Shown here: positions 1 to 64,000 of the stretch, piece after piece
How positions within the stretch are numbered: the stretch's first letter is position 1
Layout: each line of letters begins with the position of its first letter
NCBI GenBank assembly: GCA_030622635.1
Contig: JAUXFX010000001.1
Coordinates: 306-64,305, forward strand
Source of the DNA: Bacteroidota bacterium
Lineage (GTDB): Bacteria > Bacteroidota > Bacteroidia > Bacteroidales > JADFUO01
Direction of reading: 5' to 3'
DNA: 64,000 bases
Made by a program: the position numbers and the translations under genes
Notes under the pieces: generated by a model
What the model was told of the DNA's origin: nothing
Database searches by the model: none
What the model saw: only the letters and a program-made list of their open reading frames with translations

Positions 1-2327
1 ATCTTAATTTTTACTCCTTTTTGAATTCCTTCAAGGAAATTGTTTTTTTGTGCCAATACATTGCCTGATGCTTTTAAAATTGAATCTGTGCAACGATAGC
101 TTTTCTTCAGTTCATAAGTTGTTGATTCGGGATAATCCTGTTCAAACTTGCGAATAAATTGAACATCAGCACCGCGGAAACCATAAATTGCCTGGTTAGG
201 ATCGCCAATGACAAACAAATTTGAGCCGGGATTCGGCATTAAAGTTCTGACCATTTCGTATTGGGCAAAATTTACATCCTGGTATTCATCAATCAAAAGC
301 CAATTAAATTTATTTTGATATCCGGAAAGTATATCAGGATGTTCTTTAAACAATTTCACAGTCTCACAAACAAGGTCATCAAAATCAAATGAGTTCAGTT
401 CAATCAGAAAATCTTCATATTTTTTAAAAACAGAAGAAAAAATCTCATCCTCTATCTTATATGCCGGTTGAAGACTTTGCTTTTGTTCGGTGATATTTTC
501 AGAATAATTATTTATTTCAGATTTTTCAATTCCAATCTTTTGAAGTATTTGCTTTTTATCTTCTTCATTGATGATTGAAAAATTCTGTTTTCTCCCTGTT
601 ATGCCGAAATGCTGCTTTAACACCGAAACTCCGAAAGCATGAAATGTAGAGACATGTATTTTTTTAATTACAGATTTATCTTCAAAAAAATCCGTAAGGC
701 GTTCCTTCATCTCTACGGCAGCTTTGTTAGTAAAAGTTACTGCCAGAATATTTTCAGGATTAACACCTTTATTTAGAATAAGGTTTGCAATTCTGGTAGT
801 CAGCACACGTGTTTTTCCTGTTCCCGGACCTGCGAGTATCAATGCCGGACCTTTAAAATGTTCAACGGCTTTATGTTGTTCGGGATTAAGATTTTCAAAT
901 AATATATCCGGTTGTGTAAAAAGGTCGGGTACTGATATCTGTTGTTGAGGTTCACTTTTTTCGGGTTTACTGCTTTTTAATTTCCTGAATGCAGACAGAT
1001 CAAAGCTGACAAGAGGTCTGGGCTGATTTTTATAAGTTTCTTTTGTGTCTTCAAAAAGCAGTTCTTGTGTTGTGAAAATTTTACTTTCTCCATCTCTGAA
1101 AACCGTAATTTTTCCGAATTCTCCGTCAAAACCTTCTTTAATATAAACCTCTCTGTTTCGCATCCGTCTTATAGATTCAGCCAGTTTTTCTCCACCAAAA
1201 TTATTTATATCTTCAACATCCATTTCCATTAAAAGATTAAGTTCCGATCCTGCTCTCGGTATCAAATTCAAATAAGCCTGGTTAATTTTTTTTGAATTGG
1301 GACCTACACCTTCTATTTCCGACAGTAATTCTTTTAACGGGATTAATGAATAAAACTGATGCCGATTTTTTCGTTCCAGCACATTATCCCTGTCCGCTAA
1401 CTGGGCTATCCGGTTCATCACTCCAACAGTAATTTTTTTGTTACAAACCGGACAAATCTCATCATGAATAATTGTTTCCAGAGGGTTCCAGCAAATACTG
1501 CATTTCCTGTGACCGTCGAAATGATATTTTCCTTCTTGCGGGAAAAAGTTAATAGTACCCAGAAATTGCTTTGAGTCACCGGTTTTCATTGCATTAATAA
1601 TTGAAAAATACGAAATTTCCGTATCAAAAAGATTGGCGTTTCTTCCAAGCTTTTCAGGCGAGTGAGCATCGGAATTTGCTGTTAATGTGTATTTATCCAG
1701 AAAGCTGCACATCCAGTTCATTGGCGGGTCAGTTGAAAGACCCATCTCAACGGCGGAAATGTGGCTTGACAAATCTTCAAAACATTCTTCAATATTATCA
1801 AAACCTGATTTTGAACCTAAAACAGAGAACCATGGAGTCCAGATGTGGGCAGGAACAAAAAATATCTCATCAGAGCAATCCAAACATAATTCCAGCAAAT
1901 TTTTTGAATCCAGCCCTAAAATCGGTCTGCCGTCTGAAGTTATATTAAATCCAAGCCCTGAAAGCTTTTGCTGAATTTTATCAACCACTTCAAAATTTGG
2001 AGCAAAAATTACATTATGGATTTTCCTGACCTTTCCGTTCTTTTTATAGATGTTGCTTATTTCGCTTGTCAGGACGAACCTTACATCATTTTCAGCAGCA
2101 AAATCAATTTTTTTCCTGAACTCATTTTTTATTTTAAAAAGTCCCGGTTCAGCAGGTTCTAATTTTTTTTTCAGTTCTTCGGTCCAACCCGGGTGCGTAA
2201 AATCACCTGTCCCGATAATTTTAATCCCCTTAATTTTTGCCCAGTATTCTAAAAATTCAGGCTTCAACTCTTTGCTTGTAGCAATAGAAAAATGCGAATG
2301 GATATGAAAATCACCTATGAACTTCAT
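1..2327 (-). CDS. PHP-domain (TIGR00375/EndoQ-like) N-terminus fused to a UvrD/Rep-type SF1 helicase; partial, C-terminus lies beyond the window start
   Basis: Absent from the ORF track because there is no in-window stop. Manual minus-strand translation from ATG 2327-2325 gives MKFIGDFHIHSHFSIATSKELKPEFLEYWAKIKGIKIIGTGDFTHPGW (PHP HxH motif). The same frame later gives ILAGPGTGKTRVLTTRIANL (Walker A, about 790-840) and WLLIDEYQDV (helicase motif II, about 271-300). Confidence 0.8.
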   Translation of the reverse strand, partial: MKFIGDFHIHSHFSIATSKELKPEFLEYWAKIKGIKIIGTGDFTHPGWTEELKKKLEPAEPGLFKIKNEFRKKIDFAAENDVRFVLTSEISNIYKKNGKVRKIHNVIFAPNFEVVDKIQQKLSGLGFNITSDGRPILGLDSKNLLELCLDCSDEIFFVPAHIWTPWFSVLGSKSGFDNIEECFEDLSSHISAVEMGLSTDPPMNWMCSFLDKYTLTANSDAHSPEKLGRNANLFDTEISYFSIINAMKTGDSKQFLGTINFFPQEGKYHFDGHRKCSICWNPLETIIHDEICPVCNKKITVGVMNRIAQLADRDNVLERKNRHQFYSLIPLKELLSEIEGVGPNSKKINQAYLNLIPRAGSELNLLMEMDVEDINNFGGEKLAESIRRMRNREVYIKEGFDGEFGKITVFRDGESKIFTTQELLFEDTKETYKNQPRPLVSFDLSAFRKLKSSKPEKSEPQQQISVPDLFTQPDILFENLNPEQHKAVEHFKGPALILAGPGTGKTRVLTTRIANLILNKGVNPENILAVTFTNKAAVEMKERLTDFFEDKSVIKKIHVSTFHAFGVSVLKQHFGITGRKQNFSIINEEDKKQILQKIGIEKSEINNYSENITEQKQSLQPAYKIEDEIFSSVFKKYEDFLIELNSFDFDDLVCETVKLFKEHPDILSGYQNKFNWLLIDEYQDVNFAQYEMVRTLMPNPGSNLFVIGDPNQAIYGFRGADVQFIRKFEQDYPESTTYELKKSYRCTDSILKASGNVLAQKNNFLEGIQKGVKIK

Positions 2328-2348
2328 GAGATTGTTTTTTTATTGTTT

Positions 2349-3200
2349 TTAATCTTCTTCACTTTTCAACTTGTCGGGATTTTTAATAAACTTTTTATCT
2401 TCAGATTTTACTCTGCGTTCTAATTTCTTCACATCTTCTTCAGGTGGTAGTTCTTCAGGTTTTATTCCACGTTCAAGTAATAGCTTTCTCACACCTTTAT
2501 TGTTTCTGATGTGTTCCCACGAAATTTGCTGTCCTGATTTTATATCCTTATCATTTATGTTAAAAATAGTAATTTCCGTAGCAAAGTCTTTAGCTTTTAT
2601 AGTAATTGTGGGTAAAAAATCAGCGAGTGGACGATTTTGTTTTATATCAAGTTTTTTCTTCATCTTGCTTGTAGAATATCCAAATAACGCCTGATCGCCT
2701 TTACTGCGAATAATACCGAAATCCCCGTCATTTCCGGTTCGTTCATAAATTAATTCTGAAAGTTCTTTTTCTGATAATGAAAGTTTATGGCGAGCATTTA
2801 AACGCTCCCAGTCTTTTATGCGTTGTTCAATTATCTCGAATTTCCTTGTTTGGACAGCAAAATAGTTTTGTGCAAAAGCAATTTGTTCTTTTTTGGGGTC
2901 TCCGTTTTGAGCTATCAGATAACAAGCAAAACGAGTGAGCATAATATCGTTAATTTCGCGTTCGGTCCCTGAGCCGATTTTGACCATTTTGTTGATGTCA
3001 ACAAAATGGTCTAAAACTATATGAACTGTAGTTTCGCAAGATGTTTTGGCTTTGTTTATTATCTTTAAAAAGTTGCGCCATTCGGTATAGCCAAGTAAGT
3101 GTTGTAAATCTCTGGCTAACCAAAATTCTATACCATTCTCAGTTTGATTAGCATAAGATTCAAAATCTTCGGTAAGATGTTTTACAATTTCCTTTTTCAT
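2349..3200 (-). CDS. dinD: DNA-damage-inducible protein D (DinD family)
   Basis: 283-aa ORF. The N-terminal FESYANQTENGIEFWLARDLQHLLGYTEWRNFLKIINKAKTSC and overall length match the DinD family as I recall it. Confidence 0.8.
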   Translation of the reverse strand: MKKEIVKHLTEDFESYANQTENGIEFWLARDLQHLLGYTEWRNFLKIINKAKTSCETTVHIVLDHFVDINKMVKIGSGTEREINDIMLTRFACYLIAQNGDPKKEQIAFAQNYFAVQTRKFEIIEQRIKDWERLNARHKLSLSEKELSELIYERTGNDGDFGIIRSKGDQALFGYSTSKMKKKLDIKQNRPLADFLPTITIKAKDFATEITIFNINDKDIKSGQQISWEHIRNNKGVRKLLLERGIKPEELPPEEDVKKLERRVKSEDKKFIKNPDKLKSEED

Positions 3201-3289
3201 TTTTTATTTATTTTGTTGCTGACTTCCCCGACCTGTTGGAAGTTCTTTTTGTTTTAATTATTTAGTTGTCTGCTAATTTACAATAAATC

Positions 3290-5971
3290 CTACTCCACTA
3301 TAATCTCATCTGCAAATATCCAGGCTTTTTCTCCTGCTCCTTTGTGCCAGTCGGGGCAAACACCAATATTTTTTGCAAGTACACGGATATACCTTGTTTT
3401 TATAAAGTCAATCAAAGCAATATCACCGCCACCTGTGTACTGCGGGCTGTATGGATTGTTAATTTTGATACTTCTCCCTTTTGGAATTTTTATGAATTCA
3501 GCAGTAACTTTTTTACTTGGAAGCATTCCGTTAGCAACTGCAAAAGTTTTAATAGTTGTTGTTTTGTTAAATTTTAACGGCTTTGTGTATTCTTTGGAAT
3601 TTATATCCGGTTTGCTTCCGTCAAGAGTATAATAAATTTTTGCATCTTTAAGAATACAATTTAATTTGACTTCGGTAGTTTTTGTGAATGTTTTTGAATC
3701 AGCGATAAAATAAGGAACAGGAGTTATTAAAAAGTCTTTGATCTCTGAAACAGGCATATTTTCTTTTCCTGTACCCCAGTTTTTATTCGGTTTAGGAACC
3801 ATCTCAAAAATAAGTTCACCGCCCTTCATTATATCCGAATGTTTTATGTATGATTTATTATATGGCTTACCATTAAAATTTGCAGACTGAATATAAAAGT
3901 TTTTATCAGAAACATTATTTGCCTTAATTATAAATTTATTTCCATTCTCTAAATTAATTGTTGCTTTCTCAAAAACCGGACTGCCGATTGCATAGATATT
4001 ATGGCCGGGTGTTACCGGATAAAAACCCATTGCACTCAAAACATACCAGGCAGACATTTGTCCGCAGTCTTCATTTCCGCAAAGTCCGTCAGGTTTATCC
4101 GAGTATAAATCATCCATGATTTTCCTGACGAGTTTTTGCGTTTTCCATGGCTGATCCGCATAATCATATAAATAAGCTATATGATGACTTGGCTCGTTTC
4201 CATGTGCATATTGACCGATCAATCCTGTAATATCCGATTGCTGCCTTCCTGAAAGCTTAGTTTCAGTATAAAACATTTCATCCAACTTTTTTACAAATTG
4301 TTCATTACCGCCATGTAAATCAATCATTCCCTGAATATCCTGAGGGACAAAAAAGTTATATTGCCATGTATTTGCCTCAGTTAGCATAAAGTTGACTTCA
4401 GCAGGGTCAAATGGTGTAACAAAAGTTTCATTTCTTTTCCCGCGAAAAAACCCGGTTGAGTCATCAAACAAATTTTTATAATACTGAGCACGTGTAATAT
4501 ATTTCCGGTAATCTTTATCTTTTCCTAATTTTTTTGCCATTTGTGCGATACACCAGTCATCATAGGCATATTCAAGAGTTTTTGATATTGATTCTCCTTC
4601 CTTGTCTGCAGGAATATATCCTGATTTTTTATAAAACTCAAGACCAAGATGGTTTTGCTCAGCACTTTTTTTCATGGCGTTAAAAGCCAGTTTAATATCA
4701 AAGTCACGGATGCCTTTCATATATGCGTCAACAATTACAGGGACGGAATGATAGCCGATCATACAACCTGTTTCATTACCTGCCAGTTCCCAAACCGGTA
4801 ATAATCCGCTGCGTTTATAAATATCAAGCATTGATTTGATAAAGTCGGTTGTGCGTTTATTTTCAATGATGGTAAATAACGGATGTTCTGCCCGGAATGT
4901 ATCCCATAAAGAAAACACTGTGTACATATCAAAATCTTTTGCCTTATATGTTTTCCCGTCATGTCCCTTGTATTTTCCATCAATATCCGAAAATAAATTA
5001 GGTGCAAGCAAAGAGTGGTAAAGAGCAGAATAAAAAATTGTTTTTTGTTCGATTGTGCCGCCTTCAACTTTAATTTTGTTTAAAGCTTTTTCCCATATTT
5101 TGCGAGCTTTATTTTTAGTTTTTTCAAAATCCCATCCCTGTATTTCTTTTTTAAGATTGTTTTTTGCTCCCTCAATACTTACAGCCGAAATACCGACTTT
5201 TACAAGGATTTCTTCATTTTCTGATGTTTTATAATTTACAAAAGCTTTAATATCTTCACCATAAACTTTTTGATAAACTTTTGAACTTTTGCCATTTTTT
5301 ACTACTCCAAACGAATTAAACGGTTTTGAAAAAACAGCATAGAAATAAATACACTGGTCATCAGCCCAGCCATCTGTGCGGCGAATTCCGGTAATTTCGG
5401 TGTTGCTTAGAAATTCCAATTCAAGAAATAAAATATTATCGGATGTTATACTTTCGGTTAAATCGATAATAATATGAGCATTATCAGTTTCGGGAAAAAT
5501 ATATTTTTGAAAACTTAGACGTTCCAAAACTGTTAATTCAACATCAATATCATAATCTTTAAGAGTAACTGCATAATATCCAGGAGATGCTTTTTCTGTT
5601 TTATGACTGAACCGTGAACGGTATCCTGAGTCAGGATCATCAGCGGTTCCGGGATTTAATTGTAGTTTACCGACAGTAGGCGTAAAACGGATATCGCCAT
5701 AATCCCCGACTCCTGTACCGCTTAAATGTGTATGACTAAACCCGAGAATGGTTTTATCGGAATAATGGTAACCCGAGCAGCCGTCCCAACTGTTGATTCG
5801 GGTATCAGGACTTAATTGCACCATTCCAAAGGGTAAAGTGGCTCCGGGATAAGTATGCCCATGTCCACCTGTTCCGATAAAGGGATCAACATAATTTATG
5901 TTTTTTTTGTCAACTGAGCAAGCAGTAAATAAAATTACAATTGCTAATAAAAAAGGACTTAAATATTTCAT
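3290..5971 (-). CDS. Glycoside hydrolase family 92 (alpha-mannosidase-like) lipoprotein with chitobiase-like and short discoidin-like C-terminal modules
   Basis: VDPFIGTGGHGHTYPGATLPFGMVQLSPDT is the GH92 signature. Starting at ATG 5971 gives a lipoprotein signal (MKYLSPFLLAIVILFTAC) and abuts the upstream gene's stop (5973), so I prefer it to the track start 6013. The C-terminus has KIYYTLDGSKP and IGVCPDWHKGAGEKAWIFADEIIVE. Confidence 0.88.
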   Translation of the reverse strand: MKYLSPFLLAIVILFTACSVDKKNINYVDPFIGTGGHGHTYPGATLPFGMVQLSPDTRINSWDGCSGYHYSDKTILGFSHTHLSGTGVGDYGDIRFTPTVGKLQLNPGTADDPDSGYRSRFSHKTEKASPGYYAVTLKDYDIDVELTVLERLSFQKYIFPETDNAHIIIDLTESITSDNILFLELEFLSNTEITGIRRTDGWADDQCIYFYAVFSKPFNSFGVVKNGKSSKVYQKVYGEDIKAFVNYKTSENEEILVKVGISAVSIEGAKNNLKKEIQGWDFEKTKNKARKIWEKALNKIKVEGGTIEQKTIFYSALYHSLLAPNLFSDIDGKYKGHDGKTYKAKDFDMYTVFSLWDTFRAEHPLFTIIENKRTTDFIKSMLDIYKRSGLLPVWELAGNETGCMIGYHSVPVIVDAYMKGIRDFDIKLAFNAMKKSAEQNHLGLEFYKKSGYIPADKEGESISKTLEYAYDDWCIAQMAKKLGKDKDYRKYITRAQYYKNLFDDSTGFFRGKRNETFVTPFDPAEVNFMLTEANTWQYNFFVPQDIQGMIDLHGGNEQFVKKLDEMFYTETKLSGRQQSDITGLIGQYAHGNEPSHHIAYLYDYADQPWKTQKLVRKIMDDLYSDKPDGLCGNEDCGQMSAWYVLSAMGFYPVTPGHNIYAIGSPVFEKATINLENGNKFIIKANNVSDKNFYIQSANFNGKPYNKSYIKHSDIMKGGELIFEMVPKPNKNWGTGKENMPVSEIKDFLITPVPYFIADSKTFTKTTEVKLNCILKDAKIYYTLDGSKPDINSKEYTKPLKFNKTTTIKTFAVANGMLPSKKVTAEFIKIPKGRSIKINNPYSPQYTGGGDIALIDFIKTRYIRVLAKNIGVCPDWHKGAGEKAWIFADEIIVE

Positions 5972-5972
5972 T

Positions 5973-6314
5973 TTAATTTTTTTTCTGCCAGGGAAATCTT
6001 CCGTCCAATTCAACTTGTAGAGATAAGCTTAGGAAAGTTCTTATTAATACAATTAATCCTAAGGCAAACACTTGATTTAGCGTAGGATCTATAATTACAG
6101 TATGGATAATATCAGCGGCTATCAAAACTTCTAATCCTATAAGAATAGATTTTCCAAGACCCATTTTTAATGATTTGAAGATATCCGGCTTTTTTTTCAG
6201 AAGACTGATTATAAATTTTATAAGAAAAAATAATATACCTAAAACGATTATGATAACCCCCGCGGCTTCCAGAATTTTAGATAACTGTTCAACGATAGTT
6301 TTTAAACTTTCCAT
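5973..6314 (-). CDS. Small membrane protein, DUF1622-like
   Basis: 113 aa with hydrophobic helices and a C-terminal ELDGRFPWQKK tail, reminiscent of DUF1622. Confidence 0.55.
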   Translation of the reverse strand: MESLKTIVEQLSKILEAAGVIIIVLGILFFLIKFIISLLKKKPDIFKSLKMGLGKSILIGLEVLIAADIIHTVIIDPTLNQVFALGLIVLIRTFLSLSLQVELDGRFPWQKKN

Positions 6315-6508
6315 ATTATTAATTGATTATTTTTTTCATACGTATCTAACTTGATTTAAAATTATTTTTTTAAGTTGTTGCTTAATTGAATTTTTAGTTA
6401 ATAAATCAACTTTCTTATCATAATACAACAAATTTAATATATTTTTCGGATTTTTTACAAATATAATTATATTATTAAATTATAATTTCAAAAAATACCC
6501 TGATTCAA

Positions 6509-6619
6509 TTAACTCGTTTTCCCCATCTTGATACAGAGCATAATCAAAACCTTTATTAATGCTAAAAGCCCCATTGAAGCAAGTGCAGAACCTGATAAAA
6601 ATTTCCTTCTGTTTATCAT
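6509..6619 (-). pseudogene. 36-codon ORF consisting only of a twin-arginine (Tat) signal peptide; probable remnant of a secreted enzyme gene
   Basis: Manual translation gives MINRRKFLSGSALASMGLLALIKVLIMLCIKMGKTS*. It has an RRKFL Tat motif plus h-region and no mature domain. It is below the ORF-track length cutoff. Confidence 0.3.
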
Positions 6620-6658
6620 ATTTTTATTTTTGTTGTTGTAATGTTTCATAATTTTTTT

Positions 6659-6699
6659 CAAACGTCAAACGTCGAACGTCAAACGTCAAACATCAAACC
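6659..6699. repeat. Heptad tandem array (AAACGTC)x6
   Basis: The array reads caaacgtc aaacgtc gaacgtc aaacgtc aaacatc aaacc. Confidence 0.9.
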
Positions 6700-6780
6700 T
6701 TATTCGATACCCTTTCCATCCATAATAAGCCAAATACACATAACAGAATATCGGGACAAAGAATGTTCGTTTGTACAATT

Positions 6781-6835
6781 TTCCATTATTCCAACATTCC
6801 ATTATTCCAGTTTTCCAACATTCCATCACTCCATT
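6781..6835. repeat. Low-complexity array built on ttccat/ttccaaca
   Basis: The array reads ttccattattccaaca ttccattattccagttttccaaca ttccatcactccatt. Confidence 0.9.
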
Positions 6836-6871
6836 TGATTTTGTTATTTTGTTATTTGTAAATTTGCAAAC

Positions 6872-9280
6872 ATGATTTATCCCAAAAACTTTGAACAAAA
6901 AATCGGGTTTGATATTATCAGGCAAATGCTGAAAGATAATTGCCTGAGCTCGCTTGGCGAAAAGTTCGTTGAAAAAATGTACTTTACATGCAATTTTGAA
7001 CTTATTAAAAATCTTATTTGTCAGGTTGAGGAATTCAGGCAGATACTTATGTTTGAAGACGGATTTCCCACACAGGATTATTATGACCTTATTCCTGAAT
7101 TAAACAGGATAAAAATTAAGGGAACTATCATTGACCTTGAAAAACTTTTTGATTTAAAATCATCATTAAATACAATATTTCTTTGTCTGATATTTTTTAA
7201 AAAAACTGAAAGTGAAAAATATACTCATCTGAAGGAACTTTCAAAAGATGTGATTATTGAAAAACAATTATTGCAGCGTATTGAGAAGATAGTTGATGAC
7301 AAAGGGAAAATAAAAGATAATGCATCACAAAAGTTAAAAGAGATAAGGAATGAACTTATCAGGAAACAATCTTTTATTGATAAAAAGATCAGTCAGACAT
7401 TAACTGCTTCCAAAAAAGCCGGCTGGACTTCCGGAGATGTTGAAGCAACAATCAGAAACGGCAGACTTGTAATTCCTGTTTTGGTTGCCAATAAACGAAA
7501 AATTAAGGGATTTATCCATGATGAATCGGCTACAGGACAAACCGTTTTTATTGAACCTGCAGATATTTTTGACATAAATAATGAAATCCGTGAGCTTGAA
7601 AATGCAGAGAAAAGGGAAATTATTAAAATCTTTACTGAATTTACAAACTATCTTCGCCCACAGATTGAAGACTTAAAAAATGCTTTCAGATATCTTGGAT
7701 TGCTGGATTTTATTTGTGCTAAGGCAAAATTTGCAATCAGTATTGAAGCTGTAAAACCTGTAATTATTAATGAACCCCTGATTGACTGGAAAAAAACAAG
7801 GCATCCGTTGCTTTATTTATCTCATAAAAATCAGAACAAATTAATTGAACCCTTAGATATAAACCTGGATAATAAAAACAGAATTTTAATAATTTCCGGA
7901 CCAAATGCCGGAGGAAAATCAGTCTGTCTGAAAACTGTCGGGTTAATCCAGTATATGCTACAATCAGGTTTGCTTGTGCCTTTGAAAGAAGACTCCGAAC
8001 TTGGCATATTTAAAAAAATCTTTATTGATATCGGCGATGAACAATCACTAGAGAAAGACCTGAGCACTTACACTTCCCATTTATTAAATTTAAAATATTT
8101 TGTTTTAAATGCTGATGAAGAATCTCTTGTACTGATTGATGAATTCGGTACCGGAACCGAACCGCAGCTTGGAGGCGCCATTGCCGAAGCTGTTTTAGAA
8201 AAGATCAATGAGAAAAAGGTATTTGGGGTCATAACAACCCATTATTCAAATTTAAAATTATTTGCTGATAAAACCTGTGGGATAATTAACGGTGCTATGC
8301 TTTTTGATTCAAAAAATATGCAGCCGCTTTATGAGTTAAAAATCGGGAAACCAGGTAGCTCTTTTGCTTTTGAAATTGCCAGAAAAATTGGTTTTCCTAA
8401 AATTATTCTTAAAAATGCAGCAAAAAAAACGGGTAAAAAACAATTGGATTTTGACAAACAACTGCAACAACTGGAGGTTGAAAAACTTGAAATTGATAAA
8501 AAACAAACCGGGTTAAAAGTTGCTGATGAATTCCTTAGCGAAATAATCAATAAATATGAAAATTTGGTTGAAAAAATTGAAAGCACAAAAGAAAGTATTA
8601 TCAGCAGGGCAAAAGAAGAAGCAATGGAAATTCTTGACGGTTCTAATAAATTAATTGAAAATACAATCAGGGAAATACGGGAAATTCAGGCGGAAAAAGA
8701 AAAAACAAAAAAACTAAGAAAAAAACTTAAGGAACACAAAGAAAAAATCATCAGAAAAAAACATGTTGAACAATTAAAACCTTTGCTTGAAAAGAAAAAA
8801 ATTAAACCTGTTTCCAAAGTTGTTGATACTTCTATTAATGTTGGAGATTTTGTAAAAATTGCCGATCAGGATACTGTTGGCGAAGTAATTGAAATATCAG
8901 ATGAAGATGTTTTAATTACATTTAATACAGTAAAATTCAGAACCCCAATCAACAAATTAAAAAAAGTATCCGGTAAAGAAAAAGTTAAAATTTCCCAAAG
9001 TTCATACAGCAATATTATTAGTGATAAAATTGCTAATTTTAAATTATCAATAGATGTCAGGGGGAAAAGAGCCGAAGAAGCAATTTCGATTGTCAGGCAA
9101 TATGTTGATGAAGCAATTTTACTGAACATGAAGGAAGTTAATATTTTACATGGTAAGGGAGACGGTATTTTGCGTGATGTAATCCGTGAATACCTTTCAA
9201 CTGTTCAGGAAATTAAACAATACAAAGACCAGCATATTGAAAGAGGCGGTCATGGGATTACGGTTGTGATGTTCAGGTAA
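6872..9280 (+). CDS. mutS2: Endonuclease MutS2 (MutS-family ATPase with C-terminal Smr domain)
   Basis: 802 aa. It has Walker A GPNAGGKS, DEFGTGTEP, and a C-terminal Smr-like DVRGKRAEEA...LHGKGDGILR. Confidence 0.9.
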   Translation: MIYPKNFEQKIGFDIIRQMLKDNCLSSLGEKFVEKMYFTCNFELIKNLICQVEEFRQILMFEDGFPTQDYYDLIPELNRIKIKGTIIDLEKLFDLKSSLNTIFLCLIFFKKTESEKYTHLKELSKDVIIEKQLLQRIEKIVDDKGKIKDNASQKLKEIRNELIRKQSFIDKKISQTLTASKKAGWTSGDVEATIRNGRLVIPVLVANKRKIKGFIHDESATGQTVFIEPADIFDINNEIRELENAEKREIIKIFTEFTNYLRPQIEDLKNAFRYLGLLDFICAKAKFAISIEAVKPVIINEPLIDWKKTRHPLLYLSHKNQNKLIEPLDINLDNKNRILIISGPNAGGKSVCLKTVGLIQYMLQSGLLVPLKEDSELGIFKKIFIDIGDEQSLEKDLSTYTSHLLNLKYFVLNADEESLVLIDEFGTGTEPQLGGAIAEAVLEKINEKKVFGVITTHYSNLKLFADKTCGIINGAMLFDSKNMQPLYELKIGKPGSSFAFEIARKIGFPKIILKNAAKKTGKKQLDFDKQLQQLEVEKLEIDKKQTGLKVADEFLSEIINKYENLVEKIESTKESIISRAKEEAMEILDGSNKLIENTIREIREIQAEKEKTKKLRKKLKEHKEKIIRKKHVEQLKPLLEKKKIKPVSKVVDTSINVGDFVKIADQDTVGEVIEISDEDVLITFNTVKFRTPINKLKKVSGKEKVKISQSSYSNIISDKIANFKLSIDVRGKRAEEAISIVRQYVDEAILLNMKEVNILHGKGDGILRDVIREYLSTVQEIKQYKDQHIERGGHGITVVMFR

Positions 9281-9373
9281 AAATAAATGATTATATTTTT
9301 TTTAATAATGTATTAAATGTTTTGTATCTTTGCAATCAATTTAGATTAATCAAAATACTTATTAATTTACTAA

Positions 9374-10456
9374 ATGAGAAAAAAAATATATTCCGTAATA
9401 ACTGGTACAGGTAGCTATATTCCTACAAAGCGAGTTCCCAATAAGGATTTTCTTGATAGTGAATTTTATAATCCGGATGGAATTAAATTCAAGGAATCAA
9501 ATGAAGAAATTATCAGTAAGTTTGAAAAGATTACAGGTATTTTAGAAAGAAGACATATTACCGATAATCTTGTTGTCTCTGATATTGCTTATTTCGCTGC
9601 TAAGAATGCTATAGAGTCATCAAAAATTGACAAGGAAGAATTAGATTATATAATTGTTGCTCAAAATTTCGGAGATGTAAAAGTAAATAATAAAAGGTCT
9701 GATTATGTTCCAAGTATTTCTGCAAGAGTAAAGCATAAATTAGACATAAAGAATCCATATACTATTGCTTTTGATTTGCCTTTTGGCTGCCCCGGATGGT
9801 TACAGGGAGTGATAATGTCTAATAGTTATATTAAATCCGGTAATGCAAAAAAAATCCTTATTATCGGTGCTGAAACCCTTTCCAGAATATCGGACCCACA
9901 CGACAGGGACAGCATGATTTATTCTGATGGAGCCGGAGCTATAATTCTTGAGGCAACTTCAAGTAAAGAACCCGTAGGGATTCTATCCGATACTTCAAGG
10001 TCGGATACAATAATTTATTCAAAATTGATGTGGATGAATAAATCTTATAATCCTGATTATAATGGTGATGAATTATTTCTTAAAATGAATGGTCGTAAAT
10101 TGTATGAGTATGCCATATCAACAGTTCCGCAGGTTGTGAAAGACACTATTGAAAAAGCAGGGCTGATGCTTAACAATATAAAGAAAGTGCTAATACACCA
10201 GGCAAATGAAAAATTGGACGTGGAGATTCTAAACCGTTTGTTTAAATTATATGGAAAAACCAAAGTTCTTTTAGATGTTATGCCTATGACGATTTCATTT
10301 CTTGGAAACAGTTCGGTGGCAACTATACCCACCTTAATTGATCTCCTGTTTAAGGGAAATCTGAAAGGTCATAAGCTGATAAAAGGTGAATATGTAGTAT
10401 TTGCCTCAGTAGGAGCAGGAATGAATATTAACTCTTTAGTTTACAGAATGCCTTAA
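9374..10456 (+). CDS. 3-oxoacyl-ACP synthase III-like (FabH/KAS III family)
   Basis: 360 aa. A Cys-His-Asn triad context is present: FGCPGW, IHQANEK, GNSSVATIP. Confidence 0.78.
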   Translation: MRKKIYSVITGTGSYIPTKRVPNKDFLDSEFYNPDGIKFKESNEEIISKFEKITGILERRHITDNLVVSDIAYFAAKNAIESSKIDKEELDYIIVAQNFGDVKVNNKRSDYVPSISARVKHKLDIKNPYTIAFDLPFGCPGWLQGVIMSNSYIKSGNAKKILIIGAETLSRISDPHDRDSMIYSDGAGAIILEATSSKEPVGILSDTSRSDTIIYSKLMWMNKSYNPDYNGDELFLKMNGRKLYEYAISTVPQVVKDTIEKAGLMLNNIKKVLIHQANEKLDVEILNRLFKLYGKTKVLLDVMPMTISFLGNSSVATIPTLIDLLFKGNLKGHKLIKGEYVVFASVGAGMNINSLVYRMP

Positions 10457-10492
10457 TCCGAATAATTCACATCATTACAAGGTTTTAAGCAT

Positions 10493-10525
10493 AATCCTGA
10501 CAGGTTTTTAAAACCTGTCAGGATT
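10493..10525. terminator. Near-perfect 33-nt palindrome between convergent genes (bidirectional terminator-like hairpin)
   Basis: aatcctgacaggttttt/aaaacctgtcaggatt has 16-nt arms around a single central base. It lies between the fabH-like stop (10456) and the acyl-CoA dehydrogenase stop (10669). Confidence 0.55.
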
Positions 10526-10668
10526 GGTTCAGAAAATCAGTACTATATATTTTCAACCCTTGATTTGTACGATATACGAAACTTTAGTAACTTAAGATAA
10601 GGTTAGCAACCTTGACAATTGTAAATTGCAAAATTTTCAATATACAATTTTCAATCTGCAATTTTCTT

Positions 10669-11847
10669 TCAATGAAATGCCTCAATTCCTGTAATATCTT
10701 CTCCGGTTATCAGCAGGTGAATATCATGAGTACCTTCGTAAGTGATTACTGATTCAAGGTTCATTATATGCCTCATTATTGGAAAATCGCCTGTAATACC
10801 CATTGCTCCGAGTATCTGTCGTGATTCCCTTGCGACATCAAGTGCCATTTTCACATTATTTCGTTTTGCCATGGAGATTTGTGCAGGAGTAGCCCTGTTG
10901 TCATTATGAAGTGTGCCAAGCCGCCACATAAGCAGTTGTGCTTTGGTGATCTCAGTAAGCATCTCTGCCAACTTTTTCTGAGTAAGCTGAAAAGCAGCAA
11001 TAGGTTTTTTAAATTGATAACGTTCTTTAGCATATCTTAAAGCCGTATCATAGCAATCCATTGCAGCACCGACAGCTCCCCATGCTATACCATATCTTGC
11101 GGAATTAAGACACATCAACGGACCTTTTAAACCTTTAATATCGGGCAGAACATTTTCTTTGGGAATTTTAACATCTTCAAAAACAAGTTCTCCTGTTACG
11201 GAAGCCCTCAACGACCATTTATGAAATGTTTCGGGAGCTGTAAAACCTTCCATCCCTTTTTCAACAATTAAACCTTTTATTACACCTTTTTCATCTTTTG
11301 CCCAAACAACGGCAATATCGCATATTGATGCATTGGTAATCCACATTTTTGCTCCATTCAAAAGGTAATGGTCGCCTTTATCCTTAATTTTGGTTACCAT
11401 TCCTGACGGGTCGGAACCATAGTCGGGTTCAGTCAAGCCAAATGCTCCGATAATTTCTCCTGAAGCAAGCCGTGGAAGGTATTTCTTTCTTTGTTCTTCA
11501 TTTCCAAATTTATAAATAGGATACATTACAAGTGATGTTTGTACAGATGCCGCAGACCGGATTCCAGAGTCGCCTCTTTCCAACTCGGTCATAATCAAAC
11601 CATAGGATATGTGATCAAGACCCGCACATCCATATTTCTCGGGAAGAAAGGGTCCAAAAATCCCAAGCTCTCCCATCTCTTTGATTAAATGTAAAGGAAA
11701 CCTGTGCTCCTGATTTGCGTCTTCAATGATCGGTTTTACTGATTTGTTTACCCAATCGCGAATAGCACTCCGGATAATTTTATGTTCATCTGTTAGTAAT
11801 TCATCTGCAAGATAATAATCGGGCGGTGTATAAAAGATTTTTGACAT
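10669..11847 (-). CDS. Acyl-CoA dehydrogenase, glutaryl-CoA dehydrogenase-like
   Basis: 392 aa. GLTEPDYGSDPSGM and the C-terminal YEGTHDIH motif are typical of the GCDH subgroup of ACADs. Confidence 0.75.
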   Translation of the reverse strand: MSKIFYTPPDYYLADELLTDEHKIIRSAIRDWVNKSVKPIIEDANQEHRFPLHLIKEMGELGIFGPFLPEKYGCAGLDHISYGLIMTELERGDSGIRSAASVQTSLVMYPIYKFGNEEQRKKYLPRLASGEIIGAFGLTEPDYGSDPSGMVTKIKDKGDHYLLNGAKMWITNASICDIAVVWAKDEKGVIKGLIVEKGMEGFTAPETFHKWSLRASVTGELVFEDVKIPKENVLPDIKGLKGPLMCLNSARYGIAWGAVGAAMDCYDTALRYAKERYQFKKPIAAFQLTQKKLAEMLTEITKAQLLMWRLGTLHNDNRATPAQISMAKRNNVKMALDVARESRQILGAMGITGDFPIMRHIMNLESVITYEGTHDIHLLITGEDITGIEAFH

Positions 11848-11932
11848 TATAATTCCTCTTTTTGTTTTTTAGTAGCAAAAATATTAATTTATTTGTTAAT
11901 TTTGACATTTGTAATTAATAAAAAATTTAATC

Positions 11933-12955
11933 ATGAAAATATTAGTTACCGGCGGAACAGGCTATATCGGTTCGCATACAGTTGTTGAGCTTCAGCAAAA
12001 AGGTTTTGATGTTATAATTGTTGATAATCTTTCAAATTCAGATATTAATGTTTTATCTTCCATTGAAAAAATTACAGGAATAAAACCTGAATTTGAAGAA
12101 TTTGATATGATTGACAGGGATAAGACTGCTGATTTTTTTAAAAGAAATAATGATATTCAGGGAATTATTCATTTTGCTGCTTACAAGGCAGTTGGCGAAT
12201 CTGTTGAAAAACCGTTGATGTATTACCGGAATAATCTTTTTTCGCTTGTAAATATTTTACAGGGAATGAAAGATAATAATATTGAAAATTTTGTTTTTTC
12301 ATCTTCCTGTACTGTTTACGGTCAGCCGGAAGAACTTCCCGTAACTGAAGATGCACCTGTACAAAAAGCTGAATCACCTTATGGGAACACAAAACAAATT
12401 TCTGAAGAAATAATTACCGACACGGTAAAATCAACTGATATTAAAGCAATTGCTTTAAGGTATTTTAATCCTATCGGTGCACATGAAAGTGCAATTATCG
12501 GTGAGTTACCAATAGGAATTCCAAATTGCCTGATGCCTTTCATTACACAAACAGCAATTGGGATACGGGAACAATTAAGGGTTTTCGGAGGCGATTATAA
12601 TACTCCTGACGGTACGGCAATCCGCGATTACATTCATGTTGTTGACCTTGCAAAAGCACATGTAATTGCAGTTGACAGAATGATAAAGAAAAAAATGAAA
12701 AAAGATTTTGAGGTCTTTAATCTTGGTACAGGAAACGGTTTTTCAGTTTTGGAAGTAATTAAATCATTTGAAAAGGTTACAGGCGAAAAATTAAATTATA
12801 GAATTGTTGACCGCCGTGCCGGAGATGTTGAGCAGGTTTGGGCAGATACAAAGTTTGCCAATGATGAATTGGGCTGGAAAGCTGAGAAAGACCTTGATGA
12901 AATGACTCTTTCGGCCTGGAAGTGGGAGTTGGCTTTGAAGAATTTACAGACATAA
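11933..12955 (+). CDS. galE: UDP-glucose 4-epimerase
   Basis: 340 aa SDR. It has GGTGYIGSH, a YGNTK catalytic YxxxK, and GalE-like length. Confidence 0.88.
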   Translation: MKILVTGGTGYIGSHTVVELQQKGFDVIIVDNLSNSDINVLSSIEKITGIKPEFEEFDMIDRDKTADFFKRNNDIQGIIHFAAYKAVGESVEKPLMYYRNNLFSLVNILQGMKDNNIENFVFSSSCTVYGQPEELPVTEDAPVQKAESPYGNTKQISEEIITDTVKSTDIKAIALRYFNPIGAHESAIIGELPIGIPNCLMPFITQTAIGIREQLRVFGGDYNTPDGTAIRDYIHVVDLAKAHVIAVDRMIKKKMKKDFEVFNLGTGNGFSVLEVIKSFEKVTGEKLNYRIVDRRAGDVEQVWADTKFANDELGWKAEKDLDEMTLSAWKWELALKNLQT

Positions 12956-13116
12956 TTAATTTACTAAATAGTGTCCGTCTATAGAGTCAAACAATTTTAA
13001 ATAAAGTTCTAAATGCTTAGTTTATAGACAGGAACTAATTAGAATACGTTCATGAAGTTACTATCAATAAATAATTAAGGTAAAATTGAATATAAACAAT
13101 CAATAAATAAAAAATT

Positions 13117-14169
13117 ATGAAAAAGATATTAATCACCGGAGCTGCCGGTTTTATCGGCTCACATGTTGTCCGCTTATTTGTTAACAAATATCCTCAATAT
13201 AAGATTTTTAATCTTGATAATCTGACTTATGCCGGTAATCTTGCCAATTTAAAAGATATTGAAAAATTTCCGAATTATGAATTTATCAAAGGGGATATTG
13301 TTGAAGGTAATTATATTATGGATTTATTTGAGAAATACCGGTTTGACAGTGTAATTCATCTTGCTGCGGAATCGCATGTTGACAGGTCAATTTCAAATCC
13401 AACGGAATTTATTTATACAAATATAATCGGTACGGTAAACCTTCTGAATGCTGCAAAACATATCTGGAAAGATAATTTTAAAGATAAGCTTTTTTATCAC
13501 ATCTCTACTGATGAAGTTTACGGTTCACTTGGAAAAGAGGGCTTTTTTGTTGAAACAACACCGTACGATCCGCACAGCCCTTATTCGGCATCCAAGGCAA
13601 GTTCCGACCATCTTGTAAGAGCTTATCACGACACTTTCGGATTACCAATAGTTATTTCAAATTGCTCAAATAATTATGGCAGTTACCAGTTTCCCGAAAA
13701 ATTAATTCCTTTGTTTATCAACAATATCAGGAACAATAAACCTCTGCCGGTTTATGGAAAAGGTGAAAATGTAAGAGACTGGTTGTATGTTGAAGACCAT
13801 GCAAAAGCCATTGATGTTATTTTCCACGATGGAAAAGATGGTGAAACATATAATATCGGCGGACACAATGAATGGAAAAATATTGATTTGATTAAAGTTA
13901 TCTGTAAGATCATGAATAAAAAGCTCGGGCGTGAAGATGGAACATCCGAAAAACTTATAACTTTTGTAAAAGATCGTGCCGGGCACGACCTTCGTTATGC
14001 CATTGATTCGTCAAAATTGCAAAAGGAGCTGGGCTGGAAACCATCATTGCAGTTTGAGGAAGGCATAGAAAAAACTATTGACTGGTATCTTGAAAATGAG
14101 GAATGGCTGAAAAATGTTACTTCAGGTGATTACCTTAAATATTATAAAGAACAGTATGTAAAACGGTGA
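13117..14169 (+). CDS. rfbB: dTDP-glucose 4,6-dehydratase
   Basis: 350 aa. It has GAAGFIGSH, STDEVYG and YSASKASSD. Confidence 0.9.
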   Translation: MKKILITGAAGFIGSHVVRLFVNKYPQYKIFNLDNLTYAGNLANLKDIEKFPNYEFIKGDIVEGNYIMDLFEKYRFDSVIHLAAESHVDRSISNPTEFIYTNIIGTVNLLNAAKHIWKDNFKDKLFYHISTDEVYGSLGKEGFFVETTPYDPHSPYSASKASSDHLVRAYHDTFGLPIVISNCSNNYGSYQFPEKLIPLFINNIRNNKPLPVYGKGENVRDWLYVEDHAKAIDVIFHDGKDGETYNIGGHNEWKNIDLIKVICKIMNKKLGREDGTSEKLITFVKDRAGHDLRYAIDSSKLQKELGWKPSLQFEEGIEKTIDWYLENEEWLKNVTSGDYLKYYKEQYVKR

Positions 14170-14261
14170 TTGATAGGGGAGCTTGCTGAGATGTCAATTT
14201 CAATATAAGGCTGTTTTAAACTATTTGAATAATTTTTGTAACTTTGTAAAAAAGTAGAATT

Positions 14262-14501
14262 ATGAACTTACAGGCTGAAAAAATAAATATCATCCAACAA
14301 TTAATTAATATTCAGGATATTAATATAATTGAAAAGATAAATGAATTGTTGTCAAAATCATATAAAGATAACGTAGAACCAATGACATTGGATAAATTTT
14401 TCGCAAAAATTGAAGAATCAGAACAAGCTTACCTGAAAGGAGACATTATTTCACATAATGATTTAAAAAACGAAATAAAATTGTGGATAAACGAAAAATA
14501 A
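14262..14501 (+). CDS. Putative antitoxin (small acidic protein preceding a ParE/RelE remnant)
   Basis: 79 aa. It is preceded by TAACTTTG (14238-14245). Its 3' end overlaps a 22-codon ParE/RelE-like N-terminal fragment. Confidence 0.45.
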   Translation: MNLQAEKINIIQQLINIQDINIIEKINELLSKSYKDNVEPMTLDKFFAKIEESEQAYLKGDIISHNDLKNEIKLWINEK

Positions 14502-14551
14502 ATGTAATTTGGACAAAACCTGCAAAAAATGATCTTCAAAAGATAAAATAG
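14483..14551 (+). pseudogene. Truncated RelE/ParE-family toxin (N-terminal 22 codons only)
   Basis: Manual translation from GTG 14483 gives VDKRKINVIWTKPAKNDLQKIK*. The VIWTxxAxxDLxxI pattern is a typical ParE/RelE N-terminus, but the frame stops at TAG 14549-14551. Confidence 0.4.
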
Positions 14552-14577
14552 CCCTGCTGGAAAACAATAGCACATTA

Positions 14578-15321
14578 ATGAATATCTTTAAAAACATCTT
14601 TTCAAACAAATCAAGTAATCCGATTGATTTATCGGTTTTAGGAACCGACATGCATTCACATCTTATTCCGGGAATTGATGATGGTGCTCAAACCATTGAA
14701 GAATCAATTGAACTTATAAGGGAACTAAATGAACTTGGGTATAAAAAATTAATTATAACACCTCATATTCAGGGTGAATTTTTTATTAGTACACCGGAAA
14801 TAATCTTAATAGGTCTCGAAGAAGTACGTGCTGCTCTGAAAAATGAAAAAATACAAATTAAAATTGAAGCAGCAGCCGAATATCTTATTGATGACAAATT
14901 TGAAGAAAAGTTAAAATCAGGTAATTTACTCACCTTTGGCGAAAATTATATTTTGATTGAGCTTTCGTTTTTTAGTCCTCATCCTAATTTGCTTTCATAT
15001 ATTTTTGATTTGCAGATAGCCGGCTATAAAGTTATTCTTGCCCATCCCGAAAGGTATTCATACTGGTTTGACAACTTTATAAAGTTTAAAGATTTAAAAG
15101 ACAGAGGAGTGTTTTTCCAGATAAATATTATTTCGTTAGGTGGTTATTATCCTTTTCCTGTAAAGAAAATAGCTGAAAAACTTATTGATAATAACATGAT
15201 TGAATTTCTGGGTACAGATATGCATAATCCAAATTATATGCAGGGACTGAAACAAGCTCTTAATGAAAAATATCTTGATAAAATTTTGTCTTCGGGGAAA
15301 ATATTGAATAGTCAGTTATAA
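14578..15321 (+). CDS. CpsB/CapC-type tyrosine-protein phosphatase (PHP family)
   Basis: 247 aa. DMHSHLIPGIDDGA and LAHPERY motifs are present. Confidence 0.8.
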   Translation: MNIFKNIFSNKSSNPIDLSVLGTDMHSHLIPGIDDGAQTIEESIELIRELNELGYKKLIITPHIQGEFFISTPEIILIGLEEVRAALKNEKIQIKIEAAAEYLIDDKFEEKLKSGNLLTFGENYILIELSFFSPHPNLLSYIFDLQIAGYKVILAHPERYSYWFDNFIKFKDLKDRGVFFQINIISLGGYYPFPVKKIAEKLIDNNMIEFLGTDMHNPNYMQGLKQALNEKYLDKILSSGKILNSQL

Positions 15322-15399
15322 AAAAATAGTTAATTAAATATCAGAGGTGCTTCATTTTATGTAAATCTTTGACTTTAAAGACTGGCACTATTTAGAATT

Positions 15400-16275
15400 T
15401 CAGGCACTATAAGTTTCAATATTTCTATCAAGTTTTTTAGCCATACCTTGAAGAACATTGCCGGGTCCTACTTCAATAAATGTTTTGGCACCATCTGCAA
15501 TCATATTCTGCATTATCTGCGTCCACCTTACAGGAGAAGTTAGCTGAGAAATCAGATTGGTTTTAATAATTTCAGGATCGGTAACAGACTGGCCTGTAAC
15601 ATTCTGATATATCGGGCAAGTACCCTGACTGAATTTAGTAGATTTGATAGCTTCTGCAAGTTCAACTCTGGCAGGCTCCATTAAAGGTGAATGGAAAGCT
15701 CCTCCTACTTTTAACGGAAGAGCTCTTTTAGCTCCTGCTTCCTTTAGCTTTTCGCAAGCAATTTCAACACCTTTGAATGAGCCCGAAATAACCAGTTGTC
15801 CCGGACAATTATAGTTTGCCGGAATTACAATCTCATTAATTGAGTCTAAAATTTTTTCAACGGTTTTATCGTCAAGACCGATAATTGCTGCCATTGTTGA
15901 AGATTCTGACTCACAAGCTTTTTGCATTGCCCTTGCTCTGGCAAATACTAATTTTAATCCGTCTTCAAACAATAATGTTTTATTGGCAACCAAGGCAGAG
16001 AATTCTCCAAGTGAATGTCCGGCAACCATGTCAGGTTTAAAATCTTCACCTAAAGTTTTTGCAAGAATTACAGAATGCAGAAAAATTGCAGGTTGTGTAA
16101 CATTTGTTTGTCTCAGGTCTTCATCAGTACCATCAAACATCAAGTCGGTTATACGAAATTTTAAAATATTGTTTGCTTTTTCAAACAGGTCTTTTGCTTT
16201 TGAAGAATTTTTATATAAATCTTTGCCCATTCCAACAAACTGAGCACCCTGTCCGGGAAATACATAAGCTTTCAT
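15400..16275 (-). CDS. fabD: Malonyl-CoA:ACP transacylase
   Basis: 291 aa. It has GQGAQFVGMG, GHSLGEFSAL and GAFHSPLM. Confidence 0.92.
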   Translation of the reverse strand: MKAYVFPGQGAQFVGMGKDLYKNSSKAKDLFEKANNILKFRITDLMFDGTDEDLRQTNVTQPAIFLHSVILAKTLGEDFKPDMVAGHSLGEFSALVANKTLLFEDGLKLVFARARAMQKACESESSTMAAIIGLDDKTVEKILDSINEIVIPANYNCPGQLVISGSFKGVEIACEKLKEAGAKRALPLKVGGAFHSPLMEPARVELAEAIKSTKFSQGTCPIYQNVTGQSVTDPEIIKTNLISQLTSPVRWTQIMQNMIADGAKTFIEVGPGNVLQGMAKKLDRNIETYSA

Positions 16276-16346
16276 TACATTAATTTTTAATTGTTAAAGA
16301 AATTTAAAGCGGAAAATTTATTGTAAAGATGTGATCAAATAAAATA

Positions 16347-17075
16347 CTATTTACGATTTCCTAAAAAACGCAGCAAAAATAAGAATAAATTTATAAAATC
16401 AAGGTATAAATTTAAAGCTCCAATAATAGTTAGTTTTTTTGCCGGTTCAGCCCCGTATTGTAATCCACTTCCAATCCTTTTCAGCTTTTGAACATCATAA
16501 GCTGTAAGACCTGTAAAAACAAGGACTCCAATAAAACTGATAATATAATCCAAAGAGCTGCTATGCATAAAGAAATTCGCAACACTGGCAATTATTATCC
16601 CAATCAATCCCATAAACATAATTGAGCCGAATTTAGTGAGATCGGTTTTGGTAGTATAACCTACGAATGCCATTAAGCCAAACATGCCGGAAGTTACAAT
16701 AAATGTTAAAGTAATTGAACTGGCAGTATAAACAAGCAGAATAAAGCTTAAGCTCATTCCCATCAAAATGGCAAAAGCAATAAATAGCAATGATAATATT
16801 CCTGAAGATAATTTGCTAAAACCAAAGGACATCAGTAACACAAATCCGAATGGTGATAAAAACACTACCCAACCCAAAGTGTTCATACCTCCTGTTTCCG
16901 GATTTATTAAACTACCAATTAATTTGGGGTCCGATGCAAAAAAATATGATGTAGCTGCTGTAATTGCGAGTGCTAAAAACATCCACAAAAAAACATTTGC
17001 AACAAATGTGCGCGACATTGAAATCCCTTCCTGTTGCGATTGGGCTATATTGAAAGTGTTATTTTTTGTAAGCAT
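16347..17075 (-). CDS. BAX inhibitor-1/YccA family membrane protein
   Basis: 242 aa with about 7 TM helices and the basic C-terminal tail LRFLGNRK typical of the family. Confidence 0.75.
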   Translation of the reverse strand: MLTKNNTFNIAQSQQEGISMSRTFVANVFLWMFLALAITAATSYFFASDPKLIGSLINPETGGMNTLGWVVFLSPFGFVLLMSFGFSKLSSGILSLLFIAFAILMGMSLSFILLVYTASSITLTFIVTSGMFGLMAFVGYTTKTDLTKFGSIMFMGLIGIIIASVANFFMHSSSLDYIISFIGVLVFTGLTAYDVQKLKRIGSGLQYGAEPAKKLTIIGALNLYLDFINLFLFLLRFLGNRK

Positions 17076-17140
17076 TTTTGTATTATACTATTATCCTGTA
17101 AAATTTTATTTTTTTAGTAAAGTATTGGTTTTGTATTTAT

Positions 17141-17204
17141 CAGTTCTCAGTCTCCAGTCCTCAGTCTATTTTCGTTGACTGCCGACTAACTGTTACTGAC
17201 ACTG
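17141..17204. repeat. Syllable hairpin: (CAGTNNN)x4 arm and (NNNACTG)-type arm
   Basis: The arms are cagttctcagtctccagtcctcagtct ... gactgccgactaactgttactgacactg. Confidence 0.8.
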
Positions 17205-17307
17205 CAACTTAGTTTCTTGTCATTCAAGATTCAACATAGAATTGAATTAATTACATTTGATAACGAAATAAAAAAACAAATATTATTGGGCATTAAAAGA
17301 GTATTTA

Positions 17308-17931
17308 TTAATGTAATTTTGAACCTATTAAATGTATAAATTCCGCTCGGGTTTCCTGTCGTTTGAATGCACCTGTAAAATCAGATGTTGTAGTTACGGA
17401 GTTTTGTTTTTGAACGCCTCTCATTATCATACATAAATGTTGTGCTTCAATTACAACAGCCACACCCAGTGGTTTGAGCGTAGAATCAATAGCTTCTTTT
17501 ATTTGTGTTGTTAGTCTTTCCTGAACCTGCAACCGCCTGGCATAAGCTTCAACAACTCTTGCAATTTTACTTAAGCCTGTAATGTATTGGTTTGGGATAT
17601 ATGCAACATGTGCTTTACCAATAAAAGGTATCAAATGGTGTTCGCATAACGAAAATATTTCAATATTCTTTACAATTACCATTTCCCTGTAATCTTCTCT
17701 AAACATTGCCGATTTCAGGATTTCTACCGGGTCGTGTTCATAGCCCTGAGTCATGAACTGCATTGCTTTGGCAACTCTTAACGGCGTATCAAGCAAGCCT
17801 TCACGATTGGGATCTTCTTCAATCAATTTTAAGATTTCTTTGTAATAGCCACTTAACTTTTCCAAATTTTCAACATTATGGTTTTCTATCTTTTCATAAC
17901 TAAAAATATGATTATTCTTTTTTTTCATCAT
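17308..17931 (-). CDS. folE: GTP cyclohydrolase I
   Basis: 207 aa. It has CEHHLIPF and a [10 protein letters not shown] motif. Confidence 0.92.
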
Positions 17932-17998
17932 TAGTTTAATATTAAATTTTCAAGGCAACAAAATATTTTTGGGGCAAAATTAAGAAACTTATCAGGTA

Positions 17999-18118
17999 AA
18001 GCACCAAATAACAAATAACAAATAACAAATAAATTCGAAATATCAATGATCAAATGACCGAAACTGTTTTGGTCATTGAATTTTTGAACATTGTAATTTA
18101 TTTGATATTTGGTGCTTG
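17999..18118. repeat. Syllable hairpin: (AAATAAC)n arm, inner 25-nt palindrome, complementary arm
   Basis: The left arm aagcaccaaataacaaataacaaataacaaataaatt faces aatttatttgatatttggtgctt. Between them is the palindrome aatgaccgaaac-t-gttttggtcatt (18053-18077). Confidence 0.85.
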
Positions 18119-18254
18119 TCATCCATACGGACAAGTTTTGTAATTTTTAATATTTATTTAAACTTTCGGACTTTATAGACGGACTAAATAGCTTGAATTA
18201 ATAATCAATATAAATCCAATTAAATCCTTTTAACGTATTATCAATAAAAATATT

Positions 18255-18262
18255 TACTTTTG
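18255..18262 (+). promoter_or_regulatory. Bacteroidota -7 box TAnnTTTG (TACTTTTG) upstream of the antitoxin
   Basis: It lies 40 nt upstream of ATG 18302. An identical box sits at 26363-26370 in repeat copy 2. Confidence 0.4.
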
Positions 18263-18301
18263 TAATTGAAACTATAATATTAAACAAAAAACATAACATT
18301 T

Positions 18302-18508
18302 ATGAAAGGCATTAATTTTGTAACCAACGACAAGGGAGAAAAAATTGCATTACAATTAGATTTAAAAAATCCTGATGAAAAGATGATTGAATTAATTGAA
18401 GAAATTGAAGATATTATTGATGTGGATTTAAGGAAGAATAGTAGTACAAGAGATTATATTGAAATTAGAGAAGAATTGAAGGAAAAAGGAATTATAAGCA
18501 ATGCATAA
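18302..18508 (+). CDS. Putative antitoxin of the RelE/ParE module
   Basis: 68 aa and acidic. Its stop overlaps the toxin start by 8 nt. Confidence 0.55.
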   Translation: MKGINFVTNDKGEKIALQLDLKNPDEKMIELIEEIEDIIDVDLRKNSSTRDYIEIREELKEKGIISNA

Positions 18509-18761
18509 GGTTAAAATCAGCGAAGATGCAATAAAGGATCTTGCTAAAATCCCGCTTAGATATGCAAATAGAATTGATATTGAAATTCTTAAACTTGCTG
18601 AAGATCCACGACCACGGGAATGTGTTAAATTAAAAGGGAAACGGAATTTATATAGGATTAGAATTGGCATGTACAGAATTATTTATTCAATTCATGATGA
18701 CTGCCTTATTGTTAAAATAATTAAAATAGGTCAAAGAAAAGATATTTACAGGAAAATATAA
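18501..18761 (+). CDS. Type II toxin, RelE/ParE family
   Basis: 86 aa. The pattern KLKGKRNLYRIRIGMYRIIYSIHDDCLIVKIIKIGQRKDIY is the canonical RelE/ParE C-terminal pattern. Confidence 0.85.
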   Translation: MHKVKISEDAIKDLAKIPLRYANRIDIEILKLAEDPRPRECVKLKGKRNLYRIRIGMYRIIYSIHDDCLIVKIIKIGQRKDIYRKI

Positions 18762-18797
18762 CAAACTTAATAAAACATTCCATTTATCTTACCCAAA

Positions 18798-20897
18798 ATG
18801 ATAAAACGGGGCTTGAACATACTCATTCATCCTTTAACTCTCAGTTTGCTGATAAGCTGTATTATAATTTCTTTACTTCCTCCTGTATTTAATAAATACA
18901 AGGCTAAAATCAATGAGACAAGAAAAATTCATGAACCTGAAATCTTTTCATATTATGATTTGGACTCTGACGGTTTTAGTGAAGAAATCTTGTATTATGG
19001 CCCACCTGATAATTATCCTTCATTAATTGTAAGAAATAAAGGAAAAATTATTGATCAAAAGAATTTTGAGGGAGTTTTTACCCCAGGTGATTTTTTTATA
19101 TATTGCGATTACAATAGTGATTCTATTGCTGAAATATTTGTTTTAACAATTAAAAATGATTCAATTATCCTTACCGGTGTTAACCCATATAAGGTTGGGG
19201 AAACTCATTTCATAAAGTTATTCATTGACAAATGCAGTATGTATGATGGTAGATACGATTGCCATGCTCATTTCTGTGACTCACCTGATACTGATGAGAA
19301 CGGTTACAAGGAACTGGTTTTCGGAATAAATACAGGGAGGTCAAAACAACCAAGAAATCTATACTTGGTGGATATTTTCAATGACACAGTTATTAAATCG
19401 CCGGTAAGTGGCACTGCAATCCATATACCTGTAGCTTTTGATATAAATAATGACGGATACAATGAATATATGGGGAAAAGTTGTGCGCATGGAAACTTTT
19501 ATAGGGATTCAATAGATTATCCCGATACACATGCCTGGCTAATGGTATTAGACAGAAAAATGAATTTTTTATTTGAACCCAAAAAGTTTGGCCAGTACAA
19601 AACAATTATAGATGTAAAGCCATTTAGGCCATTTAAAACTAATTATCTTATTGTTTTACAAAAACACCAGGGGACAGAAAACATAGATAACAAGCTTATA
19701 TTGTTTGATTCTAATGGGAATGAAATCAAGGAAAGATTATTAGAAGATTTTAGTGTCATTGAAAATTCATTTCTTATGTCACGAGATAAAGTAAGATGTA
19801 ATGATTTATACTTGTTCCTAAATAATGGACAAATTGAGCAAATTGATTCGAATTTAAATATTGTTAGCAAAATTTCTCTACCGGATATTCAAAATGTAAG
19901 GCCTTTTCGTATTGATGCGGATTTAGATGGATTGGATGAATTTGTCTTCACTGCGCAAGATAAACAAGGTTTGATCATAACAAGAAATGATTTTACATTT
20001 CCTGTTAAATTGGAATTTATCAATAATATGAATGTATGGCCATATTTTTCTATTAAAAGGCAAGGATACGAAAAACCGAAACTTTATACTCAAATAGGCG
20101 GGCAAAGTTTTATTATAGAATACTCTAAAAATCCACTACATCCCCTTAAATACTTCATCTGGATTGGAATATATGTGGGTGTCTTTTTCTTCCTTTTTCT
20201 TTTACAAAAAGTACAACAGATCAGAGCAAAGCATAAATATGAAACAGAAAAGAAGATCGCCGAGCTGCAGCTTAAGTATGTAAAAACCCAGACTGACCCT
20301 CATTTCACTTTGAATATTATAAATTCATTAGGAACCTTATTTTACCAAAATGATCCGGATAAGGCAAACTATATTTTTGGTAAATATGCCCAAATGTTAA
20401 GAAATACTATTTTACGCTCTGACGATATTTCAATCTCTTTGTCCGAAGAAATTGAATATGTTGAAAATTTTCTGGATCTTGAGAAATTCAGTCTGAATAA
20501 TAAGTTTGATTATAAAATTGAGATAGCTAAAAATGTAAATCAGGATAATAAAGTACCAAAGATGCTTTTACATACTTTTGTTCAAAATGCGATAAAACAC
20601 GGAATCAGGCATTTAAAGACCAAAGGAGAATTAAATATCAGTTTGGAAGCAAGTAACAAAAATTACATTTTTACTATTAGTGATAATGGTGTTGGCAGGA
20701 TAAAAGCAAAAGAATATTCTAAATTAAGCACAGGAAAGGGATTGAAGATACTTGATCAAATATTAGAGCTTTACTATAATCTGGAAGGGATCAAGATAAA
20801 ATATGATATTGTTGATTTATATGATAATTTTGGGGATCCGGCAGGTACAAAAGTAATAATTAATGTACCTGTTAAAATTAACGTGAGTCCAGGATAA
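18798..20897 (+). CDS. Sensor histidine kinase: N-terminal TM, FG-GAP/VCBS-like beta-propeller sensor, TM, LytS/YehU-type His_kinase + GHKL ATPase
   Basis: 699 aa. There are five DxDxDG-like repeats (DLDSDGFSE, DYNSDSIAE, DTDENGYKE, DINNDGYNE, DADLDGLDE). A TM segment YFIWIGIYVGVFFFLFLL follows, then TDPHFTLNIINSL and ISDNGVG...GKGLK. Confidence 0.8.
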   Translation: MIKRGLNILIHPLTLSLLISCIIISLLPPVFNKYKAKINETRKIHEPEIFSYYDLDSDGFSEEILYYGPPDNYPSLIVRNKGKIIDQKNFEGVFTPGDFFIYCDYNSDSIAEIFVLTIKNDSIILTGVNPYKVGETHFIKLFIDKCSMYDGRYDCHAHFCDSPDTDENGYKELVFGINTGRSKQPRNLYLVDIFNDTVIKSPVSGTAIHIPVAFDINNDGYNEYMGKSCAHGNFYRDSIDYPDTHAWLMVLDRKMNFLFEPKKFGQYKTIIDVKPFRPFKTNYLIVLQKHQGTENIDNKLILFDSNGNEIKERLLEDFSVIENSFLMSRDKVRCNDLYLFLNNGQIEQIDSNLNIVSKISLPDIQNVRPFRIDADLDGLDEFVFTAQDKQGLIITRNDFTFPVKLEFINNMNVWPYFSIKRQGYEKPKLYTQIGGQSFIIEYSKNPLHPLKYFIWIGIYVGVFFFLFLLQKVQQIRAKHKYETEKKIAELQLKYVKTQTDPHFTLNIINSLGTLFYQNDPDKANYIFGKYAQMLRNTILRSDDISISLSEEIEYVENFLDLEKFSLNNKFDYKIEIAKNVNQDNKVPKMLLHTFVQNAIKHGIRHLKTKGELNISLEASNKNYIFTISDNGVGRIKAKEYSKLSTGKGLKILDQILELYYNLEGIKIKYDIVDLYDNFGDPAGTKVIINVPVKINVSPG

Positions 20898-20935
20898 ATA
20901 AAGAACATAATCGGGTAATTCGTTAAAAAATGGAT

Positions 20936-20983
20936 AATTAACCTAATTTCTAATTGATCTAATTGACCTAAAAAATGACCAAT
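20936..20983. repeat. 48-nt direct repeat, copy 1 (upstream of the four-helix-bundle gene)
   Basis: aattaacctaatttctaattgatctaattgacctaaaaaatgaccaat is identical base for base to 21379-21426. Confidence 0.95.
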
Positions 20984-21019
20984 TTAAAATGACCAATAAA
21001 TAAAAAATAATTAATTAAT

Positions 21020-21376
21020 ATGGAAAAGGACGATATAAAATATGATTTAGAAGAAAGAACAGCTAAGTTTGGAGAAGATGTTATAGAATTTTGTAAAAAA
21101 GTTCCAAGAGACCTGATAACAAATCCGCTAATCACACAGCTTGTTAAATCAGGTACTAGTGTTGGGGCTAATTATTGTGAAGCCGATGATGCAGAGAGTA
21201 AAAAAGATTTTAAACACAAAATAGGGATAGTTAAAAAAGAATCTCGGGAATCAAAGCACTTCATACGAATGATTGTTTTTGCTGTTCCTGAATTGAAAAA
21301 GGATGGACAACCATTATGGCAGGAAGCAAAAGAATTAAATTTAATATTCAATTCAATTTTTCATAAAGTGAAGTAA
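21020..21376 (+). CDS. Four-helix-bundle protein (23S rRNA intervening-sequence protein / Avd-like family)
   Basis: 118 aa. LVKSGTSVGANYCEADDAESKKDFKHKIGIVKKESRESKHFIRMI matches the family pattern (SxGANxxEA ... E..Et..wl). Confidence 0.85.
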   Translation: MEKDDIKYDLEERTAKFGEDVIEFCKKVPRDLITNPLITQLVKSGTSVGANYCEADDAESKKDFKHKIGIVKKESRESKHFIRMIVFAVPELKKDGQPLWQEAKELNLIFNSIFHKVK

Positions 21377-21378
21377 AA

Positions 21379-21426
21379 AATTAACCTAATTTCTAATTGA
21401 TCTAATTGACCTAAAAAATGACCAAT
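21379..21426. repeat. 48-nt direct repeat, copy 2 (starts 3 nt after the four-helix-bundle stop)
   Basis: Identical to 20936-20983; the period is 443 bp. Confidence 0.95.
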
Positions 21427-21474
21427 GTAATAATAACCAAAATTTAGACATTAGATTTTGGGATTTGATTAGAG

Positions 21475-21504
21475 CAATTAGATCAATTAGAGTAATTAGA
21501 AATT
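21475..21504. repeat. Imperfect inverted copy of the 48-mer core
   Basis: The reverse complement of caattagatcaattagagtaattagaaatt is aatttctaattactctaattgatctaattg. This matches ctaatttctaattgatctaattg (21386-21408 and 20943-20965) apart from a 9-nt extra syllable. Confidence 0.8.
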
Positions 21505-21546
21505 TAAAACATATTAGAGCAGTTATAATAAATTTAATGATCAACT

Positions 21547-22149
21547 ATGAAACAAATAACCTGCATAATACTTGATGATGAAAAAGAGGCAAGGGATAGA
21601 ATTGTAATACTTTTAAGTAAGTTTGAAGGTATTAAGATAATTGGCATTGAAGGAGAACCGGAAAAAGGCATTGATAGTATTACTTCAAAAATACCCGATT
21701 TAGTATTTATTGATGTTGAAATGCCAAGGTTAACCGGTTTTGATGTAGTACGTGAAGTCAGAAAAAATAATGTAAATCCAGATTTCATTTTTGTAACCGG
21801 ATATAATCAATATGCTATCAAAGCAATTAAAAAAGAAGCATTTGATTACCTCCTCAAACCGGTTGATATTGATGAATTAAATGAAACAATAAACAGATAT
21901 AAAAGTAGCATTTATACGCGTTTAAAAGAAAAAAAATCTAAACAAACTGATGTGCTCAGTAAGTTCTCTGAAAGGGAAATAGAAATAATAAAGTTAATTG
22001 CCGAATATAAAACAAGCAAGCAAATTTCTGAAAAATTATATATCAGTAAAAATACAGTTGATACCCACAGGAGAAACATTTTAGAAAAAGCAGGGCTTCA
22101 TAAAACTGCTGAATTGGTGGTATTTGCGAGGGAAAATGGGCTGGTATAA
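21547..22149 (+). CDS. Response regulator, REC domain + LuxR/NarL-type HTH
   Basis: 200 aa. It has ILDDE...DLVFIDVEMP...KP (REC) and a C-terminal FSEREIEIIKLIAEYKTSKQISEKLYISKNTVDTHRRNILEK. Confidence 0.85.
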   Translation: MKQITCIILDDEKEARDRIVILLSKFEGIKIIGIEGEPEKGIDSITSKIPDLVFIDVEMPRLTGFDVVREVRKNNVNPDFIFVTGYNQYAIKAIKKEAFDYLLKPVDIDELNETINRYKSSIYTRLKEKKSKQTDVLSKFSEREIEIIKLIAEYKTSKQISEKLYISKNTVDTHRRNILEKAGLHKTAELVVFARENGLV

Positions 22150-22315
22150 ATTTGTTTTAACTTTGTTTGTATTATTTATCTAAAATTAAATCTTTGTCAA
22201 ATATTAAACTATTTCAAGCCCAATGCGTGATGCAGATATAGCCGATACCGAAACACTTTTGAGTTGTAACATCAAAAAATTATTTACAAAAATTGAATTT
22301 CTGGTGTAAAACACT

Positions 22316-22323
22316 TATCTTTG
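22316..22323 (+). promoter_or_regulatory. TAnnTTTG box (TATCTTTG) upstream of hicB
   Basis: It lies 41 nt upstream of ATG 22364. Confidence 0.4.
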
Positions 22324-22363
22324 TAGAAATGATAAAACGGGATAATAAAAATAATCAATTGTT

Positions 22364-22570
22364 ATGGAATATACTGCAATTATAAATAATATTGAGGATT
22401 GGTGGGTAGGGTGGATTGAGGAGATTCCAGGTGTAAATTGCCAGGAAAAAACCCGAAGTAAATTATTAGAAAGCCTGAAAATAATCCTGAAAGAAGCCCT
22501 GGAATTTAACAGGCAAGATGCACTATCAGTTGCCGGAGAAGGTTATGAAGAAGAGAGAATAGCTGTATGA
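22364..22570 (+). CDS. hicB: HicB-family antitoxin (short form)
   Basis: 68 aa. MEYTAIINNIEDWWVGWIEEIPGVNCQEKTRSKLLESLKIILKEALEF matches the HicB N-domain pattern. Its stop overlaps the hicA start (ATGA). Confidence 0.7.
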   Translation: MEYTAIINNIEDWWVGWIEEIPGVNCQEKTRSKLLESLKIILKEALEFNRQDALSVAGEGYEEERIAV

Positions 22571-22761
22571 AAAGAAGCAAACTTCTTAAGTATCTGCGAA
22601 TAAATGGTTGCATATTATTACGTGAAGGAGGAAATCATTCGTGGTGGATAAACCCGGCACAAAATAAACGTTCTTCAATTCCACGACATAATGAAATTAA
22701 AAATGAATCTTACAGCAATAATCGAAAAATCAGAAGATGGTTGGTATGTCGGGCAAATTGA
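22567..22761 (+). CDS. hicA: HicA-family toxin with atypical C-terminus
   Basis: MKRSKLLKYLRINGCILLREGGNHSWWINPAQNKRSSIPRHNEIK is canonical HicA. The last 19 aa (NESYSNNRKIRRWLVCRAN) are encoded out of frame over the next hicB-like gene and do not resemble the usual C-terminal helix. Confidence 0.65.
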   Translation: MKRSKLLKYLRINGCILLREGGNHSWWINPAQNKRSSIPRHNEIKNESYSNNRKIRRWLVCRAN

Positions 22762-22897
22762 GGAGTTTCCAGCTGCAATATCACAGGGCAAAACAATAGA
22801 TGAACTGAAAGCGAATTTGATTGATGCTTTTATGCTGCTTTTAGAAACAAACAAAGAAAGTTATTTAGCAAATACACAATTAGTATGCGATTGCTGA
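22703..22897 (+). CDS. hicB: Second HicB-family antitoxin
   Basis: MNLTAIIEKSEDGWYVGQIEEFPAAISQGKTIDELKANLIDAFMLLLE is a classic HicB pattern. The track start 22691 is also possible. Confidence 0.65.
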   Translation: MNLTAIIEKSEDGWYVGQIEEFPAAISQGKTIDELKANLIDAFMLLLETNKESYLANTQLVCDC

Positions 22898-23398
22898 ATA
22901 ACATGTAACTTGCCATTTGATTAGAAATTAGTGCAATTAGATTAATTAGGTCAATTTCGTTTCAATCATTTAAAGTAATGTTAAAATTTTTAAGTTGTGA
23001 ACAGTTACAAATATAGTTTAATATTCCCTGACTCAAAAAAATCTGCAGGATATACGCCCCTTTGTTTAGTTGTGGATATATTATTCAAACACCCAATATC
23101 AAAAAAACAAATAACAACCCGCCGGGGTGCTGACAAGTTTAACCATTTAACAATTCAACCATTTAACTCCAGATACGCTCATTCTTCGCTATCGGGATCT
23201 CCGCTTCGCTCCGACATTCATCAATTTTAAAATCTAAATTTTAAAATCTAAAATCATAAATCACAAATCCCTCCATCCCCTTTTAATAGTATCAATTTAC
23301 CATTTTGATGGTATTGGAAGTTGGTATCATCTGGTTGTAATTTTGTTTCAGTTTATTTTAAATCAAATTATTTTATTAATCAAAAATAGGAGGTTATT

Positions 23399-25069
23399 AT
23401 GAAAAAAGTATTTTTTACTATTCTTGGAATCTTAGTTTTTTGTGGATTATTCGCACAGGAGATACCACAGAAAATATCTTATCAGGGTAAATTGCTTGAA
23501 AATGGCAACCCTGTAAACGGAACAAAAAGCATCACATTTACCATCAGTACGTGGAGCGAAACAAAAAGCGTTACAGTAAATAACGGGCTGTATTCAGTAA
23601 CACTTGGCGAAACAACGCCTATTCCAACAAGTATTTTTGATAATACTTCAAGTGTTACTTTGCAAATATCAGTTGAAGGTGTTACGCTTTCACCTCAAAC
23701 AGATATATTATCAGTTGCTTATGCTTATAAAGCTTATAAAGCAGAAAAATCTGTAGATGCAGAGAAAATAGCAGGTAATCCTGTATCAGGTACTCCAAGT
23801 ACAAATCAAGTATTAAAATGGAATGGTACTCAATGGGTGCCTAACACAGATTTAACTGGGGGTCCCCCAACAGGCACAGCGAGTGGTGATTTATCAGGGA
23901 ATTATCCAAATCCAAAAGTAATTGGCTTGCAGAACAAGCCTGTTTCAAGTTTAGCACCTTCTACAAATAAGGTATTAAAATGGGATGGATCACAATGGAA
24001 ACCTCAAATAGATGAAACTCTTAATGGTACTCAAGCGGGTGGTGATTTATCAGGGAATTATCCAAATCCAAAAGTAATCGGCTTGCAGAACAGGCCTGTT
24101 TCAAGTTCAACACCTTCTACAAACCAAGTGTTAACATGGAGTGGGAACCAATGGAAACCGTCAAATCCAACAGGCAGCAGTCTCTGGTCACAAAGTGGTA
24201 GCAACATCTTTTACAATTCTGGCAATGTTGGTATTGGAACTTCTAATCCATATGGAATCTTTGAAGTTTTTAGTACAAGCAATGTAGAAGAGTATGTAAC
24301 ATCAGGCTCTGCAACAGGTTCTGCTAGAACATGGTATTCGTCTGGTTCAGTAGGTTTTGGTAATTCGTGGAATGTTGGTATTAGAGGTGACTTGAATAAA
24401 GGATACGCTATTGAAAGTTATTCAGGAGGTTGGGCACCAAGATTGTTTATTACACAAGCAGGGAATGTTGGAATTAACACGTCAAATCCACAAGAACTCC
24501 TTAATGTAGCAGGGGGGACGATAGAAGTTTACCCGGCTACTGATGGTCAAAGAGGGATTAGGATTAGGTCTGCTGATCAAAGCGAAAATTTTATTCTTGA
24601 CATGAAAAATGATGGCACAATGCAAATAGGTGCAAATTCAGGCACTATGCAGTTATCTTCTACATTCGGAGTTGATTCACGCAACTTATCGGGTACATGG
24701 CGGCCCATGAGTGCATCTAGCTTCAATGTCCGGAGTTCAAGAAGTCTCAAGTCTAACATAAAATATATTGACCAATTCGGCACCGCATATTGGCTTGAGC
24801 AAATCTTACTAATGAAGCCTGCCAACTATATTTATAATTGGGAAGCTGAATCAACTCAATCTCGACTTGGTTTCATTGTAGAAGAATTACCCGAAGAATT
24901 AAAGGGGCAAGATGGTAAATCTGTTAACCTTTATGCACTAACAAGTGCTGGAATAGTAGGTATTAAAGGTTTGTATCTAATGTTGGAGAAACAGCAAGAA
25001 CTTATTAAAAGTTTACAGGAAGAAATAGAAGCATTGAAAAATAAGGAGGACAACCATGAAACCAATTAA
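23399..25069 (+). CDS. Secreted tail-fiber-like protein with C-terminal intramolecular-chaperone (peptidase S74-like) domain
   Basis: 556 aa with signal peptide MKKVFFTILGILVFCGLFAQ. It has 2.5 tandem repeats of GDLSGNYPNPKVIGLQN[KR]PVSS..PSTN.VL.W.G.QW.P. The C-terminus is SSRSLKSNIKYI...RLGFIVEELPEEL...VNLYALTSAGIVGIKGLYLMLEKQQELIKSLQEEIEALK. AGGAGG lies 5 nt before the ATG. Confidence 0.75.
   Translation: MKKVFFTILGILVFCGLFAQEIPQKISYQGKLLENGNPVNGTKSITFTISTWSETKSVTVNNGLYSVTLGETTPIPTSIFDNTSSVTLQISVEGVTLSPQTDILSVAYAYKAYKAEKSVDAEKIAGNPVSGTPSTNQVLKWNGTQWVPNTDLTGGPPTGTASGDLSGNYPNPKVIGLQNKPVSSLAPSTNKVLKWDGSQWKPQIDETLNGTQAGGDLSGNYPNPKVIGLQNRPVSSSTPSTNQVLTWSGNQWKPSNPTGSSLWSQSGSNIFYNSGNVGIGTSNPYGIFEVFSTSNVEEYVTSGSATGSARTWYSSGSVGFGNSWNVGIRGDLNKGYAIESYSGGWAPRLFITQAGNVGINTSNPQELLNVAGGTIEVYPATDGQRGIRIRSADQSENFILDMKNDGTMQIGANSGTMQLSSTFGVDSRNLSGTWRPMSASSFNVRSSRSLKSNIKYIDQFGTAYWLEQILLMKPANYIYNWEAESTQSRLGFIVEELPEELKGQDGKSVNLYALTSAGIVGIKGLYLMLEKQQELIKSLQEEIEALKNKEDNHETN
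23885..24146 (+). repeat. Intragenic tandem duplication, 156-nt period (52 aa)
   Basis: ggtgatttatcagggaattatccaaatccaaaagtaat[tc]ggcttgcagaaca[ag]gcctgtttcaagtt... at 23885 and again at 24041. Identity is high by eye over about 105 nt. A more diverged partial unit lies at 23771-23850. Confidence 0.85.
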
Positions 25070-25562
25070 AATACTTTCAATTGCTATATTTTTACTCTGC
25101 TTGAATAATTTCACTCAAGCCCAAAATTATAGCACTTTAGCTGAAGTGCTTTCATCTGGTGGTGGCGAATCCGTCGGGAGTAATTATTCAAATTTTGGGG
25201 TAATTGGTGAAACATTTGTAAGTTATTCTGTAACAGGTGGAAATTATAATACATCCTTTGGATTTCTATATGCATCTGCCATTATTATAGGGATTAACGA
25301 AATGATTTTTAATAATCAATTTATTAGAATATTTCCAAACCCATCAAATGATATAGTTTATATTAAAACAACCGAAACAGGTTTATTCATTAAAAATATT
25401 GAAATATTAAATGTGATCGGAAAATCAGTATATCAAAGAGTTTTGGATAATGCAAATGATTTAATTAAAATATCTGTAACTGATTTTCAACCAGGTTTTT
25501 ATTTTATTAAGCTACATACAAATAAAGGAGTAGTCTTAAATAAATTCATAATTAATCGGTAG
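25056..25562 (+). CDS. Small secreted protein with T9SS type A C-terminal sorting domain
   Basis: 168 aa with a signal peptide. The C-terminal IRIFPNPSNDIVYIKT...GKSVYQ...DFQPGFYFIKLHTNKGVVLNKFII is a Por secretion tail. The start overlaps the upstream gene by 14 nt. AAGGAGG lies 6 nt before the ATG. Confidence 0.8.
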   Translation: MKPIKILSIAIFLLCLNNFTQAQNYSTLAEVLSSGGGESVGSNYSNFGVIGETFVSYSVTGGNYNTSFGFLYASAIIIGINEMIFNNQFIRIFPNPSNDIVYIKTTETGLFIKNIEILNVIGKSVYQRVLDNANDLIKISVTDFQPGFYFIKLHTNKGVVLNKFIINR

Positions 25563-25583
25563 TATTTTATTTAGCGTAAAACT

Positions 25584-25619
25584 AGGCTATCTAAAAAGCA
25601 AGATAGTCTGGTTTTTTCT
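25584..25619 (+). terminator. Rho-independent terminator-like hairpin plus T-run
   Basis: ctaggctatct-aaaaagca-agatagtctgg is followed by tttttt, 22 nt after the stop at 25562. Confidence 0.5.
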
Positions 25620-25674
25620 TATTTTAAAAAAGAAATTGAAAGTGCGTGAAATAATAAATAACAAAGTAGATAAG

Positions 25675-26034
25675 ATGCAGATCACGGATATCATAAAAAC
25701 ATATCTGGATTGGTCTGCTTATTCCAAATCGCAAGATTACCAAGAGATGTTGAATATAACTATTCCCAATTCCAAGTTCTTTGAGATTTCAAATTTATGC
25801 AAAAAAAGCTGGGCTCTCGGTATAGATTGTTATTATGAGTTTAGTTCTGTTAAGGTCATTAAAATAATTAACACTCCGCATAGTGCATTGGTAAAAGGAG
25901 ATATAAGGTTAATTCAATCCAATAAAAAATTAAGTTTCAAAGGGAAATTCCAATCAAGCTGTTTGTTTGAAACAATTGATAATAAAGGAAATTCATGGAA
26001 ATTGAATGAACTTGGAATAGATTGGGAGCTTTGA
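25675..26034 (+). CDS. Hypothetical protein (no family recognised)
   Basis: 119 aa from ATG 25675 (the track start 25636 is TTG). I recognise no motifs. It is the last gene of the accessory segment. Confidence 0.4.
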   Translation: MQITDIIKTYLDWSAYSKSQDYQEMLNITIPNSKFFEISNLCKKSWALGIDCYYEFSSVKVIKIINTPHSALVKGDIRLIQSNKKLSFKGKFQSSCLFETIDNKGNSWKLNELGIDWEL

Positions 26035-26409
26035 GGTATATAGTGTTTGCAAGGACTATATAATACAAATTCGGGTCTGTTCATAAATTCAAACAATTTT
26101 TGTTACTGTTGACATAATATTTTTTGTTAAAAGTATTGAAACAGCATCAAAATCAAAACACACTTCTTAATTCGTTGTTCAAATGTTCAAATGTTCGTTA
26201 TTCAATTTTACATGAGGCTGAACAGTAACCAATTTTTTAAATTTGGTGCTTGTAATTTGTTATTTTTAATATTTATTTAAACTATCGGACTTTATGGACG
26301 GACTAAATAGCTTGAGTTAATAATTATAAAAATCCTTTTAACGTATTATCAATAAAAATATTTACTTTTGTAATTGAAACTATAATATTGAACAAAAAAC
26401 ATAACATTT

Positions 26410-26616
26410 ATGAAAGGCATTAATTTTGTAACCAACGACAAGGGGAAAAAAATTGCATTGCAATTAGATTTACAAAATCCTGATGAAAGGATGATTGAGT
26501 TAATTGAGGAAATTGAAGATATTATTGATGTGGATTTAAGGAAAAATGACAGTACAAGAAATTATCTTGTAATTAGAGAAGAGTTGAAGGAAAAAGGAAT
26601 TATCAGCAATTCTTGA
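26410..26616 (+). CDS. Orphan antitoxin (paralog of 18302-18508)
   Basis: 68 aa. MKGINFVTNDKGKKIALQLDLQNPDERMIELIEEIEDIIDVDLRKN... is near-identical to the first copy. Confidence 0.55.
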   Translation: MKGINFVTNDKGKKIALQLDLQNPDERMIELIEEIEDIIDVDLRKNDSTRNYLVIREELKEKGIISNS

Positions 26617-26680
26617 TGATCATCTAATTGTTAAAATAATTAAAATAGGTCAAAGAAAAGATATTTACCGGAAAATATAA
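26615..26680 (+). pseudogene. RelE/ParE toxin remnant (C-terminal 21 codons)
   Basis: Manual translation gives DDHLIVKIIKIGQRKDIYRKI*, matching the end of the intact toxin (HDDCLIVKIIKIGQRKDIYRKI). No start codon or N-terminal part remains. Confidence 0.7.
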
Positions 26681-26741
26681 CTAATTTAATAAAACCTTCC
26701 ATTTCTCTCATAGCAAGATAGTAAGAAAGTTGAAATTAAAT

Positions 26742-27764
26742 TCATTTAAAAACATCAAAACGAGTTCCTATCCAGAACCTTATCTGGTTCATGTTGTAAT
26801 TAAAATTTGTTTCTCCTATTTGTACCGGTGAAGCATTGAAGCCAAAAACACCACCAATCCCGACATAGAATTTATCGGAATTGTAACCCAATGCTCCTCT
26901 GCTTAACCATAATAAGGATACTTCCTCGCTTTTGTTAATACCTTCTTCTGTGTCATATTTGTAAGTTTGCAGGAATATACCGGGAATAAATGAATAATTT
27001 ATATAAAAATATTTTAGAAATACCACAGTGTATGAATAACCGGCAGATAAACCATAAGTAAAAAAAACACCTTTTATAATTTGTTCATAAGGATCAATAT
27101 TATATTTATCAATAATTGTCTGTGGAATAATGGATGAATCAGCTGATAATTTTAAATATACAAACGAAGGCATTAATATAATTGAACCTGAACTTTTTTT
27201 CTGCCTTTCGTTTTGGATGTATGATGCCCTGATTGAATGTTTTTTATAATTAAATATGTAATATAAAATAGCACTTGTAGAAAAAATATGCATATCCGGA
27301 CGTTGTGGGTATTTATCACCAGTATTCCAGCTTTGGAAAATATCGTCTGCGTTTTCAATATAAAAGTGTCTGTAATCCTGAAACGATAGTTCGGCAGCAA
27401 TTGCATTTCCATAAGCATTTATACGTAAGTCAATAACCTTACTTTTCCCTTTACTATCGTTTTTATTTGAACTAAAAGGATTCTTAACAGCTAATCCCAA
27501 ACCAAACCATTTGTAAAACCCGGCTATTCCGTTTTTAATATCTATATTGGGTCTATAATTTATTTTTTTTCCAAAATTTGTCGGGTTTATTGTAAAGCAG
27601 ATACTTTCGCTTAATAAATAAAATCTTGCTGTAAGTAAATCTTTATAATCGGCAATATATTCGGGATTAAATTTCGATGATTTTAGTGTATCTTTTTGTG
27701 ATGCAGAAACTATAAAATCGCATAAAATTAAAATCAATAAAATGATATAGCTAAATTGTTTCAT
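26742..27764 (-). CDS. Putative outer-membrane beta-barrel protein (possibly DUF4421-like)
   Basis: 340 aa with a signal peptide, alternating-hydrophobic strands, and a C-terminal aromatic residue (…RFDVFK). The family name is from memory only. Confidence 0.4.
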   Translation of the reverse strand: MKQFSYIILLILILCDFIVSASQKDTLKSSKFNPEYIADYKDLLTARFYLLSESICFTINPTNFGKKINYRPNIDIKNGIAGFYKWFGLGLAVKNPFSSNKNDSKGKSKVIDLRINAYGNAIAAELSFQDYRHFYIENADDIFQSWNTGDKYPQRPDMHIFSTSAILYYIFNYKKHSIRASYIQNERQKKSSGSIILMPSFVYLKLSADSSIIPQTIIDKYNIDPYEQIIKGVFFTYGLSAGYSYTVVFLKYFYINYSFIPGIFLQTYKYDTEEGINKSEEVSLLWLSRGALGYNSDKFYVGIGGVFGFNASPVQIGETNFNYNMNQIRFWIGTRFDVFK

Positions 27765-27801
27765 CTGTTTATATTTATTAAAAAATAATCATTCCCCAGT
27801 G

Positions 27802-27828
27802 TGAACCGACGGGTAACCCGTCGGTTCA
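27802..27828. terminator. Perfect 27-nt GC-rich palindrome
   Basis: tgaaccgacgggt-a-acccgtcggttca. It is downstream of the minus-strand bactofilin/AtpZ/membrane gene set. Confidence 0.45.
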
Positions 27829-27979
27829 TGTTCGTTTCATGTAAATTCCTTAAAAGCAATAAATTTCTTAATGCAAATATAATATTATCCTGTAATCACG
27901 AAATTTCGGGATTGATTTTTTAGCAAAGTATTGGTTTTTTGATTATCACTTAAGCTAATTTGTTTGTAGCTATGCTACG

Positions 27980-28372
27980 CTAAGTTGTTTTTCGGGTTTT
28001 TGAATATGAAAGTATGGATATTACTTCAAAAACAGTGTAAAAAATATATAAGATAAAAAATGTAATTATAAATGGAATTGCATCGGATCTGTTCAGAAGA
28101 ACATAAATTAATAACACTGCTATGTAAAGCATAAGTTTTAAAAAAGTTGCAAGCATAAAGTAGGTTGTAAACTTGCTGAATCTTTTTTCAGATGCTTTTA
28201 ATAAAACATAATGAACTACAAGTGTTACGGAAAGAAAAAATAAAAACAAGTATGGCAGTGCCGGAGTGATAGATTCGTAAGGTAAAAAATATCCGACAAT
28301 AAAACATATCAGTGCAAAAGCAACTGAAAAAATTATTATTCTTTTTAAAAAGTTGAGATAAACAGACTTCAT
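27980..28372 (-). CDS. Hypothetical 4-TM membrane protein
   Basis: 130 aa with four hydrophobic helices. Its position after the AtpZ-like gene resembles the small membrane ORF that precedes atpB in many Bacteroidota (from memory). Confidence 0.4.
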   Translation of the reverse strand: MKSVYLNFLKRIIIFSVAFALICFIVGYFLPYESITPALPYLFLFFLSVTLVVHYVLLKASEKRFSKFTTYFMLATFLKLMLYIAVLLIYVLLNRSDAIPFIITFFILYIFYTVFEVISILSYSKTRKTT

Positions 28373-28404
28373 TGCTCATTAATATTAGTTTTATATCAAA
28401 TTAG

Positions 28405-28626
28405 TTATTTCTTTTTTATAAGGTCTTTAATAACATAATAAATAGCTAAAATTACTGATAAAATAGCTAAAACAACTGTAAAAACAGGGAATTCCAATTT
28501 AATCAGTTTATCAAGTTCAATACCGCCAAATACACCAACGAGTATTATCACCAGCATTTGCACAGCGATAGTAGAATATCTGGCATAACTATCAAATGCT
28601 TTTTTCTTTGATTTTAGGTCCTTCAT
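28405..28626 (-). CDS. AtpZ/AtpI-family small membrane protein
   Basis: 73 aa. YARYSTIAVQMLVIILVGVFGGIELDK plus a second TM is the typical AtpZ pattern. Confidence 0.6.
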   Translation of the reverse strand: MKDLKSKKKAFDSYARYSTIAVQMLVIILVGVFGGIELDKLIKLEFPVFTVVLAILSVILAIYYVIKDLIKKK

Positions 28627-28999
28627 TTTTTAAAGGGAATTTATTATCTGATAATTTTGTTTCCCCCATATTACACGAACCGGAAAATTTTGCTCCTGGC
28701 TCAATTGCAAGTTTACCTGTTGTAACTTCCCCTGAAAATTTAGCCGAAGCTTTTAAAGAAAGTAGCTCAGCTACAGTTACATTTGCTTTTACCTTTCCTG
28801 AAATGTCGGCATTCTGGCATTTGATCTCTCCCTCAACATTTCCTGTAGAACCAACAACCACCTTGCCTTTTGAACTTATTGAACCTATTAAAGTACCATC
28901 AATTCTAAAATCACCGTTTGATTCAATATCACCTTTTACGGTAGTGTCGGCACCGAGTAAATTTCTGGAAGCGGTTTCATTAATATTATTTTTAGCCAT
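28592..28999 (-). CDS. Bactofilin (polymer-forming cytoskeletal protein)
   Basis: 135 aa. It has repetitive beta-helix motifs: VKGDIESNGDFRIDGTLIGSISSKGKVVVGSTGNVEGEI... Confidence 0.85.
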   Translation of the reverse strand: MAKNNINETASRNLLGADTTVKGDIESNGDFRIDGTLIGSISSKGKVVVGSTGNVEGEIKCQNADISGKVKANVTVAELLSLKASAKFSGEVTTGKLAIEPGAKFSGSCNMGETKLSDNKFPLKNEGPKIKEKSI

Positions 29000-29018
29000 T
29001 TTATTAAGTGTTTATATG

Positions 29019-31652
29019 TTATTTTTTTAAATAGTTTTTTTCAAAGAACTTTGAATATTGCTTTGTATCCTTATTTTTATAAAATACAGGATAATTCTCA
29101 GTAGATATCACAAAATTTTTATAATCAACAGGTGTAAGACTAGAAAAAACATATTCGTCTTTTGAGATTGTATTAAAGTAACCCATGGCATATTCCATAT
29201 TTCCAAAATTACCTACTGTTATCATATGCCTGTTTTTATCCAACAAAATACTGTTAATTGTCAGCTTTTCAAGTCTGTAGTATTTTTTATTAAAATCTGA
29301 TATTTTTACTTTTAATGCATTCAAATTTACAGATTTTTCTTTTACAATAAGCATATAAAAGAAAATTGCATTAGGATCATAAATATAAGGTGAAATAAAA
29401 TCAGCATCTTTACCCGATACTTCCAAACTATCCATGCCTGACACGGATGATTCACCTGATAAGTGGTCAAGAATATCTTGCGCCAAAGGTTTTACTTCAC
29501 TTTGAGGGTATTTTTTTATAAGCTGTTTTAAAGCTGTTTGTAACGAATCAACAACCTCAATTTTTCCGATTGACAATGCTCGCAGGAACTCAAATTTTGG
29601 CATTAATGCAGTATCGCTATATGTTGACATTGCTTTGTCGGAATAATTAATAACCATATAATACTGCTCATTAGTAAAAGCTTCATAGGTGTTTTTATAC
29701 AAAGCAGCAGCAAGATCATGTTGTGCATACATGGTTTTATAATAATCCGGATCCTGAATAACTTTTGCATAATCACTTTCGGGATATTTATTAATTATCA
29801 GGTTTTTGTAAAAATCAATCTTTTCCTGATCACCTTCCTCAGTATAAAGTTTATATAAACTATAATAAGCTTTCAATTGATATTTATTTTGCGGAAAGCG
29901 ATTAAGCAGTTCCTCAAACGATTCAATGGATTTTTTATCATCTTCTAATCCTTCTTTGTACAGTCCACCTAAATTAAATAATGCATCAATAATTTTATCA
30001 TTGGAGATTTTAATTTCTTCCTCAGTAAAAGGAATATTTTGTAGATAAAACTCTCTGTCTTTTGGATTTGTTGAAACGATTTCAGCACTATCAACTCCTA
30101 AGCTATCCGCTACAATTTCTTCCGGCTCATCAAAACCAAACGATATAGTTTGCTTATTGCTTAACCTCCAGTTATCTTCTAATTTTCTGTTACCCCAATT
30201 TTTCACAAATTCCGTATAACCGGAACTAAGCATTTGTTGGTTGTAAAAATACCATGCTCCGGTCCTGCTGTCTTGTGTAAAGTCAGTTTGGCCCGATGAT
30301 CCTCTATCTTGTTGTGCTAATAATTCCTGTTCTATTCTTTCTTCTTCATCTTTAATATATTTTTCAATGATATTATCAACAATAGCATTTCTGTCATCTT
30401 CCGACAGGCTGGCAAGATATTGCAAACTGTCTTCAAGCTGAATGACTGATAAGTTTGTAACCAAAGATGATAGTGTTAGTGCTTTGTTTCGTATTACTTC
30501 ATAATTGGGAAAGTCTTCGGGCAATGATTGCATTGCAGTGTCGTAATATGCCTGAGCATTCTCATATTCGGGAATTATAAAATAAATATCAGCAAGTTTT
30601 AATGATGATGTTACTTTTTGATAAGCATTGTTAGAACTTGAACTAACTGATAATTTTAAATAATTTATACCTAATGTATCATTGCCATCTTTAAGGGCAA
30701 TCTCAGCCAATGCATAATAAATCTGGTCTTTATATTCCTTATTTTTAACATCTTTAAGCATTTTTGTTAGTGTTTTATTAATCTGCTTACTATCACCTGA
30801 TGCTGCATCATAAGTTTTGGCTAAATTAATTTTTGCCTGAAAAGCCATTTCATAAGGAGGGTTTCGTTTAATAACCTGTGAATATAATTCCGAAGCTTGA
30901 GTGAGATGATTTTCCTTTTGATAAATCTGGGCGAGGATAAATTTAAGCCTTGTAATAAGTTGTTTGTTTGAATTTAATTCAATGCTCCTGTATAAAAAAT
31001 TTATTGCAGGGTCATATTTTTCCTGAAGTATGTAATAATTTGCAAATATTAATGGGAACTTTTTCAAAAATTTAGGTTTAATAAATTCTTTTTCCTCTTT
31101 ACTTTGAAATGAGTTAAGCAATGCCTCTGATTTTTCAAATTCACCCATTTGATTGTATGTTTGAGCCAACCACAACATTGCATCATACTTAATATCATTT
31201 TTGCTATATTCTTTAATCACAAAATTGAAGGTTCTGCGGGCACCAATATATTCCTGCTTATAAAAGTATGCTTTTCCGATAAGCATATAGCTGTCGTCAA
31301 TCCATCTGCAATATTCCTTATCGCCAAAATGCATTGAGTGACGCTGAATAACTATTGAGGCTTTTTCTATTGCCCTGTCCATATATGGATTTAGTGTTTT
31401 TGCATTAGGATCTGTTCCATAGTTAAAAACAGGAAGGATTTTATTGTAATCATCAACAACAATTTTTTTCAGCTCAGTTTTTCCTTCTTTATAACTTTCA
31501 TTACCATTCCAGTAACAGTTATAATGGGATGTTAAATTATGGTAAATTCTTCGTGTAAAACTATTTTTTTTTGTTGAGCATGAAAACAAAATAATCAACA
31601 CAAAAAAAGCTGCTGTTATGCTAATAAATTTATATATTTTTTTTATTACCAA
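29019..31652 (-). CDS. sprE: TPR-repeat lipoprotein, PorW/SprE-like type IX secretion component
   Basis: 877 aa. The lipobox FSCSTKKNSFTRRIYHNLTSHYNCYWNGN resembles the SprE/PorW N-terminus as I recall it. TPR-like repeats run throughout. Confidence 0.65.
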   Translation of the reverse strand: MVIKKIYKFISITAAFFVLIILFSCSTKKNSFTRRIYHNLTSHYNCYWNGNESYKEGKTELKKIVVDDYNKILPVFNYGTDPNAKTLNPYMDRAIEKASIVIQRHSMHFGDKEYCRWIDDSYMLIGKAYFYKQEYIGARRTFNFVIKEYSKNDIKYDAMLWLAQTYNQMGEFEKSEALLNSFQSKEEKEFIKPKFLKKFPLIFANYYILQEKYDPAINFLYRSIELNSNKQLITRLKFILAQIYQKENHLTQASELYSQVIKRNPPYEMAFQAKINLAKTYDAASGDSKQINKTLTKMLKDVKNKEYKDQIYYALAEIALKDGNDTLGINYLKLSVSSSSNNAYQKVTSSLKLADIYFIIPEYENAQAYYDTAMQSLPEDFPNYEVIRNKALTLSSLVTNLSVIQLEDSLQYLASLSEDDRNAIVDNIIEKYIKDEEERIEQELLAQQDRGSSGQTDFTQDSRTGAWYFYNQQMLSSGYTEFVKNWGNRKLEDNWRLSNKQTISFGFDEPEEIVADSLGVDSAEIVSTNPKDREFYLQNIPFTEEEIKISNDKIIDALFNLGGLYKEGLEDDKKSIESFEELLNRFPQNKYQLKAYYSLYKLYTEEGDQEKIDFYKNLIINKYPESDYAKVIQDPDYYKTMYAQHDLAAALYKNTYEAFTNEQYYMVINYSDKAMSTYSDTALMPKFEFLRALSIGKIEVVDSLQTALKQLIKKYPQSEVKPLAQDILDHLSGESSVSGMDSLEVSGKDADFISPYIYDPNAIFFYMLIVKEKSVNLNALKVKISDFNKKYYRLEKLTINSILLDKNRHMITVGNFGNMEYAMGYFNTISKDEYVFSSLTPVDYKNFVISTENYPVFYKNKDTKQYSKFFEKNYLKK

Positions 31653-31771
31653 GGTGCTGAAGATTTATGCTTTATTAACTTTGATTTTACAAAATTATTT
31701 TATTTTTTTAAAATACCTGAAAAATTTAGGTTTTGTTTGTAGATTTGCAGGCTGAAAAATTTATTGAACAG

Positions 31772-32650
31772 ATGCCACGTAAAAAAAGTAAGAATAAATG
31801 GTATTATAAATTAAGAGATAAATACCGGCTGATTATTTTAGATGATGAAACTTTTGAAGAAAGGGTATCATTCAGGTTATCACGTTTAAATGTTTTCATT
31901 ACCTTAGGTACTCTTTCAATTTTTTTGATATTTTTAACAACAATCATAATTGCTTTTACTCCTTTGCGGGAATATATTCCGGGTTATATGGATGTTACTC
32001 TGCCTAAAAGAATATATTTTCTACAGCAAAAAGTCGATTCTTTAGAAAGGGATTTTAATCAAAAAAATCTATATATTCATAACATTAAAAATATTATTGA
32101 AGGTAAAGAGATTGTTGATTTTATTCCTGAAGAACCGCAAACAAATATAAATTACGATACAATATCTTTAAGAAGATCAATTGAAGATTCATTACTTAGA
32201 GCTGAATTTGAAAACCAGGTTCAATATAATCTTTATTTTAATGAATATGAAGATTTATATGGAGATAATCGTACAATGGGGAGTTTTGTGTTTTTTACAC
32301 CAATGAAAGGTATCATTACAAAAGAATTTAACCCTGGCGAGAAACATTATGGTATTGACATAGTTGCAAAACGAAATGAAACAGTAAAAGCCATTCTGGA
32401 CGGCACTGTTATATTTTCAGGCTGGACAGTGGCAACAGGTTATATTATAGGGATTCAACATCAGCGAAATATTATATCAATTTATAAACATAATGCAGCT
32501 TTATTGAAAAAAGAAGGGAATTTTGTTAAAGCCGGTGAACCGATAGCAATAGTTGGCGAATCGGGTGAATTAACTACAGGTCCGCACCTGCATTTTGAAT
32601 TGTGGTATAATGGAACACCGGTAAATCCCTTGGATTACATGACATTTTGA
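31772..32650 (+). CDS. M23 family metallopeptidase
   Basis: It has HYGIDI, an N-terminal TM, and GPHLHFELWYNGTPVNP. I prefer ATG 31772 to the TTG at 31733. Confidence 0.85.
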   Translation: MPRKKSKNKWYYKLRDKYRLIILDDETFEERVSFRLSRLNVFITLGTLSIFLIFLTTIIIAFTPLREYIPGYMDVTLPKRIYFLQQKVDSLERDFNQKNLYIHNIKNIIEGKEIVDFIPEEPQTNINYDTISLRRSIEDSLLRAEFENQVQYNLYFNEYEDLYGDNRTMGSFVFFTPMKGIITKEFNPGEKHYGIDIVAKRNETVKAILDGTVIFSGWTVATGYIIGIQHQRNIISIYKHNAALLKKEGNFVKAGEPIAIVGESGELTTGPHLHFELWYNGTPVNPLDYMTF

Positions 32651-32660
32651 TGATTATAAA

Positions 32661-33812
32661 ATGAAAAAACGAATTGCAATATTAGGTTCAACAGGCTCAA
32701 TAGGCACACAAGCACTGGAAGTTATCAATCAACATCCTGAAAATTTTGAACTTGAAGTAATTACTGCTCATTCAAATGCAAACCTGCTTGTTGAACAGGC
32801 AATTAAGTTCAAACCTAATGCTGTTGTTATTGCCAACGATAAATTTTATAATAAAGTTTATAATGCTTTAAATACTTATGATATTAAGGTTTTTAGTGGT
32901 AATGAATCTATATCTCAAATAATTGAAATGGATTCTATTGATCTTGTTTTGATTGCATTGGTAGGTTATGCGGGATTAAAGCCCACATTAAAAGCAATTG
33001 AAAAAGGAAAACAGATTGCCCTGGCAAATAAAGAATCGTTGGTTGTTGCCGGAAAACTTATTACTGAATCAGCTAAAAAAAATGGAGTAAATATTATTCC
33101 TGTTGATTCCGAACATTCGGCAATTTTTCAATGCCTTGCCGGAGAATCTTTTAATCCTATTGAAAAAATTTACTTGACAGCTTCGGGTGGACCATTCAGA
33201 GGAAAAGAAAATAAATTCTTAAAAAATGTTAAAAAAGAACAAGCCCTGAAACATCCAAACTGGAAAATGGGAAATAAGATAACCATTGATTCTGCAAGCT
33301 TAATGAACAAGGGTTTGGAAGTTATTGAAGCCCATTGGTTATTTGATTTAAAGCCCGAACAAATTGAGGTAATTATTCATCCCCAGTCAATTATACATTC
33401 AATTGTTCAGTTTTGTGATGGTTCAATGAAAGCCCAGATGGGATTACCAGATATGAAACTACCGATTCAATATGCTTTATTTTTCCCGTTTAGAATAAAA
33501 TCCGATTTTCCTCGTTTTAGTTTTTTTAATTATCCCGAATTAACCTTTGAAGCACCCGATTTAAAAATTTTTCGTAATCTTGCACTCGCTTTTGAGGCTG
33601 TAAAAATGGGTGGCAACATACCCTGCATTTTGAATGCTGCTAATGAAGTTGTTGTTGAAGCATTTTTAAATGATAAAATCGGGTTTCTTAAAATGCCGGA
33701 TGTAATTGAAAAATGTATGCAAACAATCAATTTCATTAAAGACCCGTCGTACGAGGATTATGTTTTTACTGATAATGAAACAAGAATAAAAGCATTAAGT
33801 TATATACGTTAA
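32661..33812 (+). CDS. dxr: 1-deoxy-D-xylulose-5-phosphate reductoisomerase
   Basis: 383 aa. It has GSTGSIGTQAL, LANKESLV and HPNWKMG. Confidence 0.93.
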   Translation: MKKRIAILGSTGSIGTQALEVINQHPENFELEVITAHSNANLLVEQAIKFKPNAVVIANDKFYNKVYNALNTYDIKVFSGNESISQIIEMDSIDLVLIALVGYAGLKPTLKAIEKGKQIALANKESLVVAGKLITESAKKNGVNIIPVDSEHSAIFQCLAGESFNPIEKIYLTASGGPFRGKENKFLKNVKKEQALKHPNWKMGNKITIDSASLMNKGLEVIEAHWLFDLKPEQIEVIIHPQSIIHSIVQFCDGSMKAQMGLPDMKLPIQYALFFPFRIKSDFPRFSFFNYPELTFEAPDLKIFRNLALAFEAVKMGGNIPCILNAANEVVVEAFLNDKIGFLKMPDVIEKCMQTINFIKDPSYEDYVFTDNETRIKALSYIR

Positions 33813-33821
33813 ATTTCTAAT

Positions 33822-35147
33822 ATGGATATTTTTATCAAAATCATACAATTATTATTAAGTCTTTCAATACTTGTGATTTTTCACGAGATGGGGCATTTTG
33901 TAGCTGCAAAGATTTTTAAAACACGTGTAGAAAAATTTTATCTCTTTTTTAATCCATGGTTTTCAATATTTAAATTTAAGAAAAATTATACCGAGTACGG
34001 CTTGGGCTGGCTGCCCTTAGGCGGTTATGTAAAAATTTCAGGGATGATTGATGAATCTTTGGATAAGAAGCAATTAAAAAAGCCACCGCAACCATGGGAA
34101 TTTCGCTCGAAACCGGCATGGCAAAGACTGATAATTATGCTTGGCGGAGTAACGGTTAATGTTTTACTCGCAATTGCCATATATATAATTATACTTTTTA
34201 CCTGGGGCGAACAATATCTCCCAACCACAGAAGCAAATAAATACGGTATTGTTTGTGATTCGCTTGCCATGGAAATGGGCTTACAAAATGGTGATAAAAT
34301 TATTACAATTGACAACGAGCCTGTTGAAGATTTTTTAAAAATCCCTTTGAAATTAATTCTTGATGAAGGAAAAACAATACAAATAACCAGGAATGGTATA
34401 CCAATGGAAATTCAAGTCCCTCAAGGATTTATTGGTAAACTCATAAAACATAAATCACCCGATTTTATTTTTATCAGATTCCCTTTTGAAGTTGGTGATT
34501 TCAGAAAAGGCTCACCCGCAAAAGAAGCAGGACTGATAATTGATGACAAGATCATTGGATTGAATGATAAATCAATGATTTATTTTGATGAATTTTATAA
34601 TGAAATTCAAAAACATAAAAATGAAGAAATATCTGTTTTGGTTCTAAGAAATTCCGATACATTAAATATAAATGTAAATGTTCCTGAAGAGGGTTTAATA
34701 GGAGTATATCCCAAATCGCTTGATAATTACTTTACATACAACGAAATAAATTATTCTTTTTTTGAAGCTATACCGGCCGGTATAATTAAAGCTTATGATG
34801 GAATTGGTAGTTATCTCAAACAATTAAAATTGTTATTTTCATCCGAAGTCAAAGCCTATGAATCAATCGGCGGATTTATTACCATTGGTAGTATTTTCCC
34901 TTCAACATGGGATTGGGAGCATTTCTGGAAACTAACAGCTTTCTTATCAATAATGTTAGCTATTCTTAATTTATTGCCTATTCCTGCTTTAGATGGAGGT
35001 CATGTATTGTTCTTACTTTATGAGATTATTTCCCGCAGAAAACCCAGTGATAAATTTATGGAATATGCCCAAATTGTTGGAATGGTAATTTTATTCAGTT
35101 TGCTGATTTTTGCTAATGGGAATGATATTATTAAACTTTTTAAATAA
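33822..35147 (+). CDS. rseP: RIP metalloprotease RseP (site-2 protease, M50)
   Basis: 441 aa. It has HEMGHF, PDZ-like middle region(s), and a NLLPIPALDGGH motif. Confidence 0.9.
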   Translation: MDIFIKIIQLLLSLSILVIFHEMGHFVAAKIFKTRVEKFYLFFNPWFSIFKFKKNYTEYGLGWLPLGGYVKISGMIDESLDKKQLKKPPQPWEFRSKPAWQRLIIMLGGVTVNVLLAIAIYIIILFTWGEQYLPTTEANKYGIVCDSLAMEMGLQNGDKIITIDNEPVEDFLKIPLKLILDEGKTIQITRNGIPMEIQVPQGFIGKLIKHKSPDFIFIRFPFEVGDFRKGSPAKEAGLIIDDKIIGLNDKSMIYFDEFYNEIQKHKNEEISVLVLRNSDTLNINVNVPEEGLIGVYPKSLDNYFTYNEINYSFFEAIPAGIIKAYDGIGSYLKQLKLLFSSEVKAYESIGGFITIGSIFPSTWDWEHFWKLTAFLSIMLAILNLLPIPALDGGHVLFLLYEIISRRKPSDKFMEYAQIVGMVILFSLLIFANGNDIIKLFK

Positions 35148-35180
35148 ATATATCATTATAGGGTCTATTTAAAATATTGT

Positions 35181-36074
35181 TCAATCAGCTACCTTATCCT
35201 TTAACGATTTAAAACCGTTGCCTATAATTTCATTCGCATTAATCACTGTCATGAATGCTTTTGGGTCTACCTTATTAATAAAATCCTGAAGCATAGCTAA
35301 CTCACGCCTGTTAACAACAGCAAAAATCAATGTTTTTTCAGCATTGTTGTACATGCCGTTTCCGTGTATATAAGTACCTCCGCGATTCAAATCATTAATA
35401 ATTTTATTTCGTATTTCTTCATACTTATCAGAAATTATGAATAATGTTTTATCATAACTTATACCTTCCAATACAACATCGATTACTTTGCCTGTAATAA
35501 AAATCACTATTAAAGAATATAACGGGATTTTCCAATCTCTGAAAGCAACTAATCCAACCAAAACAATTGCCGAATCAACATAGATCATTAATTGACCCAA
35601 AGGGATTTTTGTATATTTACCGATTATCATAGCAATAATATCGGATCCACCTGAAGTAGCCTTTGCTTTAAAAATCAAACCGAGTCCCAAGCCTACAAAA
35701 ACACCTCCGAAAATTGAAGAAAGCAAAGCATCGCCTTCAACTAATGGTGCATTACCCCAAAAGTATGTTAATCCATCTACAAAAAAGGCAGTAAGAACAA
35801 AACCTACAACCGTTTTTACACCAAACCTCGGCCCCAATACTTTTATACCAATAATTGTTAATGGAATATCAAATGCCAATGCAGTCATACCTATCGGAGT
35901 ATCAATCAAATAATGCAAAACTATAGATATCCCATATACTCCTCCCGGTATTATTTTATAAGGAGCAATAAATAATACAAATCCTGAAGCAAGTATAAAT
36001 GATCCAAATAAAATTAAACTGTAATTTAAAAACCATTTCTTTGAAAAAAGTTTTTCCTTTTGAATGAATGCCAT
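35181..36074 (-). CDS. YitT-family membrane protein (DUF2179 C-terminal domain)
   Basis: 297 aa with 5-6 TM helices plus a soluble C-terminal domain typical of YitT. Confidence 0.75.
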   Translation of the reverse strand: MAFIQKEKLFSKKWFLNYSLILFGSFILASGFVLFIAPYKIIPGGVYGISIVLHYLIDTPIGMTALAFDIPLTIIGIKVLGPRFGVKTVVGFVLTAFFVDGLTYFWGNAPLVEGDALLSSIFGGVFVGLGLGLIFKAKATSGGSDIIAMIIGKYTKIPLGQLMIYVDSAIVLVGLVAFRDWKIPLYSLIVIFITGKVIDVVLEGISYDKTLFIISDKYEEIRNKIINDLNRGGTYIHGNGMYNNAEKTLIFAVVNRRELAMLQDFINKVDPKAFMTVINANEIIGNGFKSLKDKVAD

Positions 36075-36318
36075 AACTTAATAAGATTTTAAGTGTTAAA
36101 AAATGGCTGCAAAAGTAATTAGTTTTATAATATTAAAAAGAAAAAATAAAATATTTTCAACACTATTACGTTTTTGCAACAAATTGATTTTGGTGGGTTT
36201 AAACTAAATATTTGAAAAATAATTCTAATAAAACAAGTTTTATTTTTAAACTTTTGTCTTAAAGAAAAATATTTTTACTATTTTAGCCCTTCTTATAAAC
36301 ATATTGTATATCTATTTA

Positions 36319-37269
36319 ATGAATTTTAAAAAACACATAATCGTAATAATATTTTCATTGTTTATTGGCAATATGAGCATTGCACAACAAATGCCTCAAT
36401 TTACTCAGAATATGTTTACTAATATGGCTGTAAACCCGGGTTATGCAGGAATAAGTGGAGCAATGTGTGTATCCGGATTAGTAAGACAACAATGGGTCGG
36501 TTTTAAAGATAGCGAAGGTAACAAAGTTGCCCCCGAAACATTTCTGATTACATTCGATACACCTGTCAGAATGATACATGGAGGAATCGGAGTATCGGTT
36601 ATTCAGGATAAAATAGGTTTTCAAAAAAATGTGGGATTAAATGTAGGATATTCATATCATCGCGACTTGGGCAGGGGTGTATTGGGGATTGGTGCTCAAA
36701 TCATTTTTTTGAACAAATCAGTTGATGCTTCTAAATACATTGCAATTGACGAGGTAGATCCCGTAATTGATAACCTGAAAAGTAACGGAAGCACTATGCT
36801 TATTGATTTTGCATTTGGCTTGTTTTATAAAGTCCCTGATGCATACTATATTGGTATATCATCATATAACTTAGCTCAGTCAAAATGGAAGTTTGAAAAT
36901 GATTTTAATTACACTTTAAAAAGAACTTTTTATTTCACTGCAGGTTATGAATTTACTTTACCAAATAATCCTTCTTTCCAAATTGACCCATCAATTTTTA
37001 TAAAAACCGACGGTTCATCAACCCAATACGATATAAATGCTCTTGTAAAATACAATAATAAGTTTTGGGGAGGCGTTACATACAGAGTACAGGATGCCGT
37101 GGCGGTAATACTTGGAATGAAATACAAAAACTTCCGCATAGGTTATGCTTATGATATTCCACTTTCATCAATCGGAATGAATGGCAGCCATGAAGTTTTA
37201 TTGGGTTATTGCTTTAAAATTGAAGTAGAAAGAGCGAGGAAAAGATATAAAAATACAAGATTTTTATAA
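36319..37269 (+). CDS. porP: PorP/SprF-family type IX secretion membrane protein
   Basis: QQMPQFTQNMFTNMAVNPGYAG is the family N-terminal signature. I prefer ATG 36319 to the TTG at 36304. Confidence 0.85.
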   Translation: MNFKKHIIVIIFSLFIGNMSIAQQMPQFTQNMFTNMAVNPGYAGISGAMCVSGLVRQQWVGFKDSEGNKVAPETFLITFDTPVRMIHGGIGVSVIQDKIGFQKNVGLNVGYSYHRDLGRGVLGIGAQIIFLNKSVDASKYIAIDEVDPVIDNLKSNGSTMLIDFAFGLFYKVPDAYYIGISSYNLAQSKWKFENDFNYTLKRTFYFTAGYEFTLPNNPSFQIDPSIFIKTDGSSTQYDINALVKYNNKFWGGVTYRVQDAVAVILGMKYKNFRIGYAYDIPLSSIGMNGSHEVLLGYCFKIEVERARKRYKNTRFL

Positions 37270-37375
37270 TTAATTCGTTTATTAATTTTTTTTATTCAGT
37301 TTTTTTTTAATTTTGAACCCCCAAAATAATAAATATTTGTAATTCCCGTTAGTTTGACAATTAAATATTAAAAAC

Positions 37376-38746
37376 ATGAAAAAACTATTCATTTACTTAG
37401 CAATAATAATCTTTCTGGGCAGTTGCAGTAATTCAGGAAATGGAGAACTTGTTGGAGTGAACAGAAAATCAAAACCATTTTATCAACCTGATCCATATGG
37501 TATGATGTTTATCCCTCAGGGAAGCTATACAATGGGTGTTAGTGATCAGGATATTTCTTATTCACAACTTCATGAGCCGAAAACAATTTCAGTGTCAGCA
37601 TTTTTTATAGATGAGACTGAAATTACAAATAATGAATACAGGCAATTTGTTTATTGGGTAAGAGATTCTATTGCCCGAACTCTTCTTGGCGAACTCAATC
37701 CCGAAGATTATTTAATTGAAGAGAATAAAAAAACAGGTGAATTATACGACCCCCCATATCTAAACTGGGACGAAGATATTGACTGGCAAAGTGATGAACA
37801 GGATGTTAGAGATGTTCTTGAAGATATGTATTTACCTGAACATGAAAGATATTTCAGAAGAAAAGAAATTGATACCAGAAAATTGAATTACGAATATTAC
37901 TGGGTTGACTTACACGCTGCTGCTGTCAAAGATTTTACACAGGAAGCAAATTTTGAGAATGCAAGTTTAGCAAACCGCCCTCAAGGTTTAAGAGACAGGT
38001 CGGTTTATGTTAGAAAAGAAGTAATAAATGTTTATCCGGATACATTATCTTGGATACATGATTATACTTACTCATTTAACGATCCGATGACAGAAAAATA
38101 TTTCTGGCATCCTGCTTATGATAATTATCCTGTAGTAGGCATTAACTGGAGGCAGGCAAAAGCATTCTGTGTTTGGAGAACAGAAATGTTAAACAGTTAT
38201 CTGAGAGGGAAAAAGGGAGGAACCAGTTTAGCCGAATTTCGATTGCCTACCGAAGCTGAATGGGAATGGGCAGCACGCGGAGGTTATGGTTTAAGTCCGT
38301 TTCCATGGGGAGGCCCTTATACAAGGAACGAAAAAGGCTGCTTCTTGGCAAATTTCAAACCACTTAAAGGTAATTATATTGATGATGGTGGCTTGCGTAC
38401 TGTAATCGTTGCCCATTATCCTTCAAACGATTGGGGTATTTATGACATGGCTGGCAACGTGGCAGAATGGACAAACAGCGCTTATGATCCTTCATCATAT
38501 AATTTTACATGGGATATGAATCCTAATTATACTTACAATGCAAAAGAATCCGATCCGCCTGCAATGAAGAGAAAAGTCATAAGAGGAGGATCATGGAAAG
38601 ATATTGCATATTATTTACAAGTTACAACCAGGGCTTATGAATATCAGGATACAGCAAAATGCTATATCGGTTTCAGGTGTATCCAGCCTTATCTTGGAAG
38701 AAACAAGGATGATAATCCTGCACGTGCTTCAAAAGTTTATAATTAA
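37376..38746 (+). CDS. gldK: Gliding motility/T9SS lipoprotein GldK (PorK), SUMF1/FGE fold
   Basis: 456 aa. It has the lipobox LGSCS, VIRGGSWKD, and sits first in a K-L-M-N order. Confidence 0.9.
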   Translation: MKKLFIYLAIIIFLGSCSNSGNGELVGVNRKSKPFYQPDPYGMMFIPQGSYTMGVSDQDISYSQLHEPKTISVSAFFIDETEITNNEYRQFVYWVRDSIARTLLGELNPEDYLIEENKKTGELYDPPYLNWDEDIDWQSDEQDVRDVLEDMYLPEHERYFRRKEIDTRKLNYEYYWVDLHAAAVKDFTQEANFENASLANRPQGLRDRSVYVRKEVINVYPDTLSWIHDYTYSFNDPMTEKYFWHPAYDNYPVVGINWRQAKAFCVWRTEMLNSYLRGKKGGTSLAEFRLPTEAEWEWAARGGYGLSPFPWGGPYTRNEKGCFLANFKPLKGNYIDDGGLRTVIVAHYPSNDWGIYDMAGNVAEWTNSAYDPSSYNFTWDMNPNYTYNAKESDPPAMKRKVIRGGSWKDIAYYLQVTTRAYEYQDTAKCYIGFRCIQPYLGRNKDDNPARASKVYN

Positions 38747-38802
38747 AAATTTAATAGTATATTTCAAATTAAAAATTATTATTTACCTAACTATTTAATA
38801 TT

Positions 38803-39828
38803 ATGGGTTTAAACAATTTAGTAAGAAGTAGAGGATTTAGAAATTTTATGGCTAAACTCTATGGCTGGGGTGCGGCAGTCGTAATTTTAGGTGCACTCTT
38901 TAAAATTAATCACTATCCATATGCAGATTATATGTTGATTGTAGGTTTAGGTACAGAATCGTTAATATTCTTTTTCTCTGCATTCGAACCACCACATGTT
39001 GAACCGGACTGGAGTTTGGTTTATCCGGAATTAGCAGGTATGTATCATGGAATGGATCTTGCTGAACAAAAGAGAATTGGAGTTACCGAAAAATTAGACG
39101 ACCTGCTTGCAGAAGCTAAAATCGGACCGGAGTTGATTGAGAGCCTTGGCATGGGATTACGAAATTTGAGTGATCAAACATCAAAATTAAAAGATGTATC
39201 AAATGCAACTATTGCCACAAACGAATTTGTTGAAAATGTAAAAAATGCTTCTTCTTCAGCCGGTGAACTTTCTCAGGCATACAAAAAAACTTCCGAATCG
39301 CTTAATCAGGATTCAGGTGCTTCAATAGAATACATTAATAATATTAAACAAGCATCAATCGGTGCTGCTAATCTTTCAAATGCATATTCACAAGCATCAG
39401 AATCAATCAAAAACGATTTATCTGTTACACATGAATTTGCAGGAAGTATTAAAGCAGCTACACAATCAGCAAATAATTTAGTTGAAAATTATACTAAATC
39501 AGCAGAAATTCTTTCAAAATCAGTTGAAATTCTTGATTTTTCAGCTGCAGAAGGTTCTTCTTATAATGAACAATTAAAAAGAATATCAGATAATCTGTCT
39601 GCTTTGAATGCTGTATATGAATTGCAATTACAAGGCACAAACCAGCAAGTTGAATCATCTGCCAAACTTCAGCAAACTATGAACCAGTTTCTTGAAAATA
39701 TTAATGAATCTGCTGATAAAATGGGAATCTACAAAGAACAAATTGATGTATTAACAGAAAAAGTAGCTGCCCTTAATAAAGTATATGGGAATATGCTGTC
39801 GGCTATGAGTTTTAATCCAAACAGTTAA
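38803..39828 (+). CDS. gldL: GldL (PorL)
   Basis: 341 aa. There are two N-terminal TM helices (YGWGAAVVILGALFKINHYPYADYMLIVGLGTESLIFFFSAFEPP) followed by a long coiled region. Confidence 0.9.
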   Translation: MGLNNLVRSRGFRNFMAKLYGWGAAVVILGALFKINHYPYADYMLIVGLGTESLIFFFSAFEPPHVEPDWSLVYPELAGMYHGMDLAEQKRIGVTEKLDDLLAEAKIGPELIESLGMGLRNLSDQTSKLKDVSNATIATNEFVENVKNASSSAGELSQAYKKTSESLNQDSGASIEYINNIKQASIGAANLSNAYSQASESIKNDLSVTHEFAGSIKAATQSANNLVENYTKSAEILSKSVEILDFSAAEGSSYNEQLKRISDNLSALNAVYELQLQGTNQQVESSAKLQQTMNQFLENINESADKMGIYKEQIDVLTEKVAALNKVYGNMLSAMSFNPNS

Positions 39829-39887
39829 AACTGAATAAAATCAGTAATATAGAAAAAATATTTATTTAAAAATTACAATAATTATTT

Positions 39888-41498
39888 ATGGCTGGATATA
39901 AGGAAACCCCGCGACAGAAAATGATTGCGATGATGTACCTGGTGTTGACAGCACTTTTGGCACTTAACGTTTCAAAAGAGATGTTAGATGCATTTATTGT
40001 GGTTAACAAAAGTGTTGAAAATACTAAAGCAAATTTTGCCAGTAAAATTGATGACACTTACAATAGATTTGAACAACAACTAAAAATTAATCCTAACAAA
40101 GTAGGTCCATACTGGGAAAAAGCACAAAAAGCAAAACAGTTATCTGAACGAATTGTCAGATATATTGATAGTGTAAAATATGCTGTTATTATACGTACAG
40201 ATGGTTTGATAGAAACAGTTGAACAGGCAAAAAATATTCCATTAGGGCAGGTTCATGCCAAAGATATGTTTACCGAACCAACACGATATTTCTTTGGCCG
40301 TTCGGAAGACGGAACTACCGGCGAAGCAGGAAAACTAAAAAGAAAAATAAATAATTACAGAGATCAAATGCTTGAGATAGCTGGTGAACCTCTTGATAGT
40401 GACCGTTTAGGATTAATCACAAAAGGACCATACTATAATGCAGACGGAAAACCCCTTACATGGGAACAATATAACTTTTATTATACAATTTTAGCTGCCG
40501 ATGTAACTATATTAAATAAATTTATTTCAGAAGTTCAAAGTGCTGAATTTGATGTTGTTAGCCTTCTATATTCTTCTGTAACCGCCGAAGATTTTAAGTT
40601 TGATGAAATTAATGCTAAAGTTGTTCCGAAAACTTCTTACATATTGAAAGGTCAAACCTATGAAGCTGAAGTATTTGTTGCTGCCTATGACACAAAACAA
40701 GACCCTGAAGTTTTTGTATTAAAGGGAGTTGACACCATCACAAGCGGAAATATTAAAAGGGCTGTGCCGGTTGAAGGAAAAAAAGGAGTTGTAAAACTAT
40801 CTTTCACCGGAAATACCGAAGGACCTCAAAAATATGCGGGTATAATTAAAATCTTAAACCCTGAAGGTGAAGCATTGAATTTTCATTTTAAAGGTGACTA
40901 TATTGTGGGTCCGCCTTCGCTTACTGTAGCAGCTACCAAAATGAATGTATTTTACATTGGAGTTGATAATCCGGTATCAATTTCAGTTCCAGGTGTGGCT
41001 GCTGAAAATCTTTATCCAGACATAACTTCCGGTGCTAGTTTAACACGTGACCCTGAAGGTAAAGACTGGATAGTAAGAGTACCAAAAGGTATGAAAAGAG
41101 CAGTAGTAACTGCTGATGCAAATTTTGAAGGCAAAAGAATAAATATGGGATCAAGCGAATTCCGTGTAAAAAGAGTCCCTGCTCCTATTGCAGAAATTGC
41201 AGGTCAAAAAGAAGGTGCAATTAATAAAAATACTTTATTAGCTGCTAATGCAATTATACCTTCAATGAAGGATTTTGAATTTGATCTGTATTTTGAAGTT
41301 AAATCTTTTACTATGGCTACTATTATCAGTGGAGACTGGATACCTAAAACTACAAGAGGTAACACGTTTTCAGAAGAAATGATAAATATTATCAGAGATG
41401 CAAAACGAAAACAAAAATTCTTTTTTGAAAACATACAGGCAGTTGGACCTGACGGCACAACCCGTACTTTAAATGTAATAAATCTTATAATTGATTAG
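39888..41498 (+). CDS. gldM: GldM (PorM)
   Basis: 536 aa. The N-terminus is MAGYKETPRQKMIAMMYLVLTALLALNVSKE. Confidence 0.9.
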   Translation: MAGYKETPRQKMIAMMYLVLTALLALNVSKEMLDAFIVVNKSVENTKANFASKIDDTYNRFEQQLKINPNKVGPYWEKAQKAKQLSERIVRYIDSVKYAVIIRTDGLIETVEQAKNIPLGQVHAKDMFTEPTRYFFGRSEDGTTGEAGKLKRKINNYRDQMLEIAGEPLDSDRLGLITKGPYYNADGKPLTWEQYNFYYTILAADVTILNKFISEVQSAEFDVVSLLYSSVTAEDFKFDEINAKVVPKTSYILKGQTYEAEVFVAAYDTKQDPEVFVLKGVDTITSGNIKRAVPVEGKKGVVKLSFTGNTEGPQKYAGIIKILNPEGEALNFHFKGDYIVGPPSLTVAATKMNVFYIGVDNPVSISVPGVAAENLYPDITSGASLTRDPEGKDWIVRVPKGMKRAVVTADANFEGKRINMGSSEFRVKRVPAPIAEIAGQKEGAINKNTLLAANAIIPSMKDFEFDLYFEVKSFTMATIISGDWIPKTTRGNTFSEEMINIIRDAKRKQKFFFENIQAVGPDGTTRTLNVINLIID

Positions 41499-41528
41499 AA
41501 ATTTAAAATAAATATAATTTTTCCTAAC

Positions 41529-41534
41529 AGGAGG
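41529..41534 (+). promoter_or_regulatory. Canonical Shine-Dalgarno AGGAGG 4 nt before the gldN ATG
   Basis: The sequence is caggaggtattATG. Most other genes in the window have A/T-only leaders. Confidence 0.5.
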
Positions 41535-41538
41535 TATT

Positions 41539-42387
41539 ATGAAAAAACTACTCATCTCGTTATTCACTCTAAGCTTGATAATAGCGATAAATATTAATTC
41601 ACAATCACAAATACTTGATAGCCCGCCACAGGATGGACTTTTTCCCGACATAGGAATGATTGATAAGAAACCTGTTCCATATCCGCCATTGAGAAAGGCA
41701 GATATTATGTGGTCTAAAAGAATATGGCGCGTTATTGATATGCGCGAAAAAATAAATCAACCGTTTTATTACCCGTTAGAACCGCATAACGGATGGAGAA
41801 GCTTTATGCAAATTATTATGGATGCCTTAAAAGAAGGGTCAATTACAGCTTATGATATTTCCGGTACTGACGAATTTTTAGTGCCACTAACTTATCAGGC
41901 AGTTATAACAAGACAGATTGACACTTTCCATACAATACTAAATCGATCATATCCTCCTTATGATGAGTATGATACTGTTATTTTTTCGGAATTTGATCCA
42001 TCCAAAGTTATGCGTATTAGGATTAAAGAAGACTGGTATTTTGACAAACAACGTTCACAATTACTTGTAAGAATACTTGGGATTTGTCCTATTATGATGA
42101 AAGACCGGGAAGGTGTTGAAATTCCCGAACCTTTATTCTGGATTCACTTTCCTGAAGCAAGACCAATACTGGCTAAAGCAGAAATGTTTAACAGGTTTAA
42201 TAGCGCCGAAAGAAGAACTTATGATGAAATATTCTGGAAAAGAATGTTCGGAAGTTATGTTTATAAAGAACAAAATGTTTATGACAGAAAAATCTCGCAA
42301 TATGCAACCGGTATGGATGCTTTGCTTGAAGCTGAAAGAATCAAAAATGAATTATTTGAATTTGAACATGATCTTTGGGAATTTTAA
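41539..42387 (+). CDS. gldN: GldN (PorN)
   Basis: 282 aa with a signal peptide. It is the last gene of the gldKLMN operon. Confidence 0.88.
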   Translation: MKKLLISLFTLSLIIAININSQSQILDSPPQDGLFPDIGMIDKKPVPYPPLRKADIMWSKRIWRVIDMREKINQPFYYPLEPHNGWRSFMQIIMDALKEGSITAYDISGTDEFLVPLTYQAVITRQIDTFHTILNRSYPPYDEYDTVIFSEFDPSKVMRIRIKEDWYFDKQRSQLLVRILGICPIMMKDREGVEIPEPLFWIHFPEARPILAKAEMFNRFNSAERRTYDEIFWKRMFGSYVYKEQNVYDRKISQYATGMDALLEAERIKNELFEFEHDLWEF

Positions 42388-42406
42388 TATATAAAGTGTT
42401 TTCATT

Positions 42407-42435
42407 AAAACTCTCCTTTTGGGGAGTTTTTTTTT
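42407..42435 (+). terminator. Rho-independent terminator after gldN
   Basis: aaaactctcc-tttt-ggggagtttt forms a 10-bp stem (one U-G pair), followed by a run of T. Confidence 0.8.
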
Positions 42436-42477
42436 GCATGATATTTTATTTATATTTGTTCTAAATTTGTTTATTCA

Positions 42478-44583
42478 ATGTCATATAATATCCTTGAAAC
42501 ATCAATCGAATATTTAAAAGGAGTTGGCCCTAAACGTGCCGAGTTATTAAAAAAAGAATTGAATATATTTACATTTGGTGATCTGCTTACATATTTTCCT
42601 TTCAGATATATTGATAAAAGTAAAATTTATAAAATCAGGGAAATTACCAGTGATATGTCTTATGTTCAATTACGAGGGGAAATCACTAATATTCAGCTTA
42701 TCGGAAAAAGCAGAGCCAAAAGATTATCAGCGTATCTGAAAGATGAAACAGGTGTAATTGAATTAGTTTGGTTTAAAGGAATTAAATGGATCAAAGATAA
42801 ATTTAAACCCGGCGAAGAATATATCGTTTTCGGAAAACCGACAATTTTCAACAGGAAATTCAATATTCCTCATCCTGAAATTGAACTTATTTCCGAACAA
42901 CACGATTCATTGAGCAAATCTTTTCAGGCTTTTTACAGTTCTACTGAAAAACTTAAATCAAGAGGATTAGGCAGTAAAGGTATAAGTAAATTAATCGGGA
43001 ATCTTGTCCTGAAGATTAACGGGGAAATTCCTGAAAATCTAACGGAAAAGATCATTCAGAACCTCAAATTAATCTCGAGAGAGCAAGCATTGATCAATAT
43101 TCATTTTCCGGAAAATCAATATATTTTGCAAAAAGCTGAGGCAAGATTGAAATTTGAAGAATTATTTTTTATTCAGTTGCGGTTATTAAAACAAAAATAC
43201 ATCCGAATTCAAAAAATAAAGGGACACACTTTTTCTGTTGTTGGAGATTATTTTAATTACTTTTTTAAAAAAAATCTTCCGTTTGAATTAACAAATGCAC
43301 AAAAAAAAGTCATCAAAGAAATCCGCAAAGACATTGGCTCAGGAAAACAAATGAACAGGCTGTTGCAGGGTGATGTTGGTAGCGGCAAAACCCTTGTTGC
43401 CCTTATGTCAATTTTAATTGCCATTGATAATAATTATCAGGCTTGTATAATGGCACCAACTGAAATACTTGCCAACCAACATTTTGCAACAATCTCAAAA
43501 ATGCTTAAGGGAATGGATATTTCAGTTGAACTGCTTACAGGATCAACCAAAACATCAAAAAGAAAAATTATTAACGAGAATTTGCTTAACGGTAGTTTGC
43601 AAATTTTAATCGGAACGCATGCATTAATTGAAGAAACTGTAAAATTTAAAAATCTCGGACTGGTAATTATTGATGAACAACATCGTTTTGGAGTGGCTCA
43701 ACGTGCAAAACTCTGGAAAAAAAATATTATCCCACCACACATACTGGTGATGACAGCTACGCCAATACCACGTACTTTAGCTATGACTCTTTACGGAGAC
43801 CTTGATTTTTCAATAATTGACGAACTACCTCCAGGCAGGAAACCTGTTAAAACTTATCATCTTTACGACTCAAAAAGACTGAAAGTATTTGGTTTTATTA
43901 AAAAAAAGATTGAAGAAGGCAGGCAAATCTATGTTGTTTACCCTTTAATTGAAGAATCTGAAAAATTAGATTTAAAATATTTAATGGATGGTTATGAAAG
44001 TATTGTAAGGGAATTTCCATTACCTGAATACGCTGTGAGTATAGTTCACGGGAAAATGAAGTCGGCAGATAAAGATTTTGAAATGCAGCGATTTATCCGT
44101 GGAGAAACACAAATTATGGTTTCCACTACTGTTATTGAAGTTGGAGTTGATATTCCAAATGCAAGTGTTATGATAATTGAAAATGCCGAAAGGTTCGGAT
44201 TATCGCAGCTTCATCAATTACGGGGAAGGGTTGGCAGAGGAGCTGACCAATCACATTGTATTTTAATGACAGATTATAAAATCACTAATGATGGAAAAAA
44301 AAGAATTGAAACTATGGTGAGAACTTCCGATGGTTTTGAAATTGCTGATGTTGATCTTAAACTACGAGGTCCTGGTGATATTCAGGGAACACAGCAAAGC
44401 GGAATCCTTGATTTGAAAATTGCCGATTTGATAAAAGATGAAAAAATATTAAAATACTCAAGAAACCTTGCAATTGAAATTCTGAAAAACGACCCGAGTT
44501 TAGAACATAAAGAAAATTTCCTACTTGCAAAACAATTAAAATCTTTTGAAAAAAATAAAGTAAATTGGGGATTGATAAGCTAA
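42478..44583 (+). CDS. recG: ATP-dependent DNA helicase RecG
   Basis: 701 aa. It has GDVGSGKT, DEQHRFGV and QLRGRVGRG. Confidence 0.93.
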   Translation: MSYNILETSIEYLKGVGPKRAELLKKELNIFTFGDLLTYFPFRYIDKSKIYKIREITSDMSYVQLRGEITNIQLIGKSRAKRLSAYLKDETGVIELVWFKGIKWIKDKFKPGEEYIVFGKPTIFNRKFNIPHPEIELISEQHDSLSKSFQAFYSSTEKLKSRGLGSKGISKLIGNLVLKINGEIPENLTEKIIQNLKLISREQALINIHFPENQYILQKAEARLKFEELFFIQLRLLKQKYIRIQKIKGHTFSVVGDYFNYFFKKNLPFELTNAQKKVIKEIRKDIGSGKQMNRLLQGDVGSGKTLVALMSILIAIDNNYQACIMAPTEILANQHFATISKMLKGMDISVELLTGSTKTSKRKIINENLLNGSLQILIGTHALIEETVKFKNLGLVIIDEQHRFGVAQRAKLWKKNIIPPHILVMTATPIPRTLAMTLYGDLDFSIIDELPPGRKPVKTYHLYDSKRLKVFGFIKKKIEEGRQIYVVYPLIEESEKLDLKYLMDGYESIVREFPLPEYAVSIVHGKMKSADKDFEMQRFIRGETQIMVSTTVIEVGVDIPNASVMIIENAERFGLSQLHQLRGRVGRGADQSHCILMTDYKITNDGKKRIETMVRTSDGFEIADVDLKLRGPGDIQGTQQSGILDLKIADLIKDEKILKYSRNLAIEILKNDPSLEHKENFLLAKQLKSFEKNKVNWGLIS

Positions 44584-44730
44584 TATACTAATTCTTAACG
44601 GGTTTACGAAGTAAAGCTGTTTATACATACGCACAAACCCTTTCGGGTTTGAAAGTAGTTATGCGTGCTGAATAGACGTTTAAAGTTTTTGCATTTCTAT
44701 TCAGCATTAGTATAATTTCTTAAATATCAT

Positions 44731-44738
44731 TACATTTG
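44731..44738 (+). promoter_or_regulatory. TAnnTTTG box (TACATTTG) upstream of pheT
   Basis: It lies 31 nt upstream of ATG 44769. Confidence 0.4.
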
Positions 44739-44768
44739 CAGCCAAGCAATAATTAAAATTTTGCAGGA

Positions 44769-47231
44769 ATGAAAATTTCATATAACTGGCTAAAAAAATA
44801 CATAGATATTAATTTTGAACCTTTAAAGCTGTCGGAATTGCTTACTGATTGCGGTTTGGAAGTTGAAGGTCTTGAAAAATATCAATCAATAAAAGGAGGA
44901 CTGGAAGGAGTGGTAATTGGTGAGGTTATAACAAAAGAAAAACATCCCAATGCCGATAAATTAAGTTTGACTACTGTTGATGTCGGTAGCGACAAATTAT
45001 TAAATATTGTATGCGGTGCACCTAATGTTGCTGCCGGACAGAAAGTGCTTGTTGCCACTATCGGTACAACACTTTATCATGAAGATCACTCTTTTGAGAT
45101 TAAAAAAACAAAGATCAGGGGTGAGATTTCCGAAGGAATGATCTGTGCCGAAGATGAACTCGGTTTAGGAACATCTCACGAGGGCATTATGGTTCTTGAC
45201 CCAAATGCAGAGATTGGAGTTAAAGCCAAAGAATATTTTAAAATTGAAAACGATTATATTTATGAAATCGGATTAACACCTAACCGTTCCGATGCAACTT
45301 CACATATTGGCGTTGCAAGAGATCTTGTAGCTGTTTTTAACTGTTTAAATTCTGATCGTAAATCAAAATTAAAAATCCCTTCTGTTAAAGATTTTAAAAT
45401 TGATGATCATAAAAGAGAAATTGATGTTATTATTGAAGATACGGAAGCATGTCCGAGATATTCAGGAATAACAATTTCAGGCATTCAGGTTAAAGAATCC
45501 CCGCAGTGGCTAAAAGATCGTTTAAAAACAATTGGAGTACGACCAATTAATAATATTGTTGATATTACAAATTTTGTTCTTTTTGAAACAGGACAACCAT
45601 TGCACGCTTTTGATACTGATGAAATTCACGGCGGAAAAGTAATTATTAAAAAACTGGCTCAAGGCACAAAATTCACTACTCTTGATGAAATTGAAAGAGA
45701 ACTTACTAAAGATGACCTGATGATTTGCAACGAATCAAAAGGAATGTGTATTGCCGGAGTATTTGGTGGTACTAAATCAGGAGTTACTGAAAAAACAAAA
45801 AACATTTTTTTGGAAAGTGCTTATTTCGATCCGAAAACAATTCGTAAAACTTCAAAATATCATGCTTTACAAACCGATGCTTCATTCAGATTTGAAAGAG
45901 GTGCCGACCCTAATATTACTGTTTATGCTCTAAAACGGGCAGCCCTGCTAATTAAAGAAATTGCGGGCGGAAGTATTTCATCTGAAATAATGGATGTATA
46001 TCCTGAGCCAATTAACAAGTGGACTATTGATGTTTTATACAAAAATATTGATCGCCTGATAGGTAAATCTATTGAAAGAAAAATAATTAAAAATATTTTA
46101 AACGATTTAGATATAGATATTATTCAGGAATCAATTGAAGGATTAAAATTATCAATTCCAACTTATAAAGTTGATGTACGACGTGAGGCAGATATTATTG
46201 AAGAAATTTTAAGAATATACGGGTATAATAATGTTGAATTATCAAACCAGGTAAAATCTTCACTCTCGTTCAGTTCAAAACCTGATAAAGAAAAAATTCA
46301 GAATTTAATTTCCGGTTATTTATGTGATAACGGCTTTTCGGAAATTATTAATAATTCCCTTATTAATTCGGCGTATATTGAAAAAAATAATGTTTTTGAT
46401 AAGAAAAATGATGTTAAAATCCTGAACCCCATTAGTAATGATCTGGATATTTTAAGGCAGTCATTGTTTTTTGGCGGATTAGAAACCATTGCTTATAACC
46501 AAAACAGAAAAATTACTGATTTAAAATTATTTGAATTTGGAAATATATATTTTTATGATTTTGATAAATTTAATAAAGATAATCCCTTAACAAAATATAT
46601 TGAAACCAAACATCTAACTTTGTTTATAACCGGTCAAAAACATAAAGAAAGCTGGTCGGCAAGCCCAGAAATAGTTGATTTCTTTTATTTAAAAGCATTT
46701 GTAAATAATATTCTAAAGCGACTAAGTATTGATATTTCAAAAATGGAAATAAGTTTAAAAACTTCAAGCAATTTTCAGGAAGGTATGTTATATACCTTAA
46801 AAAAATCAAAACTTGTTGAATTTGGCTCTGTTTCAAAAAATCCTTTGAAAGATTTCGGAATAAAACAAGAAGTTTTTTATGCTGATTTTAACTGGGATTT
46901 GGTATTGGATGCAGTAAAAGATAATAAAATCAAATACCATGAAATTCCCAAATATCCTGAAGTAAGACGTGATCTTGCACTTTTAATTGATAAAAATATC
47001 CAATTTGAAGATATTGAAAAACTTGCTTATCAAACTGAAAAACAATTATTAAAATCCGTTACTTTATTTGACATTTATGAAGGAGATAAAATAGAAAAAG
47101 GTAAAAAATCTTATGCTGTCAGTTTTATCTTTCAAAATCCTGAAAAAACTTTAACAGATAAAATTGTTGATAAGGTTATGAACAGGCTTATATCTGCTTT
47201 TGAAAAAAACTTTAATGCAAAGATAAGGTAG
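44769..47231 (+). CDS. pheT: Phenylalanine--tRNA ligase beta subunit
   Basis: 820 aa. It has an N-terminal tRNA-binding domain (KHPNADKL), B3/4 and B5 domains, and a C-terminal FDX-ACB domain. Confidence 0.93.
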   Translation: MKISYNWLKKYIDINFEPLKLSELLTDCGLEVEGLEKYQSIKGGLEGVVIGEVITKEKHPNADKLSLTTVDVGSDKLLNIVCGAPNVAAGQKVLVATIGTTLYHEDHSFEIKKTKIRGEISEGMICAEDELGLGTSHEGIMVLDPNAEIGVKAKEYFKIENDYIYEIGLTPNRSDATSHIGVARDLVAVFNCLNSDRKSKLKIPSVKDFKIDDHKREIDVIIEDTEACPRYSGITISGIQVKESPQWLKDRLKTIGVRPINNIVDITNFVLFETGQPLHAFDTDEIHGGKVIIKKLAQGTKFTTLDEIERELTKDDLMICNESKGMCIAGVFGGTKSGVTEKTKNIFLESAYFDPKTIRKTSKYHALQTDASFRFERGADPNITVYALKRAALLIKEIAGGSISSEIMDVYPEPINKWTIDVLYKNIDRLIGKSIERKIIKNILNDLDIDIIQESIEGLKLSIPTYKVDVRREADIIEEILRIYGYNNVELSNQVKSSLSFSSKPDKEKIQNLISGYLCDNGFSEIINNSLINSAYIEKNNVFDKKNDVKILNPISNDLDILRQSLFFGGLETIAYNQNRKITDLKLFEFGNIYFYDFDKFNKDNPLTKYIETKHLTLFITGQKHKESWSASPEIVDFFYLKAFVNNILKRLSIDISKMEISLKTSSNFQEGMLYTLKKSKLVEFGSVSKNPLKDFGIKQEVFYADFNWDLVLDAVKDNKIKYHEIPKYPEVRRDLALLIDKNIQFEDIEKLAYQTEKQLLKSVTLFDIYEGDKIEKGKKSYAVSFIFQNPEKTLTDKIVDKVMNRLISAFEKNFNAKIR

Positions 47232-47323
47232 AAATATTTTTATTTTTGGATAAAATGTCATTATTTTGCCGCCCGTTAAAAATCTGAAAATAAATTAATT
47301 TTAAAAATTTAAATTAAATTAAC

Positions 47324-48982
47324 ATGGAAAAAAACAAAAATGTAACTTATTCGGTTAGTCCCTCCGGTGAAAAATTTGCAATTCCTCAAAAGGAAAATTA
47401 TGCAAAAGAATTCAAACAACTTGAAGAGAAGGTTAATAAAGCTCGTAAAGAAGGTAAAGAAATTGTTGTTGTAATGGGTGTTGGTTTTGTTGGTGCAGTT
47501 ATGGCAGCAATTGTAGCTGACACCGAAGACAAAAACGGTAATCCAAGTAAATTTGTAATTGGATGCCAAAGACCAAGCCTTAGAAGTTACTGGAAAATTC
47601 CAGTATTAAACAGAGGTGAATCACCTGTAAAAGCTGAAGACCCGGAAGTAGATGAATTGATCAAGAGATGCGTTAATGATAAAAAAACTCTTATTGCTAC
47701 ATATCACAGCGATTGTTTAAAACTTGCTGATTGTGTTGTTGTTGATGTTCAATGTGATTATACAAAACAAGAGCTTGGAAACATGAAAACGGGCGAAGCC
47801 GATATGGCAGCTCTTGAAGCCACTTTGAAAACAATTGGTGGAAAAATCCCTGAAAATTGTTTAGTATTAATTGAAACAACCGTTGCTCCGGGAACTACAG
47901 AATTTGTTGCATGGCCTATTCTTAAAAAAGAATTTAAAAAACGCGGAATGGAAGCCATTCCATTATTATCACATAGTTTTGAAAGAGTTATGCCCGGAAA
48001 AGAATACGTATCAAGCATACGCGATTTCTGGCGTGTTTGTTCAGGATGCAATAAAGAAGCACGTGATAGAGTTGAAAAATTTCTGCATGAAGTCTTAAAT
48101 ACAAAAGATTTTCCCTTAACTGTGATGGACAGACCTATTGAATCTGAAACTACAAAAATCGTTGAAAACTCATATCGTGCAACAATCTTAGCTTATCTGA
48201 ACGAATGGAGTCTTTTCGCAGAACGTAACGGTGTTGATTTAATCAAAGTTATCAAGGCAATAAAAATGCGTCCGACTCATAGTAATATGATTTTCCCGGG
48301 TCCCGGAATTGGCGGATATTGTTTACCTAAAGATGGTGGACTTGGTTACTGGGCATATAAACATATTCTTGGATTTGAAGATGGTGATGAAATATTCAAA
48401 ATTACTCCTACAGCAATTGATATTAATGACACTCGTTCGTTGCACGTTGCTCAGCTAACCCGCGATGCTTTGCGTAACATGTCGAGATATATTGCAGGAG
48501 CTGATGTTCTGATTGCAGGAGCGAGCTACAGGGAGGATGTAGGTGATACACGTTATAGCGGAAGCGAAATGGTTGTTCGCAAATTAAGCGAAATGGGTGC
48601 AGAAATGCGTGTTCATGATCCTTATGTTGAACATTGGTATGAACTGGAAACACAAGATACTTATCCTGCACCAGGATATTCATGGGCTCGCTTTTTCCGC
48701 AATCAGGAGCATTTGGTTGATATTCGTGTTCAAAAAGATTTAAGTAAAGCTCTTAAAGGCGTTGAAGCATTTATTTTAGCAGTGCCTCATGAAGAATATC
48801 TTGATCTTTCACCTGATGATATTGTAAAATGGGCAGGTCAGCCAATTGCTGTGATTGATTGCTTCGGGATACTTACAGATGATAAAATTCGCCGATACTA
48901 TGAACTTGGTTGCGAAGTCAAAGCTCTCGGACGTGGTCATCTTCAACGTATTAAGAAGGAAGTGAAAAATGGGCAAGAATAA
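47324..48982 (+). CDS. Nucleotide-sugar dehydrogenase (UDP-glucose/GDP-mannose dehydrogenase family), long form
   Basis: 552 aa. It has a Rossmann motif VMGVGFVGAVMA and the catalytic-Cys motif GIGGYCLPKDG. It is longer than the roughly 400-440 aa usual for the family, so I do not call a substrate. Confidence 0.7.
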   Translation: MEKNKNVTYSVSPSGEKFAIPQKENYAKEFKQLEEKVNKARKEGKEIVVVMGVGFVGAVMAAIVADTEDKNGNPSKFVIGCQRPSLRSYWKIPVLNRGESPVKAEDPEVDELIKRCVNDKKTLIATYHSDCLKLADCVVVDVQCDYTKQELGNMKTGEADMAALEATLKTIGGKIPENCLVLIETTVAPGTTEFVAWPILKKEFKKRGMEAIPLLSHSFERVMPGKEYVSSIRDFWRVCSGCNKEARDRVEKFLHEVLNTKDFPLTVMDRPIESETTKIVENSYRATILAYLNEWSLFAERNGVDLIKVIKAIKMRPTHSNMIFPGPGIGGYCLPKDGGLGYWAYKHILGFEDGDEIFKITPTAIDINDTRSLHVAQLTRDALRNMSRYIAGADVLIAGASYREDVGDTRYSGSEMVVRKLSEMGAEMRVHDPYVEHWYELETQDTYPAPGYSWARFFRNQEHLVDIRVQKDLSKALKGVEAFILAVPHEEYLDLSPDDIVKWAGQPIAVIDCFGILTDDKIRRYYELGCEVKALGRGHLQRIKKEVKNGQE

Positions 48983-49006
48983 TCCGAATATTTTAAATAT
49001 TAACCA

Positions 49007-49050
49007 AATAATCCCCTGAAACATTATTTCTTCGGGGGATTATTTTTTTA
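49007..49050 (+). terminator. Rho-independent terminator
   Basis: A perfect 10-bp stem aataatcccc / ggggattatt with an 18-nt loop, followed by a T-run. It starts 25 nt after the stop at 48982. Confidence 0.75.
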
Positions 49051-49163
49051 TAATTATTCAGTTTATGAAAAATCTTATAATTTTTATGGTAACAATAAAA
49101 ATGTTTGTATTATCAATGATAATATAAAAAAATATTAACTTTACAGTTAATTTTATTTAGATA

Positions 49164-50396
49164 ATGGATATACAGTCAATAAAACAACGATTTGGAATAA
49201 TTGGCAATTCACCTTTGCTTAACAGGGCAATTGATATTGCACGGCAGGTTGCCCCCACTGATATAACTGTTTTGATAACCGGTGAAAGCGGAACAGGAAA
49301 AGAAGTTTTTCCGAAAATAATTCATCAGTTAAGTGCAAGAAAGCACGGACCATACATAGCAGTTAATTGTGGAGCAATTCCCGAAGGCACTATTGATTCA
49401 GAATTATTCGGGCATGAGAAAGGTTCATTTACCGGCGCTCACGAGGCTCGCAAAGGATATTTTGAAGTTGTTAACGGCGGTACTATTTTCTTAGATGAAA
49501 TTGCCGAACTTCCTTTATCAACACAGGTTAGATTGCTGCGAGTCCTTGAAACAGGTGAATTTCTTAAAGTAGGATCATCAAAAGTAATTAAAGTAGATGT
49601 AAGAGTAGTTGCCGCTTCAAATGTTGATGTACCAGAAGCAATCAGAGAAGGGAAATTCAGGCAGGACTTGTTTTATCGTTTAAATACCGTACCTATTTAT
49701 GTTCCTCCTTTAAGAGAAAGAAAAGATGATATAATCTTACTTTTCAGGAAATTTGCTTCTGATTTTGCTGAAAAATATCGTATGCCTTCATTGCAGTTAG
49801 ACGAAGATGCAAAAAAAGTTCTTATTAATTATCGCTGGCAGGGAAATATCAGAGAATTGAAAAATATTACAGAACAAATTTCAATTATTGAACAAAACAG
49901 GACAATAACTGCCGATATACTCTGGAAATATTTACCCTTAAGCCATACAAATAAATTACCCGTACTTTATAAAAAAGAAAGTGCTAAAAGCGAATTTTCT
50001 GAAAGAGACCTGCTTTATAAGGTACTTTTTGATATGAAAAGAGATATAAACGACTTGAAAAAAATTGTTGTTGAAATTCTGCAAAGCGACGGAGATGATA
50101 AAGCTATTCATGAAAACAAACACCATCTGATCAAACAATTATATCAGGATATTGACTCGACTGACAAGGAAGACAGCGAAAATATTGAAATTCAACAAAA
50201 TATTGAAGAAACAATAAATGAGCCAATCCAACATTCGGAAGTTCTTGAAGAATCGCTTTCTCTTCAAAAAAAAGAAATTGATATGATAAAAAAGGCACTT
50301 GAAAAATATAATGGAAAACGCAAAATTGCTGCAAAAGAATTAGGCATATCCGAAAGAACACTCTATAGAAAAATTAAAGAATATAATATAAAATAA
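49164..50396 (+). CDS. Sigma-54-dependent transcriptional activator (bEBP) lacking an N-terminal sensory domain
   Basis: 410 aa. The AAA+ domain starts near residue 10 ([14 protein letters not shown] sigma-54 contact loop, RVVAASN). The C-terminus has a Fis-type [22 protein letters not shown]. Confidence 0.85.
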
Positions 50397-50464
50397 CTTA
50401 TAACAGCATAGGTGCTAATAAAATATTATTTTAACAAACTGTTACAAAGCAATAGTATAAATAG

Positions 50465-50971
50465 ATGAAGCGTTTAATCATAATTTCTGTAATACTAACC
50501 GGTTTGTTTCACATTTCCGGTTGTGGTGTTTATTCTTTCACAGGTGCATCAATACCTGCAGAAGCAAAAACAATTTCGATTCAGCATTTTCCAAACAATG
50601 CTTCTATGATTGAACCCACATTAAGTCAGGCTTTTACCGATGCCTTGCGGGATAAATTTGTTTCTCAAACTAATTTAATCCTGGTACAAAAAAGAGGTGA
50701 TTTGATGATAGATGGTGCAATTATTGCTTATACGGTTAAACCTGTTGCAATTCAATCTGACCAAACTGCTGCACTGAACCGTTTGACTATTACTGTAAAT
50801 GTAAGATTTACAAATATTTTTGATGAAAGCAAAGATTTTGAAACAAGCTTTACAAGATATGAAGATTATCCAAGCGATGAGGATCTTGCTATTGTGCAAC
50901 AAGATTTAATTGTTCAGATAAATGAAATGCTTGTTGATGATATCTTTAACAAGGCTGTTGTTAACTGGTAA
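50465..50971 (+). CDS. lptE: LptE-family lipoprotein (LPS assembly)
   Basis: 168 aa. The lipobox ISGCGVYSFTGASIP and the position after the sigma-54 activator match what I recall for Bacteroidota LptE-family genes. Confidence 0.55.
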   Translation: MKRLIIISVILTGLFHISGCGVYSFTGASIPAEAKTISIQHFPNNASMIEPTLSQAFTDALRDKFVSQTNLILVQKRGDLMIDGAIIAYTVKPVAIQSDQTAALNRLTITVNVRFTNIFDESKDFETSFTRYEDYPSDEDLAIVQQDLIVQINEMLVDDIFNKAVVNW

Positions 50972-51055
50972 AGATTACAAAGAAAAATATACAGAGACTT
51001 CGCATAGGTATTAACTTAAGTATTAAAATGATTATTTTATACATATTTGAATAAC

Positions 51056-51167
51056 GGTGATGGTAAAGGTTAGGAAGCCGGTTTGGGTAAAGGAAAATGG
51101 GTAGGTGTAAAAAAACGTTACCCTTACCTCTAAACCAAACAGGCCTCTTAACCCTAACCCTATAACC
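51056..51167. repeat. Imperfect long inverted repeat: G/T-rich arm then C/A-rich arm
   Basis: The arms are ggtgatggtaaaggttaggaagccggtttgggtaaaggaaaatgggtaggtg and cgttacccttacctctaaaccaaacaggcctcttaaccctaaccctataacc. Shared complementary blocks are ggttagg, gcc, gtttgg and gggta. Confidence 0.6.
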
Positions 51168-51200
51168 AAAACAAACAAATATCAAAATCGCAATTTATAA

Positions 51201-51935
51201 ATGAACCGTCAGCAATTTGTAAATTTTATTAAATCTCCTAATGAAATTAATGCCCAAAGCGTTAATTTGTTTGAGCAGGTGACAAAAGATTTTCCCTATT
51301 GCCAGTCTGCCGAAATTCTTTATGTTTTAAATTTATTTAAAGAAAAAAGTATAAAATATGATAATCAACTAAAAATTGCAGCTGCATACGCTTCAAATCG
51401 TAAAATCCTTAAAAAACTGATTGATAATATTAATTTTACTGAAGAAAAAATTGAGCTGCCAGACGAATATACTCCCGAAACAACTAAACAGGAAAAAGAA
51501 AAAGAAGGACAGAAATTAAGTAAAACGGATGAATTAAAAAAAATAATTGAGGAACGACTTAAAGAAATCAAAGACGAAAAACAAAAAAACAAAACAAAAT
51601 CAGACCAGATACATTATACCGTTGAAACTATTTTAAACAAAAAAACAAGCGTTTCTGATAAAAATTTAAAATCAAAAAGCGAGTTAATTGACAAATTCAT
51701 TAAGGACGAACCCGGCATCACGCGTATGAAAACCGGTTTTTACAATCCTGTTGATTCAGCCCGCCAAAGTATAGTTGATGAGGAAAATATTGTTAGCGAG
51801 ACTCTTGCAAAAATTTATTATGACCAGGGGATTTATTACAAGGCAATAAAAATTTATGAAAAATTAAGTTTGAAATTTCCGGAAAAAAGTAGTACATTTG
51901 CAGCCCGAATTAAAAAAATTCAGGAACTCAAATAA
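51201..51935 (+). CDS. Hypothetical protein with C-terminal TPR-like motif
   Basis: 244 aa with a lysine/glutamate-rich centre. The C-terminus is LAKIYYDQGIYYKAIKIYEKLSLKFPEKS. Confidence 0.45.
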   Translation: MNRQQFVNFIKSPNEINAQSVNLFEQVTKDFPYCQSAEILYVLNLFKEKSIKYDNQLKIAAAYASNRKILKKLIDNINFTEEKIELPDEYTPETTKQEKEKEGQKLSKTDELKKIIEERLKEIKDEKQKNKTKSDQIHYTVETILNKKTSVSDKNLKSKSELIDKFIKDEPGITRMKTGFYNPVDSARQSIVDEENIVSETLAKIYYDQGIYYKAIKIYEKLSLKFPEKSSTFAARIKKIQELK

Positions 51936-51979
51936 ATAAAACAAAAAAAATATCATTATTTAATTTAAAAAACAAAAAA

Positions 51980-52312
51980 ATGGGCACATATATTTTAATT
52001 TCAGTTTTAATACTTATAACTTGTATTCTTTTGATTTTAGTTGTTTTGGTGCAAAATTCCAAAGGAGGCGGACTTGCTTCAAATTTTGCCGGGTCAAATC
52101 AATACATGGGTGTAAGAAAGACCGCTGATTTTCTTGAAAAAACAACATGGTCATTAGCAATTGCTTTACTGGTTCTTAGCTTGTTTTCAATATTTTTAAT
52201 TCCAAGAGACACTGACGTTCAGTCAACATTTGATACTGAACTGAGAGAGCAAATTGACAATTCGCAAACCCAGCCTATTGAGGATTATCAGGCACCTCCC
52301 CCACAGGAATAA
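51980..52312 (+). CDS. secG: Preprotein translocase subunit SecG
   Basis: 110 aa. It has two TM helices and the LLILVVLVQNSKGGGL motif. Confidence 0.8.
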   Translation: MGTYILISVLILITCILLILVVLVQNSKGGGLASNFAGSNQYMGVRKTADFLEKTTWSLAIALLVLSLFSIFLIPRDTDVQSTFDTELREQIDNSQTQPIEDYQAPPPQE

Positions 52313-52621
52313 ACAAAGATAATTAATAATCCTTGTTTGTAACTTTTTATTTGGTGATTTATTTCCTTATAAATATTTATATGAATAGCCAAGATTCTGA
52401 TCTGACATAAGTTAAATTTTGAATTTTTTGTTTTTCCACCTATCCCTAACCCTTTCCCCCACGGGAGAAAGGGGATAATTACTTCGAAATTCAGTGTTTT
52501 ATATTTGATAAGAATGTAAACTGAACGAAAAAGAGTTTGCAAATTTTTAAATTTCTTTTAAATCAAGTTAATAAAATGTCAGAATGTCATAAAACCCTGT
52601 CATTTTTCTAATTTTCCACTT

Positions 52622-52636
52622 TGGCACAAAATATGC
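52622..52636 (+). promoter_or_regulatory. Candidate sigma-54 (-24/-12) promoter upstream of groES
   Basis: TGGCAC-aaaat-ATGC has exact GG-N10-GC spacing and one mismatch to TGGCAC-N5-TTGC. It lies 60 nt upstream of ATG 52696. Confidence 0.4.
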
Positions 52637-52695
52637 CAGTGCGAAATTGTATTTTTAGGAAATTACATATTGTCTAACAAAAAAAATTATTTATT

Positions 52696-52974
52696 ATGGC
52701 AAAATTAAATATTAAACCATTAGCAGATCGGGTGATTATTGAGCCTGCTGCTGCTGAAGAAATAACTGCCGGTGGAATTATTATTCCTGATACTGCTAAA
52801 GAAAAACCCCTGAAAGGAAAAATTGTAGCAATCGGAACCGGTAAAAAAGATGAACCGCTAACTGTAAAAGTTGGTGATAACGTTTTATACGGAAAATATG
52901 CCGGTACTGAAATTACTATTGATGGCAATGATTATCTGATCATGCGTGAATCGGATGTTGTAGCTATTGTTTAA
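52696..52974 (+). CDS. groES: Co-chaperonin GroES
   Basis: 92 aa. It has [12 protein letters not shown]...[13 protein letters not shown]. Confidence 0.95.
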
Positions 52975-52987
52975 AAAGAAAATTTAA

Positions 52988-54661
<1,674 letters not shown>

Positions 54662-54688
54662 AATACAAAAGTTTCGTATATAATAATT

Positions 54689-54717
54689 AGCCCTTCAAAA
54701 TTTGTGGGGCTTTTTTT
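54689..54717 (+). terminator. Terminator-like hairpin plus T-run after groEL
   Basis: An agccc ... gggct stem is followed by ttttttt. Confidence 0.5.
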
Positions 54718-54723
54718 ATGTAG

Positions 54724-54731
54724 TATATTTG
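54724..54731 (+). promoter_or_regulatory. TAnnTTTG box (TATATTTG)
   Basis: It lies 50 nt upstream of ATG 54781. Confidence 0.35.
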
Positions 54732-54780
54732 CAATATATATAATAATTTTCAGTTTAAAATCAAAAAAAACTACTAACTG

Positions 54781-55329
54781 ATGAAAAAGCAAATATTATC
54801 AACATTAGTAATTTTATTTATTTTTAATAATGTCTTTTGTCAGGAAGATATAAAATCAAAATATCCAATTGATATAGAAACACAGTTAATTACCTATCAG
54901 GAAGTTGTTCAGGAAGAGGGCACAAAAGATGAGTTGTTTAATCGTTGTATTAACTGGCTTAATAATTTTTATAATAATCCTGTTAGCGTTACTAAAGTTC
55001 GCGATAATAAAACAGGTAAAATAAGAGGTAATCACCGCTTCAGACTTAATTATTTTGATAAAGACGGGAATAAACTGGATGGAGCTATGGTTTTATATTC
55101 ATTTGTAATTGAGCTTAAAGACGGACGATACAGGTATACAATTACTGATTTTGTGCTAAAAAAAGCTTCACGCTATCCAGTTGAAAAATGGCTTGACAAA
55201 TCAGATCCTGCGTATAATCCGCAATGGAATAAATACCTTAAACAGCTTGCAGATTTTGTTGCCGGATGGACGGAAAATTTAAAAATGAAGATGAAACCCG
55301 CACCGGAGAAAGTGGAAGAAGAATGGTAA
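54781..55329 (+). CDS. Secreted protein, DUF4468-like
   Basis: 182 aa with a signal peptide. The pattern ITYQEVVQ...ELFNRCINWLN...VTKVRDNKTGKIRG is reminiscent of DUF4468 (from memory). Confidence 0.5.
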   Translation: MKKQILSTLVILFIFNNVFCQEDIKSKYPIDIETQLITYQEVVQEEGTKDELFNRCINWLNNFYNNPVSVTKVRDNKTGKIRGNHRFRLNYFDKDGNKLDGAMVLYSFVIELKDGRYRYTITDFVLKKASRYPVEKWLDKSDPAYNPQWNKYLKQLADFVAGWTENLKMKMKPAPEKVEEEW

Positions 55330-56372
55330 AACAGACATCATCTTCAAAAAAAGACATCAGAGCTATCTCTATCGAGGAGATTAAAGAATTCATGATAAAT
55401 AATAACGAAAAACATTTTCGTGCAAAACAGGTTTATGAATGGCTTTGGAAAAAGTCAGCCTTCTCGTTTGAAGAAATGACCAACCTATCTAAAAAAACCC
55501 GTGAACTTCTTAATTCCAATTTTGTAATAAATTCAATAAAAATTAATTCACAGCAGAAAAGCAAAGACGGAACAATAAAAATTGCTTTCGGGCTTTTTGA
55601 TGGAAATGTTGTTGAGGGTGTACTTATTCCAGGTTCCGACAGGATAACAGCTTGTATTTCTTCGCAGGTTGGATGTGCTTTAAACTGTAAATTTTGTGCA
55701 ACCGGGCAATTCGGATTTATAAGAGATTTGAATTTTGATGAGATTTATGACCAGGTTGTAATTATCTCAAAAACAGCACTTGATAATTATAAAATTTTAT
55801 TGTCAAACATTGTTTATATGGGCATGGGCGAACCTATGTTGAATTATAAAAATGTTATGAAATCGGTTGAAATAATTACTTCTGCAGATGGACTTGCAAT
55901 GTCTCCCCAAAGAATAACCGTTTCAACGGTAGGCATTGCTACAAAAATCAAGCAACTTGGCGATGACAACGCAAAATTCAACTTGGCAATTTCGCTTCAT
56001 ACGGCAAATGATAATAAACGCAGCAGCATTATGCCCGTTAATAAACAAAATTCAATAAAAAAACTTGTTGAAGCTTTAAAATATTTTCATTCCAAAACAA
56101 ATAAAAGAATTACAATTGAATATATTTTATTTAAAAATTTTAACGATTCATTATTCGATGCCAAAGAATTAGCGGATTTTTGTAAAAACTTCCCGGTGAA
56201 AATAAATATTATTGAATACAATACAGTTGAAGGAAGTGGTTTTAGCAAAGCTGACAATGAAAAAATGAATGAATTTGTGGATTTTATGAAAAGTAAAAAT
56301 TTGATAGTAAATATCAGGAAAAGTCGTGGAAAGGATATTGATGCAGCTTGCGGACAATTGGCAAACCGTTAA
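55323..56372 (+). CDS. rlmN: 23S rRNA/tRNA (adenine-C2)-methyltransferase RlmN (radical SAM)
   Basis: It has CALNCKFCATG (CxxxCxxC), GMGEP and FRAKQVYEWLW. I prefer ATG 55323 (7-nt overlap with the upstream stop) to the track start 55266. Confidence 0.9.
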   Translation: MVKQTSSSKKDIRAISIEEIKEFMINNNEKHFRAKQVYEWLWKKSAFSFEEMTNLSKKTRELLNSNFVINSIKINSQQKSKDGTIKIAFGLFDGNVVEGVLIPGSDRITACISSQVGCALNCKFCATGQFGFIRDLNFDEIYDQVVIISKTALDNYKILLSNIVYMGMGEPMLNYKNVMKSVEIITSADGLAMSPQRITVSTVGIATKIKQLGDDNAKFNLAISLHTANDNKRSSIMPVNKQNSIKKLVEALKYFHSKTNKRITIEYILFKNFNDSLFDAKELADFCKNFPVKINIIEYNTVEGSGFSKADNEKMNEFVDFMKSKNLIVNIRKSRGKDIDAACGQLANR

Positions 56373-56494
56373 AAAACTTATTTGTACTTTAGTTTTGAAT
56401 TTTTAAATCAATATCATGAAACATCCATGACAAGTTAATTTTTACACACCCTGTACATCTTATTACAGGGCAAGCAAGGGAATGATTATATAAT

Positions 56495-56571
56495 GAAATT
56501 TGAAATTTGAAATTCGAAATTTAAAAAACTTATTTTAACAGCCTAATTTCAAATATCCAATTTCTAATTTC
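56495..56571. repeat. Syllable hairpin: (GAAATTT)x4 arm and (AAATTTC)-type arm
   Basis: The arms are gaaatttgaaatttgaaattcgaaattt ... aatttcaaatatccaatttctaatttc. Confidence 0.8.
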
Positions 56572-56636
56572 TGAATATGAATTTTTCTAAAAATTATAAG
56601 TAATAGAAAATAAATTAACTACAAGAATATAAACAG

Positions 56637-58271
56637 ATGGAAAACACTTATTCAATATCAGGAAACATAGTTGATATAGTAAACCGGAAAATTTTTCAGG
56701 GGACAATTACCGTTAAAAACGGTAAAATATTTTCAATAACAAAAGAAAAAACCAATAACACAAATTACATTGTTCCCGGGCTGATTGATGCTCATATCCA
56801 TATTGAAAGTTCAATGCTTATTCCTTCGGAATTTGCACGTTTGGCGGTTGTTCACGGTACTGTTGCAACTGTTTCCGACCCACACGAAATTGCAAATGTA
56901 CTGGGAATAGACGGAATTAAATATATGATAGAAAACGGAAAAAAAGTTCCGCTTAAATTTTATTTTGGTGCTTCGTCATGTGTTCCTGCAACAACCTTTG
57001 AGACAGCAGGAGCTACTCTCGGTGTTGATAAAATTGAAGAACTGTTAAAAACAGATGAGATAAAATATCTTTCAGAAATGATGAACTGGCCCGGAGTATT
57101 GTCACACGACAAAGAAGTAATGGCAAAAATTGCAGTTGCAAAAAAATATCATAAACCAATAGATGGGCACGCTCCCGGACTGAGAGGCGAGGAAGCAAAA
57201 AAATATATTGAAGCCGGTATTTCAACCGACCACGAATGCTTTACAATTGAGGAAGCGCTGGACAAAATCAAATACGGAATGAAAATAATAATAAGAGAAG
57301 GAAGTGCAGCAAAAAATTTTGAAGCATTAATTGGACTTATGAGCAAATACCCTGAAAAATTAATGTTTTGTTCTGATGACAGACATCCTAATGATCTTGA
57401 AAAATGTCATATTAACGATTTGGTAAAAAGAGCAATAAAAAAAGGATATGATCCGATTACAGTATTACGAAGCTGTGTTTATAATCCTGTTAAGCATTAT
57501 GGTCTTGAAGTTGGATTATTACAGGAAGGTGACCCTGCTGATTTTATAATTATTGACAATTTTGATAATTTTAATATTTTGGCAACATATATTGACGGAA
57601 CTAAAGTTGCTGAAAACGGAAAAACCTTAATAGATCCAATTACAGATTCTACTCCAAACAATTTTAGAACAAAACAAATAGAATTACAGGATTTGCAGAT
57701 AACACCACAATCCGATACTGTTAAAGTTATTCATGCAATTGACGGGCAATTGATTACAAATAAAATTTCAGCTAAGATAGATGTGGAAAAAAATAATGCT
57801 GAAAGTAACACAAAAAATGATGTTTTAAAATTGGTTGTGACTAACCGTTATGAACAAGCCAAACCTGCAATTGCTTTTATTAATAATTTCGGGTTAAAGA
57901 ACGGAGCAATTGCTTCGTCAGTAGCTCACGATAGTCATAATATTATTGCTGTTGGTGTTGAAGATGAAGACATTATGAACGCCATTAACCTGCTGATTAA
58001 AGAAAAAGGTGGGGTTTCACTGGCAAATGCAGATGAAAAAATAGTTCTTCCGTTACATGTAGCCGGTTTGATGTCAAATAAAGATTGTTATCTTATAGCT
58101 TCTGAATATGACAGTATTGATAAGAAAGCAAAGAAATTGGGTTCAAAGCTCAATGCTCCTTATATGACTTTATCGTTTATGGCATTATTGGTAATTCCTG
58201 AATTAAAATTAAGCGATAAGGGTTTGTTTGATGGTAATAGATTTGAATTTACACCGTTATTTGAAGAATAG
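56637..58271 (+). CDS. ade: Adenine deaminase
   Basis: 544 aa. It has GLIDAHIHIESSML and SDPHEIANV, with the two-domain length typical of Ade. Confidence 0.88.
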   Translation: MENTYSISGNIVDIVNRKIFQGTITVKNGKIFSITKEKTNNTNYIVPGLIDAHIHIESSMLIPSEFARLAVVHGTVATVSDPHEIANVLGIDGIKYMIENGKKVPLKFYFGASSCVPATTFETAGATLGVDKIEELLKTDEIKYLSEMMNWPGVLSHDKEVMAKIAVAKKYHKPIDGHAPGLRGEEAKKYIEAGISTDHECFTIEEALDKIKYGMKIIIREGSAAKNFEALIGLMSKYPEKLMFCSDDRHPNDLEKCHINDLVKRAIKKGYDPITVLRSCVYNPVKHYGLEVGLLQEGDPADFIIIDNFDNFNILATYIDGTKVAENGKTLIDPITDSTPNNFRTKQIELQDLQITPQSDTVKVIHAIDGQLITNKISAKIDVEKNNAESNTKNDVLKLVVTNRYEQAKPAIAFINNFGLKNGAIASSVAHDSHNIIAVGVEDEDIMNAINLLIKEKGGVSLANADEKIVLPLHVAGLMSNKDCYLIASEYDSIDKKAKKLGSKLNAPYMTLSFMALLVIPELKLSDKGLFDGNRFEFTPLFEE

Positions 58272-58376
58272 GTTGGTTAGTTTTATACTAATACGGATAA
58301 ATTTGGTAAACTTTTTCGATTAAGTGCCAAAATATATTTTATACATACATATATTTGAATATACTATTTTTTTTTA

Positions 58377-58384
58377 TATATTTG
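58377..58384 (+). promoter_or_regulatory. TAnnTTTG box (TATATTTG); a second copy lies at 58350-58357
   Basis: It lies 38 nt upstream of ATG 58422. Confidence 0.4.
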
Positions 58385-58421
58385 CAAAAAATTACTAATT
58401 AAACATTAAAACTTTTTCGTT

Positions 58422-58721
58422 ATGAAAAAATCAGTATTAGATGTAGCTAAATTAGAAGCAGCTGCAAGCAAACTAAGAGCAATTGGACATCCTATGCGGA
58501 TTGCAATAATTGACATGTTAAATGATGAACCTCAAATGAATGTTACTAGAATTTACAAAGGGCTTGGTATTGAACAAGCTTCTGCTTCTCATCATTTGAA
58601 TATTTTAAAAACTAAAGGCGTTCTTGTTTCAAAACGGGATGGAAAAAAAATATTATATTCAATAAAAAATACGGCTTTGTCCGAAATTATTGATTGTATT
58701 AACAGGTGTAGTGATTATTAA
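58422..58721 (+). CDS. ArsR/SmtB-family transcriptional regulator
   Basis: 99 aa. It has LRAIGHPMRIAIIDML...QASASHHLNILKTKGVL. Confidence 0.8.
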   Translation: MKKSVLDVAKLEAAASKLRAIGHPMRIAIIDMLNDEPQMNVTRIYKGLGIEQASASHHLNILKTKGVLVSKRDGKKILYSIKNTALSEIIDCINRCSDY

Positions 58722-58737
58722 ATCTTATTATAAAACT

Positions 58738-60492
58738 CTATTGTAGCTCCCATTCTTCCTCAATATCCCAATTTGCACGTATATTAATATCGGTTGGGAG
58801 ATAATAGGTTTTTTCGGGCTGAATATTATTTATATAATCTCCTGTATCCCATCTGCCATTATTATTTGCGTCAAGTATTGCTTTAATCAAATATTTGCCG
58901 GGATTTAGGTATTCGTATTTGATAAGCTGCTTTTCCGTAATAAATTTTTCGTTTAATACATCTTCATTTTCATTTAATAATTGAATAATGTAATGGTTAT
59001 CCGGATTATCAATTTTGATATTCAGGTTAAGGATTCCATAATCGGTAAGCAATTTGGTTCGAAAATTTATTATAGTAGTATCATTACTGTGATTTTGTAA
59101 ATCAGTAAAAACCGAATCAGGAATAAATAATTGATAATTGGTGTTTTCGCTCCATTGACGTGATAATTGTGCCTCTCTTTTTACTGAATCTACAAATGTT
59201 ATTTGCGGAGAAACAATTGTGTCTTCACCTTCAATAAGCAGGATTTTAGAAAAATCATAATTTTTCACAGGATATGTAAATTTAATGCTCAGAGGCTTAT
59301 TAATATCTAAAGCATTTGCTTTTACATTTGACTTTATCTGGATTTTTTGTGGTTTTTCCTTGTCTTTTTTAAATCGTTTACCCCTGTCAGGTTTAACAAT
59401 AGCAATTTCAACGGTATCTAAAACAAGTGTATCATCAGTAATTTTTAAAATTAGTGTGTCAACATCAACATCTCTCATCCAGTAAATCACAGTGTCTTTC
59501 TCCGGATTAATCTCTTCAATCTTCCAATCAGTTTTAAACTGATGATTTAAAACTTCAATATTTAAATCTTTTGCAGGAAATTTAAAAATAAAGGCTAATT
59601 GTCCTTTACGGATTAATGATGCTTTTGTAAGTTGCTGTGTGGAATCAATTTCCTGAAAAAGAAAAAGCTTATATAAATTATTTTTAACAGTATCAATTTC
59701 AAGTGAATCATTAAACATTGTTTCATCTGTCAGACTATCAGCTATTAGACTGTCAAAGACAGGAAAATAATAATAATCAGGAATGAGCAGACTATCTGAG
59801 AAAGCGATTTCTTCATTTGGCATATCATATAAATAATTACCGTTTGCATCGCGTAAAGCAAAAATCTTATATGTTTTATTTTTCAAATTGTTCAATTCAA
59901 ATTCTCCTTTGCTATTGGTTTTTGAAACATAATAAGGCTTCACTAAATAAGGGACGGAATCAAAAGGTATGGTATCATTGTTATTAATATAAAGCATAAC
60001 AAATATATCTTCTTCCGGCTTAAGAGTAAATGCGTTTAAAACTTCACCGGTAATTGACAGGGAGTCAACAGTAGTGCCGGTTGAAAACACATATTCAAAA
60101 TTTGAAATGGGATTATTTTCAGTAATATCAGCTATTGCATCACCGAAAAAAATTGTATAAGTAGTACTGTCTTTTAATTTTTCATCAAATTTAATTACAA
60201 CAGATTTACCTTTTGTTTTAAAATCAGGCATGTCTTCTAAAGGAGGTGAAATAATTACCTGGCTATTCACTTCATTTAATTTAATAAATTCATCAAAATA
60301 GATATAAATTTTGTTGGTTGTAAAACCTGAAGAATAATTTGCAGGCACGCAATACAAAACCTGTGGGGGAGTAATATCCCTGGGACCTCCTTTCGGTGGA
60401 ATGGGATTAGCACAATCTGTAATGATTAAAAATACAGCAATTAACAATAATAAATTGAGTAATATTTTTTTAGTATCTATTATTTTTTTCAT
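58738..60492 (-). CDS. Lipoprotein with N-terminal SbsA-type Ig-like domain
   Basis: 584 aa. It has a lipobox-like ITDC, then PPKGGPRDITPPQV...GKSVVIKFDEKL...YTIFFGDAIADITENNP. Confidence 0.55.
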   Translation of the reverse strand: MKKIIDTKKILLNLLLLIAVFLIITDCANPIPPKGGPRDITPPQVLYCVPANYSSGFTTNKIYIYFDEFIKLNEVNSQVIISPPLEDMPDFKTKGKSVVIKFDEKLKDSTTYTIFFGDAIADITENNPISNFEYVFSTGTTVDSLSITGEVLNAFTLKPEEDIFVMLYINNNDTIPFDSVPYLVKPYYVSKTNSKGEFELNNLKNKTYKIFALRDANGNYLYDMPNEEIAFSDSLLIPDYYYFPVFDSLIADSLTDETMFNDSLEIDTVKNNLYKLFLFQEIDSTQQLTKASLIRKGQLAFIFKFPAKDLNIEVLNHQFKTDWKIEEINPEKDTVIYWMRDVDVDTLILKITDDTLVLDTVEIAIVKPDRGKRFKKDKEKPQKIQIKSNVKANALDINKPLSIKFTYPVKNYDFSKILLIEGEDTIVSPQITFVDSVKREAQLSRQWSENTNYQLFIPDSVFTDLQNHSNDTTIINFRTKLLTDYGILNLNIKIDNPDNHYIIQLLNENEDVLNEKFITEKQLIKYEYLNPGKYLIKAILDANNNGRWDTGDYINNIQPEKTYYLPTDINIRANWDIEEEWELQ

Positions 60493-60505
60493 ATTTTATT
60501 ATTTT

Positions 60506-60567
60506 CTTTGCGTCTTAGCGTCTTGGCGAGAGATTTATTTCACGCAAAGCCGCGAAGTCGCAAAGGA
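60506..60567. repeat. Syllable hairpin: (GCGTCTTN)x3 arm and (CGCNAAGN)x3 arm
   Basis: The arms are ctttgcgtcttagcgtcttggcgagag and cacgcaaagccgcgaagtcgcaaagga. They are about 80 percent complementary by eye over 23 nt. Confidence 0.8.
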
Positions 60568-60588
60568 TTATATAATTCTTTAATCAGT

Positions 60589-61212
60589 TTAATTTTCTTC
60601 TAAAAGCTTCCCAATCGTAAATCCTTTGTCAATAAAATGCTTTAAAAACCTCGGCAAGGCATATAAAACTTTTTCCTTTGCTTTTTTGCTGTCATGAAAA
60701 ACAACGATTGAACCTGCTTTTGTATTATTGACAGCGTTGCTCAGGCATTGTTCTTTGGTTATTTTATTATCAAAATCGCCTGTAAGCACCGACCACATTA
60801 TTATTGTATATTCTTTTTTTATTAATTTTATTTGTCTTGACGAAATTCTGCCGTAAGGTGGTCTGAATAAATATGATTCAAAATATTTTTCACACCTTTT
60901 AATATTTTTTATAAAATCATTTGTTTTTGTTTTCCATCCGTTTAAATGATTAAAAGTATGATTACCAACATCATGCCCTGCCTCAATTATTTTATTAAAG
61001 GTTTCGGGATAGTTTTTTACATTTTTACCAATACAGAAAAATGTTGCTTTAACATTAAAAATTTTTAAAATATTGAGAATTTCAGGTGTTACATCAGGAG
61101 TGGGACCATCGTCAAAAGTCAAATAGATCTTTTTCCGGTTATTCGGAATGTCCCAAACCAGGTTTTTTGAAAATAATTTTTTCAGCAGAAATGGTGTTTT
61201 AATAAAATACAA
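60589..61212 (-). CDS. Polysaccharide deacetylase (NodB homology domain)
   Basis: 207 aa. It has the LTFDDGP and GHDVGNHTFNH motifs. Confidence 0.85.
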   Translation of the reverse strand: MYFIKTPFLLKKLFSKNLVWDIPNNRKKIYLTFDDGPTPDVTPEILNILKIFNVKATFFCIGKNVKNYPETFNKIIEAGHDVGNHTFNHLNGWKTKTNDFIKNIKRCEKYFESYLFRPPYGRISSRQIKLIKKEYTIIMWSVLTGDFDNKITKEQCLSNAVNNTKAGSIVVFHDSKKAKEKVLYALPRFLKHFIDKGFTIGKLLEEN

Positions 61213-61230
61213 AGTTGTTATATTTTAAAT

Positions 61231-64000
61231 TTATTTCCTGATATTCTGATTTTGGAGATATAAGCCGTAATATTGTTCAAAAATGTCTCCTGATATTTTG
61301 CTTAAATCAGTTTGTTCGTATTCTTGTGTAAGCTGATTTATTTTGTGCAGTTTTGCCAAACCTTGTTGTTTTTCAAAATCAATCAATTTAGCTTTCTGTC
61401 CGGTAAACAAAAAATAATAATTCAAATCCTGCTCAGTTAATTCTATCAGTCTTAAAACAATTTCATTAGCTTTTTCGGTTTTACCGGCTTTATAATAAGC
61501 TTCTGCTATCGGCAAAACAAAATAATTATATCTTACAGTTTCATCAGGCATTAACTCAATACACCTGTTTAAAACCGCAACAGCAGAATCATTTTTCCCT
61601 TCAATTATTAACTCATCTGCCAGTCTTGTATAAATATTTCTCAAATTCATGGTCATCCTGATATTATCTTCATTAAGATAAATATCCGGATCCTGCATGC
61701 CTACATAAAATTTATTCATAAGGTTATCATACATCACATCCGTATTGATCCGTCCGATTTGTCCGTCGGTTCTTTTGGTTTTTATTGGCACTAAACGGTA
61801 AGCCATTCCTTCAAGCTGAAAGTAATCCGTAAGGTTTATGTAAGCATCATTACCTGTTGTAATAGCAAAATAAACAGGGCGCTTCCAATCATTGGTTGCC
61901 AGCAGGTCAAGGACCATAAGATGGTTTTTTTGAACTCCACCTCTGTTTAAAGTCCATTCAACAGGAACAATTTTATCAGCAAGTTCCAATGAAACCGTTC
62001 TGTTTTCAACAAGAGTTGAGGAGTCAACGGATACTTTAAATTGATTTGTCGGGATATAATCCAGCAGTCCTATCTGGCTGCTGAATTTTGAGTTGGGATT
62101 ATCACTGGCAACAAATGCCATGATTTCTTTCAAATCGTAATATTTATTAAGTAACTGTTCATTTTTAATTATTGGAACATAATCTCTTGTTCCCTGAATA
62201 TATTTATCTTTTGTTAATGAAAACGGTACAGGGTCGGAATCATAGGCTTTACGTTTAAGTTGATCAATATACCAATCGGTATTTAACAGGCTCATATTTG
62301 CAACACGAACATCGGTTCTAATGCCTTCAACTTCTTGTGCATACCATAGCGGGAAAGTATCATTATCACCGTTGGTAAACAGTATTGCGTTTTGAGCACA
62401 GGAGTTAAGATAATTTTTTGCAACCTGAAGTGCAGTATATCTGCCTGAGCGATCGTGGTCGTCCCAACCGTCTTTAGCCATGATTCCGGGAACTAATATC
62501 AAGCAAATTAATATTGTGGAAAAAGCAAAAATTTTCGGCTTGAATTTTTTTGCAAAAAAATCAAATATTGATAATACTCCCAAACCAATCCAAATTGCAA
62601 AAGCATAAAACGTAGCTGCATAAGCATAATCCCTTTCACGGGGTTGCGGTGAATACTGATTTAAATAAATTACAATGGCTATCCCGGTCATAATAAAAAG
62701 CAGAGAAACTACAATGCCATCCTTATAATTTTTGTTAAACTGATAAAATAATCCTATCAATCCCAATATCAGCGGAAGGAAATAAAATTTGTTTCTTCCT
62801 TTATTTTCCATGCTTTCAGGTAAATTATTTTGAGGGCCAAGTCTCCATTCATCAATAAAGTTAATACCGCTTATCCAATTACCTTTTAATAAGCATCCTC
62901 TTCCTTGTATATCATTTTGTCTTCCTGCAAAATTCCACATAAGATATCTGAAATACATGTGACCTAACTGGTACTTGAAGAAGAATCTGAGGTTTTCACC
63001 AAAAGTCGGGATGTGTTTATTATCAGGGTCTCTTTTAATGCCTGCCCATCTTTTATAATCGTCAACATAAATGGTTTCGGTACTACTCCACATTCGGGGA
63101 AAAATTGTTTCATATTTTGCATCATAAACAGGGATAGTATTTTTTCTGTCGTCTGAAATTACATATTTTCCCTTCTCCTTGTCTTTTATGTAAACAGGAT
63201 TTCCATCTTTTCTGTCAACCATTGGGGCATTATAATATTGTCCGTGCAAAAGGGGCCAATCACCATATTGTTCACGATTAAGGTATGCCAGCAGGCTGAT
63301 TGCATCTTCGGGATTGTTTTCATCAATCGGAGTATTTGCATTTGAACGAATGATCAATAAGAAAAATGAAGAATATCCTATTAAAATAAATATAAATCCA
63401 AGAATGATAGTATTAAGAATAACTTTTTTATGTTTTTTCGTATAAATTAATCCCCAGATAATTCCGCTTATTAATAAAATAAAATAAATTATTGTTCCGG
63501 TATTAAAGGGCAATCCGATTGAATTAACGAAAAACCTTTCAAAAAGACCGGCAAAATTTACTATCCATGGAACAATAACATACATTATTACAGATAAAAT
63601 AATAAATGAAATTATCAGTGTTATAAAAATTCCTTTTTTAGTTGGTTTATATTTTTTGAAATAATAAACAAATGTTATAGCAGGAATTGCAAGTAAGTTT
63701 AAAAGATGTACGCCAATTGATAATCCTATCAGGTAAGCAATTAATATCAGCCATCTGTACGAATGATTTTGGTCGGCAGTTTCTTCCCACTTTAATATAG
63801 CCCAGAAAACTACTGCTGTAAAAAATGATGACATTGCGTAGACTTCGCCTTCAACAGCCGAAAACCAGAAAGAATCGGAAAAAGTGAAAGCTAAGGCTCC
63901 GACAATTCCACTGCCGAAAATTGCATACATCTTTGCTTTGGTAATCTCACCTGAAGCAAGAACTATTTTTTTAGCCAGAATAGTAATTGACCAAAACAAG
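61231..64000 (-). CDS. DUF2723 (TMEM260-like) multi-pass membrane protein with C-terminal TPR region; partial, N-terminus beyond the window end
   Basis: More than 922 aa. SDSFWFSAVEGEVYAMSSFF and many TM helices are typical of DUF2723. The track 'start' at 63999 is a TTG at the window edge, so the gene is probably truncated by the window. Confidence 0.7.
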   Translation of the reverse strand, partial: LFWSITILAKKIVLASGEITKAKMYAIFGSGIVGALAFTFSDSFWFSAVEGEVYAMSSFFTAVVFWAILKWEETADQNHSYRWLILIAYLIGLSIGVHLLNLLAIPAITFVYYFKKYKPTKKGIFITLIISFIILSVIMYVIVPWIVNFAGLFERFFVNSIGLPFNTGTIIYFILLISGIIWGLIYTKKHKKVILNTIILGFIFILIGYSSFFLLIIRSNANTPIDENNPEDAISLLAYLNREQYGDWPLLHGQYYNAPMVDRKDGNPVYIKDKEKGKYVISDDRKNTIPVYDAKYETIFPRMWSSTETIYVDDYKRWAGIKRDPDNKHIPTFGENLRFFFKYQLGHMYFRYLMWNFAGRQNDIQGRGCLLKGNWISGINFIDEWRLGPQNNLPESMENKGRNKFYFLPLILGLIGLFYQFNKNYKDGIVVSLLFIMTGIAIVIYLNQYSPQPRERDYAYAATFYAFAIWIGLGVLSIFDFFAKKFKPKIFAFSTILICLILVPGIMAKDGWDDHDRSGRYTALQVAKNYLNSCAQNAILFTNGDNDTFPLWYAQEVEGIRTDVRVANMSLLNTDWYIDQLKRKAYDSDPVPFSLTKDKYIQGTRDYVPIIKNEQLLNKYYDLKEIMAFVASDNPNSKFSSQIGLLDYIPTNQFKVSVDSSTLVENRTVSLELADKIVPVEWTLNRGGVQKNHLMVLDLLATNDWKRPVYFAITTGNDAYINLTDYFQLEGMAYRLVPIKTKRTDGQIGRINTDVMYDNLMNKFYVGMQDPDIYLNEDNIRMTMNLRNIYTRLADELIIEGKNDSAVAVLNRCIELMPDETVRYNYFVLPIAEAYYKAGKTEKANEIVLRLIELTEQDLNYYFLFTGQKAKLIDFEKQQGLAKLHKINQLTQEYEQTDLSKISGDIFEQYYGLYLQNQNIRK

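Follow-up and report, generated by a model that had tools for sequence, protein, structure and literature searches.

How a phage-like fibre with no sorting signal of its own could be displayed on a Bacteroidota cell, and what a small overlapping gene might contribute to this, is the question raised by a locus in a 64,000-nt stretch of DNA from a Bacteroidota bacterium (contig JAUXFX010000001.1, positions 306 to 64,305 of the forward strand), hereafter referred to as the window. The original prediction proposed that a trimeric fibre with a self-cleaving tip is carried or anchored by a small partner bearing a T9SS type A C-terminal sorting domain (CTD), and that the Shine-Dalgarno (SD) sites of both genes indicate foreign origin or special translational control. 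Cellular fibres of this kind are represented by the mosaic adhesive trimer (MAT) proteins, chimeric fibres of Bdellovibrio bacteriovorus (Caulton et al. 2024, PMC10769870). That paper leaves the binding partner of the MAT N-terminal domain unidentified and its attachment to the cell explicitly open, and no mention of a dedicated downstream adaptor gene was found in the passages searched (PMC10769870).

Domain architecture of the fibre and its partner

The two genes and their elements are as follows (coordinates are those of the window).

23388..23393, + strand: SD site AGGAGG(T), 5 nt upstream of the fibre ATG (read directly)
23399..25069, + strand: fibre gene, encoding a 556-aa mosaic surface fibre of MAT-like type that lacks a T9SS CTD (from the ORF, homologues, Pfam, NCBIfam and an AF2 model)
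23399..23455, + strand: Sec signal peptide of the fibre, aa 1-19, with predicted signal peptidase I cleavage between A19 and Q20 (from the sequence)
23456..23773, + strand: N-terminal base module, aa 20-125, a conserved beta-sandwich; it is this part with which the partner co-occurs
23774..24163, + strand: shaft repeats, aa 126-255, in units of ~45-52 aa
24164..24733, + strand: middle region, aa 256-445, similar to phage tail fibres and Bd2133, with beta-helix-like repeats of the GNVGIGTSNP type
24734..25066, + strand: S74 intramolecular chaperone/autoprotease, aa 446-556 (S446-S-R-S-L-K451), followed by a long C-terminal helix
25043..25049, + strand: SD site (T)AAGGAGG, 6 nt upstream of the partner ATG and within the last codons of the fibre gene (read directly)
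25056..25562, + strand: partner gene, 168 aa, with signal peptide, conserved N-terminal module, short linker and type A T9SS CTD
25122..25289, + strand: N-terminal module of the partner, aa 23-78 (Q-NYSTLAEVLSSGGGESVGSNYSNFGVIGETFVSYSVTGGNYNTSFGFLYAS), the proposed fibre-docking element
25329..25559, + strand: type A T9SS C-terminal sorting domain of the partner, aa 92-168 (PF18962, TIGR04183)
25578..25625, + strand: terminator-like hairpin and T-run, 16 nt past the partner stop (pattern scan)

The length, coordinates and Sec signal originally given for the fibre agree with this reading. Its signal peptide reads MKKVFFTILGILVFCGLFA, followed by QEIP; cleavage between A19 and Q20 would fit the Q-rule for Bacteroidetes signal peptidase I sites (PMC5837995), and Q20 is invariant across alignment A5. 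The base module is 62-77% identical among fibres encoded upstream of partner genes, while the remainder of the fibre differs, and its pLDDT in the AF2 monomer model is above 90 at aa 30-70 and 81-93 at aa 71-100. The profile Bdello_MAT_N (NF053851) is matched by 17 of 17 alignment members (best E=1e-8), the window fibre N-module scoring ~30 bits with a cut-off of 60 bits; since all of these matches lie below the cut-off, the window fibre is regarded as a distant MAT relative. The N-module was not found among the 2.9 million viral contigs of IMG/VR.

The shaft units follow the pattern ...PSTNQVLKWxGxQWxP / GDLSGNYPNPKVIGLQ and are visible at the DNA level as a tandem repeat at 23878-24166 (period 156 nt, 1.8 copies, 88% matches; tandem repeat finder); P0002 has one unit fewer, and the pLDDT of the shaft is mostly 62-90 (AF2). 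The middle region matches PHROG tail-fibre families (E from 1e-7 to 1e-8) and, weakly in sequence, the Bd2133 structure 8OND (E=0.009). Its aa 290-350 are of low pLDDT in the AF2 monomer model, and a Foldseek search for a beta-helix shaft returned nothing significant with this model, which is poor in that region. In total, 335 fibre homologues differ in which modules they share, and a module map of 120 of them reveals a mosaic build, with a common N-terminus and exchangeable S74 or non-S74 tips.

The S74-like tip assigned by the original prediction scores narrowly in the full-length window protein (PF13884, Peptidase_S74, aa 446-499, 22.8 bits against a cut-off of 22) and at 25.2 bits when the C-terminal segment is searched alone. 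PF13884 also matches 8 of 9 C-terminal homologues (best E=3e-18). The assignment is secured by the profile of these homologues, which matches the solved chaperone domains 6F45 (E=3e-10) and then 7DC3, 8JOV and 3GUD, together with the invariance of Ser446 and Lys451 (SSRSLK) in alignment A4. The non-catalytic Asp of the S-D-x-x-x-K motif is Ser in the window fibre and Asp in remoter homologues, and the C-terminal helix was modelled at residues 511-555 (AF2). By these comparisons the fibre C-terminus is a genuine S74 chaperone domain with predicted self-cleaving activity. As had been claimed, the fibre has no T9SS CTD at E<=1, and no membrane anchor, lipobox or sorting signal is recognisable in it (Pfam, NCBIfam).

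The partner has the predicted length and type A CTD, matching PF18962 (Por_Secre_tail; E=9e-14, 52 bits, cut-off 27) and TIGR04183 (E=3e-10, 40.1 bits, cut-off 23), both at aa 92-167. The CTD was modelled with pLDDT of 80-91 and superposes on 8GLK_D from the F. johnsoniae translocon (TM-score 0.85, normalised to the target; 33% identity; Foldseek). It also matches 8GL6_D and 8QB1, so that the best Foldseek matches are the NucA and RemA CTDs in SprA translocon complexes and the mirolase CTD. The signal-like N-terminus of the partner ends in A before Q, and this Q is invariant at the predicted +1 position in the family. The N-terminal module sits directly after the signal peptide in every family member examined and is the best-conserved segment of the family, which comprises 66 representatives at 50% identity clustering. 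It has no Pfam or NCBIfam match, and modelled alone it gives pLDDT <50, for which the shallow alignment of 30 sequences may be the sole cause. On these searches the ~50-aa module is unannotated and undescribed.

Most family members are proteins of ~150-170 aa with nothing between module and CTD, and long variants carry LRR, cadherin, Peptidase_C1, PKD or Ig domains in this position; at locus L027 an LRR variant stands behind a fibre gene. The regions C-terminal to the module are Por_Secre_tail in 52 of 67 cases, CHU_C in four and FlgD_ig in two. In Bacteroidota the module precedes T9SS tags, and in non-T9SS bacteria other C-terminal regions; in Magnetomoraceae it heads a 788-aa protein without a T9SS domain, whose gene overlaps the upstream fibre gene. 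Neither IMG/VR nor PHROGs yielded a member of the partner family.

Conservation of the gene pair, its Shine-Dalgarno site and its surroundings

A fibre with the N-module adjoins 20 of 25 non-redundant partner genes, the remaining five being cut by contig ends. A search from the fibre side added two further pairs (L030 and L031), both with a canonical partner, and two loci (L032 and L033) with a downstream protein whose motif seems related by eye and gives no score against the partner profile. In L029, a second, divergent cassette has the reversed gene order; its fibre was found independently by the N-module profile, and its partner is among the sequences from which the partner profile was built. 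As read from sequence, the pairing of fibre and CTD protein is conserved in at least 20 loci. The predicted 14-nt overlap exists in the window (25056-25069) but is not a conserved trait, since the gene spacing in related loci ranges from -14 to +171 nt.

Most fibres paired with the partner lack S74, and the paired fibres have only aa 1-125/205 in common; the L029 orthologue has a non-S74 tip, yet its partner is 83% identical. From the common N-terminus and this tip swap it follows that the pairing tracks the fibre N-module and not the S74 tip, which corrects the original prediction. The mean identity is 68% for the fibre N-module, 63% for the partner module, 47% for the rest of the fibre and 41% for the CTD. 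A mirror-tree comparison of the fibre N-module with the module of the partner did not reach significance (r=0.35, p=0.08), and no partner gene follows a WOR-3 fibre whose N-module is weaker; both observations tell against the adaptor reading given below.

Both SD sites are located where they had been described, and SD matches of 5 nt or more occur in three of the 46 window ORFs, gldN being the third. Computed with an assumed Bacteroidia anti-SD tail, the 16S rRNA lying outside the window, the duplex energies are -11.4 kcal/mol for the fibre, -11.1 for the partner and -11.7 for gldN, whereas 42 other window ORFs average -1.0 kcal/mol and reach -6.3 at the lowest. The partner SD is present in 17 of 21 non-redundant related loci, compared with 4 of 15 for the fibre SD (kept in the close relative L029) and a background of 1 in 49 ORFs from these loci. 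Because only the partner SD is conserved, these counts argue for selected translational control of the partner rather than foreign origin: the part of the prediction that invoked special control is favoured for the partner only, and the part that invoked a foreign source is unsupported. Since the domains are real, the pairing is conserved and SD sites are rare in the window, to which the census refers, there is good genetic support for a dedicated fibre system of two partners; these were the three points on which the original prediction could have fallen.

The surroundings of the pair include three further features.

18798..20897, + strand: sensor histidine kinase with FG-GAP-like N-terminal region, LytS-type His_kinase and HATPase, a candidate regulator (Pfam)
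21547..22149, + strand: LuxR/GerE-type response regulator, a candidate regulator of the cassette (Pfam)
36304..42387, + strand: T9SS core genes porP/sprF, gldK, gldL, gldM and gldN (NCBIfam equivalogs, all above cut-offs)

The T9SS core, expected at about 10 kb, lies ~10.7 kb from the pair, and it is the machinery that the partner CTD would use for export. The hairpin 3' of the partner (a 15-pair stem followed by TTCTTATTTT; pattern scan) is probably the end of the two-gene operon. Pairs of a kinase and a LuxR-type regulator are often found upstream of related cassettes: in L007/L024, L008 and L031, homologues of the kinase are directly upstream (35-36% identity) and homologues of the response regulator lie beside the cassette (39-51% identity), and a response-regulator remnant occurs in L029. 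The neighbours of the pair comprise the kinase, the regulator, toxin-antitoxin-like ORFs, a DUF4421 protein and a TPR protein (Pfam). Scans of neighbouring ORFs gave no match to a phage family (Pfam, NCBIfam), in line with the reported lack of phage genes.

Proposed mechanism and alternative explanations

We propose that the two genes form a cell-surface fibre cassette, in which a Sec-exported MAT-like fibre is combined with an adaptor that provides T9SS export and/or surface tethering, and we give this reading an even chance of being correct. The fibre would run from an N-terminal base through a repeat shaft and a phage-like region of beta-helix to a C-terminal S74 chaperone, which would drive fibre trimerisation and then cleave itself off at Ser446. 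The partner would be a minimal adaptor, its ~50-residue module standing directly before the type A sorting domain. In the periplasm, this module would bind the N-terminal base of the presumably trimeric fibre, probably folding only on binding, and the CTD would bring the adaptor-fibre complex to the T9SS translocon. Once at the surface, the adaptor would lose its CTD and be covalently tethered, as in PorU-mediated attachment to anionic LPS, with the fibre held base-in and tip-out. Many type A cargo proteins are released and not anchored, and no precedent for hitch-hiking T9SS export of a CTD-less protein was found in the literature. The strong conserved SD may separate adaptor translation from the normal SD-blind initiation of Bacteroidia, and the upstream kinase and LuxR-type regulator would probably control transcription of the cassette. 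A broader proposal, which we consider somewhat improbable, is that MAT-type N-domains across phyla have the partner module as their receptor or adaptor on the cell side, with interchangeable C-terminal anchor or export modules; the Bacteroidota fibre would then piggy-back through the T9SS, the first such case, and adaptor synthesis would be SD-gated.

The polarity could also be the reverse, the fibre surfacing by its own MAT route to serve as a scaffold, and the partner docking on its base as a cargo of the T9SS; long partners would then display LRR, cadherin or protease domains, and the 168-aa partner would represent a minimal form or a cap. Bdellovibrio is not known to possess a T9SS, and none would be expected in Magnetomoraceae; since related fibres occur in both, fibre export is not universally dependent on a T9SS tag, a point against the adaptor mechanism above. 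MAT-type fibres are indeed surface-exposed in Bdellovibrio (PMC10769870), and the domains of the long partners, including the one behind the L027 fibre, agree with such a role. Most partners, however, would retain only ~65 residues after CTD removal, with no obvious function but linkage, and the fibre has no recognisable anchor, lipobox or sorting signal, which leaves this polarity rather unlikely. It is in our view quite unlikely that the partner helps to assemble or hold the fibre in the periplasm and is later discarded through the T9SS, without serving as a structural anchor. Phage fibre genes typically precede a small chaperone gene; the partner gene likewise lies immediately downstream of the fibre gene, overlapping it in some loci, and its module looks unfolded in the model of it alone. 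Yet phage assembly proteins act on the tip and the partner tracks the N-terminal base, the fibre already has its own S74 chaperone, no member of the partner family was found in IMG/VR or PHROGs, and a signal peptide with a secretion tag would be odd for a mere chaperone.

The weak co-evolution signal in the mirror-tree comparison would fit two co-transcribed surface proteins that share regulation and do not interact, their adjacency being operon hitch-hiking. Adjacency nevertheless outlasts tip swaps, variable spacing, the reversed order in L029 and transfer across phyla, and the best-conserved segments of the cassette are precisely the fibre N-module and the partner module; a lack of interaction thus appears very unlikely. 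Descent from the fibre module of a prophage, tailocin or contractile injection system, with the SD left over from the donor, has next to no likelihood: the C-terminal two thirds of the fibre, S74 included, do resemble phage tail fibres, and SD sites are atypical for the host, but no phage family occurs among the scanned neighbours, the Sec signal peptides of fibre and partner both conform to the Bacteroidetes Q-rule, searches of the 2.9 million viral contigs gave no N-module and no partner, and maintenance of the partner SD across many Bacteroidota lineages points to selection and not to a relic.

Relation to known systems and significance

The proposed adaptor-bound fibre can be compared with several described systems. 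Like Bdellovibrio MAT fibres of the S74 subgroup (PMC10769870), the window fibre has a signal peptide and, directly after it, what looks like the conserved beta-rich domain of ~110-130 aa, then a repeat or putative beta-helix shaft with GNxGIGT-type motifs, weakly matching Bd2133 (8OND); exchangeable C-terminal tips with or without S74 and several copies per genome or locus are further common traits. It differs in its length, 556 aa against ~1031-1151 aa for the full-length fibres Bd2133 and Bd1334 (PMC10769870), and in its host, a non-predatory-looking Bacteroidota with T9SS. With phage chaperones (endosialidase, T5 pb1, S16 gp37, the GA-1 neck appendage, and MYRF ICA) it shares the C-terminal S(D)xxxK Ser-Lys motif and helix; unlike the phage spike and fibre chaperones, it has SSRSLK, with Ser for Asp, and is a cellular, Sec-exported protein encoded outside a virion gene cluster. 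In T4 gp37/gp38 and lambda Stf/Tfa, a large fibre gene is likewise followed directly by a small accessory gene, whereas the accessory in the window tracks the fibre N-terminus and not the tip, is predicted to be secreted, is T9SS-tagged, and was not found in the searched viral collections. The pair does not fit a module of phage tail fibre plus assembly chaperone, as no phage or tailocin genes were seen among the neighbours scanned and the partner is kept through tip exchange.

The partner resembles T9SS type A cargo (gingipains of P. gingivalis; RemA and NucA of F. johnsoniae) in its Sec signal, its C-terminal 7-strand beta-sandwich (TIGR04183), whose fold matches translocon-bound CTDs, and a core T9SS encoded nearby. 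It is set apart by a passenger of only ~65 residues without an enzymatic or adhesin domain and by its genetic tie to another protein, which has no sorting domain. Its SD has a counterpart in F. johnsoniae rpsU, which shows SD-dependent translation by bS21-lacking ribosomes with pairing typically < -13 kcal/mol (PMC9976891, PMC13000453). Both appear to be strong, evolutionarily maintained SD sites in a lineage whose ribosomes normally ignore them, but the predicted pairing of the partner, ~-11 kcal/mol with the assumed anti-SD tail, is weaker, and its gene is non-ribosomal.

Phage-derived chimeric fibres have been recognised as cellular adhesins only recently, in Bdellovibrio. The locus and its relatives offer a concrete candidate for the attachment of the fibre N-domain, namely a small undescribed module encoded beside the fibre and fused in Bacteroidota to a T9SS sorting/anchoring signal. 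Through the conserved adaptor SD, the use of SD sites by the SD-blind Bacteroidia could be tested on a non-ribosomal gene, for which there is rarely an opportunity, and a constant base and adaptor with swappable tips could serve surface display engineering in Bacteroidota. If the proposed adaptor role is true, the partner module would define a new adaptor domain family, the display of fibres without sorting domains on Bacteroidota would be explained, and the T9SS would be able to handle hetero-oligomeric cargo.

Domain architecture of the fibre and its partner

Two overlapping genes on the forward strand of the window encode a 556-aa protein, here called the fibre, and a 168-aa partner protein. 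The original prediction had both ORFs, the overlap of 14 nt and the two Shine-Dalgarno (SD) sites at exactly the right positions. The features of the region are as follows.

23388-23393, + strand, SD site of the fibre gene (AGGAGG), ATG 5 nt downstream
23399-25069, + strand, fibre gene, ORF of 556 aa
25043-25049, + strand, SD site of the partner gene (AAGGAGG), ATG 6 nt downstream
25056-25562, + strand, partner gene, ORF of 168 aa, overlapping the fibre gene by 14 nt
25578-25615, terminator-like hairpin (these coordinates) with a T-run, 3' of the partner gene
36304-42387, + strand, genes for PorP/SprF, GldK, GldL, GldM and GldN (NCBIfam)

The G+C content of 32%, the A-rich leaders and the T9SS genes fit a T9SS-bearing member of the Bacteroidota, an assignment inferred also from the Q-rule signal peptides described below and from the labels of related sequences; an Rfam scan of the window gave no match. 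Directly 3' of the gene pair, an ORF of 132 aa with a TTG start and no family match (25636-26034) is 85% identical in one closely related locus (L029) and identical in another (L028), and was seen in these close relatives only. Both proteins carry a Sec-type signal peptide at the N-terminus, and in the alignments the predicted cleavage site is followed by an invariant Gln (Q20 in the fibre, Q23 in the partner), in keeping with the Q-rule that holds for substrates of signal peptidase I in Bacteroidetes (PMC5837995).

The whole fibre matches the self-cleaving intramolecular chaperone S74 marginally (22.8 bits, cut-off 22), and the C-terminal segments of nine fibre homologues were aligned to test this match. 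In the alignment, Ser446 and Lys451 (SSRSLK) are invariant and coincide with the canonical S-D-x-x-x-K motif, eight of the nine members match PF13884, and the derived profile matches solved intramolecular chaperone domains: 6F45, from the long tail fibre of phage S16 (E=3e-10), 7DC3 from MYRF, 8JOV, and 3GUD from the GA-1 neck appendage. On the strength of these residues and profile matches, the predicted self-cleaving chaperone domain can be taken as real, in line with the original prediction. The fibre was also correctly said to lack a T9SS sorting domain, since none was found in Pfam or NCBIfam at E<=1.

The fibre is a mosaic, as the mapping of 120 homologues onto it shows.

aa 20-125, N-terminal module (N-module), common to ~95 of the 120 homologues
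aa 126-255, repeat region, common to many
aa 256-440, middle region, common to few
aa 441-556, S74 region, common to few

The N-module is confidently modelled as a beta-sandwich (pLDDT >90 for aa 30-70 and 81-93 for aa 71-100). All 17 members of its alignment match Bdello_MAT_N, the NCBIfam model for the N-terminal domain of the mosaic adhesive trimer (MAT) fibres of Bdellovibrio, each below the model cut-off. The middle region is weakly similar to the solved Bd2133 fibre (8OND) and to PHROG tail-fibre families. A Foldseek search of the PDB with the full fibre model returned nothing at E<=0.001, the best hits being generic Ig-like sandwiches on the N-domain; this result, uninformative as a match, fits the statement of the MAT paper that the MAT N-domain has no PDB homologue (PMC10769870). 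MAT fibres are described as having a signal peptide followed by a conserved beta-rich N-domain (~130 aa), a phage-like shaft, and tips of S74 or non-S74 type, an architecture that the window fibre resembles. The window fibre is best described as a probable distant and short Bacteroidota member of the MAT kind.

Within the shaft, a 156-nt tandem repeat (23878-24166; 1.8 copies, 88% matches) encodes a 52-aa unit. Its copy number differs between the window and a near-identical contig, because the length truly varies or because the assembly collapsed a unit. This contig, from the bin 'Promethearchaeota archaeon HM4_B22' (L001/L002; JABCSY010000160.1, 7.5 kb, ~1x coverage), carries the fibre-partner pair and matches 23352-25325 at 99.9% DNA identity with one repeat unit collapsed, and the homology ends abruptly on both sides beside archaeal-looking genes (Ras/Arf-like GTPase). 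Given this identity, the abrupt breaks and the 1x coverage, a cross-domain occurrence was rejected; chimerism or misbinning is almost certain, and the contig was left out as independent evidence.

The partner family and its linkage to the fibre base

The T9SS type A domain originally assigned to the partner was borne out by matches to Por_Secre_tail and TIGR04183 across the full model length. Its structural model (pLDDT 80-91) superposes best on the C-terminal domains of NucA and RemA in the F. johnsoniae translocon (8GLK_D, target-normalised TM-score 0.85, 33% identity). Family members are ~160-170 aa long, and conservation is highest not in the sorting domain but in a stretch of ~50 residues right after the signal peptide, the partner module, with the consensus AEVISSGGGESTGGNYSNFGVIGETFVDYSVTGGNYNTSIGFLYAS and no match in Pfam or NCBIfam. 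A phmmer search of 1.84 billion representative proteins with nothing but this segment (58 residues), on which the breadth of the family rests, returned 66 representatives. The segment occupies residues ~20-80 in all of them except one (P0205, 163-213). The C-terminal domains of the partner-module proteins vary (Por_Secre_tail in 52/67, CHU_C in 4, FlgD_ig in 2), and in a few long members the stretch from module to sorting domain holds LRR, cadherin, PKD, Ig or peptidase C1 domains. In a set of 5.8 billion proteins, the module profile found three fragments only. Homology of the module to the GNYPNPKVIG repeat of the fibre was considered and rejected (local alignment score 36, shuffle mean 36.8).

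For the analysis of gene context, loci were fetched via the partner, and every ORF was scanned with HMMs of both modules, that of the fibre base and that of the partner. A fibre gene with the N-module directly adjoins the partner gene in 20 of 25 non-redundant cases, the other five partner genes being truncated by contig ends. Wherever the neighbouring gene was complete, it had the N-module. In the reverse search, with fibres picked solely for sitting on long contigs, canonical partners were found in two loci (L030, L031). The proteins downstream of two further fibres carry, by eye, a divergent version of the partner motif that the partner profile did not score (of the type ISSGG...SIGE...LTQGF in L033, as in L029), one with a sorting domain (L033) and the other, of 152 aa in a GC-rich locus (L032), without a T9SS domain. 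In a Magnetomoraceae locus (L025), the fibre gene is overlapped by a 788-aa gene whose product has the partner module at its N-terminus and no T9SS sorting domain. For a WOR-3 fibre whose N-module is weaker, no partner was found. Dockerin-like motifs noted by eye in the last three of these partners (L025, L032, L033) had no Pfam match at E<=0.01.

These counts uphold the two-partner pairing proposed originally. Over their first 125-205 residues, and no further, paired fibres match the window fibre at 62-77% identity; after that they diverge. In L029, whose flanks are ~90% identical to the window in DNA, the partner is 83% identical and the N-terminal and middle regions of the fibre are the same, whereas the tip is different and lacks S74. 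Because paired fibres share only the N-terminus, and because L029 keeps the partner with a swapped tip, linkage with the partner is a property of the fibre base and not of the chaperone tip.

Some loci hold more than one cassette of fibre and partner genes. In L029, two cassettes lie in tandem (2141-3869 and 4357-6507): the first, with the swapped tip, is orthologous to the window pair, and the second is divergent, with the partner preceding the fibre by 1 nt. Upstream are a gene for a Y1 transposase and the remnant of a response regulator. L015 has a fibre-partner-fibre tandem (231-1481, 1606-2115, 2381-3316), and one Bacteroidales MAG has two separate cassettes (L004, L005). The multi-copy arrangements of L015 and this MAG recall the multi-gene MAT repertoire of Bdellovibrio. 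Between fibre and partner, three loci (L003 2045-2182; L010 4086-4223, equal to L011 and L012; L031 4931-5071) have a conserved 46-aa single-pass membrane mini-ORF, absent from the window, that contains IIVGFIVSVYLFGxGxIKEIIHP, is 67-70% identical across lineages and has its own GGAGGA in L003 and L010.

Translation signals and candidate regulators

A survey of the window's 46 non-nested ORFs (100 aa or longer) places an SD match of at least 5 nt before three of them: the fibre, the partner and the ORF at 41539, identified as GldN (NCBIfam), in agreement with the original observation that gldN alone shares this signal. With a Bacteroidia 16S tail assumed, the predicted SD/anti-SD duplexes are -11.4 (fibre), -11.1 (partner) and -11.7 kcal/mol (gldN), compared with -1.0 on average and -6.3 kcal/mol at the strongest for 42 other ORFs. 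The gldN gene (41539-42387; SD AGGAGGT at ~41526-41532) begins 40 nt downstream of gldM.

Across the related loci, (A)AGGAGG precedes the partner gene in 17 of 21 non-redundant cases and an SD the fibre gene in 4 of 15; the background in the same loci is 1 of 49 ORFs of at least 120 aa. Fibre-to-partner spacing ranges from the 14-nt overlap to a 171-nt gap. Of the translational coupling proposed originally, the overlap is local, while the SD of the partner is conserved. Bacteroidia ribosomes are reported to be SD-blind, with bS21, bS18 and bS6 sequestering the anti-SD; rpsU is described as virtually the sole strong-SD gene in F. johnsoniae, where expression of an AGGAGGU reporter goes up on bS21 depletion (PMC9976891, PMC13000453). 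A selected SD on an adaptor gene is unusual for this reason. Of the two readings first offered for these sites, some form of special translational control accounts for it better than foreign origin does. The 490-nt upstream region is 91% identical between the window and L029, which only reflects their close relatedness. In one lineage (L013, L014, L015), the 124-nt fibre-partner spacer (e.g. L014 1616-1739) contains a perfect 12-bp GC-rich hairpin (GTAGAGACGAGG...CCTCGTCTCTAC) upstream of the partner's SD, with no T-run; the hairpin may serve in mRNA processing or stability.

Upstream in the window (18798-22149) are genes for a sensor kinase (FG-GAP-like N-terminal region, LytS-type His_kinase) and a LuxR-type response regulator. 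Such a pair recurs immediately 5' of the cassette in four distinct loci, the window being one of them and the others L007/L024 (1786-4374), L008 (1680-4287) and L031 (1-1698). The kinases are 35-36% identical and the regulators 39-51%; L029 has the regulator remnant, and several other loci lack the pair. The two proteins are candidate regulators of the cassette. An ORF of the 23S rRNA intervening-sequence family is inserted between kinase and regulator (21020-21376), and HicA/HicB-like (UPF0150) small ORFs, one apparently frameshifted, lie between regulator and fibre (22364-22897). With these insertions, the regulator-to-fibre region looks like a variable islet.

A proposed model of fibre export and display

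The analysis established the domains, the conserved association of the partner with the base module, the exchangeable C-terminal parts of the partner family, the T9SS genes and the conserved partner SD. An adaptor model is proposed. Sec would carry both proteins into the periplasm, where the S74 domain would drive trimerisation and cut at Ser446. The partner module would then bind the N-terminal base of the fibre, and the partner's sorting domain would convey the complex through the T9SS. After removal of the sorting domain, an adaptor of ~65 residues would remain tethered at the surface and hold the fibre base-in and tip-out. For this best-supported account, including the binding, co-export, tethering and stoichiometry that we infer, our confidence is about even. 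Modelled alone, the partner module has pLDDT <50 despite being the best-conserved segment, as would be expected if it became ordered on its partner, with the caveat that its alignment is shallow.

With the polarity reversed, the fibre would be the scaffold and the partner the displayed cargo, which we consider unlikely; in its favour, the long partner-module proteins have further domains before the sorting domain, and against it, module and sorting domain follow each other directly in most members. A role of the partner as a periplasmic assembly factor is quite unlikely. That fibre and partner are merely co-transcribed is very unlikely. Against it, the pairing recurs across the loci; in its favour, the co-evolution signal is weak, since a mirror-tree/Mantel test of N-module against partner module over 15 pairs gave r=0.35 (p=0.08), no better than the r=0.38 for the remainder of the fibre against the partner. 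The cassette is hardly credible as a phage remnant; in favour of this reading, the C-terminal two thirds of the fibre resemble phage tail fibres, and against it, the N-module was found neither in PHROGs nor by a pattern scan, with its alignment, of 2.9 million IMG/VR contigs.

A full-text literature search found no paper linking the T9SS with S74 or MAT-type fibres, nor a description of hitch-hiking through the T9SS. The window fibre adds a new member to an already known kind of fibre; within the reach of the tools used, neither the conserved adaptor module nor its genetic linkage with the base of the fibre has been described before. The locus makes experimentally addressable a question that is explicitly left open for MAT fibres.

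Follow-up and report, generated by a model that had tools for sequence, protein, structure and literature searches.

Which promoter serves the groES-groEL operon of this uncultured Bacteroidales lineage, and which protein would activate it? The question arises from an element of the sigma-54 -24/-12 type upstream of groES, preceded by three TGTCA units and, 2.2 kb upstream of the promoter, by the end of a gene for an enhancer-binding protein (EBP) that has no sensor domain. The first-pass annotation had proposed from this arrangement that RpoN governs chaperonin expression or the lptE-secG-groESL neighbourhood. We reread the 64-kb stretch of DNA that was analysed (hereafter the window; 64,000 nt), and every coordinate that had been given for the promoter, for the TGTCA units and for the distance to groES was confirmed (Table 1). 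Within the promoter, TGGCAC occupies 52622-52627 and ATGC 52633-52636, which places GG (52623-24) ten nucleotides ahead of GC (52635-36); the ATG of groES at 52696 lies 60 nt past this GC. The three TGTCA units are found at 52577-52581, 52585-52589 and 52598-52602, that is, at offsets of 0, 8 and 21, and the 13-mer spanning the first two has its first base 45 nt ahead of the T in TGGCAC. Pfam searches around the site identified lptE, secG, groES and groEL. The neighbours of the EBP gene are lptE, a gene for a 244-aa protein at 51201-51935 and secG, and no PspA domain was reported by Pfam among these three. No rpoN signature (RpoN box) occurs in any frame of the 64-kb window, signatures of dnaK, clpB and htpG are likewise absent from it, and Pfam searches with 30 further ORFs of the window revealed no additional heat-shock gene.

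Table 1. Coordinates of the genes and of the predicted regulatory sites in the window
Feature	Position	Strand	Description or basis
groES	52696..52974	+	92 aa; Cpn10, E = 6e-32 (Pfam)
groEL	53015..54661	+	548 aa; Cpn60_TCP1, E = 9e-79 (Pfam)
Sensor-less bEBP, leading candidate activator of the groES promoter	49164..50396	+	410 aa; Pfam domains
Sigma-54-type -24/-12 promoter of groES-groEL (very likely)	52620..52638	+	TTTGGCAC-AAAAT-ATGCCA
13-bp element TGTCAGAATGTCA (TGNCA-N3-TGNCA), candidate enhancer (UAS)	52577..52589	.	recurs at groES and dnaK promoters
Third TGNCA unit, offset 21 from the first; reads TGTCA	52598..52602	.	alignment
Predicted transcription start	52647..52650	+	inferred by F. 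psychrophilum SM4 geometry

The match to the sigma-54 consensus TGGCAC-N5-TTGC was not significant when the window was considered alone. The window contains one exact TGGCAC-N5-WTGC against 0.11 expected, and when one mismatch was allowed there were three matches against 4.55 expected, which is no enrichment. TGGCAC-N5-ATGC is the only exact match, and no other site of its type exists in the 64 kb; at least one exact match nevertheless appeared in 10 of 100 shuffled windows, as would suit a chance occurrence in AT-rich intergenic DNA. The significance of the site consequently derives from its conservation at orthologous loci. A genome scan with the EBP yielded 80 loci of relatives, whose EBPs are 66-95% identical; most are labelled Bacteroidales, some Lentimicrobiaceae or Lentimicrobium, two Prolixibacteraceae, and the rest only Bacteroidia or Bacteroidota. 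groES follows the EBP gene in 57 of the 80, nearly always in the order EBP-lptE-(244-aa protein)-secG-groES-groEL. Together with the window, these loci provided 58 groES upstream regions, and four loci with groEL only extended the set to 62. Conservation in relatives had been named as a check on the proposal, and cTTTGGCAY-AAAWT-rTGACA was found in all 58 groES upstream regions, 52-94 nt ahead of the ATG, and immediately ahead of groEL in the four loci without groES. The GG and TG positions were invariant in 62/62 orthologous loci; TTTGGCA was kept, with T at +12 and G at +13, in the 58 groES regions as well as in the 4 groEL-only loci, and the information content was 1-2.5 bits per position inside the motif versus approximately 0.1-0.4 in its flanks. 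Since the site is conserved at 62 of 62 orthologous loci and the flanking intergenic sequence is not, chance is refuted as an explanation, its probability being negligible.

The exact GG-N10-GC spacing that had first drawn attention to the site is true of the window, but the GC at -12 is particular to it and a few relatives. The canonical -12 C position is occupied by A in 43, by T in 10 and by C in 5 of the 58 groES regions. The closest relative (L001) reads ATGAC at -12, and the exact GC of the window is a local substitution common to few relatives. With A predominating at this position, it is the data from Flavobacterium, together with the invariant GG, that justify the assignment to sigma-54.

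Guerin et al. 2021 (PMC9723704) mapped transcription start sites in Flavobacterium psychrophilum and assigned their motif SM4 to sigma-54. Promoters with this motif serve groES-groEL, lon, dnaK, grpE-dnaJ and htpG, which make up one co-expression cluster (B254), and likewise clpB and skp; the chaperone transcripts start at TTGGCAY-N5-TTGA/CTGA sites. In Table S2 of that study, the groS entry reads aaaTGTCAGttttaaatccTTGGCATAATTTCTGAAAAG, with its start 30 nt from the ATG, at TTGGCATAATTTCTGA, and the entries for lon (ATGGCACAATCCTTGACTTA), clpB (TTGGAATAACAATTGACGAT) and skp (TTGGCACGATAGTTGAATTT) have a TTGA-type -12 box as at groS. The -12 box of the phylum is thus TTGA/CTGA and not TTGC, which explains the A in the alignment of the relatives. 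The Bacteroidota version of the -24/-12 element can be written TTGGCAY-N5-(T/A/G)TG(A/C/T): GG at -24 does not vary, nor does the G of the TG at -12, and A usually takes the place of the canonical C. The gene order of F. psychrophilum, miaB-EBP (418 aa; THC0290_0733)-lptE-0731-secG-groS-groL, matches that of the window. The SM4/B254 system (PMC9723704) and the present locus are accordingly alike in phylum, in the order EBP-lptE-x-secG-groES-groEL and in the TG-A type of -12 box, and the SM4-driven groESL of F. psychrophilum has a TGTCA just upstream of its -24 box, as here. The two differ in class, F. psychrophilum belonging to the Flavobacteriia and our lineage to the Bacteroidia, and in the length of the 5'UTR, which is 30 nt there and approximately 47 nt, as predicted, here.

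A second study, by Carrera-Reyna et al. 2025 (PMC12316311), is a purely computational promoter survey, whose PSSMs predict sigma-54 promoters for GroEL, GroES, GrpE, DnaJ and DnaK in Bacteroidota and Planctomycetota. These predicted chaperone promoters are enriched in Flavobacteriia, Bacteroidia and Cytophagia (PMC12316311), so that the wiring considered here is predicted for all three classes. The first-pass annotation was not aware of such wiring having been described, and in this respect it has to be corrected: sigma-54 wiring of chaperonins is real but already described for Bacteroidota in these two papers (PMC9723704, PMC12316311). The locus itself is a further example of this recorded mode of chaperone control, in an uncultured Bacteroidales lineage.

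The SM4 entries also gave a means to predict the start site. Counted on two entries, groS and skp, whose 61 nt were taken to run from -50 to +10, the presumed mapped start lies 14 nt downstream of the G in the -12 TG. Applied from G52635, this spacing gives a predicted start at 52649; transcription would then begin near 52649 and leave a 5'UTR of approximately 47 nt. Sigma-54 promoters start approximately 11-14 nt downstream of the -12 element. The predicted 5'UTR folds at -1.3 kcal/mol, which is not better than shuffled sequences, and an RNA thermometer was rejected because no structure was predicted in it.

Scans for competing elements left the sigma-54-type site as the only conserved promoter candidate at groES. 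It had been noted that no CIRCE element (TTAGCACTC-N9-GAGTGCTAA) precedes groES, and this was borne out: none was found near groES with up to five mismatches, in the window or in the loci of the relatives (80 loci scanned), in which scattered five-mismatch chance matches occurred only elsewhere. The sigma-A -7 box TAnnTTTG, considered with or without TTTG at -33, which had been put forward as the alternative that a mapped start might reveal, is absent upstream of groES in the window and was found by box scan in only 5 of the 58 loci, at scattered positions with none conserved. The SM5 box TAnnTTGY was not conserved upstream of groES, a scan with generic sigma-70 and terminator consensus sequences was uninformative, as expected for Bacteroidota, and a k-mer search of the groES spacers for a further shared upstream motif returned nothing except an inverted repeat.

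The site in the window is nearly palindromic (TGGCAC AAAAT ATGCCA), the search pattern matched it on the - strand as well, and its arms are the same TGNCA pentamers as those of the upstream element; TGGCA-N7-TGCCA could thus be conceived as the operator of a dimeric repressor, analogous to CIRCE or HAIR, instead of a promoter. We consider this highly improbable, since the palindrome exists only in the window and a few relatives, most of which have TGGCAY...TGACA, whereas the GG is invariant in 58/58. Moreover, the F. psychrophilum start lies approximately 14 nt downstream of the motif, in a geometry common to dozens of promoters, and an operator at this position would leave groESL with no other promoter. 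The conserved motif, the absence of a rival box or CIRCE, the mapped start in Flavobacterium and the recurrence of the TGTCA element together support the proposal that the chaperonin operon is wired to RpoN, and 52620-52638 is very likely its sigma-54 promoter. Transcription of groESL in this organism would then depend on sigma-54, and the genome presumably encodes RpoN, given that its EBP has kept the GSFTGA loop intact and has orthologs in 80 relatives.

The TGTCA units upstream of this promoter admit two readings. In relatives, the TGNCA units lie within a hairpin, AAAATGTCAGAATGTCA-loop-CATTCTGACATTTTTT, with an A-tract and a U-tract, and the 13-mer TGTCAGAATGTCA corresponds to the left arm and the beginning of the loop. 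The third unit is TGACA, in the right arm, in most relatives and TGTCA in the window. Predicted folding energies are -13 to -21 kcal/mol in the relatives versus -8.3 in the window. In a 51-sequence alignment, five stem pairs were changed on both sides and many G-U pairs were valid only on the + strand; none of 500 shuffles reached the observed covariation values. The hairpin is usually located 22-35 nt past the secG stop codon, and its distance to the -24 box falls into classes from -36 to -190. The hairpin of the relatives is very probably the secG terminator. A stable hairpin with a U-tract behind it, as expected of an intrinsic terminator downstream of a gene, is present at the TGTCA region of the relatives and not at that of the window, where the right arm is mutated and the energy is only -8.3 kcal/mol; the secG hairpin has decayed in the window lineage. 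A possible replacement terminator at 52311-52338 in the window was rejected as weak (z = -1.4).

The terminator also bears on how far the RpoN wiring extends. The regions upstream of the EBP gene, lptE and secG yielded no sigma-54 site, and the EBP gene has a sigma-A-like box of its own, which reads TAACTTTACA in the window and, in many relatives, TAACTTTGCA, TAATTTTGCA or TATCTTTACA. Together with the terminator that follows secG in relatives, these observations leave the broader version of the proposal, in which the entire lptE-secG-groESL neighbourhood is wired to RpoN, unsupported.

Because the units are part of a covarying hairpin in most relatives, the terminator could explain some of the conservation of TGNCA, and the TGTCA units of the window might be nothing but the non-regulatory remains of this hairpin upstream of a genuine promoter. 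The strong hairpin of the relatives, its double changes and strand-specific G-U pairs, and its attachment to the secG stop and not to the -24 box agree with this explanation, which is nonetheless unlikely. Unit 2 contributes TCA to the loop, and these bases do not vary, although they are unpaired. Nearly all of the 58 loci have the 13-mer ahead of groES, also where the right arm or U-tract is gone, and it is intact despite these losses in the window, L001, L057, L071 and L072. The third unit still reads TGNCA in two separate lineages, one comprising the window and L001 and the other L071, as only its central base was altered there. Furthermore, the 13-mer and its offsets recur, in helical phase, at dnaK promoters, which have no secG upstream.

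These dnaK promoters were obtained from a metagenome collection by searching for a sigma-54-type box 35-65 nt ahead of a gene starting with MGKIIGID. At least 120 stretches were found, and the matches listed comprised 93 non-redundant promoters, on contigs that may not all belong to Bacteroidota. Nearly all of the stretches listed read TTGGCAY-N5-TTG(A/C/T); the extra T lies outside the search pattern, which indicates that these sites are genuine promoters of the Bacteroidota type. Among the matches listed, 74% of the 93 promoters had a TGWCA and 88% a TGNCA between -45 and -8 relative to the box; the corresponding values for TGWCA were 6.5% in shuffled sequences and 13% at -155 to -118. Pairs of TGNCA at offset 8 were observed 49 times versus 0.12 expected in the same 93 promoters. 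The complete 13-mer was present in 48 of these 93 upstream regions (again among the matches listed) versus 0.08 expected, an enrichment of approximately 600-fold; the maximum in 500 shuffles was two, and none of 86 coding controls contained it. A third TGNCA unit was common at +19 to +24 in the dnaK promoters listed. The 13-mer starts in the listed matches clustered at -36, -46, -57, -67, -79 and -89 from the T of TGGCA, which corresponds to periods of 10.3-11 bp (Rayleigh p ~8e-4 when the main class was counted as a single value), and phasing of the same 13-mers at 8-9.5 or 13 bp was not significant. Among the matches listed, three contigs whose DnaK differs at the N-terminus and whose box is the canonical TTGC have no proximal TGNCA.

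A related pattern is discernible in F. psychrophilum. In the SM4 entries compared, the chaperone-class promoters have TGTCA (groS), TGCCA (lon) or TGTCC (clpB) 17-20 nt upstream of TGGCA, and no TGNCA-like pentamer was present within the same 22-26 nt in the five non-chaperone entries. The groS promoter shows a single TGTCA in its 61-nt entry, without the 13-mer, as against three units here. By the counts at groES and dnaK, the TGTCA repeats flagged in the first-pass annotation belong to a widely recurring upstream element, and the units at 0, 8 and 21 in the window are, as far as can be judged from such comparisons, an example of this element, which is widespread at sigma-54 chaperone promoters. 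Dyad symmetry, helical phasing and a place immediately ahead of a promoter that needs an activator are features of an enhancer, and we think it probable that the TGNCA element is an enhancer of the groESL promoter, in which case it would bind an EBP. The centre of the 13-mer is approximately -66 from the predicted start. Classical enhancers sit farther upstream than a UAS centred near -60, which is a point against this reading; if genuine, the enhancer would be unusually close to its promoter for sigma-54.

In the literature that could be searched, neither an EBP nor an upstream motif had been assigned to the chaperone regulon of Bacteroidota, although such an assignment may exist elsewhere. 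Guerin 2021 (PMC9723704) named no enhancer and assigned no EBP; the passages of Carrera-Reyna 2025 (PMC12316311) that were consulted mention no upstream TGNCA element and tie no particular EBP to the chaperone genes, and Francke 2011 and the Blattabacterium genome paper contain nothing relevant to a chaperone EBP or upstream motif.

The EBP encoded in the window consists of a Sigma54_activat domain (PF00158; residues 12-178, E = 3e-68), an AAA_lid_14 domain (184-258), a linker of approximately 110 aa with a conserved helix at about residues 278-300, and an HTH_8 domain (371-407). No start codon lies between the preceding stop and the beginning of its ORF, which leaves no room for an N-terminal sensor domain. 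All 80 orthologs are 396-421 aa long with at most 38 in-frame codons upstream, and the GSFTGA loop (a variant of GAFTGA), the linker helix (22 residues) and the recognition helix (12 residues) are near-invariant among them. Pfam and the ORF start thus agree with the initial description of a protein that begins at its AAA+ domain, with GSFTGA and a Fis-type HTH, and has neither receiver nor sensor. The nearest solved AAA+ domains are those of Aquifex NtrC1/NtrC4, NifA, FleQ, ZraR and PspF. The likeness to PspF that had been suggested holds for architecture only, with AAA+ from residue 12 and no N-terminal domain; the protein scored below every NCBIfam equivalog cut-off, including that of TIGR02974 for PspF (281 versus 443.55 bits), which excludes it as a PspF ortholog, and reached 232 versus 529 against PRK11608. 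PspF of Escherichia coli is a sensor-less EBP composed of AAA+ and HTH domains; it binds a dyad site upstream of a stress promoter of the sigma-54 type, which it activates, and is controlled by PspA. The two proteins have the sensor-less architecture in common, and control must come from another protein in both. Unlike PspF, the present EBP has the linker with its conserved helix and no adjacent pspA-like gene; unlike the psp system, its candidate target is a cytoplasmic chaperone regulon, and its candidate UAS is nearer the promoter.

Several observations connect this EBP with groESL. Their synteny is kept across two classes, Bacteroidia and Flavobacteriia. The motif TG[TAG]CA-N3-TG[TAG]CA is located upstream of the EBP gene itself in 17 of 80 loci, mostly at -75 to -113 nt (two at -49 and -180), which amounts to 26 strand-hits versus approximately 0.26 expected, or approximately 100-fold enrichment; in the remaining 0.93 Mb, the pattern was near chance with orthologous groups set aside. 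One dnaK contig (L153), whose dnaK promoter carries the 13-mer TGACATTTTGTCA, also encodes a 49%-identical sensor-less EBP ortholog with the same recognition helix, beside lptE and secG. The synteny, the 13-mer at the EBP's own gene in a fifth of the loci and the co-conservation of helix and motif make the adjacent EBP the best candidate; on these genomic grounds, the evidence for and against its being the activator of groESL seems to us about evenly balanced.

It is also quite possible that the promoter and enhancer operate as described with another EBP as activator, and that the adjacent protein serves, for example, an envelope or LPS regulon beside lptE. F. psychrophilum has three PF00158 EBPs, and its authors left the activator of the chaperone cluster open (PMC9723704). 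The EBP gene and lptE form a transcription unit of their own in that species, in cluster B413 and not in the chaperone cluster B254; gene order could be held by lptE and secG rather than by groESL, and no 13-mer exists upstream of the EBP gene in the window or in most loci. Against another activator stand the synteny with groESL in two classes, the enrichment of the 13-mer upstream of the EBP gene and the conservation of the HTH recognition helix along with the motif down to 49% identity.

With the adjacent EBP as the best candidate, the data can be combined into a scheme that we regard as likely overall: a sigma-54 groESL promoter, a TGNCA activator site and the EBP beside them. RNA polymerase carrying sigma-54 would read 52620-52638 and transcribe groES-groEL from near 52649. 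A sigma-54 closed complex does not open on its own, so an AAA+ EBP would have to drive the groES promoter. The TGNCA units at 52577, 52585 and 52598, a dyad TGNCA-N3-TGNCA with a third unit one to two helical turns off, would be the likeliest site for this activator, and the sensor-less EBP (49164-50396) would be the best candidate to occupy it. Since the EBP has no sensor domain, its activity may be set by a partner protein, for which the 244-aa neighbour is one conjecture, or by chaperone titration, which is another. More speculatively, and with considerable doubt on our part, the EBP may be the master heat-shock activator of Bacteroidota in place of sigma-32 or HrcA, acting from a phased TGNCA-N3-TGNCA enhancer approximately 25-90 bp upstream of the -24 box at groESL, dnaK and further chaperone promoters, held by free chaperones or a partner such as the 244-aa neighbour and released by unfolded protein.

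To our knowledge, Bacteroidota are without sigma-32. The HrcA-CIRCE and sigma-32 systems have the same targets, groESL and dnaK; here there is no CIRCE, and the proposed control is positive, by sigma-54 with an ATPase activator, and not by a repressor or a sigma-70-family factor. The groESL3 operon of Bradyrhizobium japonicum is reportedly controlled by NifA and sigma-54 from a -24/-12 promoter. It is one of several groESL copies and is co-regulated with nitrogen fixation; in contrast, the operon studied here is apparently the main chaperonin operon, within a regulon of the heat-shock type. What the present analysis adds to the recorded wiring is a cis element, TGNCA-N3-TGNCA, that appears to mark sigma-54 chaperone promoters (nearly all 58 groES loci and about half of the 93 dnaK contigs among the matches listed), and a specific candidate activator, the 410-aa sensor-less EBP syntenic with groESL in two classes. 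Confirmation of both would allow the heat-shock circuit to be drawn, with its sensor, activator, enhancer and promoter, for a phylum that is prominent in the gut and in the environment.

Across approximately 1.8 Mb of the loci, sigma-54 sites were found nowhere other than at groES, groEL and dnaK, so that the regulon cannot be widened from the flanking DNA. In the group of L045, the - strand ahead of the EBP gene contains a sigma-54-like match. It was rejected as a promoter, as no gene follows it and transcription from it would enter pheT in antisense; a third TGNCA unit is the better reading. TGNCA pairs also occur approximately 2.6 kb upstream of the EBP gene: four fall within the coding part of recG, and another four, in one sub-lineage, lie at the promoter of pheT.

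The TGNCA-N3-TGNCA pair, a candidate enhancer upstream of groES and dnaK, also has counterparts upstream of pheT and of the gene for the sensor-less sigma-54 activator (EBP). Four of the relatives' loci from a single sub-lineage (L032, L050, L055 and L064) carry TGACA-N3-TGACA approximately 2.6 kb upstream of the EBP gene, where it directly abuts, on the upstream side, the sigma-A-like box of pheT, CATGACAGTTTGACATTTTATCTGTAATTTTGCA; TGNCA pairs are thus not confined to promoters of the sigma-54 type. In six other loci (L045, L046, L054, L058, L067 and L068), TG(T/C)CATTTTGTCAGCAATACTGCCAAAAA is conserved approximately 105 nt upstream of the EBP start codon. Its opposite strand, TTTGGCAGTATTGCTGACA, matches the groES-type sigma-54 box in full; in this group it has no downstream gene, and transcription from it would run antisense into pheT. 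The element would be a TGNCA site made up of three units or else an antisense promoter.

Among the matches listed in our dnaK promoter scan (at least 120 stretches), three metagenome contigs (L128, L141 and L197) differed in the DnaK N-terminus (…TTNSVVAVMEGSDPKVLINS) and had a canonical box, TTGGCACG-N4-TTGC, with no proximal TGNCA units. They appear to represent dnaK promoters of the sigma-54 type that come from a different lineage and use another enhancer. A sigma-54 promoter survey (PMC12316311) describes an enrichment in Planctomycetota, to which these contigs might correspond.

In four relatives (L010, L018, L019 and L028; groEL identity 70-76%), the probable secG terminator hairpin and the sigma-54 promoter were followed directly by groEL, with the site approximately 80 nt upstream of that gene, and tblastn detected no groES between promoter and groEL. 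In many relatives, the predicted groES 5'UTR contains TGTTTAAC, TGTCTAAC or TGTAAAAC followed by an A-rich run (GTTTAAC in 13/58 and TGTTTAAC in 10/58), which may represent a translation-initiation or leader element.

Coordinates of features in the window
Feature	Position	Strand	Remark
283-aa protein, BRO-N domain	2349-3200	-	Adjoins GH92 glycosidase
Type IX secretion and gliding cluster (porP/sprF, GldK-like FGE-sulfatase protein, gldL, gldM, gldN)	36304-42387	+	
Conserved 244-aa protein	51201-51935	+	Flanked by lptE and secG
Insertion in secG-groES spacer, ~126 nt	52426-52551		
GC-rich palindrome CCCTTTCCCCC/GGGAGAAAGGG	52450-52473		Inside the spacer insertion
Recurring motif in predicted groES 5'UTR	52666-52690		~20-35 nt upstream of groES ATG in relatives' loci

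The 244-aa protein had no match in Pfam or NCBIfam; its middle is K/E-rich and its C-terminus TPR-like. It holds the same position in nearly all relatives and also in L153, a metagenome contig from the dnaK scan, and the equivalent slot in F. psychrophilum is filled by THC0290_0731. Its possible roles include partnering the sensor-less EBP or acting as an envelope factor.

The spacer insertion was recognized by comparison with the 95%-identical relative L001. Since the surrounding DNA is 33% GC, its palindrome is conspicuous; the element occurs as a single copy within the window, and another relative (L013) has a GC-rich element resembling the palindrome, GGGAGGGGGTTAGGGGGTGGG, upstream of its EBP gene. 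The insertion may represent a small mobile element of the REP or MITE type.

Elsewhere in the window, recG and pheT come after the type IX secretion and gliding cluster, and the 283-aa protein belongs to the BRO-N family, which is frequent in phages and mobile elements.
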